A stretch of 64,000 bases of DNA from Haliotis rufescens (Eukaryota), in NCBI RefSeq assembly GCF_023055435.1, contig NW_025963779.1, forward strand, positions 89,838,001-89,902,000, given 5' to 3'. Both the position numbers and the translations under genes were made by a program. Positions within the stretch are counted from its first letter, which is position 1. Every line of letters begins with the position of its first letter. The notes under the pieces were generated by a model. The model was not told where the DNA came from, made no database searches, and was given only the letters and a program-made list of their open reading frames with translations. Below, piece after piece: positions 1 through 64,000 of the stretch.

Positions 1-128
1 AGATCATCTTGGCATGGGTGACTTGAGGCCTGTCTAAAGATGGATGGCATGAGGTCATCTTGGCATGGGTGACTTGAGGTCTGTCTAAAGATGGATGACT
101 TGAGGTCATCTAGATATGGGTGACTTGA
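1..128. repeat. 51-bp tandem repeat, truncated by window edge
   Basis: ag(a/g)tcatcttggcatgggtgacttgagg... recurs at 1, 52 and 103. Confidence 0.85.
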
Positions 129-186
129 CCCCCTAATCTGTACCTACCACGTCATAACCATTCCTCATTGTGTTCTGTGTTTGCAG

Positions 187-331
187 AAGGCGGGCTGCCC
201 GGCCCTGGGGGAGGACAGAGGGTGCTGCCACTCGGTATTCCCCTCAGCGCAGCACAAAAAAAGAAACCTTCCGGCTCTGTTCTCCGAAGCTATTTCCCCG
301 AAACCTGGCTTTGGGAGCTGGAACAAGTGGG
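187..331 (+). CDS. A2M-like exon: bait-region-like segment + RSYFPETWLW
   Basis: ttgcag| ... GG|gtaggt; GGLPGPGGGQRVLPLGIPLSAAQKKKPSGSVLRSYFPETWLWELEQV. Confidence 0.9.
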
Positions 332-3300
332 GTAGGTTGTTACATGGTGTCTCTTACTGAAGATTAGAGTGAGTGATTTGGGTTAAAAGCCACCTTGAAC
401 AGTATTTCAGTTAGATCACGGCGTGGCAGCTTTGTATGGGTTGAAAGCCCGAATAAACATAACAAGGGAGAATCAGAGTTTCGAACCTATGATTTTAGGT
501 TTCTAAAACGACAGGGGCACCCGTGCCCTCATGAATATTGGACTTAAATCCATTCTTATTCTTCACCTTTGCTTTGACGTTATGAATTTAATGAAGCTTG
601 TCTATTCAGGTTCACAATTCCCACTTTGATGGCTACTGCTTAAAGCAAAGTGTTAAAGTGGTACTTACTTGTAACTATTTGTCAGGTCTGTATACAGCTC
701 CAATCCTTTTATGATCAACGTGAGCTTCACAGAACTTCATTGCAAGACTTCATCAATTTTATTGTGATGAAGTTGTAGTTCCCGTGCGTATATTGCAGTG
801 ACACAGGAGAGTTGGAACTGAGGAAGACTACCCCTCACACGATCACCCGCTGGGTCGGAAATACCATCTGCACCAGCCAGTCAGCGGGAGTTGGGGTGGC
901 TCCAATGACGTCATTGACAACCTTCCAGCCATTCTTCTTGAGTATACATCTCCCGTACGCTGCAGTCAGAGGGGAGAGGCTTCCACTCCATGTTACTATC
1001 TTCAACTACCTTGAGAAATGTCTGTATGTAAGTATTGTGGTAGCTGACTACATTGAGAAATGTCTGTATGTAAGTATTGTGGTAGCTGATTACCTTGAGA
1101 AATGTCTGTATGTAAGTATTATGGAGGCTGGCTACCTAGAGAAATGTCTGTATGAAAGTATTGTGGAGGCTGGCTACATTGAGAAATGTCTGTATGAAAG
1201 TATTATGGAGGCTGGCTACCTAGAGAAATGTCTGTATGAAAGTATTGTGGAGGCTGGCTACCTAGAGAAATGTCTGTATGTAAGTATTATGGAGGCTGGC
1301 TACCTAGAGAAATGTCTGTATGTAAGTATTGTGGAGGCTGGCTACCTAGAGAAATGTCTGTATGTAAGTATTGTGGAGGCTGACTACCTAGAGAAATGTC
1401 GGTATGTAAGTATTATGGAAGCTGACTACATTGAGAAATGTCTGTATGTAAGTATTGTGGAGGCTGACTACATTGAGAAATGTCTGTATGTAAGTATTGT
1501 GGTAGCTGACTACCTAGAGAAATGCCTGTATGTAAGTATTGTGGAGGCTGACTACCTAGAGAAATGTCTGTATGTAAGTATTGTGGAAGCTGACTACATT
1601 GAGAAATGTCTGTATGTAAGTATTATGGAGGCAGACTACCTAGAGAAATGTCTGTATGTAAGTATTGTGGAGGCTGGCTACCTAGAGAAATGCCTGTATG
1701 TAAGTATTGTGGAGGCTGACTACCTAGAGAAATGTCTGTATGTAAGTATTGTGGAAGCTGACTACATTGAGAAATGTCTGTATGTAAGTATTATGGAGGC
1801 AGACTACCTAGAGAAATGTCTGTATGTAAGTATTGTGGAGGTTGACTACCTTGAGAAATGTCTGTATGTAAGTATTATGGAGGCTGGCTACCTAGAGAAA
1901 TGTCTGTATGTAAATATTGCGGAGACCACCTGGGGTAGTCGATATATGACGGTGACATGCAAGCAGTCTTTTTTTAGTTATTTTGTATTTTAAAATATGA
2001 GTTCAAGAGTCACTGTGTGATCGTATAGGGACACCTTTAGTGCAGGTGATTCATGTTAAAAATGTTGTATTTTGTGAATAATGGAAACACTGAAGACGTA
2101 CTGTATCAAGGAGAAATGGCAGAGAGTCTTGGGTAGGAATAACATTATACGTTTTACACTCTCTTACCCAGGCTGTCTCAACAGACTGACAATATCTTGA
2201 CCTTGGAGTCAGGGTGGGGTGGTCGGTTGTGAGCGGGTGCTGGCATTCTAGTGGGGGTAAGGGTGGGCATGGATGGATATTTGTTCGATACAGAATATGT
2301 TAACGATCACCGCTTCAAGAGCCAGCGAACTTAGTTAAGAACACCCAGGATGTTCAACGAATATTTTGTTAGTGTAATACTCCAAATTGATGCGTGGCGT
2401 TGTCAGTGTCCCGTCATGTTACAGATGCAGGTGAACGTGGAGACGGGCGACGACATCACTCTGACAGTACGGGACCACCTCAAGCTTCCATTCTGTCTCT
2501 GTGGGGGCAAGAGTAAGACACAGAGCTACTACATCTCCGCGAAAGAAGTTGGAAAACTCCCAATTGTTGCCAGGGTGAGTGTACTGGTAACCTGGTAACA
2601 ATATATTAGAGTTAAATATACGCGAAATATGCGCAATAATTTTAATGTGAACCTTAAAGTTTAACAAATGTTCCACAATGACATTAATGTTCACATATTG
2701 TTCGTGAAGAAATTCGAATGTGAAGTGCCTGTATACGTGCACTAGAGTGTGTTGATTTGAAAAATTGGATGTTTTAGGCGGAAATAGTCCCCGGGACATG
2801 CGACAACAACATAGAACCTGACACGGAATACATAGGCCTTTCTGATGCTGTCAAGAGAGAGTTGTTTGTTAAGGCAAGTCTCTATAGTTGACCATACTGA
2901 GTATGAATACTGAAAAAAACATATCAAGTCAAGTTAATTAGGGCCTGTAAATTAAACATTAGTGAACATAAAATGTAATTTAAATAAACTATTTTATTCT
3001 TGCCTTCGATGAACACGATATCTGCTTCTTTCGCAGGTTGAGGGGGTGACACAAGAATATACCAAGAGTCTCTACATCTGTCCGAAAGGTAACAGTTTTT
3101 ACTGTCTTACATCTTTCCCAGACATAGATCAGGAAGAATATTTTGAAGTACAGTAAACTACGGTTATAACGAACACGCTTATAACGAACTGACGGATATA
3201 ACGAACTTACTTTTTTGTCCCGACTGTTTGCTGTAGTTATGCTGTATATATACTTATAACGAACTACGGTTATAACGAACTAAAATTAGTAGTCCCTTTG

Positions 3301-6300
3301 AGTTCGTTATAACCGTACTTTACTGTAATCTAACATTTCCCATGATATGTGTTCTCTATAGTTTATACTCAAATAACTAAATTCTTTAGTCACTGCTGCA
3401 TCAAGGTATCAGAACCCGTATATCATGGACACGTTTGTGCTTGTAGATTCTGACGTAACGAGGGAAGAGGTGGAACTGCCCTTGCCTGATGACATTGTGA
3501 GGGACTCCGCTAGAGGCCATGTATCTGTCATTGGTAGGTGTGCCATGTCACAGACGAAGACGACTTGTTTGATCAGCACACTTTTAGTGAGAGTATGGTT
3601 TAATGCCCTTGTAGCAATGTTTCAGCAATATCATGGCGGGGGACACCAAACGTGCACCTTTACATAGAGTAGGCACGAGTGTGAGCTAGGGCTGACTTGA
3701 TTGTAACTCCGGTTTGAACAGTACGCAAGTTACGGAATGTCGTCTCAGTGAGGTACGACAAACTAGAGTTCTCTTTAACTGTGGTGGGACTCACGCGTCC
3801 TATCGAGCTGACTGACCTGAATCAATCTTGGGGCGAATCTTGGAACGGAAACCTCAGTCAGAGGATATGCAGTCGTGTGCAGACGGGTTCTCTCAGCATT
3901 ATGACTTTTCATTACCTCTGAGATTTGTATATCGTGTGGTTCAGTTTTATATTAATGAGAAGAAGACTCCGGACTTCTCCCTACTGGTTAACAGGAGTCC
4001 TTGGACTTCTGGTCCTGTCAGTACACGACTTGAGTAATAAACGACTGGTGGTCGTTGTTTATCGTACAATTAAACACTGCAGGGAAAATAAACCATAACG
4101 GCGGTGTTTCATTATACCATAAAGAACGACCACGAGTCTTTCATTTCTTATATGAGATTTTGTATGTCTCTTAATGTTAATAGAATGTACAAGCTTCAAA
4201 GATATTTACCCGTATTTAAATCATGATGACTCCCTGAATACAGTCCTACCTCGGCAGTCGTAACAAGGGGGTTACGTTTGGTATTTCCCAGACAATTTTC
4301 ACGTCCATTTTATGTACCTTTTCTCCCAAAATTGACTTTGCAAACCTCTCCCACTTTTGGATGCGATCATTCGGCCATTGCGGTCATCTGCGATGCCCAG
4401 CTGCTTCTGTGGGGAACATCTTACTAGACACTTCCCTCTACGCCGTCATCAAGTTGCGAGCGCATGTTCGAATCTCCGGAAATGACGTCATGATAGAACA
4501 CGCTTCATTCTTCATTGTTCTTTGCGATTTTTCGCGTAGCTTTCTTACATACCGCCATAAACGATTGGGATATATTTGCACGTTAGCGGGAAGGACCTAT
4601 TTATACAAAACTAAAGCATTTCGTTATAGAGATGGTGTTGTTTACGTGATATGACTAAATAGGTCTCCCACCAAACTAATATCTAAACAACCAGGCAAAA
4701 GACAGTATGTTCTTGAAAATTAGGTTTAACCCCAAAAATGCAAATGCTATCTAAACTAGGTTGAAAACGGTAGCTGGAACACAGCACACTTAAGGTAAAA
4801 ACACAACTGTATCAAATACATCACCATGGAATAACCATTTCTTGTTTGTTTCGTTTTTAGCCAATATCAAACATGGGTGTGACCTTTCTTTTGCCCGGTA
4901 GTTTACTTGTCGGAGAGAGAATCCCTTTTGTCATGGAATCTAGATCGTTCATAACGAATTCCTCAAAGATTGAATAGTATTAAGTAGGCTTATCAAATAG
5001 TTATGAATTATGGCGTTGAATGGCATTGCAGGTGACATCATGGGACCAGCGCTGAGTAACCTTGACAACCTGGTCCAACTTCCGACCGGATGTGGCGAAC
5101 AGACGATGATCAGCTTCTCCCCCAACATCTACGTCCTCAAGTATCTGACCTTCACCTCCCAGCTGACTGACGAGATGAAACTTCTCTGTGAGAGATACAT
5201 GGAAATCGGTGAGAACTGTTTTCTGTAGAGGTGAAACGATACAGGGAGGTCACGATATGATACAAAGGTCATGATACGTATCGCGATATGCATATTTACG
5301 TCAAATCGCGTGGAAATGTCTTGACTATGAATATTTCAGAGCAGGTTGAAACGTAAAAGCTAGCTGTAGACACATGTTCGTTGCAGCTCGCTTTAGTAGT
5401 GAACTTTATTACAACACAATTTGCGAGTGTTGACTGAGTGTATCGTGAGTTCGCTTGAACGCCGTTGTTAAACAGTATTTGAGTATATGTGGTGTGTTAG
5501 TGTGATGGAAATCCCAGAGTGATGCAGGCGTTAGACGTTAACCATTTTGGTGCAACCCATGAGTTCGAGTGTTCGAGTCTGGTGCTGACAGACCAAGGAC
5601 CCTGGCCTGGCATCGGGTACAGGACATCGGGAACACAGTACAAGAGGATCCTGTCAGCAAAGGGGCACAACTCTTTACAGCACCGGATCACCCCTGACTC
5701 ATTGTGATATAGCCACAAGATTGCTCACCTGGATAATATTAAACCCCTGTCCTTAGCGATTCATTACTGTTACCATTCTTGATTAGCCTCCTGGGAATGC
5801 CGTCCAAATTGTAAGCTTGGTGCACCACGAATGGGCTATCCACGTTATGCTGAATGGTAGTTCTCTGTGAGATAGAATTGTGAAACAGAAGCATGCACTT
5901 TGGTCAGTGATGAATTTTACTGACATAACCTGAAGATAGTAGAGATAGAGTAGATGGTTCTCAGGTTACCCTGAACTGAACGATTCCACATCAGCAACAG
6001 CAGATACATCACTTACATCAGCTTACATGTAACAAACGGTCATTTTGCAACAGGCTACACCAGAGAACTGAACTACAGGCACGACGATGGCTCCTTCAGT
6101 GCATTTGGGAAGAGCGACGCCTCAGGCAGCACATGGCTCACGGCCTTCGTCGTTAAGTCGTTCGCCCAGGCCCAGCGCTTCATTTACATCGACCAAACCA
6201 ACCTGGCCACCAGTGTGTCCTTCCTCAAGTCCACCCGGATGGAGAACGGGTGTTTCCGGGAGGTGGGGAAAGTCTTCAGCTCCTACATGATGGGCGGGCT

Positions 6301-9300
6301 GGGGAAGGTGGACGGCGAGGATGATACTGCCCTCACAGCCTTCGTCGTTGTGGCGTTGTTGGAGGCCCGCGTGCCCCGTGATGTGAGTAGTATCTCTCTT
6401 ACACTTTGTCATTACTATACAGTGAGTGAGTGAGTATGGTTTTACGCCGCTTTTAGCAATATTCCAGCAATATCACGGCGGGGGACACCCCAAATGGGCT
6501 TCACACATTTTACCCATGTCGGGAATCGAACCCGGGTCTTCGGCGTGACGAGCGAACGCTTTAACCACTAGGCTACCCGACCGCCCCCATAACCATACAG
6601 ACTAGGAAGAGAATTTATTGATGTCAACTTCTTTATTATAAGGAACACAACGCAATTTCAAAATCAATTGGTTGTAAAATGAAACAGTTTTTCTCTCTAT
6701 TTATTAAGTTTTTCAAAAGAAGTACCAGATATGTTAATAATAGTGCATTAATCTGCATTATAGTGGAGCCATTTCGTGACAGATATAAGGTCAATTGTGC
6801 ACTTTGTGATAAATCCAATATGGCCGCCATGGAGAATGAAATTCTAGTATATCGCATGTGAGTGTCATCGTCAGGTCAATGTAACTTGAGCCATATGCTG
6901 AACGTGATGTGCCTGTGCAGGACCCTGTGTTGATGGCCGCCCTCAGGTGCCTGTCGCTGCAGCCCCGGGACGAGATGGACACCTACACTCTGACCCTCAC
7001 TGCCTACGCCCAGACTCTGAATGATCCCACCAGCCAGGCATCGGACGCAGTTATGACGGAACTCGACGCAAGGGTCATCTCTAACGGTAGGTCGAACCGT
7101 CACACAGAGCGATCTTAGCCCTAAGATGATGGTAACACCCATACTTTAACATAGGCTTACGGTAGTCGTCGCGCTGAGATCACTTTGTGGAATGGGGCCC
7201 AGTATTCCACTGTGGTACAGTAAACTACGGTTATAACGAACTCAAAGGGACTACTATTTTTAGTTCGTTATAACCGTAGTTCGTTATAAGCAAATATATA
7301 GCATAACTACAGCAAATAGTCGGGACTAAAAAGTTAGTTCGTTATATCCGTCAGTTCGTTATAAGCGTGTTCGTTATAACCGTAGTTTACTGTATTTACA
7401 ATACACTCGGCAGTGATAGAGATGCTGTACAGCAAGGAAACGGACTCGTTAAAAGTAACATAATTTCCCTAAATATGAAACCCAGACTGGAATAGTGACT
7501 CTCCACGGCGTTGTTTAAGGCGACACACTTGGATCAGATGATTGGTGATTGGGTGCTCATTCTATCAATCACTGTTTCTCTGGGTCAAATTCCATTATTT
7601 ACCTTAAACCTGTAGCTCTGATATTGCTGAATGCGGTTTAAACATGTCGACACTCACCTTTGAGAATATTTCAAACATTACGTTGGTAGTTTGCCTTATG
7701 GGATGATTCTGTTAATACAGTAATTACACATTTTGGTACAAACGTTTTCCCTCAGTTTCTATTCTCTGGAGGATACAATATATATCTGATACAGGAGAGC
7801 TGGGCTACTGGGGACGAGGTGGCTCCATGCCAGATGCTGTCAACACGTGGCACTACAGAACAGCACCGTCAGCAGAAATCGAGATGACGTCATATGGCCT
7901 GATGGCAACGTTGTTGTACTACCAGGACGGGGGCTTAGCTAAAGGGCAACCGATGATTATGTGGCTGTCGCAGCAGAGAAACTCCCTTGGAGGATTCGCA
8001 TCTACACAGGTAGGCATTGCATCTACACGGGTAGGTTTCACATCTACACAGTTAGGTTTCACATCTACACAGGTAGGTTTCACATCTACACAGGTAGGCG
8101 TCACATCTACACAGGTAGGGTTCACATCTACACAGGTAGGTTTCACATCTACACAAGTATGCATTGCATCCACACAGGTTTCTCATCTGCACAGATAGGT
8201 TTCACATCTACACAGGTAGGTTTAACATCTACACAGGTAGGTTTAACATCTACACAGGTAGGCTTCACATCTACACAGGTATGCATTGCATCCACACAGG
8301 TAGGTTTAACATCTACACAGGTAGGTTTAACATCTACACAGGTAGGCTTCACATCTACACAGGTATGCAGTGCATCTACACAGGTAGGTTTAACATCTAC
8401 ACAGGTAGGTTTAACATCTACACAGGTATGCAGTGCATCTATACAGGTAGGTTTCACATCTACACAGGTAGGTTTCACATCTACACAGGTATGCATTGGA
8501 TCTACACAGGTATGCATTGGATCTACACAGGTAGGTTTCACATCTTCACATGTAGGTTTCACATCTACACAGGTATGCATTGGATCTACACAGGTAGGTT
8601 TCACATCTACACAGGTAGGTTTCACATCTACACAGGTATGCATTGCATCTACACAGGTAGGTTTCACATCTACACAGGTAGGTAGGTTTCACATCTACAC
8701 AGGTAGGCATTGCATCTACGCAGGTATGCATTGCATCTACACAGGTATGCATTGGATCTACGCAGGTATGCATTGGATCTACTCAGGTAGGTTTCACATC
8801 TGCAGACTGTGCAGTATAATGTGGGGGTTATCAGAGTGCCGCAATGCTAAACGGTAGCTAATGGACACTGTACCTCACGGAGTCTGATGGGAAGGTTAGG
8901 CCAGTGGTTGTTACGAGACGGCTTGTAAGGAAAGGCTTATAAATTTCATAAGAACTGAGATTTCCCATCGATACAATGATCAAAGACCCACTAGTCGGGC
9001 ATGTTGACAAGATAACTGAATTCACAAAAAATCGTGTGCATGCCCTGTATGAACTACTTTTAACCATCGAAGTGAAAAGATATAACTAATACCTCCAGTT
9101 TCAAGGTAATCAGTTTTGACCTGGTTTGAGGAGTCTGTTTGAAACAGAGTCTGTGAACTCTGAACTATGGACATGGCTCCAGGAGTTATTTGTACAATTC
9201 GTCTTAGCTTCTTACAGGTTCAAAACAATTAAAACGAACTGGATACTATTTAATTACCTTCATATGAGCAATTTTTCGTTACAGGATACCGTCCTTGGCC

Positions 9301-12300
9301 TTCAGGCTATGGCCGAGTTCGCCAGCAAGACGTTCACTGGCAACGCCACTGACCTTAGCGTGACCTTCACCGGCAACAAGATGAGCCAGACATATGACAT
9401 CACCACGGGGGTGAACACACTGCTGCTCCAGAGGGCTCCCATCATGCATCTGCCCAACACACTCTCAGTCTCAACTAACGGTACAGGGTGTGCCTTGATA
9501 CAGGTCAGGCTCACTGTCGGAGGCTTTGTTCTGTAAACTCTATTAGTTATGCTTCCTCGGTTTTGTTTATTCTTGACGTTATCAGATTAAGACCAAACCA
9601 CACTGTTACAGTCAGAGAAAGATGGTAGACCATACACGATCCTAAACTAATTATGTAGAGTTATAATGGAGCCCGGTTCAGCAACTTAATGTGATAAGTT
9701 TTAACCTCTGGTATTGTCTGGGAAAGAATGGTGAGGTGAAATTGGGTTTAACGTCGCGTCCAAGATTATTGCACTTAAATAGCGACGTGTATGCAGGAGT
9801 GTGTGGCTGCTTGTACTGGTCCGGACTGATGCACATTTTATAGTGCTCACCCACTGAGATGCCATGCCACAGCAAATCATGAATACCCCACTCAAACACA
9901 GTGTACTGACTCTGAACCGACAAGTCCTTGTGTTCGCCCCTTAATGGGTAACAACAAGTACCATCTTTTAACGTCTATTGGTATGACGCGGCCAGGGGAT
10001 CGAACCCCGGACCTTCCGCTCTCCGGGCGGACGCTATTCCACTAGACCACGGAGGCGGTCCGTTTCGGAAAGAAAGGCAATTGGGCAGCACAAGTACACA
10101 GAAACATTAAAAAAACATCAACATGTAAATATAGTTAATTTGTCCTTTTGGTTTTGTTTCTAGGCTAATGTACAGTTTAACAAACTGCCCGAGAATCTGG
10201 GGATCAACAAACCTCTATTTAACCTCACTGTCGCCGTCAGAAGGTCAAGGACAAAGAGAAGTGATTGTGCCAGACGATCAATCAGGATATGTGTCAGGTA
10301 TGGCCTATGTAGTGTATCACTAGCACTGGTACTCCTTGAGTTAGTCACATACTTTGATCATAGGATTCACAGTGCTGTACTAATGCTACATGATTTCATG
10401 CCTTTCATCCAGCCGTCAGCCGTTTGAGATGGACGTCTGAAGTCCGAATTCAAAATTGTGATGTGACCAAAGAGGCAGTGGGGATAAAAGAGACAAATTA
10501 GGAATGTAATGTTTATTAATGTGAACAAAGACAATGTAAATGGCAACATACGCTTTCAGACAACAATGGTACGCCAAGACAGCCAACTCGAGACTGAGGA
10601 TGGTCCTATCAGAAACTGCATTTGGATTGTATCCATTATCAGTGCCTCATGGGCAACACAAACCATTTTGCATGTTTTGTATAACGACAGATGCTAAATA
10701 TTAAATTGTTGCTTTACGTCGCGTTAAGCAATTAATATTCCAGCTTTCTGCGTCTGCCAAAAGTCGGGCCAGGCAACCAGTGGTTGATATTATGATCACG
10801 GTCGGTGGACGATAACACGTTCCAGTCGGGAACATGGCCACCCGATCCAATTTTGGCATGTCGCGGGTCCCCACGGGGTGTCAGTAGAGAACGTATCCTG
10901 AACTGTGCATCCACTGTGGTCTCATAATGGCTCAAGTTTTATCACCACACCTGCATAGAGTTAAAACAATCGGTAACTACATACAGAGCCTCATTTAACC
11001 AACTGTTACTGATGTTTTACATGAATACTTACGCGTTTGACTTGACTGTAAGATCAGAACATATTTGGCATCCATGTCATTGTTTGGGTATTTTCAGTTT
11101 TATGGGTAAGAAGGACTTCAGCGCCGGGATGAGCATGTTGACAGTGAAAATGGTGACGGCTTGGACCCCAGTCCTCAACTCTTTGAAAGAGGTTGGTCGA
11201 TTATGTTGTTGTGAAAATACGAATACGAAAAAATTGTTTACGAATCCTGGTTATGAAACATGTTTTGTCAGCACTATACTCGTGCGCCTGGGTTGCCCAA
11301 CCCCTAAAAGACTTACACGCCGTAAATGATGTGATGCGGTGACAAAACTAAACTGACTCATTTGTGTTACAGCTTTAAACATGTCCCACTTACACGACAA
11401 ACCGGTAGTCGAATATGTTTCAGCCATCAAGTTTTGTATTTTGAATGTTTACTACACACAGTAAAATTGCTTACTGATTACGAGTTTAGAATGTAACTAA
11501 TGTATGTATTCATTGCACATTTCAGCTTGAGAGTGTTTTCCCTATATTGAGTATGAAGAAATACGAAAATGACGTCAAAAAGGGTTTAATAGCATTTTAT
11601 TTTGATGAGGTAAGCACAACTGATTCTTTATTGTCATACATGTTCAATATAAAATCCTATCTATTTGAAACAAAGAGACATAAATATATGGGGATTAAAT
11701 GGATTTGGATACTGCAATACGTAAAGTATTTATATTGAACATGTGTGCAACAAGTTAATAACATACGTGAGCATGCCTTGCCCAGCACGACTTCAGTCAG
11801 CCTGATTGTCCTGTACACCTGCTCCTCGTGGGGATCCAGGGTCAGAATCGGTTCTCAGGCAACTACAACGCGGATTGGGTGGCTAGAATATGAGACCTGG
11901 TTGATTGTGTGTCGTGTCAGGACCACGTGGTTTGAGCTACCAGCCTCCTGTTTGTCGCAAAGATATGCTACCCGACATCCTATTACTGGATTGTGTCTGA
12001 ACAACATTTACCCCCTCACACACCCAAGCTTACAAAGGCAAGGATGTTAACTGACTATTAAAGTGGAAACTGGACTTTTATAGTCAGTTAACGCCCTTGC
12101 CTCGGGAAGATGAATCACCCCTACAAATGCCTTTTTTCGATTTCAGCTTGACGTTAGAAAACGTTGTTTCGAGTTCGAACTTGAACAAGACCGTGACGTG
12201 GCTGTGTCGGACCCCAAGCCAGCAGAAATACAAGCCTACCAGTATTACGAAAAAGGTGATGCATCAAAGATCGTTTTCTTGATTACTAGTTATTCGGGCG

Positions 12301-15300
12301 ACCTCATGCTTGTCGTAAGAACTGACGAAAATGGGGATCGGGTGGTCATGCTCGTTGGTTGATTGTTCACCGTTCCGTGATGGAACGTTTGTTTTTGTAT
12401 GGCCCAGACTCGATTATTTATAGGCCACTGAATAAACAATATTGCTGATTGCGGCGTTGAGCAGCATTTATTCGCTCATTGACTTAACCTGTGGATCAGT
12501 AGGTTACCTCGCCGTCATATGGCTGAAATTATGCCAAAGCGGCGTGAAACCCAACTCCCACACTTCTGAAGGCAGTCATCGGGTGGGCCTCCAAGCGCTG
12601 CTTAATCTTAAGATGAGGCTTGCGTTTTCGCGATATTTAAGGGCAAGTAAATCTTAAATGGTAGTTAACATCAGTGACGTGTGCAGAATGAGACTTTCAT
12701 TGTGACATTTAAAGGTCACGTGGTACTTTAGGTCGTCCGGCTTTTAAGTATCACTCGATGGTTTTCTTTTTCAACTGGTCTGCTGAATGGTTATTGTCAA
12801 AGTTGTTTTTTTCCAGATGTTACGATAGTTAAATCCTACGAGATTAACACAACATGTGGAACTAAAGCTGAAATCCCCGATGAAACAACGGCGCCTCCTC
12901 TGTTGCCAGGGTCACCGATAGAGATTCAGAACAGAATAGGAAGTAAGATACAACAGCTAGTATAAAGTTTATTTTGTTGGACCGGAAACCAGTCTTTGGG
13001 GTGATAAAGCTGTGAACAGTTGAACTATTAACGAAAGACATTATCCCGTAACAATAACTGATGATCCGGAAATTTGATTTGTTAATCGGGACAGTTTTAC
13101 CGGGAACATCATCAGTCCAGAGTAAAGGGGTTTCACTGTACTCGGTGTACAATGTTAATTGTAGCAGATGGTGTATTTTTTGGTTTGTTGTATCTGAACA
13201 GTGTAAATTTATATATTTTCCTTCTCAGTTAGTGAATTCTCTTGTGGAAACATTTTTTTGCCAAAATATTTATATGTGTTAAATCTTATGTGTCAATCGA
13301 GATTGTCTGATTTACTAAAAAAAGCACATTGTATTTCAGGCGTGAACGACATGCCACCTCTTCCATCGCAGAAGGTTCGTTCTTTCCAGTCAAAGAATTA
13401 GCGTTTCAAATTGAAACAAAAACTACCAATATATTATTCTTTGAAGACGCGTCTTTCCATATAGTGAAGTTAATCTAGGGCGCATTGCAAGCCACGAATC
13501 GCTTTGAGTAAGCAAATTAATCGCTCATCCCGGGGTCTGCAACAGTTCGAAACGCTTTGTCACTCTTCCAAAATGGCGGCGCAACTACCACTTGGTTGCC
13601 TTGCCGTAATGAAGAACGTAATAGAAGAGGCTTGATGACGAACTGATGAAATTTATGACCACTTTGAAGTTGTGGCAGCTGCCTTTGCCCATTTCCCAGT
13701 TGATCGAGTCAAGAATTTCTTGTTCCACTTTTTTTTTGGTGTGAGAACGAAGCGACCTGTCAGCGATTGGCATGATTGCAAGCGGCTGAAAGTTAGCGTC
13801 CCGTTGTGAGGCGAATCGCTGTACATTGCTTGCAAGCGATTGGCGCTTTGCAACGCACCCCCAATTAAGGAAATGTTTTACTTTGTCGATACTTTTTTAA
13901 CTCTAAACAAATTTTTGCATATGATCCACATAAGGGTTGAATAACCCCAATATTTGCCTCTGTGACTCTCAGTGCTATCAACCCAAGCTTGCCGTAAAAG
14001 GCGACTATGCTTGTCGTAGGAGGCGACTAAAGGAATCAGGTGGTCAGGCTAGCTGACTTGGTTGATGCATGTCATCGTATCCAATTGCGTGGATCGATGC
14101 TCATTATGTCAGTATCTGGATTGTCTGGTCCAGACTCGATTATTTACAAACCACTGTCTTATAGCTGGAATATTGCTGAGTGCGGCGTTGAACAACAAAC
14201 AAACAAAGGTTTATCTTGTCTCCATTTTATTTTAGATGCAGGAGACGACGGGCTGCCCTGCTTGTATTAACGAGAAACCAGAAGATTTTGATCAATTAAT
14301 TTGTCAGTCAAGAGCAAGTAAGTGTGCAGTAAAACTATTCCTTCCCATGAGCTTTACGAAACATCAAAGAAAATACCTTCAACCTTTCGTTACATTTTCA
14401 AATAAAATATATCATACATGCCAAATTTAACAGCATCTAAACCCATATTATTCTTTGGCCCTCGTCTAATATGGTCAATTATATTGATTGGTCTATAACA
14501 TCTTAATAGTGCCTCTACAGTAAACGTTCCCTCCAGTGAATTGGTATTGTAAAAGAAGAATATTCAACTTCACCTTGATGAACCACTTGCACGGTGGGAC
14601 ACCCTGTTGTTCCGTGAGGCATTTTCTTGACTATGTCGGCAAGTGTTCCTTCGTGAGAGATTGGGGCTGAGAACAAAGGCCCCAAGCAACCTGTCCTTGC
14701 CGAAAGAGTCGACTGAATTGATCGGATGGTCCGGCTCCGTGACCTCGATTCATGTCATCATATCCCAGATGCGTGGATCGATGCTCACGATGTCAATCAC
14801 TGGATTGTCTGACCAATATGATTATTAACGGGCCATAGCCATATAGACAGAATATTTCTGTGCAGCTTTAAACAACAAACAAATCTTCGTGTGACTTATT
14901 GTATAGAGTTTTGCAATGACTTTTTTCTTCCTCTCCAGTTTATAAAGTTCAAGCAGGTCGAAATGGTAGAGCTTCCATGAAAATCAAAGCTGATCTCAGA
15001 ACTAGACGAAAGAAAAAAATAGACAAATTTGCAAGTTTCACTTTGGGGTCAGAGTGCCAGTGTGACCTTCTCAACCCTCCGAGTAAGTAGACACATCTTC
15101 ATGTCATCATGTGCCAAGATTCGTTGCTTGTGGGTTTGCCATTAGTATGATTGGTTTGTCTTTGCTTGAAAATATTTACAAATTGCGATATTTGAGAATT
15201 TCCTTCACATCGTAAATTAGCGAAAGTAAATCCTGTGTGTCTTTGGGGGGGGGGGGGGGGGGTAGGCCTGGCGGCTGTGTAGCTTAGTGGTGGAACACTG

Positions 15301-16564
15301 GGTACAAAACCCACAATGTCGCACCTGTTCTGTTTATTATTATTGCTGGAATACTGATAAAATTGGGGTACAACTACACTAATCTATTTTTAAGCGTATA
15401 TTTGTTTTTAACTAATGTTTCAAATCTGGTATGTGCAGATGAAAAGAAAAGAGGTAAGTTTGTTTTGTTATATCTGGTTTTGCTTCATATGAGATGTTGC
15501 TTTACTGTCCAGTATGTCCGTCAGTCCGTCAGTCGGGTGCACTCTACACTTGTCTCTGGATGTTTTCTAATGATGTCTGTGAAAATAGGTTTTCTACAGA
15601 ATTACAACAAACCATTCAATTTCTTTATTCTTTCAGACATAATGCTTGCTAACTGTAGTTTTGTTAAAGCTTTTCTTAGCATCATATCCACACAATAAGG
15701 AGGGAAAGACCTCATCTGTTTGTTTTCAAACCTTTGTTGATAATATCATGATTAAAGTAAATAAAGTACCATAAAATTGCTATACTGTGTAAACATGAAA
15801 CAAAATAGATTCACAAACTTTCGTGTTGGCATACATTAATACCAATACAACTACAATGCGATTTTGTAGGGGGCTCATAATCCTATATCATAACACTCAT
15901 AAACAGAAGTTACTTACAAATACTTGTCAAAAGTAATGTTCTTCTTGCTTGAAATCTCTATCTCCAGTTTCTTGAATATAGTCATATTTTGTAAGTACAA
16001 TATGCGTACGTCTATACTAACATGCCACAGAGAACTAGAACTGTGCCATCATATATCTCACCAAACTGGAACTAGCGGCCTATCCCATTAAGCCAATAAT
16101 GAACTCGTACTTAACTTGGTGTATGCATGTAATCTTGATTAAATCTATATAAAATATGAACTGAATTTCACCAAACAATATATATTCACGTTCACTGCAC
16201 GCTACTGGGTTCTATGGTCAATCTTGATGTTTGCACCAACAAAGTGTTTTTTTGTCATCATTCTACTAGACAACTAAAAACCTACACTGAGTGATGTCAT
16301 CTTTCATACAAACACTTGCCACAAAACACATGGCATATCAGTCTTTCTGCAAAGCCTGTTATAACTGTCGACTTATTTTCTCCAGTGCGCCGTCTGTTGA
16401 TTCTGTCCAACCGGGAGCAGTCATTGGTGCAGAGTGTCGATCCAGGGAGTGTTGGTCACGTGATTCACCTGGGCTCCAGTACCATTATTATTAACCTGGA
16501 CCGGAACCGGAAACTGGAGAAAGAGACCCGGAAGAAGGCCCGAAGTTGCAATCGCAGATCGTAG
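187..16564 (+). CDS. Alpha-2-macroglobulin-like thioester-containing protein (3' part; 5' exons lie upstream of the window) with C-terminal NTR-like domain
   Basis: 21 exons joined in consistent phase (2867 nt = 2 nt + 955 codons incl. stop): 187-331, 799-1027, 2425-2574, 2778-2873, 3037-3088, 3447-3533, 5032-5208, 6054-6382, 6921-7086, 7795-8009, 9285-9503, 10164-10297, 11098-11191, 11526-11609, 12147-12255, 12817-12942, 13340-13374, 14236-14317, 14939-15082, 15439-15453, 16386-16564. Motifs: RSYFPETWLW, FQPFFLSIHLPYAAVRGE, CLCGG, GCGEQ, DGSFSAFG, STWLTAFVVKSFAQA, EIEMTSY, GGFASTQDT, KPAEIQAYQYYE. Confidence 0.93.
799..1027 (+). CDS. A2M-like exon (MG6/MG7)
   Basis: ttgcag| ... TAT|gtaagt; PHTITRW...FQPFFLSIHLPYAAVRGERLPLHVTIFNYLEKCLY. 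Confidence 0.92.
1006..1922 (+). repeat. 42-bp minisatellite, 22 copies, made of exon end + splice donor
   Basis: CTACCTAGAGAAATGTCTGTAT|GTAAGTATTGTGGAGGCTGA; donor positions 1028+42n up to 1910. Confidence 0.97.
2425..2574 (+). CDS. A2M-like exon (MG7)
   Basis: ttacag| ... AGG|gtgagt; MQVNV...FCLCGGKSKT...GKLPIVAR. Confidence 0.88.
2778..2873 (+). CDS. A2M-like exon with GC donor
   Basis: ttttag| AEIVPGTCDNNIEPDTEYIGLSDAVKRELFVK |gcaagt; supplies the D.V.K.LLV segment expected before (P/V)EG. Confidence 0.85.
3037..3088 (+). CDS. A2M-like exon
   Basis: tcgcag| VEGVTQEYTKSLYICPK |gtaaca. Confidence 0.88.
3151..3325. mobile_element. 175-bp Tc1/mariner-pogo-type MITE
   Basis: TA|CAGTAAACTACGGTTATAACGAAC ... 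GTTCGTTATAACCGTACTTTACTG|TA. Confidence 0.9.
3447..3533 (+). CDS. A2M-like exon (CUB, first part)
   Basis: ttgtag| DSDVTREEVELPLPDDIVRDSARGHVSVI |gtaggt. Confidence 0.9.
5032..5208 (+). CDS. A2M-like thioester exon (GCGEQ at 5088-5102)
   Basis: [41 protein letters not shown]/GT boundaries. Confidence 0.96.
5225..5480. mobile_element. Non-autonomous DNA element (hAT-like), second copy at ~33660-33960
   Basis: GTATCGCGATATGCATATTTAC...ATTTCAGAGCAGGTT...TAGTAGTGAA shared by both copies. Confidence 0.55.
6054..6382 (+). CDS. A2M-like exon (thioester domain)
   Basis: GYTRELNYRHDDGSFSAFG...STWLTAFVVKSFAQA...GCFREVGKVFSSYMMGG...LTAFVVVALLEA. Confidence 0.95.
6421..6588 (-). mobile_element. tRNA-derived SINE family A, full length
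   Basis: minus strand: box A TAGCCTAGTGG, box B GGTTCGATTCC, tail GCTGGAATATTGCTAAAAGCGGCGTAAAAC + (TCAC)n; further pieces near 3588-3650, 28712-28812, 43400-43525, 45735-45803. Confidence 0.88.
6921..7086 (+). CDS. A2M-like exon (thioester domain)
   Basis: DPVLMAALRCL...DTYTLTLTAYAQTL; gtgcag| ... |gtaggt. Confidence 0.9.
7218..7392. mobile_element. 175-bp MITE, same family as 3151-3325, opposite orientation
   Basis: same TIRs and TA duplication; internal sequence is the reverse complement of the first copy. Confidence 0.9.
7795..8009 (+). CDS. A2M-like exon (thioester domain end)
   Basis: SAEIEMTSYGLMA...WLSQQRNSLGGFASTQ |gtaggc. Confidence 0.93.
7998..8805 (+). repeat. 21-bp minisatellite, ~38 copies, made of exon end + splice donor
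   Basis: CATCTACACAG|GTAGGTTTCA and GTATGCATTG variants. Confidence 0.97.
9285..9503 (+). CDS. A2M-like exon (CUB, second part)
   Basis: DTVLGLQAMAEF...LLLQR...GTGCALIQ. Confidence 0.92.
9735..10061 (-). mobile_element. tRNA-derived SINE family D (MetaSINE-like central domain)
   Basis: minus strand: TGGTCTAGTGG box A, GGTTCGATCCC box B, GTCATACCAATAGACGTTAAAAGATGGTAC; related fragment 61540-61640. Confidence 0.78.
10164..10297 (+). CDS. A2M-like exon (start of MG8)
   Basis: tttctag| ANVQFNKLP...FNLTVAVRRSRTKRSDCARRSIRICV |gtatgg. Confidence 0.88.
11098..11191 (+). CDS. A2M-like exon (MG8/receptor-binding)
   Basis: SFMGKKDFSAGMSMLTVKMVTAWTPVLNSLKE. Confidence 0.87.
11526..11609 (+). CDS. 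A2M-like exon (MG8)
   Basis: LESVFPILSMKKYENDVKKGLIAFYFDE |gtaagc. Confidence 0.87.
12147..12255 (+). CDS. A2M-like exon (MG8)
   Basis: LDVRKRCFEFELEQDRDVAVSDPKPAEIQAYQYYEK. Confidence 0.9.
12817..12942 (+). CDS. A2M-like exon (end of MG8 + Pro-rich linker)
   Basis: tttccag| DVTIVKSYEINTTCGTKAEIPDETTAPPLLPGSPIEIQNRIG |gtaaga. Confidence 0.82.
13340..13374 (+). CDS. A2M-like short linker exon
   Basis: atttcag| SVNDMPPLPSQK |gttcgt; converts phase 1 to phase 0 as the flanking exons require. Confidence 0.65.
13985..14207 (+). mobile_element. SINE-like family C (possibly Nin/Deu-domain type)
   Basis: TGCTTGTCGTA(A/G)GAGGCGACTAA core, GCTGGAATATTGCTGAGTGCGGCGTT tail + (AAAC)n; copies near 7530-7640, 10700-10870(-), 12305-12470, 14720-14882, 34745-34840. 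Confidence 0.75.
14236..14317 (+). CDS. NTR-like domain exon 1
   Basis: ttttag| MQETTGCPACINEKPEDFDQLICQSRA |gtaagt. Confidence 0.8.
14939..15082 (+). CDS. NTR-like domain exon 2
   Basis: long pyrimidine tract + ccag| IYKVQAG...GSECQCDLLNPP |gtaagt; open in the required phase. Confidence 0.8.
15439..15453 (+). CDS. 15-nt microexon (NEKKR)
   Basis: actaat branch-like motif at ~15411, gtgcag|ATGAAAAGAAAAGAG|gtaagt, phase 1-1. Confidence 0.6.
16386..16564 (+). CDS. Terminal exon, NTR-like domain C-terminus
   Basis: ttttctccag| VRRLLILSNREQ...STIIINLDRNRKLEKETRKKARSCNRRS*; AATAAA at 16833. Confidence 0.8.
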
Positions 16565-18116
16565 AAACTAAATCATCCCTGCTTTATACATAACATTGTT
16601 GGTTGAATGTCCGGGATGTCCGCTTTGTAAGTCAGCTGCTATCTATTGAAGATTATCACCAGTGTGCATTGATGCTGTGCATCTTCTTTGGGTAGTGAAG
16701 GGATGGTTTAAGAACTAAGTCACCATCATCTTTAACCCAATCCTGAATCTGGACAATGTCTAACAGCAAACAGACATTTATAGCATTTGAACAGGTAAAT
16801 CGCAAAAGTTAAGAATTCAGACGTTCTGTCTTAATAAACAAAAACAGATCATGTTCTTATTTTCCTATATTGTAAGACTGGAATGTATTGTGTGCAGTTT
16901 CTTGTGTGATATCTTAGGTGATCATTGAAATCAGAAAACTTCATCATTCACAAAGTGATCTTTAGTTCCATGGATCTTCAAAGCAAGAAAACATTATATC
17001 GTTTAACTTACATCAATTTAGTAATTTTGATATCTGTCTGATCTGCTTCAGCAAATAGATAACAGCTTTTCCTTTGCCAGCATAAAAGATCTTATGAAAA
17101 TGTAATCCTGCCATATTTGAATTTTAGGGCATTGTTGAAATACTTATTATCATCAAATATTATTAATATTCACATAAATTGTAGATTTGGTGATGAGAAG
17201 TCATTGTTGATATGACAGAAATTACAGTTTGTGTTTTAATTTGAATTTACATTCATACTCTTATTCCAAAATACCATTCCATTTCATCTACCACCTCCTT
17301 GTACATAGACTGTTTGATCTTTTTGACTCTAGTTTAGTGGCCAGTAGTTGAATTGTTATCGTTGTTTGGTATTACATGTATCTTATATTCATAGTAAAAA
17401 TATAGTTATGTGATTATGACGTATGTATATAATATATTATTAGTACACAACATATAATGGTGCAGTCCTTGCATTGTTCACCTTGCATACATCGAGTTAT
17501 TTGTACTTTTCTATTATTTCGTTGCACTATGTTGGTCGAGCTTAAATTTGAATTTGAAAAGTTTTGACAGTTTGGAGAGATGTAACCATGGTAACCTAAT
17601 GTCAACACTATGTGTACCTGTCATTCAAATTAATGAAAATAGGACTCATATTGACTTTATGAAAAAGAGCTACATTTATCAAAGCTGATCACTGGTTGAA
17701 TGACTAGAATCTCTGAGTGAATGAGTTAACTTGGTGAACCAGAGCATCATCTGAAAAAATATCAATAACTATATTTAAAGGATGATTTGTTTCTCTTCGA
17801 AACACGGAAGATACTGTGCTGACTGAGAGATGTTTCTTCTCGTACCTGGCAATGTGGTGGACAGCAGTGATCAGGTTTGATACAAAGATAATACCAAACA
17901 CACCTGGTTGTTTTACATGTATTACCTTCAGTGTCTCCATACATGAAATAAACAAATATTATTCCACTCTTGTGTTGTTGGTCTTGTTGGTGCCTTGATT
18001 CAAGATAATTCCTACAGTCAAACACTGTGATAAGTTCGAGGAATTCTGTTATGACAAGATATTCACAAATTTATGTTTCGTCAACAATTCAATATGTCCA
18101 TGGTTGGCTGTCATCG

Positions 18117-18242
18117 TCATGTATTCTGATCTGCAAAAATGAGTTCCAAGGCAGCCTGGATGTCTCCGCCTGTGGCATCCAGGGCTCTGCGGGCCAGGTT
18201 GTCGTCAGTGATGCCCATGTCCCGCAGTTGCTGCATCTGGGC
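18117..18242 (-). CDS. UBL7: UBL7 exon 10 (UBA domain, stop)
   Basis: AQMQQLRDMGITDDNLARRALDATGGDIQAALELIFADQNT*. Confidence 0.95.
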   Translation of the reverse strand, partial: AQMQQLRDMGITDDNLARRALDATGGDIQAALELIFADQNT

Positions 18243-21200
18243 CTGGCAACAAAACAACATACATACCGCATTAGTCCGTGTTCATACACTTGTCTGTGAG
18301 ACAGAAACTTATGACTTGCAAGAAGTCGGAAAATACTATTGAACCTTTACCTCATGATGAGCAGCTTTGTTGATTGAGTACCATTTAGATAAATACCAAC
18401 AGCTGATCAAGGCTAACCTTACACTTAAACACAAACTAAGGGATGCAACTCTGCACTTTGCAGTCCAGTTTGCTTTTGTGTGATGTTTAATGTATTCCAG
18501 ATATATCACGGCGGTCTGTAAATAATCAACTCTGGACCAGACAATCCAGTGAGTGACATCATGAGCATCGATCCATGCAATTGGGATACAATGACATGCA
18601 TCAACCAAGTCAGCAAGCCTGACCACCCAATCCTGTGAGTCTCCTTCTACGACAATCATAGTCGCCTTTTACGACAAGCATGGGTTGCTGAAGACCTATT
18701 CTACCCAGGATCTTCATGGTTCTATTCATCAAATGAGTAAACCATACTGTCTTGGTAAGATGACCCAATCAACCAAGTCACTGAGCCTGACCAGTGGATT
18801 CATAAAAGCATCTCTAACGAGAATTCGAACCCCGAATTTGCATTTAAAACATATAAATATTAAAGGCTGAGTACTTCACCTGACTGGTGAAGACATTTTA
18901 CCCCACACCATACAAACATCTATGGTGAGTTAAACAAAAATGGTGTAAAAAGAATCTGGGAAAAAGAAAAGAACAAGTATCTTCACAGCATCGTTTATGA
19001 CAATGATATTGAGTGCTAACTGTGATGCCTTGAGCAATCTTTGATCTATTCTCGGTCATTTCAGTCACACAAAAGTTTAAACCCTGTGCACATTCTAAAC
19101 TTTTTGTAAAATTTGATGTCTTTTTAGATGTTAAAATCAAAAGAATTCCAATAAATTCACAATGACTTGAACAAGATAAAATTTCTTCATAAGAAGTAAC
19201 CTGCATGCCAAGTTTCAGCTTCATTAGGGTAACTGACACACTAGTCAAATTGTCCAAAATGCTGACCCATCTGTCGTCTCTTTGGGCCTTCTTGAACACA
19301 TGTTGAACCTTTTCTCCAAAACCAACATGTGTAAGATGGTGAAACTTTGCATGGACCATCCTACTAACCTCCTAATATTGCTTGAAACATTTCATTTTAA
19401 GTCAAATTTGGTTTCCATGGCAACCACACGTGAAACCTACTTTTTGCCATTGATCCCCAAATGTATGCAGACGATCAGATGCAGCTTGGTGGCAGCCTAG
19501 TGTGCGTTGGGGTCACAGAGATGGCTTTCCAATTTGCACCTGCATTAATTTTTATTGACCATGTTCATCATGTACACTTTGGTTGCGCCAACTATTATGG
19601 TTGAATCAAGGTCATAATTAACATTATCATTAAAAATGGAACAGATGTGATAGGCCCCACTAGTAGTGAGTGAGTGAGTTGGGTTTAATGCAACTTTTAA
19701 CAGTATTCCAGTTATATCACGGCGTGTCAGCTTAATGTTGGAGTAAGGCCTGAAGTGATTGATGCAGGTCTGAGATGTTTACCACTTCAGTGAAACCCAC
19801 GAGCACGGGTATGGTGCTGACAAACCTAGAAACATAATCGGGCTGAACCGGGATTCGAACCCACAATCATAGGTTTCTGGCGTGCCCAAGGGACACAACT
19901 CTGCACAGCGAATTGCGGCGCCTTGGACTACTGGGCCACCCGTGCCCCACCCCACTACTAACTACACCAATACCACATTTCAATACATTTTGAAAAAAAG
20001 ATGACCAATTATTAGCCAAAATTGGATTGGTATTCTGAGGGCACTTTTTAGAGACACAATAGCTGAGATCATTTATGCAACGTTTCAGCTTCACAGGCCG
20101 TGTAGTTTCAGAGGCGATATCTAACATTGAACAAGAGTCATCCGAAGATGACATATCCCCCCGGTGTGGTATGTCGGTAAAGTGTGTGTACCTTCAAATG
20201 TATTTAGATTGGCAAGGAAATCTTTTTCCTTGATGCCAAAACCAGAAATATAATGAAGGTTATTAAATATTGGTTCATGTAGCTCACTTTCTGATGATCT
20301 TATTGTAATAACAATAACTTCGCAGATTCGCATATGAATAGCTCTGTAGTAGCCTCATGACACAAAGGCATAAAGAGAATGTACTAGATTATGTAGCTCA
20401 CATCATATATAGTATATGATATCAGTAAATAGTACACCTTAGAATAATATGTCAGGGGCTACAAATTAAAAAGATTAAAATCTATAAATAACAAACTGCA
20501 CTACTAGTGAACATGATTGACATGTGCATAAAGTTTGATGAATCTCTGTCGCATGGTTCAGAAGATATGCTCCAGACGAGGACATTACCCTAAGTTCATC
20601 AAATTTCAATTTAAATTGAAAAAAGAAAAAAAAAGAAAAAATCTGTTAATAGCAAAGGCACCACTACATAACCTGCTTGATAGGTGTCAAAACTTTTGAG
20701 AAGCTAGGTTCTACGGTTTAGGAAATATGCTCCAGACAAGAGCACTACCCTCAAATTTCCTAAGTTCATTATATTTCCATGGAAACGACAAAAATAAAAA
20801 ATTCTAAAAATCTCTAAATAGCAAAAGGCACTACTACTGAGCCTGATTGGTAAGTGTACAAAGTTTTGTGCAGCTAGGTTGTACGGTTTAGGAAATATGC
20901 TCCGGACAAACAATGATTACAGACGGACAGACGGACAGACAGACAGACGGTAGGACGGACGGACGGACTGACATACTGATGGCTATATCCCCCCGTCATT
21001 ATATGTCGGGGGGATAAAAATGGCATTGTCATGGAACTGAGAGAAATTTGTACAGACAACATAGCTGGGATCATTCAAACAAAGTTTCAGCTCCATAGTA
21101 AAAACGGGGTACCTGAAGGTCAAAGGGGAGGGGAGAGAGAGAGAGGAGTCCAGACCCCCGGTCCCCCCCCAACCTCTGGATTTACCTATGACCATAGCAG

Positions 21201-24200
21201 CATCACTCACCTCTGTGGCAGCATTTTGAGCCTGCAGCATCGCCTGCTGGAAGAAGTCGGAAGAGATGATGGGAGGTCCACCGCTTGGATTAGCACTGGA
21301 TGTAGACGCGCCACCAGACTGGTAAAATGAAACACATACTTGGTACATTACATAGATAAGGATCTGCATCATAAATTGCAAGAATCATGTGTTATATGGC
21401 AGTGTCATTTACTGTTAACAATGATTGTCACTGTATTACATTGTTAATGTTCAGATTCAGTAGAAGTTCATTGCATTGTATTTGGACAATGATTCATTGT
21501 CAGGAAAGAAGCACTATATAATGTTAGCAGTGGTGAGGAAGTAGTTATATTCAGATGCTCAAATTATCTGTAAATTTCTGGAATAGTTTGGATGGATGTC
21601 AAGCATTATGGGAACGTGAACTATTCCGTGATGTTCTGGTGACACTGAACTGGTCAAGCAGTGTGTGAAAAGTGATGGAAAGCTGGTTAGACCATATAAG
21701 TGGAGAAGGCGCGTCCCTGTCTTTTCTCACATTTCATCTCATATTTCATGTGACATTACATCAAGACCAGCTTTCGTGTGAAGATCACTTATCACCCTGG
21801 ATTCGAAGCCTTGGCCTACCTTGGAAGTTTGACCATTGTTGCGGATAGGTGAATATTATTACCAGTGATCTTTTTGATATCACTACTGCCATCATATTTT
21901 GTATCTCATTCTGCCATTGAATGTTTTGTAAACCTAGTTAATTATGTAATACATTTGTTGACTGCATACCATTTGTTGGATGGTTTTATTCTACGGTTTT
22001 TCATACAGATTTCTTGGTTAACATATTGTTTCAATTTGGGAATCGACTTGTAACACTGGAAAATCAGTAATAGATTTTTATGCATCATTATGCAGCCAGT
22101 AATCATTGATGCACAGTATATGATGGCTGATGAAAAAAGTGTGAAAACGTTAACTTAGTGCTTCTGCACCTAATTAAAAGTATGTATTTTGAGGTCTGTA
22201 GTTGAAACCCAAAATAATCTTAAAAGGGGGCGTTGCTTAAATAGAACGACAAGCTAGGCCTGCAAGCTGATTGGACATTACCACCAGCCAGGTACAGAAT
22301 ATACATGATTGTTTATTAGTTGTGGGGAAACCTGTGTTTGTATATATAATACCGGTACGGATTCCATGCGTGTCAACAGTATGGCTAGTGGGTCCGTGTC
22401 AAGTAACATTGATGTAAGGTGAACTATATAGCTTCAACATTGGAAGATATTTTCCTTTTAAATATTAGGGCCACATGTTCAACCCCTACCCCTCCTCAAC
22501 TCAATCCATGCCGTTATAAAGATAGACATTAAGACAGTCTGTATAACCAATTACTGCTAATAAACCAGAACGATATTTGTCTCCCCTACAGTCACTCATC
22601 TCTCACCAACATGTAACTGCAGTAGATTATAGCATAATGTATGCCAGCAGTCAGTCCAGGTATCATAAAACACTCAGCTATGTGATAAGTGACACGGACT
22701 CACAGTCTATGACATGTTGCTTCATCTTTGTAGAGCAATATCAAGACTGCAACAGTATATTGTGATTTTGAGAAAAATATACTATACAAATGATTGAAAC
22801 GAACCAATCTGTGTTTTGCAATCACTATATAATCTATCTGTCCAAGAGGGAGATAATCCTGATTATTTTCGTCACTATTGTCCTCCAGGCAGGGGTTCAC
22901 TTGTACTGTTTCCACTATCACCAAATCATCTTCTGAGAAACATGCACATTCCATAACTCAACAACTTTTGTCACTGTCAGAGTCGGACATATCGGCAGAT
23001 TGTGATCAGGATACCACAAAGTATGTACTAAGTAAGTACTAGCAATTTTTTATATACAGGAAAGTCTCCCCAAAAAAATATGAAATGACACGTAAACAAG
23101 GAACACAATTGAAGAAATAGTATCTTTAGCACACTGTTTTCTCACTGAATAGAGAACTCAATGTGTGATGTAAATGGCCTTTGTCACATTTCAGTTTTAG
23201 AAAGAGAGAGGATTATATATTAATCCTTGAATCCCACTCATACAAAGGAAAGTACAGTGTACAAATGTTCATTGCTTATTGTGGAAAGGAGAATGTCTAG
23301 GGCTTAAAAAGGGTTGGGAATAGGTTAGCTTTGCCAAGAAGGTGTGCAGCCAACCATGACCGTGAACAGAGGATTGCCTGCTTGAGTGTGAACGGAGGGG
23401 CAGGCTTGTACGATCAAGCATGTAATTTTGGAGGTAGCTTGCGTGATCACTAGAATACATGAGACCTTCTTAATCAGTTGGATGAAGTGGAAAATGCTGT
23501 TGGTTCTTGTAAAATTGTTGCTGTGCCTGTGCTGTTATTGACATCAACAGCGTAATTAAACAGAACAGTACCATTCTCAGTAAACAAAAAAAGATAGCAA
23601 TAAATAAATTTGAATAATTTCGTTCCTTGTACATTGTAAAGAGAAAGTTATTAAATCCTAAGATACAATCTGTCAACGAGAGTTCCAGCTGGGCTTACCC
23701 TTGGACTCGAGCCTTGTGCGGCTTGAAGTGCAGCTGCCAGCTGTGATGCTGTGATGCCCTGACCTCCACCCACCGTGCCAGACTGACAACAGATCAACAA
23801 GCTCACACTCAGTACAGAAGCACACTGCCCATCAAACGCTTATCCCTTTTAGCAGAAAATGTTTCTTAGTCTTATCAACCATCTTTAGAGTCAACTAACC
23901 GAAGATACCACTTCGTTTCAGTAAAAGCAGTCAATTCATGTCACATAAAATACAGAGGATTCGTTTGAATGTTATATGTTAATTGGGGTGTAATGTCTCT
24001 TTAAACAGCATTGCAGTTTGACCAGGGCACGATCTTGTAAACATGTTTCGGTTCGATTTCCATGTTAGACATTCAAACAGGAGGACACGCTTCTGTATAA
24101 CAACTTCTTATTGTGATTTATGACCCGTTGCCGTGTTTATTCTAGAGAGTAGCATTGTCGCTTCTATTTAAATAATGACAATAATTATAAAGTGGGGCAG

Positions 24201-27200
24201 CAGGGCTCCACTAGCTGCTATGTTCACATGTTCCCCCTATTTCAGGCTTCCCTTAAGGGAGGGACACCGAGTTACCCTGGAATATTGACAAAAACAATAA
24301 AGATGTTATCCATTGATGTGGGAGGAAAGCCCACTGAGATGCAGGTCTCAGACAAGCATGGGTACTGACAGACCTATGGTCAGCATAGGCAGATCCAGAG
24401 GGGTGGTCCAGGGGTTCCGGATGCCACCTTTTGAAAAATGCTGTATCTGCCCTTGGTCAGTGTGAATGCCAATTTAACCAACAACTTGCCTACACCAAGG
24501 GATGTAACTCTTCACACCAAGTTGCAGTGCTCTCGGCAGGCAAATTGGGAAAAATTATTATTTTGTTCAAAATTGGGACATTTCTTTTAAGATCTTATTT
24601 TCTTTATTTTAGGGTATTTCAACATTGTGTTATAACATTGCATTCAAATATTTACATGACATGGGATTATTATTATTCTAATTTGGGAATTTTAACCGAC
24701 ATGTACTGGCGACTTCATGAATATTCCCTGCATATCTGTAATTCTGCCACCCATGCCCTCTCATGTGATAAACAAGGCAAACCCCTTTTGGGAAGGAAGG
24801 ACAAACAACAGGACATCGATCATCCCTCATTATCCAGTGCATTAGGTCTTCATTCTATGAGGACAAATACCTTGGACTCATCACCATAGCTTGTAGTGAG
24901 ACCTATTTGAATGACAGTCTGAACACTCTTCTGATATAAGTAAATATACTGATAGCTTGCACTTACAAGATGATGATTTTCACGAAGTGGATTAACGCCA
25001 AGCTTTGAGCTGCCAAGAGCTGCTTTGATTGCTCGTTGATTTCTTGCTTAGAGCGAGAGACATCCTGTGCTAAGATGGTGATAAGAGAGATTGAGATAGT
25101 GACGTCACTTCCGTGACGAAGCTATGGTGGCGAATGTAGACATAATACCGGTACACAGGCCAACTGAAGATAGAGATGTAACTTGATGACCTTTTGGGCC
25201 ATTGGGTACTCACCGGTGGGCCCGCATCCTCCTCTTCATCTGACATCTGGTCCAGAGAGTATGTCCCTACAAGATGACATGTAACCATAGTAACAGTGCC
25301 AAAAATCATCAATCGACAACAGACCCCGAACCATTCCCACTAAGCAGCTGTCAAATCAATACTTGATGTGAATCGGGGGGGAAAAAGGGAGTTTTTCTGA
25401 ATGTTTTTAGAGATGTTGAATATGCAGTAAAACAGGGGTACCCAAAACAATGAATCAAAATATGAAAAAACCTGTATTTTATGTTACCCTGCACAACACA
25501 CACTTACTGCAAATCAAATTTTACAATGATATGGCCGACTCATAACAAAACAATTCAAATGGGATTGGAATTCTTTTTTCAGAGACACCACAGCTGGGAT
25601 TATTAAAAACAAAGCTTCAGCTCCATGGGCCTTATAGTTTCAAAGACATTGAGCTAAATATCACATGATCTGCTGTTTGTTTTCTTTCGATACACAAGAC
25701 CAATGAATGTTATGCTTAGTGTCATCCAATCACAGCTTCAAGATATCAGTCACTGCCTCCTCACTGTGGGAGACAGGAACCCAGGCAACTCCAGATCTTG
25801 ATTTCAGTGTATACATATGCTGTTCAAATTACATTGTTTATGATACATGCATTGATCTGGCAAGTGGAATGTCCTGTACACCACACGATGACAACTGTTG
25901 ATTTGTAAATATACCAAGATCACATGAATATAATGGGACGGATGATGCATGTAAATCTTAAATTGACTGACTAATTGGGGAAAAAAGCAGCTGTAGCCTG
26001 CTTGTACATGCTGGGGACAGTATGCTAACCTGTAGAGACTCGGGCAGCGTCCTTGGAGCCCTCCTCATTGACAGCTGCTGCTATTGTGATGGCGGCATTG
26101 CCGAATGATGGATGTTTCTCCAGCAACCTACAAATGATATGGGTCATGAGGCAACATACCACAGCCCTGGTTGGAGACTGGTGGGCGGGGTATAAAGGTA
26201 AAATACTACATCCCTGGTTGGAGACTGGTGGGCGGGGTAAAAAGGTAAAATACTACAGCTCTGGTTGGAGACTGGTGGGCGGGGTATAAAGGCAACATAC
26301 CACAGCCCTGGTTGGAGACTGGTGGGTGGGGTATAAAGGCAACATACTACAGCCCTGGTTGGAGACTGGTGGGTGGGGTATAAAGGCAACATACCACGGC
26401 CCTGGTTGGAGACTGGTGGGTGGGGTAAAAAGGTAAAATACTACAGCTCTGGTTGGAGACTGGTGGGCGGGGTATAAAGGCAACATACCACAGCCCTGGT
26501 TGGAGACTGGTGGGTGGGGTATAAAGGCAACATACCACAGCCCTGATTGGAGACTGGTGGGCGGGGTATAAAGGCAACATACCACAGCCCTGGTTGGAGA
26601 CTGGTGGTAGGGGTAAAAAGGCAACATACCACAGCCCTGATTGGAGACTGGTGGGTTGGGTGAAAAGGCAACATATCACAGCCCTGGTTGAAGACTGGTG
26701 GTAGGGGTAAAAAGGCAACATACCACAGCCCTGGTTGGAGACTGGTGGGTGGGGTATAAAGGCAACATACCACAGCCCTGATTGGAGACTGGTGGGCGGG
26801 GTATAAAGGCAACATACCACAGCCCTGGTTGGAGACTGGTGGGTGGGGTATAAAGGCAACATACCACAGCCCTGATTGGAGACTGGTGGGTGGGGTAAAA
26901 AGGCAACATACTACAGCCCTGGTTGGAGACTGGTGGTAGGGGTAAAAAGGCAACATACCACACTGACGGGTGGGGTGAAAAGGCAACATATCACAGCCTT
27001 GGTTGGAGACTGGTGATAGGGGTAAAAAGGCAACATACCACACTGGTGGGTGGGGTGAAAAGGCAACATATCACAGCCTTGGTTGGAGACTGGTGGTAGG
27101 GGTAAAAAGGCAACATACCACAGCCCTGGTTGAAGACTGGTGGTAGGGGTAAAAGGCAACATATCACAGCCCTGGTTGGAGACTGGTGGGCGGGGTATAA

Positions 27201-30200
27201 AGGCAACATACCACAGCCCTGGTTGGAGACTGGTGGGTGGGGTATAAAGGCAACATACCACAGCCCTGATTGGAGACTGGTGGGTGGGGTAAAAAGGCAA
27301 CATACTACAGCCCTGGTTGGAGACTGGTGGTAGGGGTAAAAAGGCAACATACCACACTGGTGGGTGGGGTGAAAAGGCAACATATCACAGCCTTGGTTGG
27401 AGACTGGTGGTAGGGGTAAAAAGGCAACATACCACACTGGTGGGTGGGGTGAAAAGGCAACATATCACAGCCTTGGTTGGAGACTGGTGGTAGGGGTAAA
27501 AAGGCAACATACCACAGCCCTGGTTGGAGACTGGTGGGTGGGGTATAAAGGCAACATACTACAGCCCTGATTGGAGACTGGTGGGTGGGGTATAAAGGCA
27601 ACATACCACAGCCCTGGTTGGAGACTGGTGGTAGGGGTAAAAAGGCAACATACCACAGCCCTGATTGGAGACTGGTGGGTTGGGTATAAAGGCAACATAC
27701 CACAGCCCTGGTTGGAGACTGGTGGGCGGGGTATAAAGGCAACATACCACAGCCCTGGTTGGAGACTGGTGGGTGGGGTATAAAGGCAACATACCACAGC
27801 CCTGATTGGAGACTGGTGGGTGGGGTAAAAAGGCAACATACTACAGCCTTGGTTGGAGACTGGTGGTAGGGGTAAAAAGGCAACATACCACACTGGTGGG
27901 TGGGGTGAAAAGGCAACATATCACAGCCTTGGTTGGAGACTGGTGGTAGGGGTAAAAAGGCAACATACCACACTGGTGGGTGGGGTGAAAAGGCAACATA
28001 TCACAGCCTTGGTTGGAGACTGGTGGTAGGGGTAAAAAGGCAACATACCACACTGACGGGTGGGGTGAAAAGGCAACATACCACAGCCCTGGTTGGAGAC
28101 TGGTGGGTGGGGTATAAAGGCAACATACCACAGCCCTGGTTGGAGACTGGTGGGTGGGGTATAAAGGCAACATACCACAGCCCTGGTTGGAGACTGGTGG
28201 GCGGGGTATAAAGGCAACATACCACAGCCCTGGTTGGAGACTGGTGGGTGGGGTATCAAGGCAACATACTACAGCCCTGATTGGAGACTGGTGGGTGGGG
28301 TATAAAGGCAACATACCACAGCCCTGGTTGGAGACTGGTGGTAGGGGTAAAAAGGCAACATACCACAGCCCTGATTGGAGACTGGTGGGTTGGGTGAAAA
28401 GGCAACATATCACAGCCCTGGTTGAAGACTGGTGGTAGGGGTAAAAAGGCAACATACCACAGCCCTGGTTGAAGACTGGAGTAGGGGACAAGTGCAGAAG
28501 GGAAACCAAATAGCGCTTACTTTCCCTTGCCCTCAATTAAATACTTGTTTCCAATTTCATTATTTGGTGCATTTTGAATAAATACAAAACCTTCATCTAA
28601 CTGAGTAATTTTACAATACACACCATGGTGGTGTTATGTTTTACTGTGTAAAAAGCGATCACACTGCTTACCCCTATGACTGAAGGTTCAGGTATCACAA
28701 ATTTTACACCTGGGTTTGATTCCCCTCATGGGTACAATGTGTGAAACCCTTTTCCAGAGATATTGCCAGAATCGGGCTAAAGGCAGCATAAAACCATACT
28801 AATTCACTCACTTTTTCTATGGGCAGGTTATATAATTTCTAAATCAGCAGTAATGGTAACAAATGAATTAGAGTGAGTGAGTGAGTGAGTGAGTGAGTGA
28901 GTGAGACAGCTACCATACACAGAAACCAACGAGCATGGGTGTGATGCTGACTAACATGAAAACATAAATCACTGGGATTCGAACCAACGATTATAGGTTT
29001 CTGGCCTGAGAAACAAAGTCAATTTGTTCAGCAAACTGAGGTGCCTTAGACAATTGGACCACCCATGACTCAGGGAAGCACTATAGTATAACCTTTGAGA
29101 CTCATATTGAAGTGATTTAGCAGTGAAATGGGTACTTACTTTGAAATGTTCTGTGGATGCGCTAGGATAGTGAGGAGATCTGGATCTTGCAGCATTGCTG
29201 AAGAACAGGATGAGCTAAATAAAGCAAAGTATCAAGGCACAGGAGACACCTATATTCACTAATGTGAGGATGTGCAAATACGTTTTTAGAAAAATAGAGA
29301 ATCTCTTTTGATATCAAATATCAACATGAGCGAATAAAAGTTTAAAATTCCTTGGAAAGCCTTGAACTTTAACTGATATATTGGACATCAAAAGACACAA
29401 GGGTGAGATTCTATTTATAATCTAAAATCATTCTCCCTACCTTTTCAGGTTGTTAATATAATATATTGTGATACGGTACATATCGCAATACGGCCTTGTG
29501 CATCACAAAATATTGTGATACACTTTAAACTTCCAATACCCATCCCTAATGTTAACCAAGCATTGTGATGCAATTTCATTGTAGCAATATCTCCTCTGAT
29601 ATTTTGACAAGCATCAGTTTTTAACTTTTATTGACTTGTGTTGATACTAGATTTTATATCAAAATTTAATGGGGTTATAAGCAGAATATCTGTCCTCATA
29701 AATAGAGGCTCCATAATGGTGTGCACAACCTCCTCACTTACATCCACTGAGATCACATTTTAACAGACATGTTCAACTTTAAATTAACCAACTGAAAATG
29801 ACATTTACACACGACAGGTGAGTAACCCTGTTATCTTAGAGAGAGGAAAAGCTCAAGTGACTCACAGATAGCCACAGGGTCGCTGTCAAGACCGGGCGTG
29901 GCTGCAATGATGTTCTCGATGGTGTCTGGATCTGTCAGCATCTTCTCCACCTGCCAACAATACCAGAGATTGAAACTGTGGAGTTCCGAAGTCCTTGAGG
30001 TCAGCTCTTATAGTAAATAGCCCGGGACTCCTAAATGTTCAACTTTCAACATAAGGTATAAATGTCAAGGAACCTTACTTTCATGCCTAATTTCGACAAA
30101 TATACCTGATTGACAACTAACTTCACAGTCGGCATGGCCTGACTTCAATTCACATACAAAATGAACTTACTTGCAAAGTTAGTCAAACTGGAATGTTTCA

Positions 30201-33200
30201 AGGCAATTTTCAAATTAGTGTTCATGCCAACATAAGTATTATATTTTAGATTTTGAAAAATTAGTGTTCAATAGTGTACTATATACATTCACCTGCAAAA
30301 CACAAACTGGGCAAACATATTTGAGCTCATGTAAATCTCTGTATACATTCACCTACAAAAACACAAACTGGGCAAATATATTTGAGTTCATGTAAATCTC
30401 TGTATACATTCACCTACAAAAACACAAACTGGGCAAATATATTTGAGTTCATGTAAATCTCTGTATACATTCACCTACAAAAACACAAACTGGGCAAATA
30501 TATTTGAGTTCATGTAAATCTCTGACTGTGACTTAAGTCATAATGACTCATCTAATTCCAAAACAGGACTGGCTTAATCCCACATATCAATTCAAATAAA
30601 ATGTTGTCTCTTATAGCATTTGTATAGTTTATATGAAAATATTGGAAATTTTAGTTTAAATTGTACATATCTTCTTTCTTCTTCGATCCTATGCGGAAAC
30701 AAGCTTGAACCATGCTTCCAGCTTCTAAACCAAACACTTTACCCGAACACACTCCAGCATCCCTGTGGTTACTGACCAGTGACTGTGTCAATTACATGCT
30801 CCGTGCACAGTAAGCTTTTACGACCCAATCGTATGGGTATAGATTTAATATCAAAATCTATTGGAGTTATAAGATGAACATTTATACTCATAAATAGGAG
30901 GTCAATCACCTCATCACTTACATCCACTGAGACCATATTTTAACAGACATGTACTATTATGAATTAACTAACTGAAAATGACATTAACATACAAAAGTGA
31001 GTATAACAAGCCCTATGTAGGTGAGTACCCTGCTACCCTGTGTGTATCTCTGCCAACTCTTTCTCTTTTGTAGAGCTATCAGGAACCAAGATGCGGGCAT
31101 GCTCAGGTGGGTATATCGTGTGTGATAAATATATACATATACTCTTTCTACTAAACATTTCTACACTTATCCTATCTCACACGTGCATGTATAGATTCTG
31201 GTGTGTTTGTATTAATTGTGAATATATTGTGAGAAAATCAAACTTGAACATACAAAACATAACATGTCAAAAATCTACTTATTCTTACCATGCTTCAGTA
31301 CAGTAAACATCAAGAACACACAGAGATCAACAATGTTGTCAACACACTAGTTTAAACGCTCCATTATTTTTCAGGAATGGAGAGATGTTTGTCAGTTATA
31401 CATTATCTTGAAACAACATTTCAATTAATTTTGCATTTTGAAATTGACAGAACAAATTTATAAATAATTTGACAAGTGAATAATTTCAAATTTTATCGGA
31501 AAACGTCTGTTGCCAGCAGGGGTTCGAACCCACATTGTTTGATTTAGGGATGTGTGTAATTTAAGACCTCAGCTTCAGTGACACATGAGGGTATGGCCTG
31601 AAAGTATCTATTTAATATATGTATTCCATATTTTTTTGCATAATGCTTAAAAGCTCAAAAATAATATACATATGGATATAATGTTATGTTAGATAAACCC
31701 TTGACGAGAAAATAAATAAATAAATAAATAAATATATATATATCCTTGTTTGGGGCTCCATGTTTCCAATAATCCCTGTCAGCATGTATTTACAATGTGC
31801 AAGCGATTGATAAAATACTGGTTTAGGACCACACAAAATTATGAAGAACCGTGTACCATGTATTGTCCATATCAGCTCGCGACGGAGCTTGGTGCACGTG
31901 CAACAGCGGCAGAGAACGTTTTCCTCGTGCATCATGCAAGGGTGTCTCATGTAGTATAAATAGAGACTACAAACAGTTCTGGTTTATTTTTCTAATGTTT
32001 TCCACAAGAGAATATCTTGTCAAAGAGTAAAAGTAGGGATGCGTTTTAAGTAGGGTAATATCCCCGTAACTCTCTATTCCTTAAAAATAATGGGCTTCGG
32101 GTCCACTATTTTAAAGGAACTGTGGGTCACGAGGACATTCCCCTCTACATCTATACATGGTTATGAATTAATTGTTCTATAATGCTTAAAAAAGAACCGA
32201 TATATCCAGTTTGTGTATGTGTTCATGGAGTACCAATATGGAAATAGACATGTCAGCTATGATGTGGGTACATTCGTAATGATAAGACTTTTTACCTCTC
32301 GTTTCCATATAACCAATTTTCATGAGTCACTGACATTAGACTTTCACTTTTTTCTACATGACACAAATTACAATTAACCTATTGTTAACCAAAATTGAGA
32401 ATACATTGCAAAATGCAACATTTATATAAAGTTTACTTAGTATCTCGACCGTAATACCTTGTTCAGCCCATGAATGAATCACATCAGGCTACTGATTCTA
32501 CAAGTTGTACAAGCCAGCAGAAGTGAACATCGCACAATGCTCTTGGAACAACAACCCACCAGAAAGTGAATGTTGCACAACGCTTTTGGAATGACAACCC
32601 AGCAGGAAGTGAATGCGGCATAACACTCTACGAACAACAACCTAGCAGAAAGTGAATGTCTCACAATGCTCTTGTAACAGCTACATGTTCTACAACTACC
32701 CAACAGAAAGGCAATGTCTCACAATGCTCTTGTAACAGCTACATGTTCTACAACTACCCAACAGAAAGGCAATGTCTCACAATGCTCTTGGAACAGCTAC
32801 ATGTTCTACAACTACCCAACAGAAAGGCAATGTCTCACAATGCTCTTGTAACAGCTACATGTTCTACAACTACCCAACAGAAAGGCAATGTCTCACAATG
32901 CTCTTGTAACAGCTACATGTTCTACAACTACCCAACAGAAAGGCAATGTCTCACAATGCTCTTGGAACAGCTACATGTTCTACAACTACCCAACAGAAAG
33001 GCAATGTCTCACAATGCTCTTGTAAGCTGGGTTGAGGAGGTCACTCTGTAGAGCAGCAATAATCTCAGCTTTGCTTGGGGTGTGACTCGCAGCAGCTGCA
33101 ACAGACAAGGAAGTGGGATTCAGTCATTATCATCATCATAGGCTTTACATGGGTTAAATGTTAAACGTTTATGTTGCGAGAGCGAGACTCCATTCAAGAA

Positions 33201-36200
33201 GGCTGCAGCCAGTGAATGATCGCATTCGGTGTTACCAGTTTAACTTATAAGGTAATGCTCTCTATGTGATAGTATATGTGACGTAAGAGAGGTAGGTTGC
33301 TTGGGGAATGACCGTTGGACCTTAGTCTGGTTGAGAATGCTGCTGTGTGCACACATACATGTCTTATCGAATATATAACCAATTAAATAACCTTGACTCA
33401 AGAATGGTTGTTTTATCTCTGGGCCATATTCCGATCTAACACATGAAGCAATCTGTCCCACAGTTAAGGTACCTTTCAAGTGAACAGACATGTGAAATGA
33501 ACAGTGGTTATGGTAGTTTGCCTACATGTTAATTATCTTTACACAGGCAATTGTATTAATACAATGATCATGGGTGAGGTTTGTTCAACACCACTATGTA
33601 CTCCTATAGGGGGTTTGTCAGATCTTCGTGCAGAGAGGAATACACTTAACTATGCAACTAGTTGGGTTGAAATGATACAGCAAGGTCAAGAGCACAATAT
33701 GATATGTATCGCGATATGCATATTTACTTCAAATCGTGTTGAAACGTCTTGAATATAAATATTTCAGAGCAGGTTCAACAGGAAAAGATAGCTGCAGACA
33801 CTTGTTCATTGTGGCTCTTTGTAGTAGTGAATTTTGTTACAACACATTTTGCAATTTTTGACTGACAAAAATGGTGGGGATTCATTTAACGATGTATTTA
33901 AGCATGTGTGTTATCATGTATTGATACAGAAAAAAATATATTGTGTATCGTATCGGAGCATGAAAACTCACACTGCACCGGTGCACCTCTAGCAACTAGT
34001 GACTGTTGCTGGTCTGATTCCTAAAGCTGTGTTTTGTACACTACCTGCTGGTTCATCTCTTATCCTCTTCTGTAACACATAGACAGTTGAGCCGGGTCTC
34101 AAACCATAAGCAGTGAGTGGTCTGCTTTCTAGTAGTCGCTGACCAGAGTATATCAATTCTGAAAAGAAATCCATAGAGATATTGTTTGTTATCTCTAGTG
34201 ACCATTATGATTCAAATACTTCTACTCCACAAGAACTACTTTCCCACAACTTCATTTCTTGACTAACCCCGCTAACAGCAGTAGTATCACTCACATGTAC
34301 CAACAAATTTGGTGTAAATCTTTGATTGAAAATTGATACATTTAATTTATTATTTATCATGATTATTGTGTTTTAGTCATGTTGTCAAGTATTATATTTT
34401 ATTTTAATAACATAACATACACATAGGGACCCAGGTTAGAATAGGTCCCCAGTACAACACTGCTGTTTACAAATTGGACCGGGTAGTTTACAAATTGATG
34501 GTTTGGTAAATTTCATGTACCAGCACGGTTTGAAATTCACAAACGGTAAGTCTGCTTGTCCAAGACTAGTAAATTTACGCAGGACTAGTGATATTTTCTT
34601 GTTGACGACCATTAGTTGCCAATAAATACATGGCAACTTTGCTGTATATCGTTTTTGCAGAATATTGAAAATAAACTAATTTCTAACTTGTCTAACCCTG
34701 CTAAGTGACCATATCCTGATGAACATTTCTCATAATAACAATAACTGGTCAAGTGGTTTGCCTGGAACAGATACCATTATTTATATGGTCTCATTATATA
34801 GGCGTAAATTTGCAGACTGTGGTATAAAAACAACAACAAACAATACAAAATTTTCAAAATGCTACAATAAATATGGTAAATGTCAAATAAAACAGTATCA
34901 GAATTCTAGTAAGAAAACTAAAAGTTGCTTTAAGGGAATAGTTCCTTTCCTCAGGCAAAGATGGTGTACAATTTTACAATCGAATAATGAAATATAATTA
35001 AAATAACTATCTCAGGTGGTAGGACTACATGTGTTTTACATTCAAAATGTTCAATTGTCTGTTGGAACGAGACTACTATACTACTGTGTTGAGGATAAGA
35101 ACAAATTCAGTGATAGTAGGTCTCATTGACTAGTAGCATTTGAGGGCAATACTATTCTGACCCAGATCTCAATGCTTCAATTTTGCTACAAATTGGAACT
35201 GAATAAAACTGACAGAAAATGTAAACATTGTGAAAAATATTTGTCTCATCCCAAGCTGGATCAGATACAAACAAATTAAGGTTTATTTTCACAAATTTCT
35301 AAGGCTGTGTGACCTAGATTCAACCATGATGTCTACATTATTATCGAATGAGTGTAAAACATGCTAAATGAGAGATGTTCAGTCAGGAATACGAGACGAG
35401 ATCAATCATTTCATCAAGAAAGAAAGACATGATGGAAGGATGAAATTGACATCAGAATGTGTAGACACCCTTTCTGTAAAAAAATGTGTTTCCTGTTGTC
35501 TAAATTCTACCTCCTGGTTGGTTGCATACACACACTGTCACTACAGCGACAGCAGGCTACAACAAACTGCTCAAGTCACAGCAATGAGCAAATGGAAAGG
35601 TACTCTCTCCTACCCAGAGTTCTTAGCGGCCAACCTACTACCCCTGCCTTTTCGATTACAGAATCTTTATGCCACCCAATAGTATCATAAAAGATATATA
35701 TATATATTATGTACTGGCTAGCATGGCTAGCATACAGTTATCACTGAGGACCAATTATCATGATTATCTCCAACACCCTGTTATATATGGCTCATGTGAT
35801 CGCATCATGTTTTACTTTTGCTCATTTTCAACAGAAGAAATATTCATCCGAAAATGATGAACAAACCTGACTTTTGTTAGGAATATTAGAAACATACTGC
35901 TTAAGCATATTGCTGAAATAAAACATTAATTTTAATGAATAATATAATTCAGTGCAATACCAGTGATAAAAAATGTAATATGTATAACTGAAGCGGAGCA
36001 CTGTTAAGACGGCTATGAGGTACAATAAGTCTACAGGAAAGCTCTATTTCCACTATTCTGATTCCCTCTTGTGGCGTAATAACAAGAAATCTATTCACAC
36101 TTTTTCCACAGACAGAAATAGGCACAATTGCTCATAGTTTCACAAAAGCATTGAAAGTCTATGGTAAATTACATTTAAAACACGGTATATTTCAGAAATA

Positions 36201-36880
36201 ACATGAAACAAATGGCGATAACTGGTCGCTGGCCAATATACATTATACATATTACGATCCTTGGGTTAGGCTAGTTATGTGGTGGATGTGTTAGGGCAGG
36301 TTACCCCCACACCTCTATCCTTATCTCATAAATGAAAATAGTGGTAAACATATTGATATAGCGGCACATCCAACACAGGCCATTCAGTAAAATACATTAT
36401 TTTTCATCTGTTTCAGAAAGCTTCGAAGGGCTTCAATGGGGCTCGCCTGCTCTGATTCAGCGAATTTGTTTTTAAACGAAACATCCCATCACGGGATTAT
36501 ATTTGCTTGTGGCATAGGCGTAATGCTAAGTCATCACTTCGCATGGAGGGTCATGTATGGTTCACATTAGTCAAACGTAATTCATAAGATCACCTCAATA
36601 CATCAACAAACATGGCATTTAGTGATGAATGTACTAGAATCTTCAGCCTACAAAAGTGTGTTACCTAATTTCGTGGCATCACGAAATTGCGATACATAAT
36701 TTGTAATTCGACTTCTATTAGTTCAATAACAAAAATACCGATGTCATCTTTTGAGGCTTCGATCTTCTTGGCTATTTCTTGTAAAAGATTAGTGACTGAA
36801 CCTTCAATATTCACGTCTTGCAGACGAAATCTACCAGTTTTTCCTGAGTCGGTTCGATCACGGACATTGATGTACGCCAT
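18117..36880 (-). CDS. UBL7: Ubiquitin-like protein 7 (N-terminal UBL, C-terminal UBA), 316 aa, 10 exons
   Basis: Exons 36880-36739, 34158-34045, 33095-33013, 29950-29866, 29197-29140, 26127-26030, 25266-25214, 23782-23699, 21318-21211, 18242-18117 (951 nt, all GT-AG, phases consistent). Motifs ELIYSGQRL...YGLRPGSTVYVL, IIAATPGLDSDPVA, ITASQLAAAL, QQLRDMGITDDNLARRALDATGGDIQAALELIF match vertebrate UBL7 as recalled. Confidence 0.93.
18495..18720 (-). mobile_element. SINE-like family C
   Basis: reverse complement of 13985-14207. Confidence 0.75.
19665..19948 (-). mobile_element. SINE family B
   Basis: reverse complement of 44864-45142; CCCCACTA(G/C)TA flanking direct repeat. Confidence 0.87.
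20131..21020 (+). mobile_element. Helentron/HINE (DINE-like) non-autonomous element
   Basis: ~165-bp internal tandem units (20532, 20691, 20861), (ACAG/ACGG)n microsatellite 20919-20970, 3' hairpin TATCCCCCCG...CGGGGGGATA. Confidence 0.65.
21211..21318 (-). CDS. UBL7: UBL7 exon 9
   Basis: SGGASTSSANPSGGPPIISSDFFQQAMLQAQNAATE |gtgagt. Confidence 0.9.
23699..23782 (-). CDS. UBL7: UBL7 exon 8
   Basis: SGTVGGGQGITASQLAAALQAAQGSSPR |gtaagc. Confidence 0.88.
25214..25266 (-). CDS. UBL7: UBL7 exon 7
   Basis: GTYSLDQMSDEEEDAGPP |gtgagt. Confidence 0.87.
26030..26127 (-). CDS. UBL7: UBL7 exon 6
   Basis: KLLEKHPSFGNAAITIAAAVNEEGSKDAARVST. Confidence 0.88.
26148..28486. repeat. 47-bp G-rich minisatellite (with 33-bp deletion variants), ~50 copies, UBL7 intron 5
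   Basis: GGCAACATACCACAGCCCTGGTTGGAGACTGGTGGGTGGGGTATAAA. Confidence 0.97.
29140..29197 (-). CDS. UBL7: UBL7 exon 5
   Basis: SMLQDPDLLTILAHPQNIS |gtaagt. Confidence 0.9.
29866..29950 (-). CDS. UBL7: UBL7 exon 4
   Basis: VEKMLTDPDTIENIIAATPGLDSDPVAI. Confidence 0.92.
30281..30523. repeat. 60-61-bp tandem repeat, 4 copies
   Basis: GTATACATTCACCTACAAAAACACAAACTGGGCAAATATATTTGAGTTCATGTAAATCTCT. Confidence 0.95.
32520..33024 (-). repeat. 58-bp minisatellite (6 full copies plus degenerate shorter units) overlapping UBL7 exon 3 donor
   Basis: units start at 32655, 32713, 32771, 32829, 32887, 32945, 33003; minus strand reads CAAGAGCATT|GTGAGAC in each. Confidence 0.95.
33013..33095 (-). CDS. UBL7: UBL7 exon 3
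   Basis: AAASHTPSKAEIIAALQSDLLNPAYKSI |gtgaga. Confidence 0.85.
34045..34158 (-). CDS. UBL7: UBL7 exon 2 (UBL domain)
   Basis: ELIYSGQRLLESRPLTAYGLRPGSTVYVLQKR. Confidence 0.92.
36739..36880 (-). CDS. UBL7: UBL7 exon 1
   Basis: ATG at 36880; MAYINVRDRTDSGKTGRFRLQDVNIEGSVTNLLQEIAKKIEASKDDI |gtattt. Confidence 0.85.
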
Positions 36881-37072
36881 GTTTAGATGTGACGTCACAT
36901 GTACTATGGAATATAATTGGTTGGAACGTTTCATTGTACAATGCATGCTGGGATTTGTTGTTGTTTAGCAACTCCACGTGGTAGCAGCTTTCAATGACTG
37001 ACAGCGTGAATAGAGCGCGCTCACAATGATACTATAGATAGGGATAGGGAAACATGTAGCAGATCCCCAAAT
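36881..37072. promoter_or_regulatory. Probable bidirectional promoter/5' UTR region between UBL7 and the 295-aa ORF
   Basis: 192 bp between divergent ATGs; palindrome ATGTGACGTCACAT (CRE core) 36887-36900, ATTGG 36916-36920, GCATGCTGGGATTTGTTGT (ZNF143/ACTACA-like) 36943-36961, CCACGTGG E-box 36974-36981. Confidence 0.55.
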
Positions 37073-37960
37073 ATGGGTCAAACTGAAAGCAACAATTTAA
37101 AACAATTTGTTTCGACAAAGAAATCAAAAAGCGAATATCGGACAAGGCGTCTTCGGTACAAGAGACACAATGAGCAATACGACTGGAACTCTACCCCTCC
37201 CGATGGCTCCGATGTGGGACATGACATGTATAAAGTTAAGGTCTGCACGCCTGGATTAATTGAAAACTGCAAAACATTTCCTCCTCTTCGATTCCCAGAA
37301 CTACACAAACACAAAGATAAGAAACAAGACGAGGAAACATTGAAGGGGACAGTTCTGGAGCGACTTCGCAAAGTTCTTAAAGAAGAGCAAGACGAAGAAT
37401 CTCAATTTGCTGCTTTGCTAAAGAAGAGGGAGGATAGTTTGAAATTGCTTGAAGGTAAATGGTTAAAAAACCATGACAAGTATGTGAAGAAACTAAAGAA
37501 GGAACTTGAAAGTTTCTCAAATGATGAAATAATCAAGTCACCAGGATGGTTCAATATGTTCTTGAAAGAAAAGAACGGAATTATAGTACTTGGACATCTT
37601 CTATCGTCACCCCATCCCACTGCTCCAAAGGAAGTAACCGAATTCTCCTCCAGAACACCCAGAATAATAATTCGCCCAAAGAAAAAGGAGAAAGGAGTTT
37701 TCAGAGTGTCTGAGCAATATCGAAACGCGGGGACTGGCAAATGGAAAACAGCTTTCACATGTACAGACGCGCGCATCAGTCAGTTTGACGGCACGAGAGT
37801 CTGTATTACAGGGGAATTTGGACTACCCGGACAATCAGCATTTGACTTGATGGTGGTAAACAAAGACTGCCTGGATTCGAACCACAAGTTGCGAGGAGCC
37901 TATGTCAGGAGGGTCACGATACACACAGATATGCTCACCTGGATTGTTGCTCCAAAATAA
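37073..37960 (+). CDS. Uncharacterised intronless 295-aa protein, candidate N-myristoylated (MGQTES)
   Basis: 888-nt non-repetitive ORF with ATG in good context (aaatATGG) in AT-rich DNA, 192 bp from the UBL7 start codon on the opposite strand; family not recognised. Confidence 0.7.
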   Translation: MGQTESNNLKQFVSTKKSKSEYRTRRLRYKRHNEQYDWNSTPPDGSDVGHDMYKVKVCTPGLIENCKTFPPLRFPELHKHKDKKQDEETLKGTVLERLRKVLKEEQDEESQFAALLKKREDSLKLLEGKWLKNHDKYVKKLKKELESFSNDEIIKSPGWFNMFLKEKNGIIVLGHLLSSPHPTAPKEVTEFSSRTPRIIIRPKKKEKGVFRVSEQYRNAGTGKWKTAFTCTDARISQFDGTRVCITGEFGLPGQSAFDLMVVNKDCLDSNHKLRGAYVRRVTIHTDMLTWIVAPK

Positions 37961-38144
37961 ACTTTTGCACATGGACCATTGTTTGTTACCGGTGTGATCC
38001 TGAGGCATATACCCGGCGTGTCGTTTATAATATGAACAACAAGAGGAATGCTTTCTTTTCTCTGTTTTATTTGGATAACATGTGGAATAGGTGCGAGGAA
38101 CTAAACCAAACTGAGGTTTTGATGCGAAACTGAGGCAAATCAAG

Positions 38145-40175
38145 GGAGAACATTGCTTACAGGTTTCAGTTGTGGGAACTATGGTGCAGGCATCACTAAG
38201 GAATGGAAGTGAGAACATTGTTTCTAAGTTTTCAGTATGGAATTATCGTGAAAGCATCACTTAGGAAGATGAAGTGAGAACAGTGTCTCCAGGCTTTAAC
38301 AGTGGCACTATAATGAACATTGCTTTCTGGATTATAACTCTGGACACTACTGTGAAAGCCTCACCGAGGAATGAAAAGTGAGAATATTGCTTTCTGGATT
38401 ATAACTCTGGAAACTACTGTGAAAGCCTCACCGAGGAATGAAAAGTGAGAATATTGCTTTCTGGATTATTACTGTGGAAACTATTGTGAAAGCCTCACTG
38501 AGGTATGAAAAGTGAGAACATTGCTTTCTGGATTATTACTGTGGAAACTATTGTGAAAGCCTCACTGAGGTATGAAAAGTGAGAACATTGCTTTCTGGAT
38601 TATTACTGTGGAAACTGTTGTGAAAGCCTCACTGAGGAATAAAAAGGGAAAACATTGCTTTCTGGATTATAACTCTGGAAAATATTGTGAAAGCCTCACT
38701 GAGGTATGAAAAGTGAGGATATTGCTTTCTGGAATATTACTGTGGAAACTATTGTGAAAGCCTCACTGAGGTATGAAAAGTGAGGATATTGCTTTCTGGA
38801 TTATTACTGTGGAAACTATTGTGAAAGCCTCACTCAGGTATGAAAAGTGAGGATATTGCTTTCTGGATTATTACTATGGAAACTATTGTGAAAGCCTCAC
38901 TGAGGTATGAAAAGTGAGGATATTGCTTTCTGGATTATAACTCTGGAAAATATTGTGAAAGCCTCACTGAGGTATGAAAAGTGAGGATATTGCTTTCTGG
39001 AATATTACTGTGGAAACTATTGTGAAAGCCTCACTGAGGTATGAAAAGTGAGGATATTGCTTTCTGGAATATTACTATGGAAACTATTGTGAAAGCCTCA
39101 CTGAGGTATGAAAAGTGAGAACATTGCTTTCTGGATTATTACTGTGGAAACTATTGTGAAAGCCTCACTGAGGTATGAAAAGTGAGAACATTGCTTTCTG
39201 GATTATTACTGTGGAAACTGTTGTGAAAGCCTCACTCAGGTATGAAAAGTGAGAACATTGCTTTCTGGATTATTACTGTGGAAACTGTTGTGAAAGCCTC
39301 ACTGAGGAATGAAAAGTGAGAACATTGCTTTCTGGAATATTACTGTGGAAACTATTGTGAAAGCCTCACTGAGGTATGAAAAGTGAGAACATTGCTTTCT
39401 GGATTATTACTGTGGAAACTATTGTGAAAGCCTCACTGAGGTATGAACAGTGAGGATATTGCTTTCTGGATTATTACTGTGGAAACTGTTGTGAAAGCCT
39501 CACTGAGTAAGGAAAAGTGAGAACATTGCTTTCTGGATTATTACTGTGGAAACTGTTGTGAAAGCCTCACTGAGTACGGAAAAGTGAGAACATTGCTTTC
39601 TGGTTTGTAATTGTGGAACTATTGTGAAAGCCTCACTGAGGAATGAAAAGTGAGAACATTGCTTTCTGGATTATTACTGTGGAAACTATTGTGAAAGCCT
39701 CACTGAGGAATGAAAAGTGAGAACATTGCTTTCTGGATTATTACTGTGGAAACTATTGTGAAAGCCTCACTGAGTAAGGAAAAATGAGAACATTGCTTTC
39801 TGGATTATTACTGTGGAAACTATTGTGAAAGCCTCACTGAGTAAGGAAAAGTGAGAACATTGCTTTCTGGTTTGTAATTGTGGAAAATATTGTGAAAGCC
39901 TCACTGAGTAAGGAAAAGTCAGAACATTGCTTTCTGGTTTGTAATTGTGGAACTATTGTGAAAGCCTCACTGAGGAATGAAAAGTGAGAACATTGCTTCT
40001 ACGTTTTCATTATGGGAGCTTTTTGTTAGTGCCTCATTCAGGAAAGAAAAGTGCGAAAGTGCTTCCAAGTTTTTTTTAATTGTGGAACTATTGAGAAAGT
40101 ATCACCGAGGAATAAAAAGTGAAGACATTGCTTCCACGTTTATGATGTTGGAATTATTGTGAAAGCATCATCAAG
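38145..40175. repeat. 67-bp minisatellite, ~30 copies
   Basis: GAGAACATTGCTTTCTGGATTATTACTGTGGAAACTATTGTGAAAGCCTCACTGAGGTATGAAAAGT; degenerate at both ends. Confidence 0.96.
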
Positions 40176-40600
40176 GAAATATAAATGTGATGATGAATTT
40201 CAATTTCCAATTTAAAACAAATTATATCACGAAATTAATAAAACAGTTTGCTACCTAGAGCCAATTTTTCATGTGGCATTGTAGTACTTCGGCTGTATCG
40301 AGTAAATAAATATGGAAATGTGGAACTTGAAAACACATCAGAATAAAAAAGAATTTTGCCTTTAAATATTGTGTATAACCATTTCTGTCTGTGCCCATAT
40401 ACATGTGTATGTGGACGTATCTTCACATTCAACTATGGACGTCACGAAATAATTGCACCCAGATAACTTACGCACAGATTCATACGCAAAGGATTTGAAT
40501 AATGTTCCTTCATGTTGATTGGAACTAGAATTAAGAAGGATATAGTCGGTTAATGATGATAAACATATTTTGTTTTCAATTCAGAGTTATCTTCTCTGTT

Positions 40601-40818
40601 GTGAGTGAGTGAGTTGGGTTTAACGCCGTGTTGAAAGGTATTTCAGTTATTGCATGGCGTGTCAGCTTCATGTGGGAGGAAAACCCACAAGCACAGGTAT
40701 GGTGCTGACAGACCTAGAAACATAATAGGGGCAAACCCACGCTAATAGGTTCCTGGCGTGCCCAAGGGACGCAACTTTGCACAGCAAATTGTGTCGCCTT
40801 AGACGACTGGGTCACCCT
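40601..40818 (-). mobile_element. SINE family B, internally deleted
   Basis: matches family B; CTTCTCTGT flanking direct repeat. Confidence 0.8.
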
Positions 40819-41199
40819 TCTCTGTAGATCTGACGGAGAAGGTTGAGATCTCAAATGTGAGAATCTACTATCACTATCTGATTAACTAAAAAATCCAATA
40901 AGGAATACTGATTTGACGCCTGGTAGCGTAAGGAGTTATTCCCCTTTAACCACAACCTGCTCAGAACCGCACTTTCTCTATGTTACATGTTCTAATAGTT
41001 CGGACAGAGCTTCAGGAGAATTTATGCTACCCCCGAAGGCCTAACAAACTCAGAATACAGCTTGCCGAGCTGGATCTCCCATCCACATACTCTCCCCCGC
41101 CAGTGTATACCTGCATACTGCCATACACCACAATGTGTGATGTGTGCGTCTTTCTCTTGACCACTTCCACATATTTATATTCGCCTGTGTTTGCGAATA

Positions 41200-42406
41200 A
41201 ACTCTTCAAAAAAAGAAAAGCACAGGTCATATGTAGTGCATTGAACCTGACTACACAAAAAATCCGGTAAATAAATAGGATATATGTTTTTGGAAAATGT
41301 TGGTGGCCTCTTATTCGACAAACGGTGTGTCAAAACGCAGCCATTGTCGATTTGCAATGTCTTAAACGGCATTGTTTTCACACTTTTAAAAAAATGTCAT
41401 GGAGGAAAACAGTAAAGCAAAATACACGTGCAAGTTATGACATTCGTAACTCGTGTCAGTGGCTATAAAAAGGCAAGCATAAGCCAATAATTTGTCATTC
41501 AATTGTCAACATTTTTCAATTTCGAAAATGCCGAGACTCAGCGCTGCCGATCGGAACATCGCCATAGGCCGTATCCATAGAGGGGAATCGCGGTCTTCTG
41601 TTGCACGCCACTTCAACGTCCACCACCGCACCTTTTGCCGCCTTTGGGACCCATACACACAGTTCAATTCCACTACAGACCGTCCGAGACCCGGCCGACC
41701 AAGAGTTACCACCCCTGCACAGGATCGCTACATTCGACTGTTCCACCTACGTCATCGCAATGACGCAGCTACAGAGCGGACCAGACTGCCAGGAATCATC
41801 TTCGCGAGGCTGGAATCCGACCCAGAAGACCAGTTATCGTCCCTATTTTGCAACAGGTCGACAGCGACGCTTGCATTGGTGCCATACTTTACAGCCTTGG
41901 AATTTGAGTGAGTGAGTGAGTTGGGTTAAACGCCACTTTTAACAGTATTCCAGTTGTATCCCGGCGTGTCAGCGATGCAGGTCTCAGACGTTTACCTATT
42001 CGGTGAAACCCACGAGCACGGGTATGGTGCTGACAAAACAAGAAACATAATCGGGACGAACCGGGATTCGAACCCATAATCACTACTCCCATAATGACCA
42101 CATCACCTCTTGCCCTGGCCACTCCAACAACTGGCCAACGCGTTACAAGCGGAATGGCGCAGAATTCCGCAGGACATAAATCTATCCAGTCAGTGCCGAG
42201 GAGATGCAGAGCCGTGATTGCTGACCGGGGCGGTCACACGAGATACTGAGTTGGGCGCAACCTTGTGGCCTTAAGTGACATGACAATGAACAGTTTTCAA
42301 TGTCATTGTACAACGACAACATGTGACTATCGAGCTCCAAAATTTAATATTTGTACAATAATTATACTAAAAATATACCTGTGCATTTCTTCTTATTTGA
42401 AGAGTG
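41200..42406 (+). mobile_element. Defective Tc1-family transposon with nested SINE
   Basis: TIRs (A/C)ACTCTTCAAA..AGAAA.GCACAGG, TA flanks; HTH N-terminus MPRLSAADRNIAIG...RPRPGRPRVTTPAQDRYIR (41528-41760); C-terminus RCRAVIADRGGHTRY* (ends 42249); catalytic core deleted; SINE B at 41905-42077. Confidence 0.9.
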
Positions 42407-43559
42407 TATGTGCAATTGACTAGCCTCATAAGACCATGGACGTATGTCTAGTCAAAGAGCGTATTGTTTCAACATAGAATGTTTGACTTTACATCTCCAG
42501 CGGGGGGTGGCCAAGTCGCCGCTATTTGCCAGAAACCTATGTTCGTGGGTTCATTGTCAGCACCATACCGTGCTTGTGATTTGATCCAATTGGTAAACAT
42601 CTGTGACCTGCAATACTTCGGAATTTCCTCCCACATGAAGCTGACACGACGTTATATACCTGGAATATCGTTGAAAGCGGCGTTAAACTCAATTCAAACC
42701 TGATCTCCAGCAGATATTCCAGATCATGTGACACTCTCGTCAGGTTGCAAATAATGGTTCGCTCCCATTATGTCTACTGAAAAAAGAAGGGGGTTAAAAT
42801 GAGCCTACCTATAAAATAATGAACTACTCCAGTCGTCATCTGAACTCAGCCCATGAAAATATATGAACATTGTCTAATGAATGCTTTTTTCAATGTATTA
42901 TTTTTTCGCTTATTCTTATTTTCACAACAACCACAGAGACTACCTTACTGATATAGTTAGGATAGTCACTCTTGATTGTAAATAAAGCGACAAAACCCTT
43001 TCCATACCCAATGGAAATCTCTGCATAAAGCAGAGTCGATTGTACGATTCCGACTGTATCATGAGCATGTGTTTATGAATCACTATCACATAGTAATGTC
43101 ACCAGGTGTTCGCGAATAGTAGGTCACGTGACTACAATGATAATACAGATCCTAAATGTGATGGGGTGACATTATGGAGGCGAGCTGAGTTCGAGTGAGT
43201 GAGTAAATGTTGTTTTACGTCGCAGCCTGCCCACGACTGTCTTGGTACCTCAGAATGTAAGTTATCGAATGTAGGCCGTAAAACCCAGCGGTTAGCAATG
43301 TGAACAATGTGAACATATTTACACAGGAGATTTTCGTTCCAACCACCTGATTCATTTAGTCGCCTCTTGAGACGAGCGGGTGTCGGTGTGCACCTATTGA
43401 GTGAGTGAGTAAGTATGGTTTTTATGCCGCTTTAAGCAATATTGCAGCAATTTCACGGCGGGGGACACCAGAAATGGGCTTCACACATTTTACCTTGGGA
43501 ATCGAACCCGGGTCTTCGGCGTGACGCACCTATTACGGACATAATGTATGTATGTGAGG

Positions 43560-43740
43560 AGAGTCTCACCCGAGTGTCTTTTGATATCAAATATTTCAAC
43601 ACGTGATAAAAGTGGAAAAATGTCGAAACTTGCCGAGCAGTTTATCCACTTTTATCAACGAGTGTTGATATATTTGATATCAAAAGGCACGAGGATGTGA
43701 TTTTATTTATCATCCAACATCATTCTTCCAATTTTTCAGT
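43560..43740. repeat. Palindromic dispersed repeat; inverted copy at ~47110-47310, related copy at ~29295-29440
   Basis: TTTTGATATCAAATAT...ATATTTGATATCAAAAG internal palindrome. Confidence 0.6.
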
Positions 43741-44863
43741 TTGTAGACAGTAATAAGCAGTGTCTAAAGCCCCCGTTACACTATCAAAAAACTTTGATAA
43801 AAAACGTGGTCAAAATCCATTTTGACCAAGTTTATGATAGTGTAACATGCCGTCAAAAACTTTTGGTGGAACAGAAACCGATCCTATTTCTCGTCAAACT
43901 TTGATCAAAGTTTGATGACGTAGATTTAATTTAGCCAATCGGGAACATTTACCCCTTTTCAACCGGAAGTGCATATAGTCAAGTCAAAATGTGTCAACTA
44001 TTTTGACTGACGAGATGTTGGAAGAATTAAATGATTTGTTTCAACAAAGAGCAGCCATTGTCGGGACCAAATATGCGTTTGCCTACCCCGACGCCGCCTT
44101 CTCAACATGGCAATACACAAAATACATATGACAACAGCAAATAATTTTTCGTGTAAAAATTACTGCTTACAGCTTTAGTAGCAGAACCATTAGTGTTGTC
44201 ATTTAATTTTGACGTCATGGTAACAAAGACGTCACAATTGTCTTCTAAGCATTGTGATGCAATTTCATTGCAGCGATATCTGCAATGCACGGTATCCTGC
44301 GGCCCCAGGAATGCAGGAATGTTAATGAGGGTGTGTGTCGTTCAGTCAACAGTAGAATGTTGCAAGGTCTGGAGTTGTATGGATACATATCGTCTTAAGT
44401 ATCTCACCATTCTAGTTATTAAATATCACCGAATAAAGATGAGCTTTTGTATTACTGCTACTCCGGTACTCTTTTCCCACATCCATTAGAAATCCTACTT
44501 TGCTGTAAAAACACAATACCATGTTGAACAAAAAGTGAAGTATATAAATACACAAAAGATTTGCATTCTTTGATCAGGTACTCAATAACACGCCCACATA
44601 TGATAGCATTAGAGGTTTCTTTTCTCAAATAGCTATTTTGTTGTCAATTATATGATTTGTCAGACTAATAATCTCATATTCTGCAAGAACAAGAACAGGT
44701 GAAAGTACCGACCATTTGTCAGTCACATCTGTCAGCTGACTGAAACCTGATACCGCTGTTTGCGTTAGATTTCCAAACCATGGAAGACCCATGTTACGTC
44801 AGTCGGTTGACCTACTGAACCCCTGGGCAGCGATACTCAGGGTATCACCCTTCAAGTGACGTC

Positions 44864-45142
44864 GGGGGCACGGGTGGCCCAGTCGTCTAAGGCGCCGCGA
44901 TTCGCTGTGCAGAGTTGCGTCCCTTGGGCACGCCAGAAACAAATGATTGTGGGTTCGAATCCCGGTTCGCCCCGATTATGTTTCTAGGTTTGTCAGCACC
45001 ATACCCGTGCTCGTGGGTTTCACCGAAGTGGTAAACGTCTGAGACCTGCATCACTTCGGGCTTTCCTCCCACATTAAGCTGACACGCCGCGATATAACTG
45101 GAATACTGTTAAAAGCGGCGTAAAACTCACTCACACACACAC
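44864..45142 (+). mobile_element. tRNA-derived SINE family B, full length
   Basis: box A TGGCCCAGTCGTCTAAGG, box B GGTTCGAATCC, (TCAC)n tail, TSD TCAAGTGACGTC; other pieces near 365-500, 28871-29065, 41905-42077, 42530-42700, 47565-47770, 60841-60965. Confidence 0.88.
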
Positions 45143-45819
45143 TCAAGTGACGTCATCGTTAAAGATATTAAGTTTCATTTATTGATTCAACCATGAATAA
45201 ACACATTTTATTTCACGATTGAACAATGTATTGTCTTTTACGTTCTTGTCGTTTTACATACATTACATAGAAAAGATACAATGACAGATTTGTCAAGCAA
45301 TGAGACACTTGATAACCTCTCATTGTTGTGTGTTGTAGTATATGGCTGAGGTGGTTCTCCTTACTGCTCATATTGATTAATCCCCTTCATTATGAATGTT
45401 ATGATATGTACTTTATGTGCACGCAGCTGTTGTGTAAGAAACACCCGTCTCTGTAGCACAGCCTTGTTCGACCTTACTTGTGTTATGTTTTGTAATCTAC
45501 ATGTTCCAGACAAATTCAAGCGAGCTACAAAGCCATGTAACTCTGATTTTTAAAGGTATCAGATTATTGACAGACACGGCACAGATAATGTTGGATAAGG
45601 TATCCGAACATGTTGATAAAAGTAATTAAACCTCTGTCTGCTTCAGGCTATATTAACGTGCTAGGGTTAATCTCTGTCTGAACTCATACATTCATCCGCA
45701 CAACAGTGAGTCAGAATTTGACTTTGTTCCCTTATAGAGGATCGAATCTGGTCCTTCGAGGTGACGAGCGAACGATGTAACCATTAGGCTACCCCAACGC
45801 CCCCATCCTCACATCAACC

Positions 45820-46317
45820 ATTTTCCCTAGGCAAGCATGTCCACGAGCCCATATGAAAGCCTAGTTTCTACCCTTGCCACATCAAGGCCACTTTTCTCGG
45901 CTCGACCCTGGCACCACCTCGCGTTGATCACGAGTTGTGCCCCTTGTAATGGAAACGCGATATCCAATCAGATCGCTGTTCTTATCTCGTATAGCTTCAC
46001 AAAGATGGCGACTACCTTGTCGATAAGATAACGAAAACATTCGCGATTTCATCCCTGACACAAAAACATAGGCAATCGTTGGGGGGTTAAAGATGAAAAA
46101 GACATATTCGAGTCAACAAGAACAGGCAGCGGTAAATCACTTTCATACTAAGGTGTACCAGTCTTGGATGTTGATTTTGTGAAACGTTCTCGGATTGGAC
46201 TATCGATATGTGCGATAGTCCAGTCATATTTAACACAGGAAAGTGGGCTTGAAGTGGCAAGGGTGGAAACAAGACTTAAAATAAAAAGGCTAGTGGACGC
46301 TCTTGCCTCGGGAAAAT
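45820..46317. mobile_element. Nested inverted-repeat (MITE-like) element
   Basis: outer IR 45820-45850/46288-46317; inner ~40-bp IR 45858-45900/46231-46275. Confidence 0.65.
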
Positions 46318-47919
46318 GCACATCAACTGTCAGTGCCATGTTGTGGATGTTGAATAAGTAAGGCAGGTGTGTCGGTGGGTTTGTCGTTGTATACGCCGTG
46401 TGATCAGCTATACATATATTTCTCGTTATATATATAGTTGTCTATTCGTTCCTGTCTCCATGCCCCACGCGCCCTAAATAAAGTCGGCGCGATAAAAGCT
46501 TACGCCGTTTATAAAAGAAGACATTCATTGTACAAAAACATTATGTTGAAAGGTTCAATGTCAATGTCTCTAGGTAAATGGATAAAACCTATTCGCCCTC
46601 AGCTATTACTTCATGTTCAGACACTTGGTTTCTAATTCCGAGGGTATAAAATCCATCACCATGAAATTGACCTGATCAAAGTTAATGTAACCGATATATT
46701 TTGCCACACCAATGAGACACAAGATTCTATTAGGTCTGTAATGAGGATCATCGCTAAGTTGGCATGTCGTCGCGCGGTACACGATTTGCCTCGATTGCCA
46801 GAAGGTGTATTTTATCATATTGTTTTTCGATCATTTGTTTTTAAACAAAAGCAAACCATTTATTTCGTTGACTAAATAGCACGAGGAATTCCGGTGTAGA
46901 ATGATACGGTGTATGTTATATGACGCTGTCGGTAGGTGTGATGGCAAATTAACAAAGTCTATAACAGTCCTCGCGATCGAGATAAAACATCAGATTGATA
47001 GATTACCTCCGTTTTGAGGCATTTTTTGTACAATGACGTCAACTATTCGTTTAAAAACACAACAACCATTTACCATCCAAACCTGGCGCCAACAGGAGAT
47101 ACCGCTTGTGTTACCAAATTGGTTACCATGGCGTCACAATCAAATGACATCACTAATGGCTCTGCTACTGAAGCTGTTAGCAGTACTTTTTGCAAAGTTG
47201 GAAGAATGATGTTGGATGATAAATAAAATCTCACCCTCGTGCCTTTTGACATCAAATATATCAACAAGTGTTGATATGTTTGATAAAATGACACTCGTGA
47301 GAGATTCTCTATATATTATACAACAACTGAAGGAGAACAGTTCTTTTTCTTTCCAATATTAACGTCGACATTCTACTGCCAGGACTTGTGGGTGTGTACC
47401 AGATACGTTGGTGTCATTGTCCAAAGCCAACGGTGCTTCGATGCAAACTGAGTGTCATCTTCAAGGTATCGTTTGCAAAGTGTTGCCGAATTATATATAT
47501 GTCGTATCTAAAAATACGATATTCTTTGTAAGTTTTTAATAATCTGGAATAGCAAGTAGAAGGTGGCAGAGTCGTCCGAGGCGTCGTAAGTCGCTGTGCA
47601 AATTTGATCCCTTTTGGTGCCAGAAACCCGTAAGTTGGTTTTGAATCCAAGTTAGTGTAGATTATGTTTCTAGGTTTGTCAGCACCACATGCGTGTTCGT
47701 GGGTTTCACCAAAGCGTTTAGACGTCCTGACGCGTCGTGTTATATGTGAAATTCTTTCTAAGCGGCGCACTAACTTCTGTTAAACTTCACCGCTTTTCAA
47801 CCATACTGTCTTCCGGTTCTGGGCCTGAGAACAACCAATACTTTATACATGATTAAATGAATGTATGTGCACACTGATTATGTAATATTTTCCGGTTGTG
47901 TCAGAATAATTGTGTGAAT

Positions 47920-48448
47920 GAATACACAATGCCATTTAGAAAGTGGTTTCTCGTACTTTTTTGGGTTGAGTCCCGTCCGAGATTCGAACCCACACTTGCC
48001 AGAGTGGGGCACCTAATCGCCAGAACACAAAGTCAGCGATCTTACCCACTCAGCCACCGAGGCTTCCACAAAATTGAAAGTCCGACAACTGCTAGTCTAG
48101 ATCACGTACTTTGAGTACCCCTCTGACAAGTGTAAATTGGCACGGATCCCATGGCCGAAAGCTATGAATACACAATGTCATTTAGAAAGTGGTCAAATGT
48201 AACAAATGTAATATTTGGGATAGCACTTTTTTAGAAAAGTACAGATTTTCATACTTTTTTGGGTTGAGTCCAGTCCGAGATTCGAACCCACACTTGCCAG
48301 AGTGGGGCACCTAATCGACATCACACAAAGTCAGCGACCTAGCCCACTCAGCCACCGAGGCTTCCACAAAAATTGAAAGTCCGACAACTGGTAGTCTAGA
48401 TCACGTACTTTGAGTACCCCTCTGACCTTTCTGAATGGCATTGTGTCC
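47920..48448 (-). repeat. Tandem duplicate of a tRNA-like unit bounded by inverted repeats
   Basis: two ~250-300-bp copies with TGGCTGAGTGG and GGTTCGAATC on the minus strand; ACACAATGCCATTTAGAAAG ... CTTTCTGAATGGCATTGTGT. Confidence 0.7.
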
Positions 48449-49139
48449 TAACCTCAACATAAAAAATAACCAGTCTCGATTATCCTACGCAACAGATTCC
48501 ATTGGGCGTAAAAGTAAAAACAGCAGCGTAATTTATAGGCATTGATCACTGTAACTCAGTTCTGACGCCAGGTGTTCGCGAAAACACGCAGGCATTACAT
48601 ATACACAGCCATACCCCTCTGGCGCATACGTCCCAGACGCCCTGATCATATTCGCTCTATTACACGACAACCTCCACTGTAAGCTAAACTGATACGGAAT
48701 GAACACGGCACTAGAGTAGAAGTGGTAATTTTGTTGCGAGGCGGATTTCGAAATTAAAATAGCTTCGAAATACAATTTCCTGCAATTTTTTTGTAATAAA
48801 AATAACACTTGTCAACAGTTAAGATAATCAACGCGTGGGAGGATGCAACTTATCAAGAGGAAGATGCCACTCTTCTCGTGTATCCTAATGTTCTCATCAC
48901 GCAGTATTTCGGCGAATGCTTTCCATGAATGCGGCGACACAGCGGCCATTTTTCAGAGATGTTATTCCAATTGTCAGCAAATTATATTAATATACACCAG
49001 ATAAGGTTTTCAATCATAGAAGGCAATGCAATGCATGGGCTCAGGCGTGAGGCAGCATCAGTACATAGTATGAGTGTTACTGTGGTCAGCACGGCTTTCT
49101 GTCGGATCTGCTGTAATATAAACCCACAATGAGAGGCCA

Positions 49140-49340
49140 TGTTGTTGTTTGTTTGTTGTATTATGCCGCACTCAGCAATATTCCAGCTATATGACGGCGG
49201 TCTGTAAATAATCGAGTCTGGACCAGACAATCCAGTGATTGACATCATGAACAATCCACGCAATTGGGACCGATGACATGCATCAACCAAGTCAGCGAGC
49301 TTGACCACCTGATCTCGTTAGTCCCCTTTTACAAGCACGA
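49140..49340 (-). mobile_element. SINE-like family C
   Basis: reverse complement of family C body and tail. Confidence 0.78.
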
Positions 49341-49379
49341 CATGTATGCAGTTAGGATTTTGCAGGGGTTTTCTGGGAA

Positions 49380-51600
49380 GATGGCTGCCAACTTTGAAAA
49401 AGTAAACAACCACTACCGAAAATGTATCCATGAAACGTTTCTAGCCATGTGTGGCGAATGTTGAAACAAATCTGGCCCTGTTGATCCAAGCTCTGGAAAG
49501 CTTACGATGCAGCGAGAGTTGTTTGAAGAAGTGAAATCTGTAAAACTGAACGTCAGGGAAAAGAGAACTGAGACCATGAGTATGAATGACGCTTTAAAGG
49601 CAATCAGGTCACATATATAGACTTTGGCGTTATACGACTTGACATGGATGAAGTTGCAGCAAGGTCAGAAGAAAGACCACGTGACGAAATAGAGTTGATG
49701 AAACTTGAGGATAGTCTGAAAGACACTAAAGATAAAACTGACAAATATTTGAACAATATAGCAGGAGGAAAAAAGTGGTTATCTCCGGTTTGTCCGAGAA
49801 TGTGTACGACAGTATAGCAGAACGCAAGCGAATTGATTGTGCAAGTTTGAACAGAAACGCAAAAGCAGACGACGCACTTTAACCATGGACTTATTAGCCA
49901 CAGCACACAGAATTGGAAAACCTATGATCGTCGGATTTATTTATGGTGAGGACAAAGTGTGGCCTTTGGGCCCGAGAGACCAACTAAGGAAGGGCTCAAT
50001 TGGAATCGGTAATGATCAGCGCTATGCTTTGAGACAACTTACAGAAAATAGAAAGCATCGATACTTCATGAACGGGAAACTCATAATAGAAGACGGCCAG
50101 TACCAGCCAGATTCTAGGCTCAATAATGAGACTGATCGTGGCATTCTTCGTCAATCATTGAACAGAACCAGCGAAGAAATCAACAACCAAAGAATTCTAC
50201 GACCCCGAGCAAGCAAGACCGCCAGTTAACATAACAGAATAGGAAGAAACAAAGGTGTCGCCGAGCCCAAGATAGTCAGCGAAGACAATCGCACTTCAAC
50301 GTTTTATGTTTGGGTGTAAGTGGATTGACTACCAAATAATCTGACAATGCCTTCAGTTTAGATCGTAAAAACTTTGATGTCGTCTGTGTTTTTGAGACTT
50401 GGAGTCAGGAGTTGGTTCTTGATTTTACGTTTAATGATTTTGTGACTTTTGCTATCGATGCAGCAAGAATAGCCAGATATGGTTGTTTGTCGGGAGGCAT
50501 AACCTTTTCTTATCCGAAAATCTTTTTATGACGATATCAATTATTTACATCTTGGTAACATTTAAACTTGAAAAGTGTTTATCTGATTGTGTGAAAGATA
50601 TACTGATTTCTCTGTTTATGTTAAACAAGAACCATTAGAAAAGTCATTGTGAGCAAAGAGTGGATATACATTACTCCAAGATGGTTTCTTGGCTGTCCTG
50701 ATAGATGTTTGGAATGTCGAAGGTCTCCTCGGTGGAGATTTCAACACCTGCCATGGAGTAGACGTAGGCTATGCCAGTATTCAGTCTTTCAGCTGACAGA
50801 TCACCCCCAAATGTTCACATTGTACAGTTGATAAATGAACCAAATGATTTGGAACTATGCGGCCCTATCTCCTTGTCACAATATCTAGAATTTGATTGGA
50901 CATGGACATAATACATTCTGGTTTTATGCCAGGTATGAGTTTTCGGACATAGAATCACTAAAAAACTACTTTCCAGCACAGGGGCTTTATGAAATCAACA
51001 ACAATGTTAGAAAAGCACCTACTTGAGAAGAAAATGCAAAAACATCCTTTTTGGTAAAATCAGGACAAAAGAAAATCTGGTTCTCAGGCGACTTTATTAA
51101 ATTTACATTTGACCTAATACATAGTCCTAAATCTCAGAATGTGTTTAAACATTATGGAATATCTTTAAAATTGCAAACTATTTACAAATGTGTAAAAGCC
51201 AGTGTCAGGGCAAATAATAGTACTTTCCATACTTTTAAATGTCCTCATGATCAGTGACTAAGACATTTTTGAGTCCTTTATTATTCCCTTTTTAAGGAAT
51301 AAGCAATTGAAGTAGAGTCCTAGTTCCAACTTGAACTTGTGCAGTTGTTTTTATTGTTATTTGCAGACGAAGTAATCTTGATTTATGACGCAGTTTATGG
51401 GCTACAAACACGTATTAACACGTCTTGTGATAATTCGCATTCGTTAGGTTATTTGGTCATGAGAAAGTCATTACTTTTTAGAATAGGGAATTCTATCTAA
51501 GCGTGAGAGATCAACATTTGATGGACAGCTGCTTTTTGCGTACCTTCATATAAATACTTAGGATTTACTAAATCCGTATATTGGTCAAAATATGGTCAAA
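49380..51600 (+). mobile_element. Heavily degraded CR1/L2-type LINE (ORF1 + APE + RT remnants)
   Basis: AHRIGK..PMIVGF (ORF1-like), FDVVCVFETW and LLGGDFN (endonuclease), LLLFADEVILI..GLQ and YKYLG (RT) in the expected order, with many stops and frameshifts. Confidence 0.75.
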
Positions 51601-52604
51601 AGAGGCTTAACCCTTTTCATATTTGCAAGAAATCTCTGACAAAAATTTATCTCATAAGCATGTGTTTATGAATCACTATCAAATAGTGATGACACCAGGT
51701 GTTCGCGAAAAGGTGATCCTGACACACCGGTGGCACCTGTCACAACACATACAAAGGCAAGTCAATTGTTCACCTGAAAAACACGTGTCCACCAACATTA
51801 CATAAGCATGTCCAACTTTCTGTTCTGTATAGATACCGTGATACGTTCGTTCAATCTCTGACTGGGCGCATGATCCATCGATAGATTTCACGAGATAGTC
51901 ACACGTATGGCAAGAGTACACGCTATGCTATCTCTAACGACCAGAACGTTTTTAATGCTTTACTTTACGAAGGACATGATTCAGGGTTTTCCCTATATAA
52001 TTCATTACATTCGTGACAGTGGCCTTGGTTAATAAGCGGCCACTTGTCCCTCCCCTTGATCCACACATAGCTATATCCACATTCGTTACCTGCTGTCGGA
52101 ACATACTCCTTCAGGGCTATGAGATGTGTGTAGAATCAGCGGATGCCTCCTTCAATAGTTATAATTGGGGTACCTATAACCAAGTGATATAAGTGATTAC
52201 TGCTGACATGTGTTATATTGACTCGCGAGATTGGTGCGGCTTGAGCTTTCTTGTGAAGGTATTGAAAAGTATTTTCTGTGACAAGTTTATTTATGGCTAA
52301 AGTGGGCGATGCTGTCAGGAAATAGATCGACTTGACTCGTTTATTGAGTTTGTAAAATATTACCACTGAACCTTCAGAGAGTTGATTATGACGTCATTAT
52401 TATAACCGATTCACGCGTATGACGTAGGTACCTTCCAAACTACATCAATCTAATTTGCGCATGCACGGAACCAATATTATCCCCGGAGACAGCATGCGCA
52501 CCGATACTATCCAAGATATGGGAGCTGAAAATATGACCCAAGTAGTCCCCGAAACGGTCTGCCATGACGCCTGATATAACGTAGAATGGTGCGAGGGCTG
52601 CATG

Positions 52605-52797
52605 CATGTGCTTGTCCTAAGAGGCGACTAACGGAATCGGGTGGTCAGGCTCGCTGACTTGGCTGATGCATGTCATCGTATCCCAGTTTTGTGGATCGAT
52701 GCTCATGATGTCCATCACTGGATTGTCTGGTCCAGAATCGATAATTTACAGACCGCCTTCATATGGCTGGAATATTCCTGACTGCGGCGTTAAACAA
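52605..52797 (+). mobile_element. SINE-like family C, directly upstream of the 39-bp minisatellite
   Basis: family C body and tail. Confidence 0.78.
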
Positions 52798-55757
52798 AGT
52801 GTATGGACTGTCATAGAACATGATACAATCCTGGATGGTATATGGGCTGTCATAGAACATTATGCAATCCTGGATGGTGTATGGGCTGTCATAGAACATG
52901 ATACAATCCTGGATGTGTAGGGGCTGTCATAGAACATGATACAATCCTGGATGTGAAGGGGCTGTCATAGAACATGATACAATCCTGGATGTGTAGGGGC
53001 TGTCATAGAACATGATACAATCCTGGGTGTGTAGGGTCTATCATAGAACATGATACAATCCTGGATGGTGTATGGGCTGTCATAGAACATGATACAATTC
53101 TGGATGGTGCAGGGGCTGTCATAGAACATGATACAATTCTGGATGGTGCAGGGGCTGTCATAGAACATTATGCAATCCTGGATGGTGTATGGGCTGTCAT
53201 AGAACATGATACAATCCTGGATGAGTAGGGGCTGTCATAGAACATGATACTATCCTGGATGTGTAGGGTCTATCATAGAACATGATACAATCATGGATGG
53301 TATATGGGCTGTCATAGAACATGATACAATTCTGGATGGTGCAGGGGCTGTCATAGAACATGATACAATTCTGGATGGTGTAGGGGCTGTCATAGAACAT
53401 GATACAATTCTGGATGGTGTAGGGGCTGTCAAAGAACATGATACAATCCTGGATGTGTAGGGGCTGTCATAGAACATGATACAATCCTGGATGTGTAGGG
53501 TCTATCATAGAACATGATACAATCCTGGATGGTGTATGGGCTGTCATAGAACATGATACAATTCTGGATGGTGCAGGGGCTGTCATAGAATATGATACAA
53601 TTCTGGATGGTGTAGGGGCTGTCATAGATTATGATACAATCCTGGGTGGTGCAGGGGCTGTCATAGAACATTATACAATTCTGGATGGTGTATGGGCTGT
53701 CATAGAACATGATACAATTCTGGGTGGTGTAGGGGCTGTCATAGAACATGATACAATTCTGGATGGTGTAGGGGCAGTTATAGAACATGATACAACTCTG
53801 GATGTGTAGGGTCTATCATAGAACATGATACAACTCTGGATGTGTAGGGTCTATCATAGAACATGATACAATCCTGGATGGTGTAGGGGCAGTTATAGAA
53901 CATGATACAACTCTGGATGTGTAGGGTCTATCATAGAACATGATACAATCCTGGATGGTGTATGGGCTGTCATAGAACATGATGCAATCCTGGATGTGTA
54001 GGGGCTGTCATAGAACATGATACAATCCTGGATGGTATATGGGCTGTCATAGAACATGATACAATCCTGGATGAGTAGGGGCTGTCATAGAACATGCTAC
54101 AATTCTGGATGGTGCAGGGGCTGTCATAGAACATGATACAATTCTGGGTGGTATATGAGCTGTCATAGAACATGATACAATCCTGGATGGTGTATGGGCT
54201 GGCATAGAACATGATACAATCATGGATGTGTAGGGTCTATCATAGAACATGATACAATCCTGGATGGTGTATGGGCTGTCATAGAACATTATACAATCCT
54301 GGATGGTATATGGGCTGTCATAGAACATTATACAATTCTGGATGGTATATGGGCTGTCATAGAACATGATACAATTCTGGATGGTGCAGGGGCTGTCATA
54401 GAACATGATACAATTCTGGATGGTGTAGGGGCTGTCATAGAACATGATACAATTCTGGATGGTGTAGGGGCTGTCAAAGAACATGATACAATCCTGGATG
54501 TGTAGGGGCTGTCATAGAACATGATACAATCCTGGATGTGTAGGGTCTATCATAGAACATGATACAATCCTGGATGGTGTATGGGCTGTCATAGAACATG
54601 ATACAATTCTGGATGGTGCAGGGGCTGTCATAGAATATGATACAATTCTGGATGGTGTAGGGGCTGTCATAGATTATGATACAATCCTGGGTGGTGCAGG
54701 GGCTGTCATAGAACATTATACAATTCTGGATGGTGTATGGGCTGTCATAGAACATGATACAATTCTGGGTGGTGTAGGGGCTGTCATAGAACATGATACA
54801 ATTCTGGATGGTGTAGGGGCAGTTATAGAACATGATACAACTCTGGATGTGTAGGGTCTATCATAGAACATGATACAACTCTGGATGTGTAGGGTCTATC
54901 ATAGAACATGATACAATCCTGGATGGTGTAGGGGCAGTTATAGAACATGATACAACTCTGGATGTGTAGGGTCTATCATAGAACATGATACAATCCTGGA
55001 TGGTGTATGGGCTGTCATAGAACATGATGCAATCCTGGATGTGTAGGGGCTGTCATAGAACATGATACAATCCTGGATGGTATATGGGCTGTCATAGAAC
55101 ATGATACAATCCTGGATGAGTAGGGGCTGTCATAGAACATGCTACAATTCTGGATGGTGCAGGGGCTGTCATAGAACATGATACAATTCTGGGTGGTATA
55201 TGAGCTGTCATAGAACATGATACAATCCTGGATGGTGTATGGGCTGGCATAGAACATGATACAATCATGGATGTGTAGGGTCTATCATAGAACATGATAC
55301 AATCCTGGATGGTGTATGGGCTGTCATAGAACATTATACAATCCTGGATGGTATATGGGCTGTCATAGAACATTATACAATTCTGGATGGTATATGGGCT
55401 GTCATAGAACATTATACAATTCTGGATGGTATATGGGCTGTCATAGAACATGATACAATTCTGGATGGTGTAGGGGTTGTCATAGAACATGATACAATTC
55501 TGGATGGTTTAGGGGTTGTCATAGAACATGATACAATTCTGGGTGGTGTAGGGGCTGTCATAGAACATGATACAATTCTGGATGGTGTAGGGGCTGTCAT
55601 AGAACATGATACAATCCTGGATGGTATATGGGCTGTCATAGAACATGATACAATCCTGGATGGTATATGGGCTGTCATAGAACATGATACAATCCTTGGT
55701 GGTGCAGGGGCTGTCATAGAACATGATACAATCCTGGGTGGTGCAGGGTCTGCCATG
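52798..55757. repeat. 39/37-bp minisatellite, ~77 copies, with a ~1045-bp higher-order duplication
   Basis: GGATGGTGTAGGGGCTGTCATAGAACATGATACAATCCT; identical ORFs recur 1045 bp apart (53429/54474, 53970/55015). Confidence 0.96.
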
Positions 55758-56104
55758 ACACTCAATGAACAACACACTGTTTAGGAATGATTCTTTTGGT
55801 GTCAAAGGAGTTGAGCAATTCAGCAATATCCTGCCGTCGTTACTACTGTGCAGGATAACCACTCGTGGTAAATAATATTGCATTCCCTTATTCGAGGTAA
55901 TGACTGTCAAAATAGGATCAGCTCGGCTATTGATAACAACATTGACTGAATTTGCAATAAACAAAAGTATTGTGAAATTAGTGTGTGTGACAATGAATCA
56001 TCAACACTTGACGTCCGTTGTTGATTCCAATCTACCTTTGACATTCCTTTGTACCAGAGTGATGACATGTACAATGATGCCATGTCTCACATACAACTGC
56101 CAAC

Positions 56105-56231
56105 CGCCGAAGACCCGGGTTCGATTCCCGACATGGGTACAATGTGTGAAGCCCATTTCTGGTGTCCCCCGCCGTGATATTGCTGGAATATTGCTAAAAG
56201 CGGCGTAAAACTCACTCATTCACTCACTCAC
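56105..56231 (+). mobile_element. SINE family A, 5'-truncated, with target-site duplication
   Basis: flanked by TCTCAC(A)TACAACTGCCAACC direct repeats; box B and (TCAC)n tail. Confidence 0.88.
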
Positions 56232-56573
56232 TATCTCACTACAACTGCCAACCTTTTATTAAAAGTTCGATGAGATTATCAAATGTCTGGATTCAATTGA
56301 GTCCTGTCCAGTAGACCAGTACATAGACTTTGACATTCCTTCCCCTGTACGTTATGCCATGAATTACCGTGTGCATTAACGTTACTCTTGGTTTATGAAT
56401 CATCAAAATAAAGACATGTGTTTTTTTTATCTTACTGGAGCTAGGTAACCATTGACGTATGATAGGCATCCTTTTACAATCTGTTTGTGTAATTTAGAAC
56501 TAAACCTGGCATGTATTCAAAACCATCAACAGTGAATGTATTGGGTTTAACGCCTCTGGATCAGTCGTTGTTT

Positions 56574-56733
56574 GAGCGGTCGGTCGGGTAGCCTTGTGTT
56601 TAAAGCGTACGCTCTTCGCGCCGAAGACCCGGGTTTGATTCCCGACATGGGTACAATGTGTGAAACCCATTACTGGTGTCCCCCGCCGTGATATTGCTGG
56701 AATATTGCTAAAAACCTCACTCACTCACTCACT
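56574..56733 (+). mobile_element. SINE family A
   Basis: tRNA-like head, shared tail, GTTGTTTGA direct repeats. Confidence 0.85.
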
Positions 56734-58658
56734 TGTTGTTTGAGCTGGATGACATGAATAACTTGCGAGCACGAGTATGGTGCTGACAAACCAAGAAACA
56801 TAATCAGGGCGAAACCGTTAGGACACAAGTGAATGTATTAGTGGTTAGTGATATAAATAGGTAGATTGACTATTGAAAACGTCTGTATTATTGCTATAGC
56901 ATTGTAATGATTAAAACACAGTTGTGATAAACGCGATGGGACTATTGCAATAGTTTATTTGTGCCACACGACAGGCAGGATACGCCCACCGTTTCACATG
57001 GTGTCATCACTATTTGATAGTGATTCACAAACACATGCTTATGTTACAGTTATATGGACGCTTATGATTATAAAAAAGGGTTAATTAGTTTTAGAAAATA
57101 ATCTTCCCATAACACAGATTCTCGGTCTCTATTCGACATTATCTGAACGATTGACACATGTCTCTTCAAACAAGATGTATGGTTCGAAACGAATGAAGTA
57201 AAGTTAAATATTTACCTACATATTCACGGTATTACGTCTATCAATATAATATACTATACACGTAGATACATATGTGATTGTTATGTCACAGTTCTGAAAC
57301 TGTGACTGGAAACTGTAACGTCATTACATTGTGTTAATCGTGGGGCTGGTCAAGAAGTTGTGTAAATAAGTTTATTGGAATGTTCATAGTAAACTTATGC
57401 TTTGGGCAAGGTAACAAATTAGAGCTGTGTGGTCATTTCCGGGTTGCTTTCCCGAGAAGAAATTACAAGATATTATTATGTGCCAAGCAGCAGGACGTCG
57501 TGAGAATATGTTAATGTCATCACACGTCTTAGTTTGCTTTTGGCAACGGTTTAACATTTGTTTCACAACGTATACATGATTTGCTGAAAACACGGGAGTT
57601 TGGTGTAGTGAAACTTGGACATTCGAGTAAATTTCAGAAGTGCAACCCACATGCGATCTCTGTCGACGTCAGTATATTTTGCCGCTCATGCTGTGTGGCT
57701 GCAAGAACCCCCACATTCCTGACAGAATTTGCGTGACATGTGCCATACTTTGTGATACACAATGATTAGGATCCACGATAGTACAAAGCCTGTTTCAGTG
57801 GTCTGATGGTAAGAAGAACGGCTAACATTGGCTCAGGTCGTAGAAACCAGGGAGAGTGAGGATGTTGCTAACACACCTTGAGACCATACACGTGTAAATG
57901 TACATTAACTAGACGGTACGAGTTAGTAGTATCCCAGAGGTACAGTGTAGCTTCCTTTCTCATCGCCACAGTAAAACGTCTACACTTCTTACGATGACTG
58001 TTTTGCCCGTCCCGGAGCACGCAGCAAGCATAAGTAATAAAATACAGATTCTATCAAGATATTCACAGACATTTGCAACATGAATGAATCATCTTTCTTT
58101 AGAACATCAGGTATGATGTGTTAATGACCAACATCTACTTCATACAGTGATTCATTGCGAACTGCCGTGTTTGCTGAATGATGCCTATACCAACACAAGG
58201 CCATACGTCAAAACGATTGATCGTATAGTCCATGACCAGCCTTTTAAGGCTGAGTCATTTGTCTTTCATGTCAAGGAGAACGCCTTATTTTGCCACGAGA
58301 CCATTGTATGGCAATGACATCGTGAGGTTTTCAAGAACGAATTGCTGTACACTGTGTCTCTCGTGAGAACGTCCAAGGTTACATAAGTACATACATTAAC
58401 ACATATTTTCGAATCACGTGGACACGTGTTCACCAAGTTTCTACTATATTACCGGATACTGGCAGTTAGTTTGAAGGTAAAAATCACAAAAGATAAAACT
58501 AAGTTAAGGTACGCCATCGAAAACTGACTTGACTAGTTAGTTTGCTCCCCGTCATATTCTGACATCATTCTTGAACATCTGTATTGTTGAACTTGGACCA
58601 AATGCATTAGTTGTCCCCACACATTTACTGACATGGTAGATGACCATCCTGAAGAATG

Positions 58659-58730
58659 TGAGTGAGTGAGTGAGTGAGTGAGTGAGTCAGTGAGTGAGTC
58701 AGTGAGTCAGTGAGCCAGTCAGTCAGAGAC
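58659..58730. repeat. (GAGT)n/(CAGT)n microsatellite
   Basis: direct reading. Confidence 0.9.
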
Positions 58731-58859
58731 TCAGTGATCATAATTAGCACGAATATGGGCTATTACGTATTATAGATGAAACAATATGATTTAAGAATAT
58801 AAATATGAACAACATATTGCATTAATGTTGATGTAAAAATGCTCATGATACAGTCGGAT

Positions 58860-59820
58860 GCGTTCAACGGACACTGGTTTTAGCAAAGATTTTTGGAATC
58901 CAAAGTTTCATAAAAGAGAGATATTGCTGGGTCCACCACAGGTACCACCTATTCCCTGTCTGGTAGATTAACCCTAACCCTGAATACAATCAAGGAAGTT
59001 CTTTCTATCTATTCACAGAAAGTATCTGAGACGAGTAGAATTTATTAATACCAATTGGATTCTCAAAAAAATCAAAGTATTTGTTTGAAGTTTCGCAATC
59101 TCAGAAATAAACTAACTTTAATTCTGTCCAATCATTTGGTTTTTAACTTTGTACAAAACTATCCAACATAACAAACTTGAGGAAAAACGTCCTCTGTTGA
59201 TCCATGGGTTATTTGTTATAGAAAGGCTTTTGTCGTATTTCCTATAGATAAACGGTAGATAGAGTTACAAACCTATCTTCAGAGATTCAGAACAATTTGT
59301 CAGAAATGAAAACAATACTATCTATGTGAAATTTTGGGGTGTGATATATAGACAAGAAGTAGGCATCCCCAGGGACACATGTGTACTCCCCTTGATTATG
59401 TATACTTCTGCTCAGATTGGCATAGTCAAAACAAGGGAATTTGGCCAAGAAGTTAAACCTCAGTTAAACCACAGATACATCGATGATCTGATATCGTTCA
59501 ATAACGGCTAAATAGCCAATTCCGTTCAAGTGGAACGACTTTCCAATTGTCAACTTTTTGTCGAGTAATATTCCAGCAGCTCCAGCCGTAGGTGTCTACA
59601 TTTCACGTACAATCGCGCATGCTCTTTCTACGAACACGTCAAAGAATGTCACACGGCTCTTGCTCAAAAGTTATTTGATATTTGATCAAGGTTACAAAAT
59701 TCAAAGTCTCAGTTAAGATTTCAATTGAAATGGTTTTAAGGTAGACATGTGAAGGACATTTCGAAACTTAGTGACGCATTACTGACCAATATGTTGTTCG
59801 ATGCAATTCCCTATTTTGAT
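58860..59820 (+). mobile_element. Degraded Penelope-like reverse transcriptase remnant
   Basis: IYRQEVGIP, HRYIDDLISFNN, FPIVNF..SNIPAAPA.GVYIS motifs; frameshifted. Confidence 0.72.
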
Positions 59821-61649
59821 TTGCACCACATGTTTCCGTTTTTTTTAATATGACTTGCCTTTGCATGTGTTTGTGACGGGTATTTGATAGTGATTCATAA
59901 ACACATGCTCATGATGTAGGACTGTTGTATAGTATGCTGTATAGCATGTTGTATAGCATTTGGTACCAGTGGATATCGTTAACATTTGTGAGATAAACCC
60001 TTGATACGATAACTAAATCAATCAGGAAAAATATATACATCATTTGGCAAGGCTCTGTTTTGTTCTATAATGTCTCATCTGGTTCTCAAGCAGGTCTACA
60101 GGAGATAAGATGCGAGGCGAGCTTGAGTCACAGTTTAGATAACTTATCCATATTGCAAAACCCTTTGCAAACTGTACCAACACATAACCTTGACATGCGA
60201 AATCAACTGATCTATTTCGGAAGATTCACTGCTAAAACAATCCCCAGAACTGACAGACATAATCCACATACACTCATTTAAACACACACACACACCCTGG
60301 ATCTACCAGCTCAGTACATAAGTGCTCACTTGTCAGCTCTTTGTTAACTATGGGCGGGTTAAGACAAGTACAGTGCAGCAGTGGATAAGACGGGCTTCAG
60401 GGCTTGCGCAACATCCCTGATCTACATCCACATATTGATGAGGTTATCAAGAAGGTGGAGGCTGCAGACAATGCAAAGCTGGCATAACTCCACTGCGATG
60501 CCGTACCACCTATGCAGAAGCGTTTCCAGAGGGAAGTGGAAAATCGTATAAGACCCCCAGAAGACCAGCTCTAGTCTGTCTTACAGACCCTGATACAAAT
60601 ATATATCAAATACAGCCCATGCAAGTCTATAATGTTTGGCAAGTCTAGATTACTGCAGTATGAAATGAAGAGAGTCACTGGGCTCCCTTTTGTTATATTT
60701 ATATTAAGATAACTGAACAACTGTTTTTTTCTGTACGATATGTTCATTTCAGAGACTAGATGTTAAACTAGTCCAGCTCGAACACGAACCAAATACACCA
60801 ATGCAGAATCTGGATGCCATTGGTCATACACCAAGTTGGGAGAGAGTGAGTTTGACGCCGCTCTGGAGATTATTCCAGTTATATCGTGGCGTGTCAGCTT
60901 CATGTGGGAGAAAAGCCCGAAGCGATGCAGGTCTCAGACATTTACCACATTGATGAACCCATGAGATATATAAGATACTGTAATAACGTATTAATGATAA
61001 TGCTGTATAATGTTGACGTAGGACACATATAAAAATTCTCTAAACAAGATTGTGTTTACTGCTCTTGGAACGAATGGGAGGATGCTGTTCGAAACTGCAA
61101 ATAACCTTGCACAGTGCATTGTAAAGCTCAACGACCGAACTTGGCGCACGTGCATCAGCATCAACAGTGAACATATTACGCGCACATCGTGCAAAGCGAC
61201 TCAAACGTTATAAACACATCCTTCAAGACGACAATGTTCACATGGCGGGCCCACTTAGTCAGGAACGACATCACTACATAACTGATCCCATTCCGCCGCC
61301 CACATCTCGTCTGAATTTGGTCGCCTACGCGGCAACTAATTAGGTATCAGAGGCCGATCTTGCCAACGGTTCTATCAAGAAGCGTGTGTATGTAACTCCG
61401 GAGTCGTTAATAGCACACCTTGTGATATAACAGAGAGAGGTTATGTGCGCGCGTCATACTGATTTGACATGAGAACAACGCAACAAAGTAAATGTTATGA
61501 TGGCTAATGATCGGAGGAACCATACTGCGTCTGAGTGTGGTATTTCTGTTAAACTGTGGCATGGTATCTCAGTGGACAAGCACTATAAAACCTGCTTTAG
61601 CCCGGACAGATACAAACAGCCACAAACACACATACAATCAATTAAGTAC

Positions 61650-62060
61650 TTTCCCTCTATTCACAGAAAGTATCTGAGACAAGTAGAATTTACTAATACC
61701 AACTGGATTCTCATAAACTCAAAGGATATGTTTAAAGTTTTGCAATCTCAGAAATGAACTAACTTTAATTCTGTCCAATCATTTGGTTTTTAACTTTGTA
61801 CAAAACTATCCAACATGACAAACTTGAGGAAAAACGTCCTCTGTTGATCCATGGGTTATTTGTTATAGAAAGGCTTTTGTCGTATTTCCTACATATAAAC
61901 GATAGATAGAGTTACACACCTGTCTTCAGAGATTCAGAACAATTTGTCAGAAATGAAAACAATTCTGTCAAAACTATCAAACATGACAAACTTGAGAGAA
62001 ACATCCTCTGTTGATCAATGGGGCATTTGCTATTGAAAGGCTTTTGTCGTATTTACTAAA
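61650..62060 (+). repeat. Local duplicate of ~59000-59320 (Penelope-like fragment) with partial third copy
   Basis: TCTATTCACAGAAAGTATCTGAGAC...CAGAAATGAAAACAAT near-identical in both places. Confidence 0.88.
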
Positions 62061-62129
62061 CGTGGTGACGACAGATATATTCCTCATGTGAGCTGGAAGA
62101 ACTATATTTATGTCCTACAGCAAGGCACG

Positions 62130-62340
62130 ACGACAGGTGTGCGCCGCAATCGGCCCGGACGTCAATCTCATGGACGATAACGCACGACCTCGTCGTGCCA
62201 GAGTCGTTCATGCCTGTTTAGAGCAGGAGACCATTGTCCGCTTGGAGTGGCCAGCCTGGTCACAGGGCCTCATCCCGATCCATCACACGTGGAACGAGAT
62301 CTCCCGCTCACGACACCCAGTCCTTCCGGCAAGTCTATAG
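62130..62340 (+). mobile_element. Tc1 transposase DDE-domain fragment
   Basis: LMDDNARPRRAR...LEWPAWSQGLIPIHHTW, degenerate QDNARPH...WPARSPDLNPIEHVW. Confidence 0.82.
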
Positions 62341-63754
62341 GAACTCGGCAATATTGGGAGCATGAGGTTAGTTGCCAGGCTGCGAGTGCATCACGTGTAT
62401 CACATGTGCACTGTGAGTTGTCTTTTTGGACAATGACGTTTTCCTGCTTTATTGACATTTCCGTTTTGGTCAGATACTCTGATTTTGACGGGTGACCTGA
62501 CTGCTTATTGGTCACATGTCGTTTGTTGGCATTGTGTTGCACGGTCTTTGCCTATTTCAACAGATGCACACAATTTGACGTATCACCTGTGTTGATCCTT
62601 AGCAAACTTGAGTGGTATATCCGTTATTTTAAAACAGGGACTAAAACAGAATTAGAGAGATATAATTATCTATTGCTCATCATACAGCTGTCGTGACAAG
62701 CAAAGGAGACTAAAGTTATTTTGCTTATTTGACATTTCCAGCATGACAATCTCCGAGTGAAAGGTGTGGGCAGAGAGTAGCGGCAAGGATTTGTGCCTAA
62801 TGCCATCGCTGATATCAAGTCGATTTATTTATTCCAGGCCAATCTTTGGCTTCCTTTGATGTGCCTGTGACAATGTTATGATCATTACGTAACCTGACTT
62901 ACAGCCCAACCATGTAACAACATGTCAAATGTATGTGTATGCGAATGCAAAAAAAGTGAGAAAGAAATTAATGTGTCTGGGTCAAAATGTCAGATGGTTT
63001 GTTTGCATCAGATCTCTTTTTGTGTCTAATCGTTTTTACAGCGATGCTATGTGCATAGTTCACTCGATTGTACATAACAACTTAACCATACATGACTTCT
63101 TCAGGTAAAAGTAGATGGAATAATATATATGGGTGAATCTATAGAGTTTTTATTAACATGAAAACTTCATTAAAACATAACACCTAAGGCTAATTGAATT
63201 CATTACCATAATATTTCATAATTTGTAAATGCTAATATTTTTAAAGATAATTATTTATTAATGTGTGTATGTGGTGTAATGTCCGACACGGGAATGGCAT
63301 TGTTTGTTCATCTGTATTTTCAGTTTAATTCTCAAAATGTCTAGATTATTAGATTATTCACAAACACAAAATAAACATGAATACATTATTTGACAGTACT
63401 ACTCAGTACTACTCTATGTCAAGGACTTGCTCTAAGGGAGATCACTCTCATCAGAAAGTGGAATGTCGGAACAGAGTAGCATGGCTGCCATGTAAAAGAC
63501 TTATGCTTAAGGTTAGTATTTAAAATAAAATCCCGAAACTTGTCTTCAATTATGGCAGACTCATGATGTCAACTAAAACCATGTCATTACCAAATACATT
63601 ATAGTAAACCAAAACGAATAATTTTGCAAACAGTGATGTATTCTTCTTTGAATTCGATGTTTCTCAATCAGTGCTTTGGAAGGTGAGCATGCTAATAAGC
63701 CACCCATATAAAAAAATGAGTAATGTTATTACCCTCACATGTCATTTCCAAAAT

Positions 63755-64000
63755 GACCACCTCCGTGGTTTAGCGGGAAAGCGTCCCCCCGGAGAGCGAA
63801 AGGTTCGGGGTTCGACTCCCGCCCGCGTCATCCCAAAAGACCTTAAAATATGGTACTTGTTGTAACCATGTCTGGCGCTCGGCATTGGCTAAAACATAAG
63901 GGTCTAAAACAAGGACTGGTCGGCTCGGAGTCAGTATATTGTCTCTGAGGGGGGTATTCATGTTAAACTGCGGCATGGTATCTCAGTGTGCTAGCACTAT
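63755..64000 (+). mobile_element. SINE family D, truncated by window end
   Basis: TGGTTTAGCGG / GGTTCGACTCC boxes, GTCATCCCAAAAGACCTTAAAATATGGTAC. Confidence 0.78.

Follow-up and report, generated by a model that had tools for sequence, protein, structure and literature searches.

The locus described here raises the question of whether a protein with the core of an alpha-2-macroglobulin (A2M) can end in an NTR module and, if so, where that module came from and what it might do. In the accessible text of PMC8089394, PMC9156758, PMC8712716 and PMC7016707, the C345C domain is called complement-specific and is the basis on which the C3 and A2M groups of thioester proteins (TEPs) are split. C345C and NTR are unmentioned in the accessible part of PMC12939704, where invertebrate A2Ms are modelled on human templates, and the corresponding parts of PMC11312191, PMC8960428, PMC8995041, PMC10381214, PMC6641155 and 10.1101/010942 do not name an NTR on an A2M. 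Our literature search, which covered text outside subscription journals, figures and supplements, found no naming of an NTR on an invertebrate A2M; UniRef already labels a Lottia member, automatically, as 'NTR domain-containing protein'. As set out below, an A2M with an NTR tail is a real, transcribed and ancient architecture, glimpsed in part before and unnamed in the literature searched.

Gene structure and transcripts

The window, i.e. the whole stretch of 64,000 nucleotides that was analysed, holds on its + strand the 3' part of a thioester-protein gene, the exons of which were assigned by their AG/GT ends and reading frame (Table 1). With exon 2778-2873 included, the resulting model has 955 aa and corresponds, without a single difference, to residues 807-1761 of the RefSeq protein XP_046354853.2, which is annotated as alpha-2-macroglobulin-like in the abalone Haliotis rufescens. 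All exons tabulated from 12817 to 16564 possess AG/GT ends and keep a single frame, closed by a stop codon at 16562-16564, and the last of them has a single match in its own genome.

Table 1. Features of the A2M gene in the window, with strand and supporting evidence.
Feature	Position	Strand	Evidence
Bait region and post-bait start (FPETW motif), A2M exon; without anaphylatoxin domain	186..331	+	RefSeq identity, alignment
MG6 end, MG7, first CUB half	799..3533	+	PF00207 E 2e-20 on exon 800-1027; RefSeq identity
MG6-end/MG7/CUB exons	799-1027, 2425-2574, 2778-2873, 3037-3088, 3447-3533	+	
Thioester domain	5032..8009	+	PF07678; alignment with C3; Ser at catalytic His position
Thioester domain exons	5032-5208, 6054-6382, 6921-7086, 7795-8009	+	
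GCGEQ thioester motif	5088-5102	+	
Second CUB half and MG8	9285..12255	+	PF07677; spliced joins
CUB/MG8 exons	9285-9503, 10164-10297, 11098-11191, 11526-11609, 12147-12255	+	
Last MG8 strand with terminal Cys, then start of Pro-rich linker	12817..12942	+	Joins, alignment
Linker exon, 35 nt, required for frame into tail	13340..13374	+	Skipping leads to stop 11 codons on; joins
NTR exon 1 (Cys1 14254-14256, Cys2 14263-14265, Cys3 14302-14304)	14236..14317	+	Frame, joins
NTR exon 2: barrel strands, basic loop (Cys4 15055-15057, Cys5 15061-15063)	14939..15082	+	Joins, model
Alternative microexon, 15 nt; adds five mostly charged residues in NTR loop	15439..15453	+	Contigs, RefSeq X1/X2
NTR exon 3: last strands, C-terminal helix, Cys6 (16547-16549), stop	16386..16564	+	Frame, model
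Likely 3' UTR; contigs run on from last exon to at least 18000 in one run	16565..18000	+	

Contigs of four runs (four studies), presumed to be of RNA, were aligned to positions 9000-18000. The joins 12255/12817, 13374/14236, 14317/14939 and that from 15082 to the last exon were found in contigs of all four runs, and the 12942/13340 join was exact in two runs and carried two variant letters in two; many joints have just 25-33 letters on their short side, and the contigs give no expression levels. The microexon was seen between its flanks in two runs, with the direct join also present in one, and both forms are in RefSeq as isoforms X1 and X2. The depth at every one of these joints in run X6 (225) equals that of one contig of 5,125 nt, which suggests that a single contig spans the region from CUB to tail. 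Two other paths, with 13340-13374 skipped or with a donor at 12911, lead to an early stop. A splice artefact was ruled out; all of the joins listed follow the long frame, although minor short forms may also occur. With spliced contigs in all four runs and, among the joins listed, no end before 14236, the original prediction that the tail exons within 12817-16564 are joined in transcripts was borne out, and the motifs quoted in it were found in the translated exons. Small corrections apply to it: the early part of the 12817 exon encodes the last MG8 strand, the protein continues for four residues past the last cysteine, and the microexon is an alternative one.

Descent of the core

Pfam searches with the full protein matched MG2-4, the bait-region domain, A2M, TED and A2M_recep, with MG1 reaching only E 0.08, and gave no ANATO or NTR match. 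Among solved structures, the core scored highest with A2ML1 (708 bits) and A2M (697), followed by CD109 (519), TEP1 (299) and C3 (263); the core model of an orthologue matched A2ML1 with Z 44.9, and the abalone protein has the MG1-8/CUB/TED order of A2M. The GCGEQ thioester motif is intact. Set against four gastropod C3s, the protein has neither their Cys-rich ANA insert nor their alpha-gamma insert, and a short Cys-free bait segment lies at the site of the former; the anaphylatoxin domain that in C3 follows a tetra-basic beta-alpha site is absent from the alignment. Ser1194 is aligned with the catalytic His of C3, which lies about 110 residues past the thioester, and a Ser at the catalytic site of mollusc A2M is reported in the accessible text of PMC7016707. 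Between MG8 and the C-terminal domain there is one Cys in 66 residues, as against four in 40 in C3, and no Cys-rich anchor of the C3 type was found between MG8 and the tail.

In a tree of 32 cores (with one CD109, without vertebrate, cnidarian or tail-less invertebrate A2Ms, and with the root not inferred), the abalone protein and Biomphalaria A2M fell into one gastropod group (100/100), adjoined by the bivalve (including Cristaria) and cephalopod A2Ms. Six C3s stood apart (100/100), which ruled out a grouping of the core with C3. The A2M-like nature that had been predicted for the core is thus supported by this tree, the ranking of structures, the lack of an ANA domain and the Ser at the His site, and we regard it as almost certain that the core is that of an A2M and that it carries a true NTR-fold tail. 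The abalone protein is an ordinary molluscan A2M orthologue of the BgA2M group. It should be noted that it is an A2M by descent and not by the domain-based definition in the accessible text of PMC7016707, in which A2M ends at MG8. The thioester motif is non-canonical at two weak TED loci on contig C79 that were tried as C3 candidates, and both look MCR-like. Searching the genome with C3_CUB2 gave no match, the control being equally silent.

Fold, composition and spread of the tail

Counted from the Met at 14236, the tail has 139 aa with cysteines at positions 7, 10, 23, 67, 69 and 135, and is separated from the last MG8 strand by a Pro-rich linker of about 40 aa. The six cysteines are invariant in all nine aligned gastropod tails, which exceeds what chance would give, and 43 of 46 extracted tails, some of them near-copies, possess exactly six (two have an extra Cys, one lacks the last); P0101, in which the pattern was not found, was left out. 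The six-Cys NTR layout originally assigned to the tail therefore holds well beyond the abalone, with spacings over the A2M tails of 2, 12-17, 40-47, 1 and 47-69. In pairwise comparison the tail is 79% identical to that of H. asinina, and the figure drops to about 26% with the arthropods and the sea cucumber. The residues ahead of Cys1 are not conserved, and the linker shows no conservation past Haliotis. Linker length ranges from 39 to 431 aa in 18 measurable A2Ms, as against 40 aa with four Cys in three of three C3s, and the A2M linker may hold one to three Ig domains.

With 30 K+R and 15 D+E, a pI of 10.1 and a net charge given as +16, the abalone tail deserves the description 'very basic' that it had received. 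The description does not extend to the family: over the 46 tails net charge spans -6 to +28, with neutral or acidic values for several tails from arthropods and some from bivalves. Gastropod C3 tails are likewise basic (+6 to +17), so that tail charge may be a lineage trait.

An AlphaFold model of the tail, built from nine sequences (pLDDT 81, pTM 0.78), consists of a five-strand OB-type barrel with N- and C-terminal helices. When the model was compared by structure with 48,161 chains, NTR-fold proteins or their close kin took all of the first 12 places. The model matched the C345C of C3 with Z 9.9 (rmsd 3.4 Å, 118 residues aligned), then C4 (Z 9.8), C5 (8.4), a hookworm secreted protein (7.3), PCOLCE1 (7.0), TIMP3 and Sizzled (5.9 each) and agrin (5.8), with general OB folds lower; the 50 C345C matches listed in a further comparison gave Z 8.1-10.2, and non-complement NTRs in the search of 48,161 chains 7.3 or less. 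Foldseek with the same model returned no match at E ≤ 0.001 (best 3.4e-3), and its weak matches were nearly all C345C, TIMP, PCOLCE and Sizzled. The top matches in ESM Atlas were NTR clusters at 0.87, which is under the 0.9 mark and serves as a lead only. The structure prediction therefore agrees with the NTR fold first proposed: the tail is predicted to fold like an NTR module, with its best likeness in complement C345C.

At the level of profiles the picture is divided. The abalone tail, whole or by exon, has no Pfam NTR match, and three of nine orthologous tails match PF01759 (best E 6.4e-5). A sea cucumber fragment reached 24.9 bits with PF01759 (cut-off 21.9) and abalone C3 merely 23.2; a weak NTR match on an invertebrate TEP does not make that TEP a C3. 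Sequence searches of the PDB with the tail and with its profile gave no meaningful match. For 12 of 13 other NTR sequences, the tail profile did better than each of 200 shuffles in which the Cys were kept fixed.

A search with the tail profile over 1.84 billion representatives gave 81 matches, and 20 of the 80 new ones were looked up by name. A2M core sequence is present on 34 of the 81, most of the remaining ones being short fragments or other architectures; at least two low-ranked matches (P0075 and P0088) are without these cysteines and appear false. Named A2Ms with the tail belong to the molluscs Argopecten, Cristaria, Mactra, Argonauta, Sepia and Lottia, and to Watersipora, Tachypleus, Lasioglossum, Megachile, Ischnura and Holothuria. 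The tail thus occurs on gastropod, bivalve, cephalopod, bryozoan, chelicerate, insect and sea cucumber A2Ms, the deuterostome occurrence consisting of one sea cucumber cluster with two members. Two Ixodes A2Ms likewise match the profile, a second Haliotis A2M has three Ig domains ahead of its tail, and the same NTR module is also borne by proteins outside the TEP family in Lineus, Parasteatoda and Hyalomma. Of the 20 matches looked up, none was named C3, cnidarian or chordate.

Separate phylogenies of core and tail, as originally suggested, placed the core with BgA2M and gave tail groups that broadly match the core groups. Arthropods (93/82), bivalves (97/94) and the paralog with Lottia (85/72) come out as groups in the tail tree, as do Littorina with Babylonia and the two Haliotis species, all of them as in the core tree; 16 of the 38 inner branches of the tail tree are open, and the molluscan tails are not recovered as one group. 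Because the two trees broadly agree, the architecture appears to be old and not an abalone chimera. What remains of the 'chimeric TEP class' envisaged at first is an A2M with an NTR tail, its scope having widened to protostomes and an echinoderm. The trees make it very probable that core and tail were inherited together, vertically, from an early bilaterian A2M, in which case A2Ms without a tail, such as those of vertebrates, would have lost it. Since A2Ms from further mollusc species, from arthropods and from a sea cucumber end in the same module, complement is probably not alone in having a tail of this kind, and an NTR-fold domain on A2Ms of at least four phyla weakens the rule that C345C is complement-only.

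Origin, possible role and known relatives

The A2M tails reopen the question of the form of the ancestral thioester protein. A single NTR may have ended that protein and given rise to both the tail and complement C345C, with later loss in most lineages of the A2M group; this we hold tentatively, at somewhat below an even chance. Alternatively, an early bilaterian A2M may have captured a mobile NTR exon set apart from C3, from an sFRP/netrin-like or an Ig/Kunitz-inhibitor gene, an account that in our judgement could equally be right or wrong. The original prediction had read the CxxC start as sFRP-type rather than C345C. This reading is contradicted by the C-x2-C...C...C-x-C...C layout in nine of nine gastropod C3 tails (spacing 2, 16, 53, 1 and 69-71): with the same six cysteines in gastropod C3, the argument for an sFRP origin fails, and the layout common to both instead speaks for shared descent. 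So do the position of the tail after MG8 in both subfamilies and the rank of C345C as best solved-structure match among the 50 best listed, although the PDB is rich in C345C chains and poor in other NTRs. A phase-1 intron two codons before Cys1 is present in both the abalone A2M paralog and C3, but also in a non-TEP NTR gene. Another phase-1 intron, at the first strand after Cys3, is common to this gene (where it ends NTR exon 1, five codons past Cys3), its paralog, abalone C3, netrin, sFRP1/2/5 and sFRP3/4-like. The AU test rejected neither the C345C placement (p 0.53) nor a separate one (p 0.49).

Several observations weigh against shared descent. The A2M tails are without anchor Cys and follow a variable linker able to hold Ig domains, as opposed to the fixed 40 aa in C3; C3 has two internal introns that the tail lacks, and is itself without the tail intron after Cys5. 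The missing anchor, the linker and the different later introns equally favour capture. No C3 appeared by name among the 20 named of 81 matches, and the profile-profile probability with gastropod C345C was just 48%. HHalign gave 85% for sFRP1/2/5, in bit score tied with netrin, versus 5-37% for three single C3 tails, and the tail profile scored 21.3 bits with abalone netrin and 20.3 with sFRP1/2/5 versus 9.0-18.1 with nine C3 tails; these bit differences are small and come from single donor sequences of one genome. In favour of capture, the same NTR subfamily is present on nemertean and spider multi-Kunitz proteins and in several copies on a tick protein, and Ig-NTR cassettes occur in three named A2M groups. 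Solved structures favour C345C, on the other hand, where sequence profiles mildly favour sFRP1/2/5 and netrin (Sizzled itself reached Z 5.9), and capture would require that each of two sister subfamilies gained an NTR independently and at the same end. If descent was shared, C345C would predate complement: the thioester protein of ancestral animals would already have been NTR-ended, with the NTR surviving, overlooked, on the A2Ms of molluscs, arthropods and echinoderms and lost in vertebrate A2M. We can offer this only as a possibility, at somewhat below an even chance; if true, living intermediates between protease traps and C3 would be found in the A2M-NTR proteins.

As to function, the explanation that we consider probable as a whole is that of an A2M protease trap with an anciently inherited NTR tail as a loosely tethered docking handle. 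From what is known of the family, the core would trap proteases, and the protein is likely secreted. When the bait of human A2ML1 is cut, its thioester becomes exposed and MG8 is released (accessible text of PMC9156758); by extension, cleavage of the abalone bait would expose the thioester, and the freed MG8 would swing out with its NTR, which on its loose linker could then reach partners. The exposed NTR may bind a surface or a partner and would thereby localise the inhibitor or the inhibitor-protease complex; candidates are a clearance receptor and, for the basic forms of gastropods, matrix or sulfated glycans. A docking module seems a reasonably good guess for the tail, and glycans a rather doubtful one for its ligand. 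Given the range of net charge and the basic C3 tails, docking is the likeliest role and glycans are plausible for basic forms only; as basicity is not conserved, glycan binding cannot be the general role. The C-terminal NTR of PCPE-1 acts through heparin, without metalloprotease inhibition (accessible text of PMC2871463).

That the tail is instead a second, TIMP-like active-site metalloprotease inhibitor is very improbable. The TIMP N-domain does have the fold of the tail (Z 5.2-5.9), and the module is found also on Kunitz-type inhibitor proteins; TIMP activity, however, needs an N-terminal Cys, and a PCPE-1 NTR begun at that Cys is inactive (accessible text of PMC2871463). The abalone tail has no free N-terminal Cys of the TIMP type, being internal, behind about 1,620 residues, and starting with C-x2-C after non-conserved residues. 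Two further roles, as a C345C-like platform on which a factor-B-type protease would dock or as an A2M oligomerisation domain, also seem unlikely to us. The structural likeness of the tail to C345C would fit the platform, as would the binding of complement proteases by complement C-terminal domains (accessible text of PMC9156758), but no anchor fixes the tail, linker length has a tenfold range, and a separate C3 is encoded in this abalone genome. In a 955-aa orthologue model both parts are well folded and the linker has pLDDT <60, so that the position of the tail is not placed by the model. Alignments of this model, which is of a caenogastropod-like orthologue, to C3/C5 went from about 6 to about 20 Å rmsd once the tail was included, with the linker poorly predicted, which is weak evidence that the tail may not sit where C345C does.

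Complement C3, C4 and C5 likewise consist of a TEP core followed by a C-terminal NTR-fold domain, and the invertebrate C3 tail has the six-Cys layout and first intron of the A2M tail. Unlike C3, the abalone A2M is without ANA, catalytic His, anchor and alpha-gamma insert and belongs to a separate clade; the Cys3-Cys4 spacing is 40-47 in A2M tails and 53 in C3, and later introns differ. The NTRs of sFRP1/2/5, netrin, PCOLCE and TIMP share with the tail the fold, the six-Cys layout and the phase-1 intron after Cys3. They differ from the A2M tail, in which Cys3-Cys4 is about ten residues shorter and an extra intron follows Cys5, and which lies on a separate side of the NTR tree (90/90, with a long-branch warning). 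Human A2M and A2ML1, the best core matches by sequence and structure, have MG1-8, bait, CUB and TED in common with the abalone protein; their chains, of 1436-1474 aa and matched nearly to the end, stop at MG8, whereas the abalone protein is about 175 residues longer.

In the accessible text of PMC5691223, a hymenopteran A2M (Pteromalus PpSPI55) has a 'cysteine-rich C-terminal extension' of unpredictable function, said to be absent from other insects. The module described here differs from that account in having an NTR fold assigned and in occurring also in a damselfly, chelicerates and molluscs; as bee A2Ms end in it, the PpSPI55 extension is probably the same feature. Sekiguchi and Nonaka 2012 is reportedly the source cited for the hymenopteran A2M extension. 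An unexplained cysteine-rich extension thereby gains a predicted fold and testable roles. The closest relatives, BgA2M, Cristaria plicata B5ACH4 and Littorina A2M, have the orthologous core, GCGEQ, the catalytic Ser and the six-Cys tail, as in the abalone. The deposited BgA2M sequence carries the tail, whereas the accessible text of PMC7016707 and PMC9363628 lists standard A2M domains alone and gives C345C to C3-like proteins. In the snail vector of schistosomes, BgA2M shows the highest expression of any TEP (accessible text of PMC7016707), and the domain thus sits on the top-expressed TEP of that snail as well as on tick and bee A2Ms.

Repeats, putative cleavage site and neighbours of the A2M gene

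Features in and around the window and TEP genes elsewhere in the Haliotis rufescens genome (G000; C, its contigs, with C1 carrying the window; L, stretches of contigs)
Feature	Position	Strand	Remark
Open frame	L048:117-1769 (G000:C1:89828001-89838000)		immediately upstream of window
Tandem array	window 1005-1924		42 nt x 21.9
Tandem array	window 7991-8801		21 nt x 38.6
RTKR furin-type site	window about 10230-10262		behind first MG8 strand
Gene with ubiquitin-like and UBA exons	window 18120-36964	minus	
Long minisatellite arrays	window 26100-28500 and 52900-55800		
Long lysine-rich open frame	window 37010-37957	plus	
Two further A2M genes, tandem	G000:C1:20.01-20.12 Mb (L090-L095)		P0115 type
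Tandem clusters, near-identical TEP/CD109-type genes	G000:C583:34.67-34.90 Mb, 7.26-7.44 Mb, 5.63-5.73 Mb		
Two divergent TEP loci	G000:C594:52.75 Mb; C35:4.16 Mb		MG7 exons C3-like

Both tandem arrays begin at the ends of A2M exons, and their units copy the last codons of the adjoining exon together with its donor site, with the frame kept. The arrays could provide alternative donors, which would add peptide repeats to MG7 or TED. The repeat frames are open in the long minisatellite arrays, which are probably non-coding.

The RTKR site was present in both Haliotis sequences aligned and absent from the other molluscan A2Ms aligned; if this predicted site were cut, an MG8-NTR chain would result. 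In gastropod C3, the alpha-gamma insert sits near the same position. Upstream of the window, the open frame extends from an MG5-region exon, through an RRKR site, to approximately 430 acidic, repetitive residues, which form the N-terminus of the annotated RefSeq isoform X3.

The ubiquitin-like/UBA gene, which we take to be UBL7-like, lies tail-to-tail with the A2M gene, its last exon just past the A2M 3' region. Its first exon is adjoined by the lysine-rich open frame, for which no match was found in Pfam.

Other TEP genes in the abalone genome

Across the whole abalone genome, 79 TED exon matches were found. Both additional A2M genes on the contig carrying the window encode Ig domains and the NTR tail, and have His at the catalytic site, whereas the A2M gene of the window has Ser. 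Of the two divergent loci, the one on C594 seems to be devoid of the thioester motif.

The NTR subfamily outside TEPs and in an echinoderm

The NTR subfamily of the A2M tails was also found on non-TEP proteins: the spider protein P0087 (Parasteatoda), with six stretches matched by the tail search plus a Kunitz domain; the tick protein P0049 (Hyalomma), with five such stretches; and the nemertean protein P0043 (Lineus), with one NTR match located behind many Kunitz domains. Pfam assigns no name to any NTR of these three proteins. Among echinoderms, the protein P0130 of the sea cucumber Holothuria leucospilota, named A2M, has GCGEQ, carries the NTR tail as well as an Ig-like domain, and was placed outside C3, whereas a passage of PMC10381214 gives A2M as absent from echinoderms.
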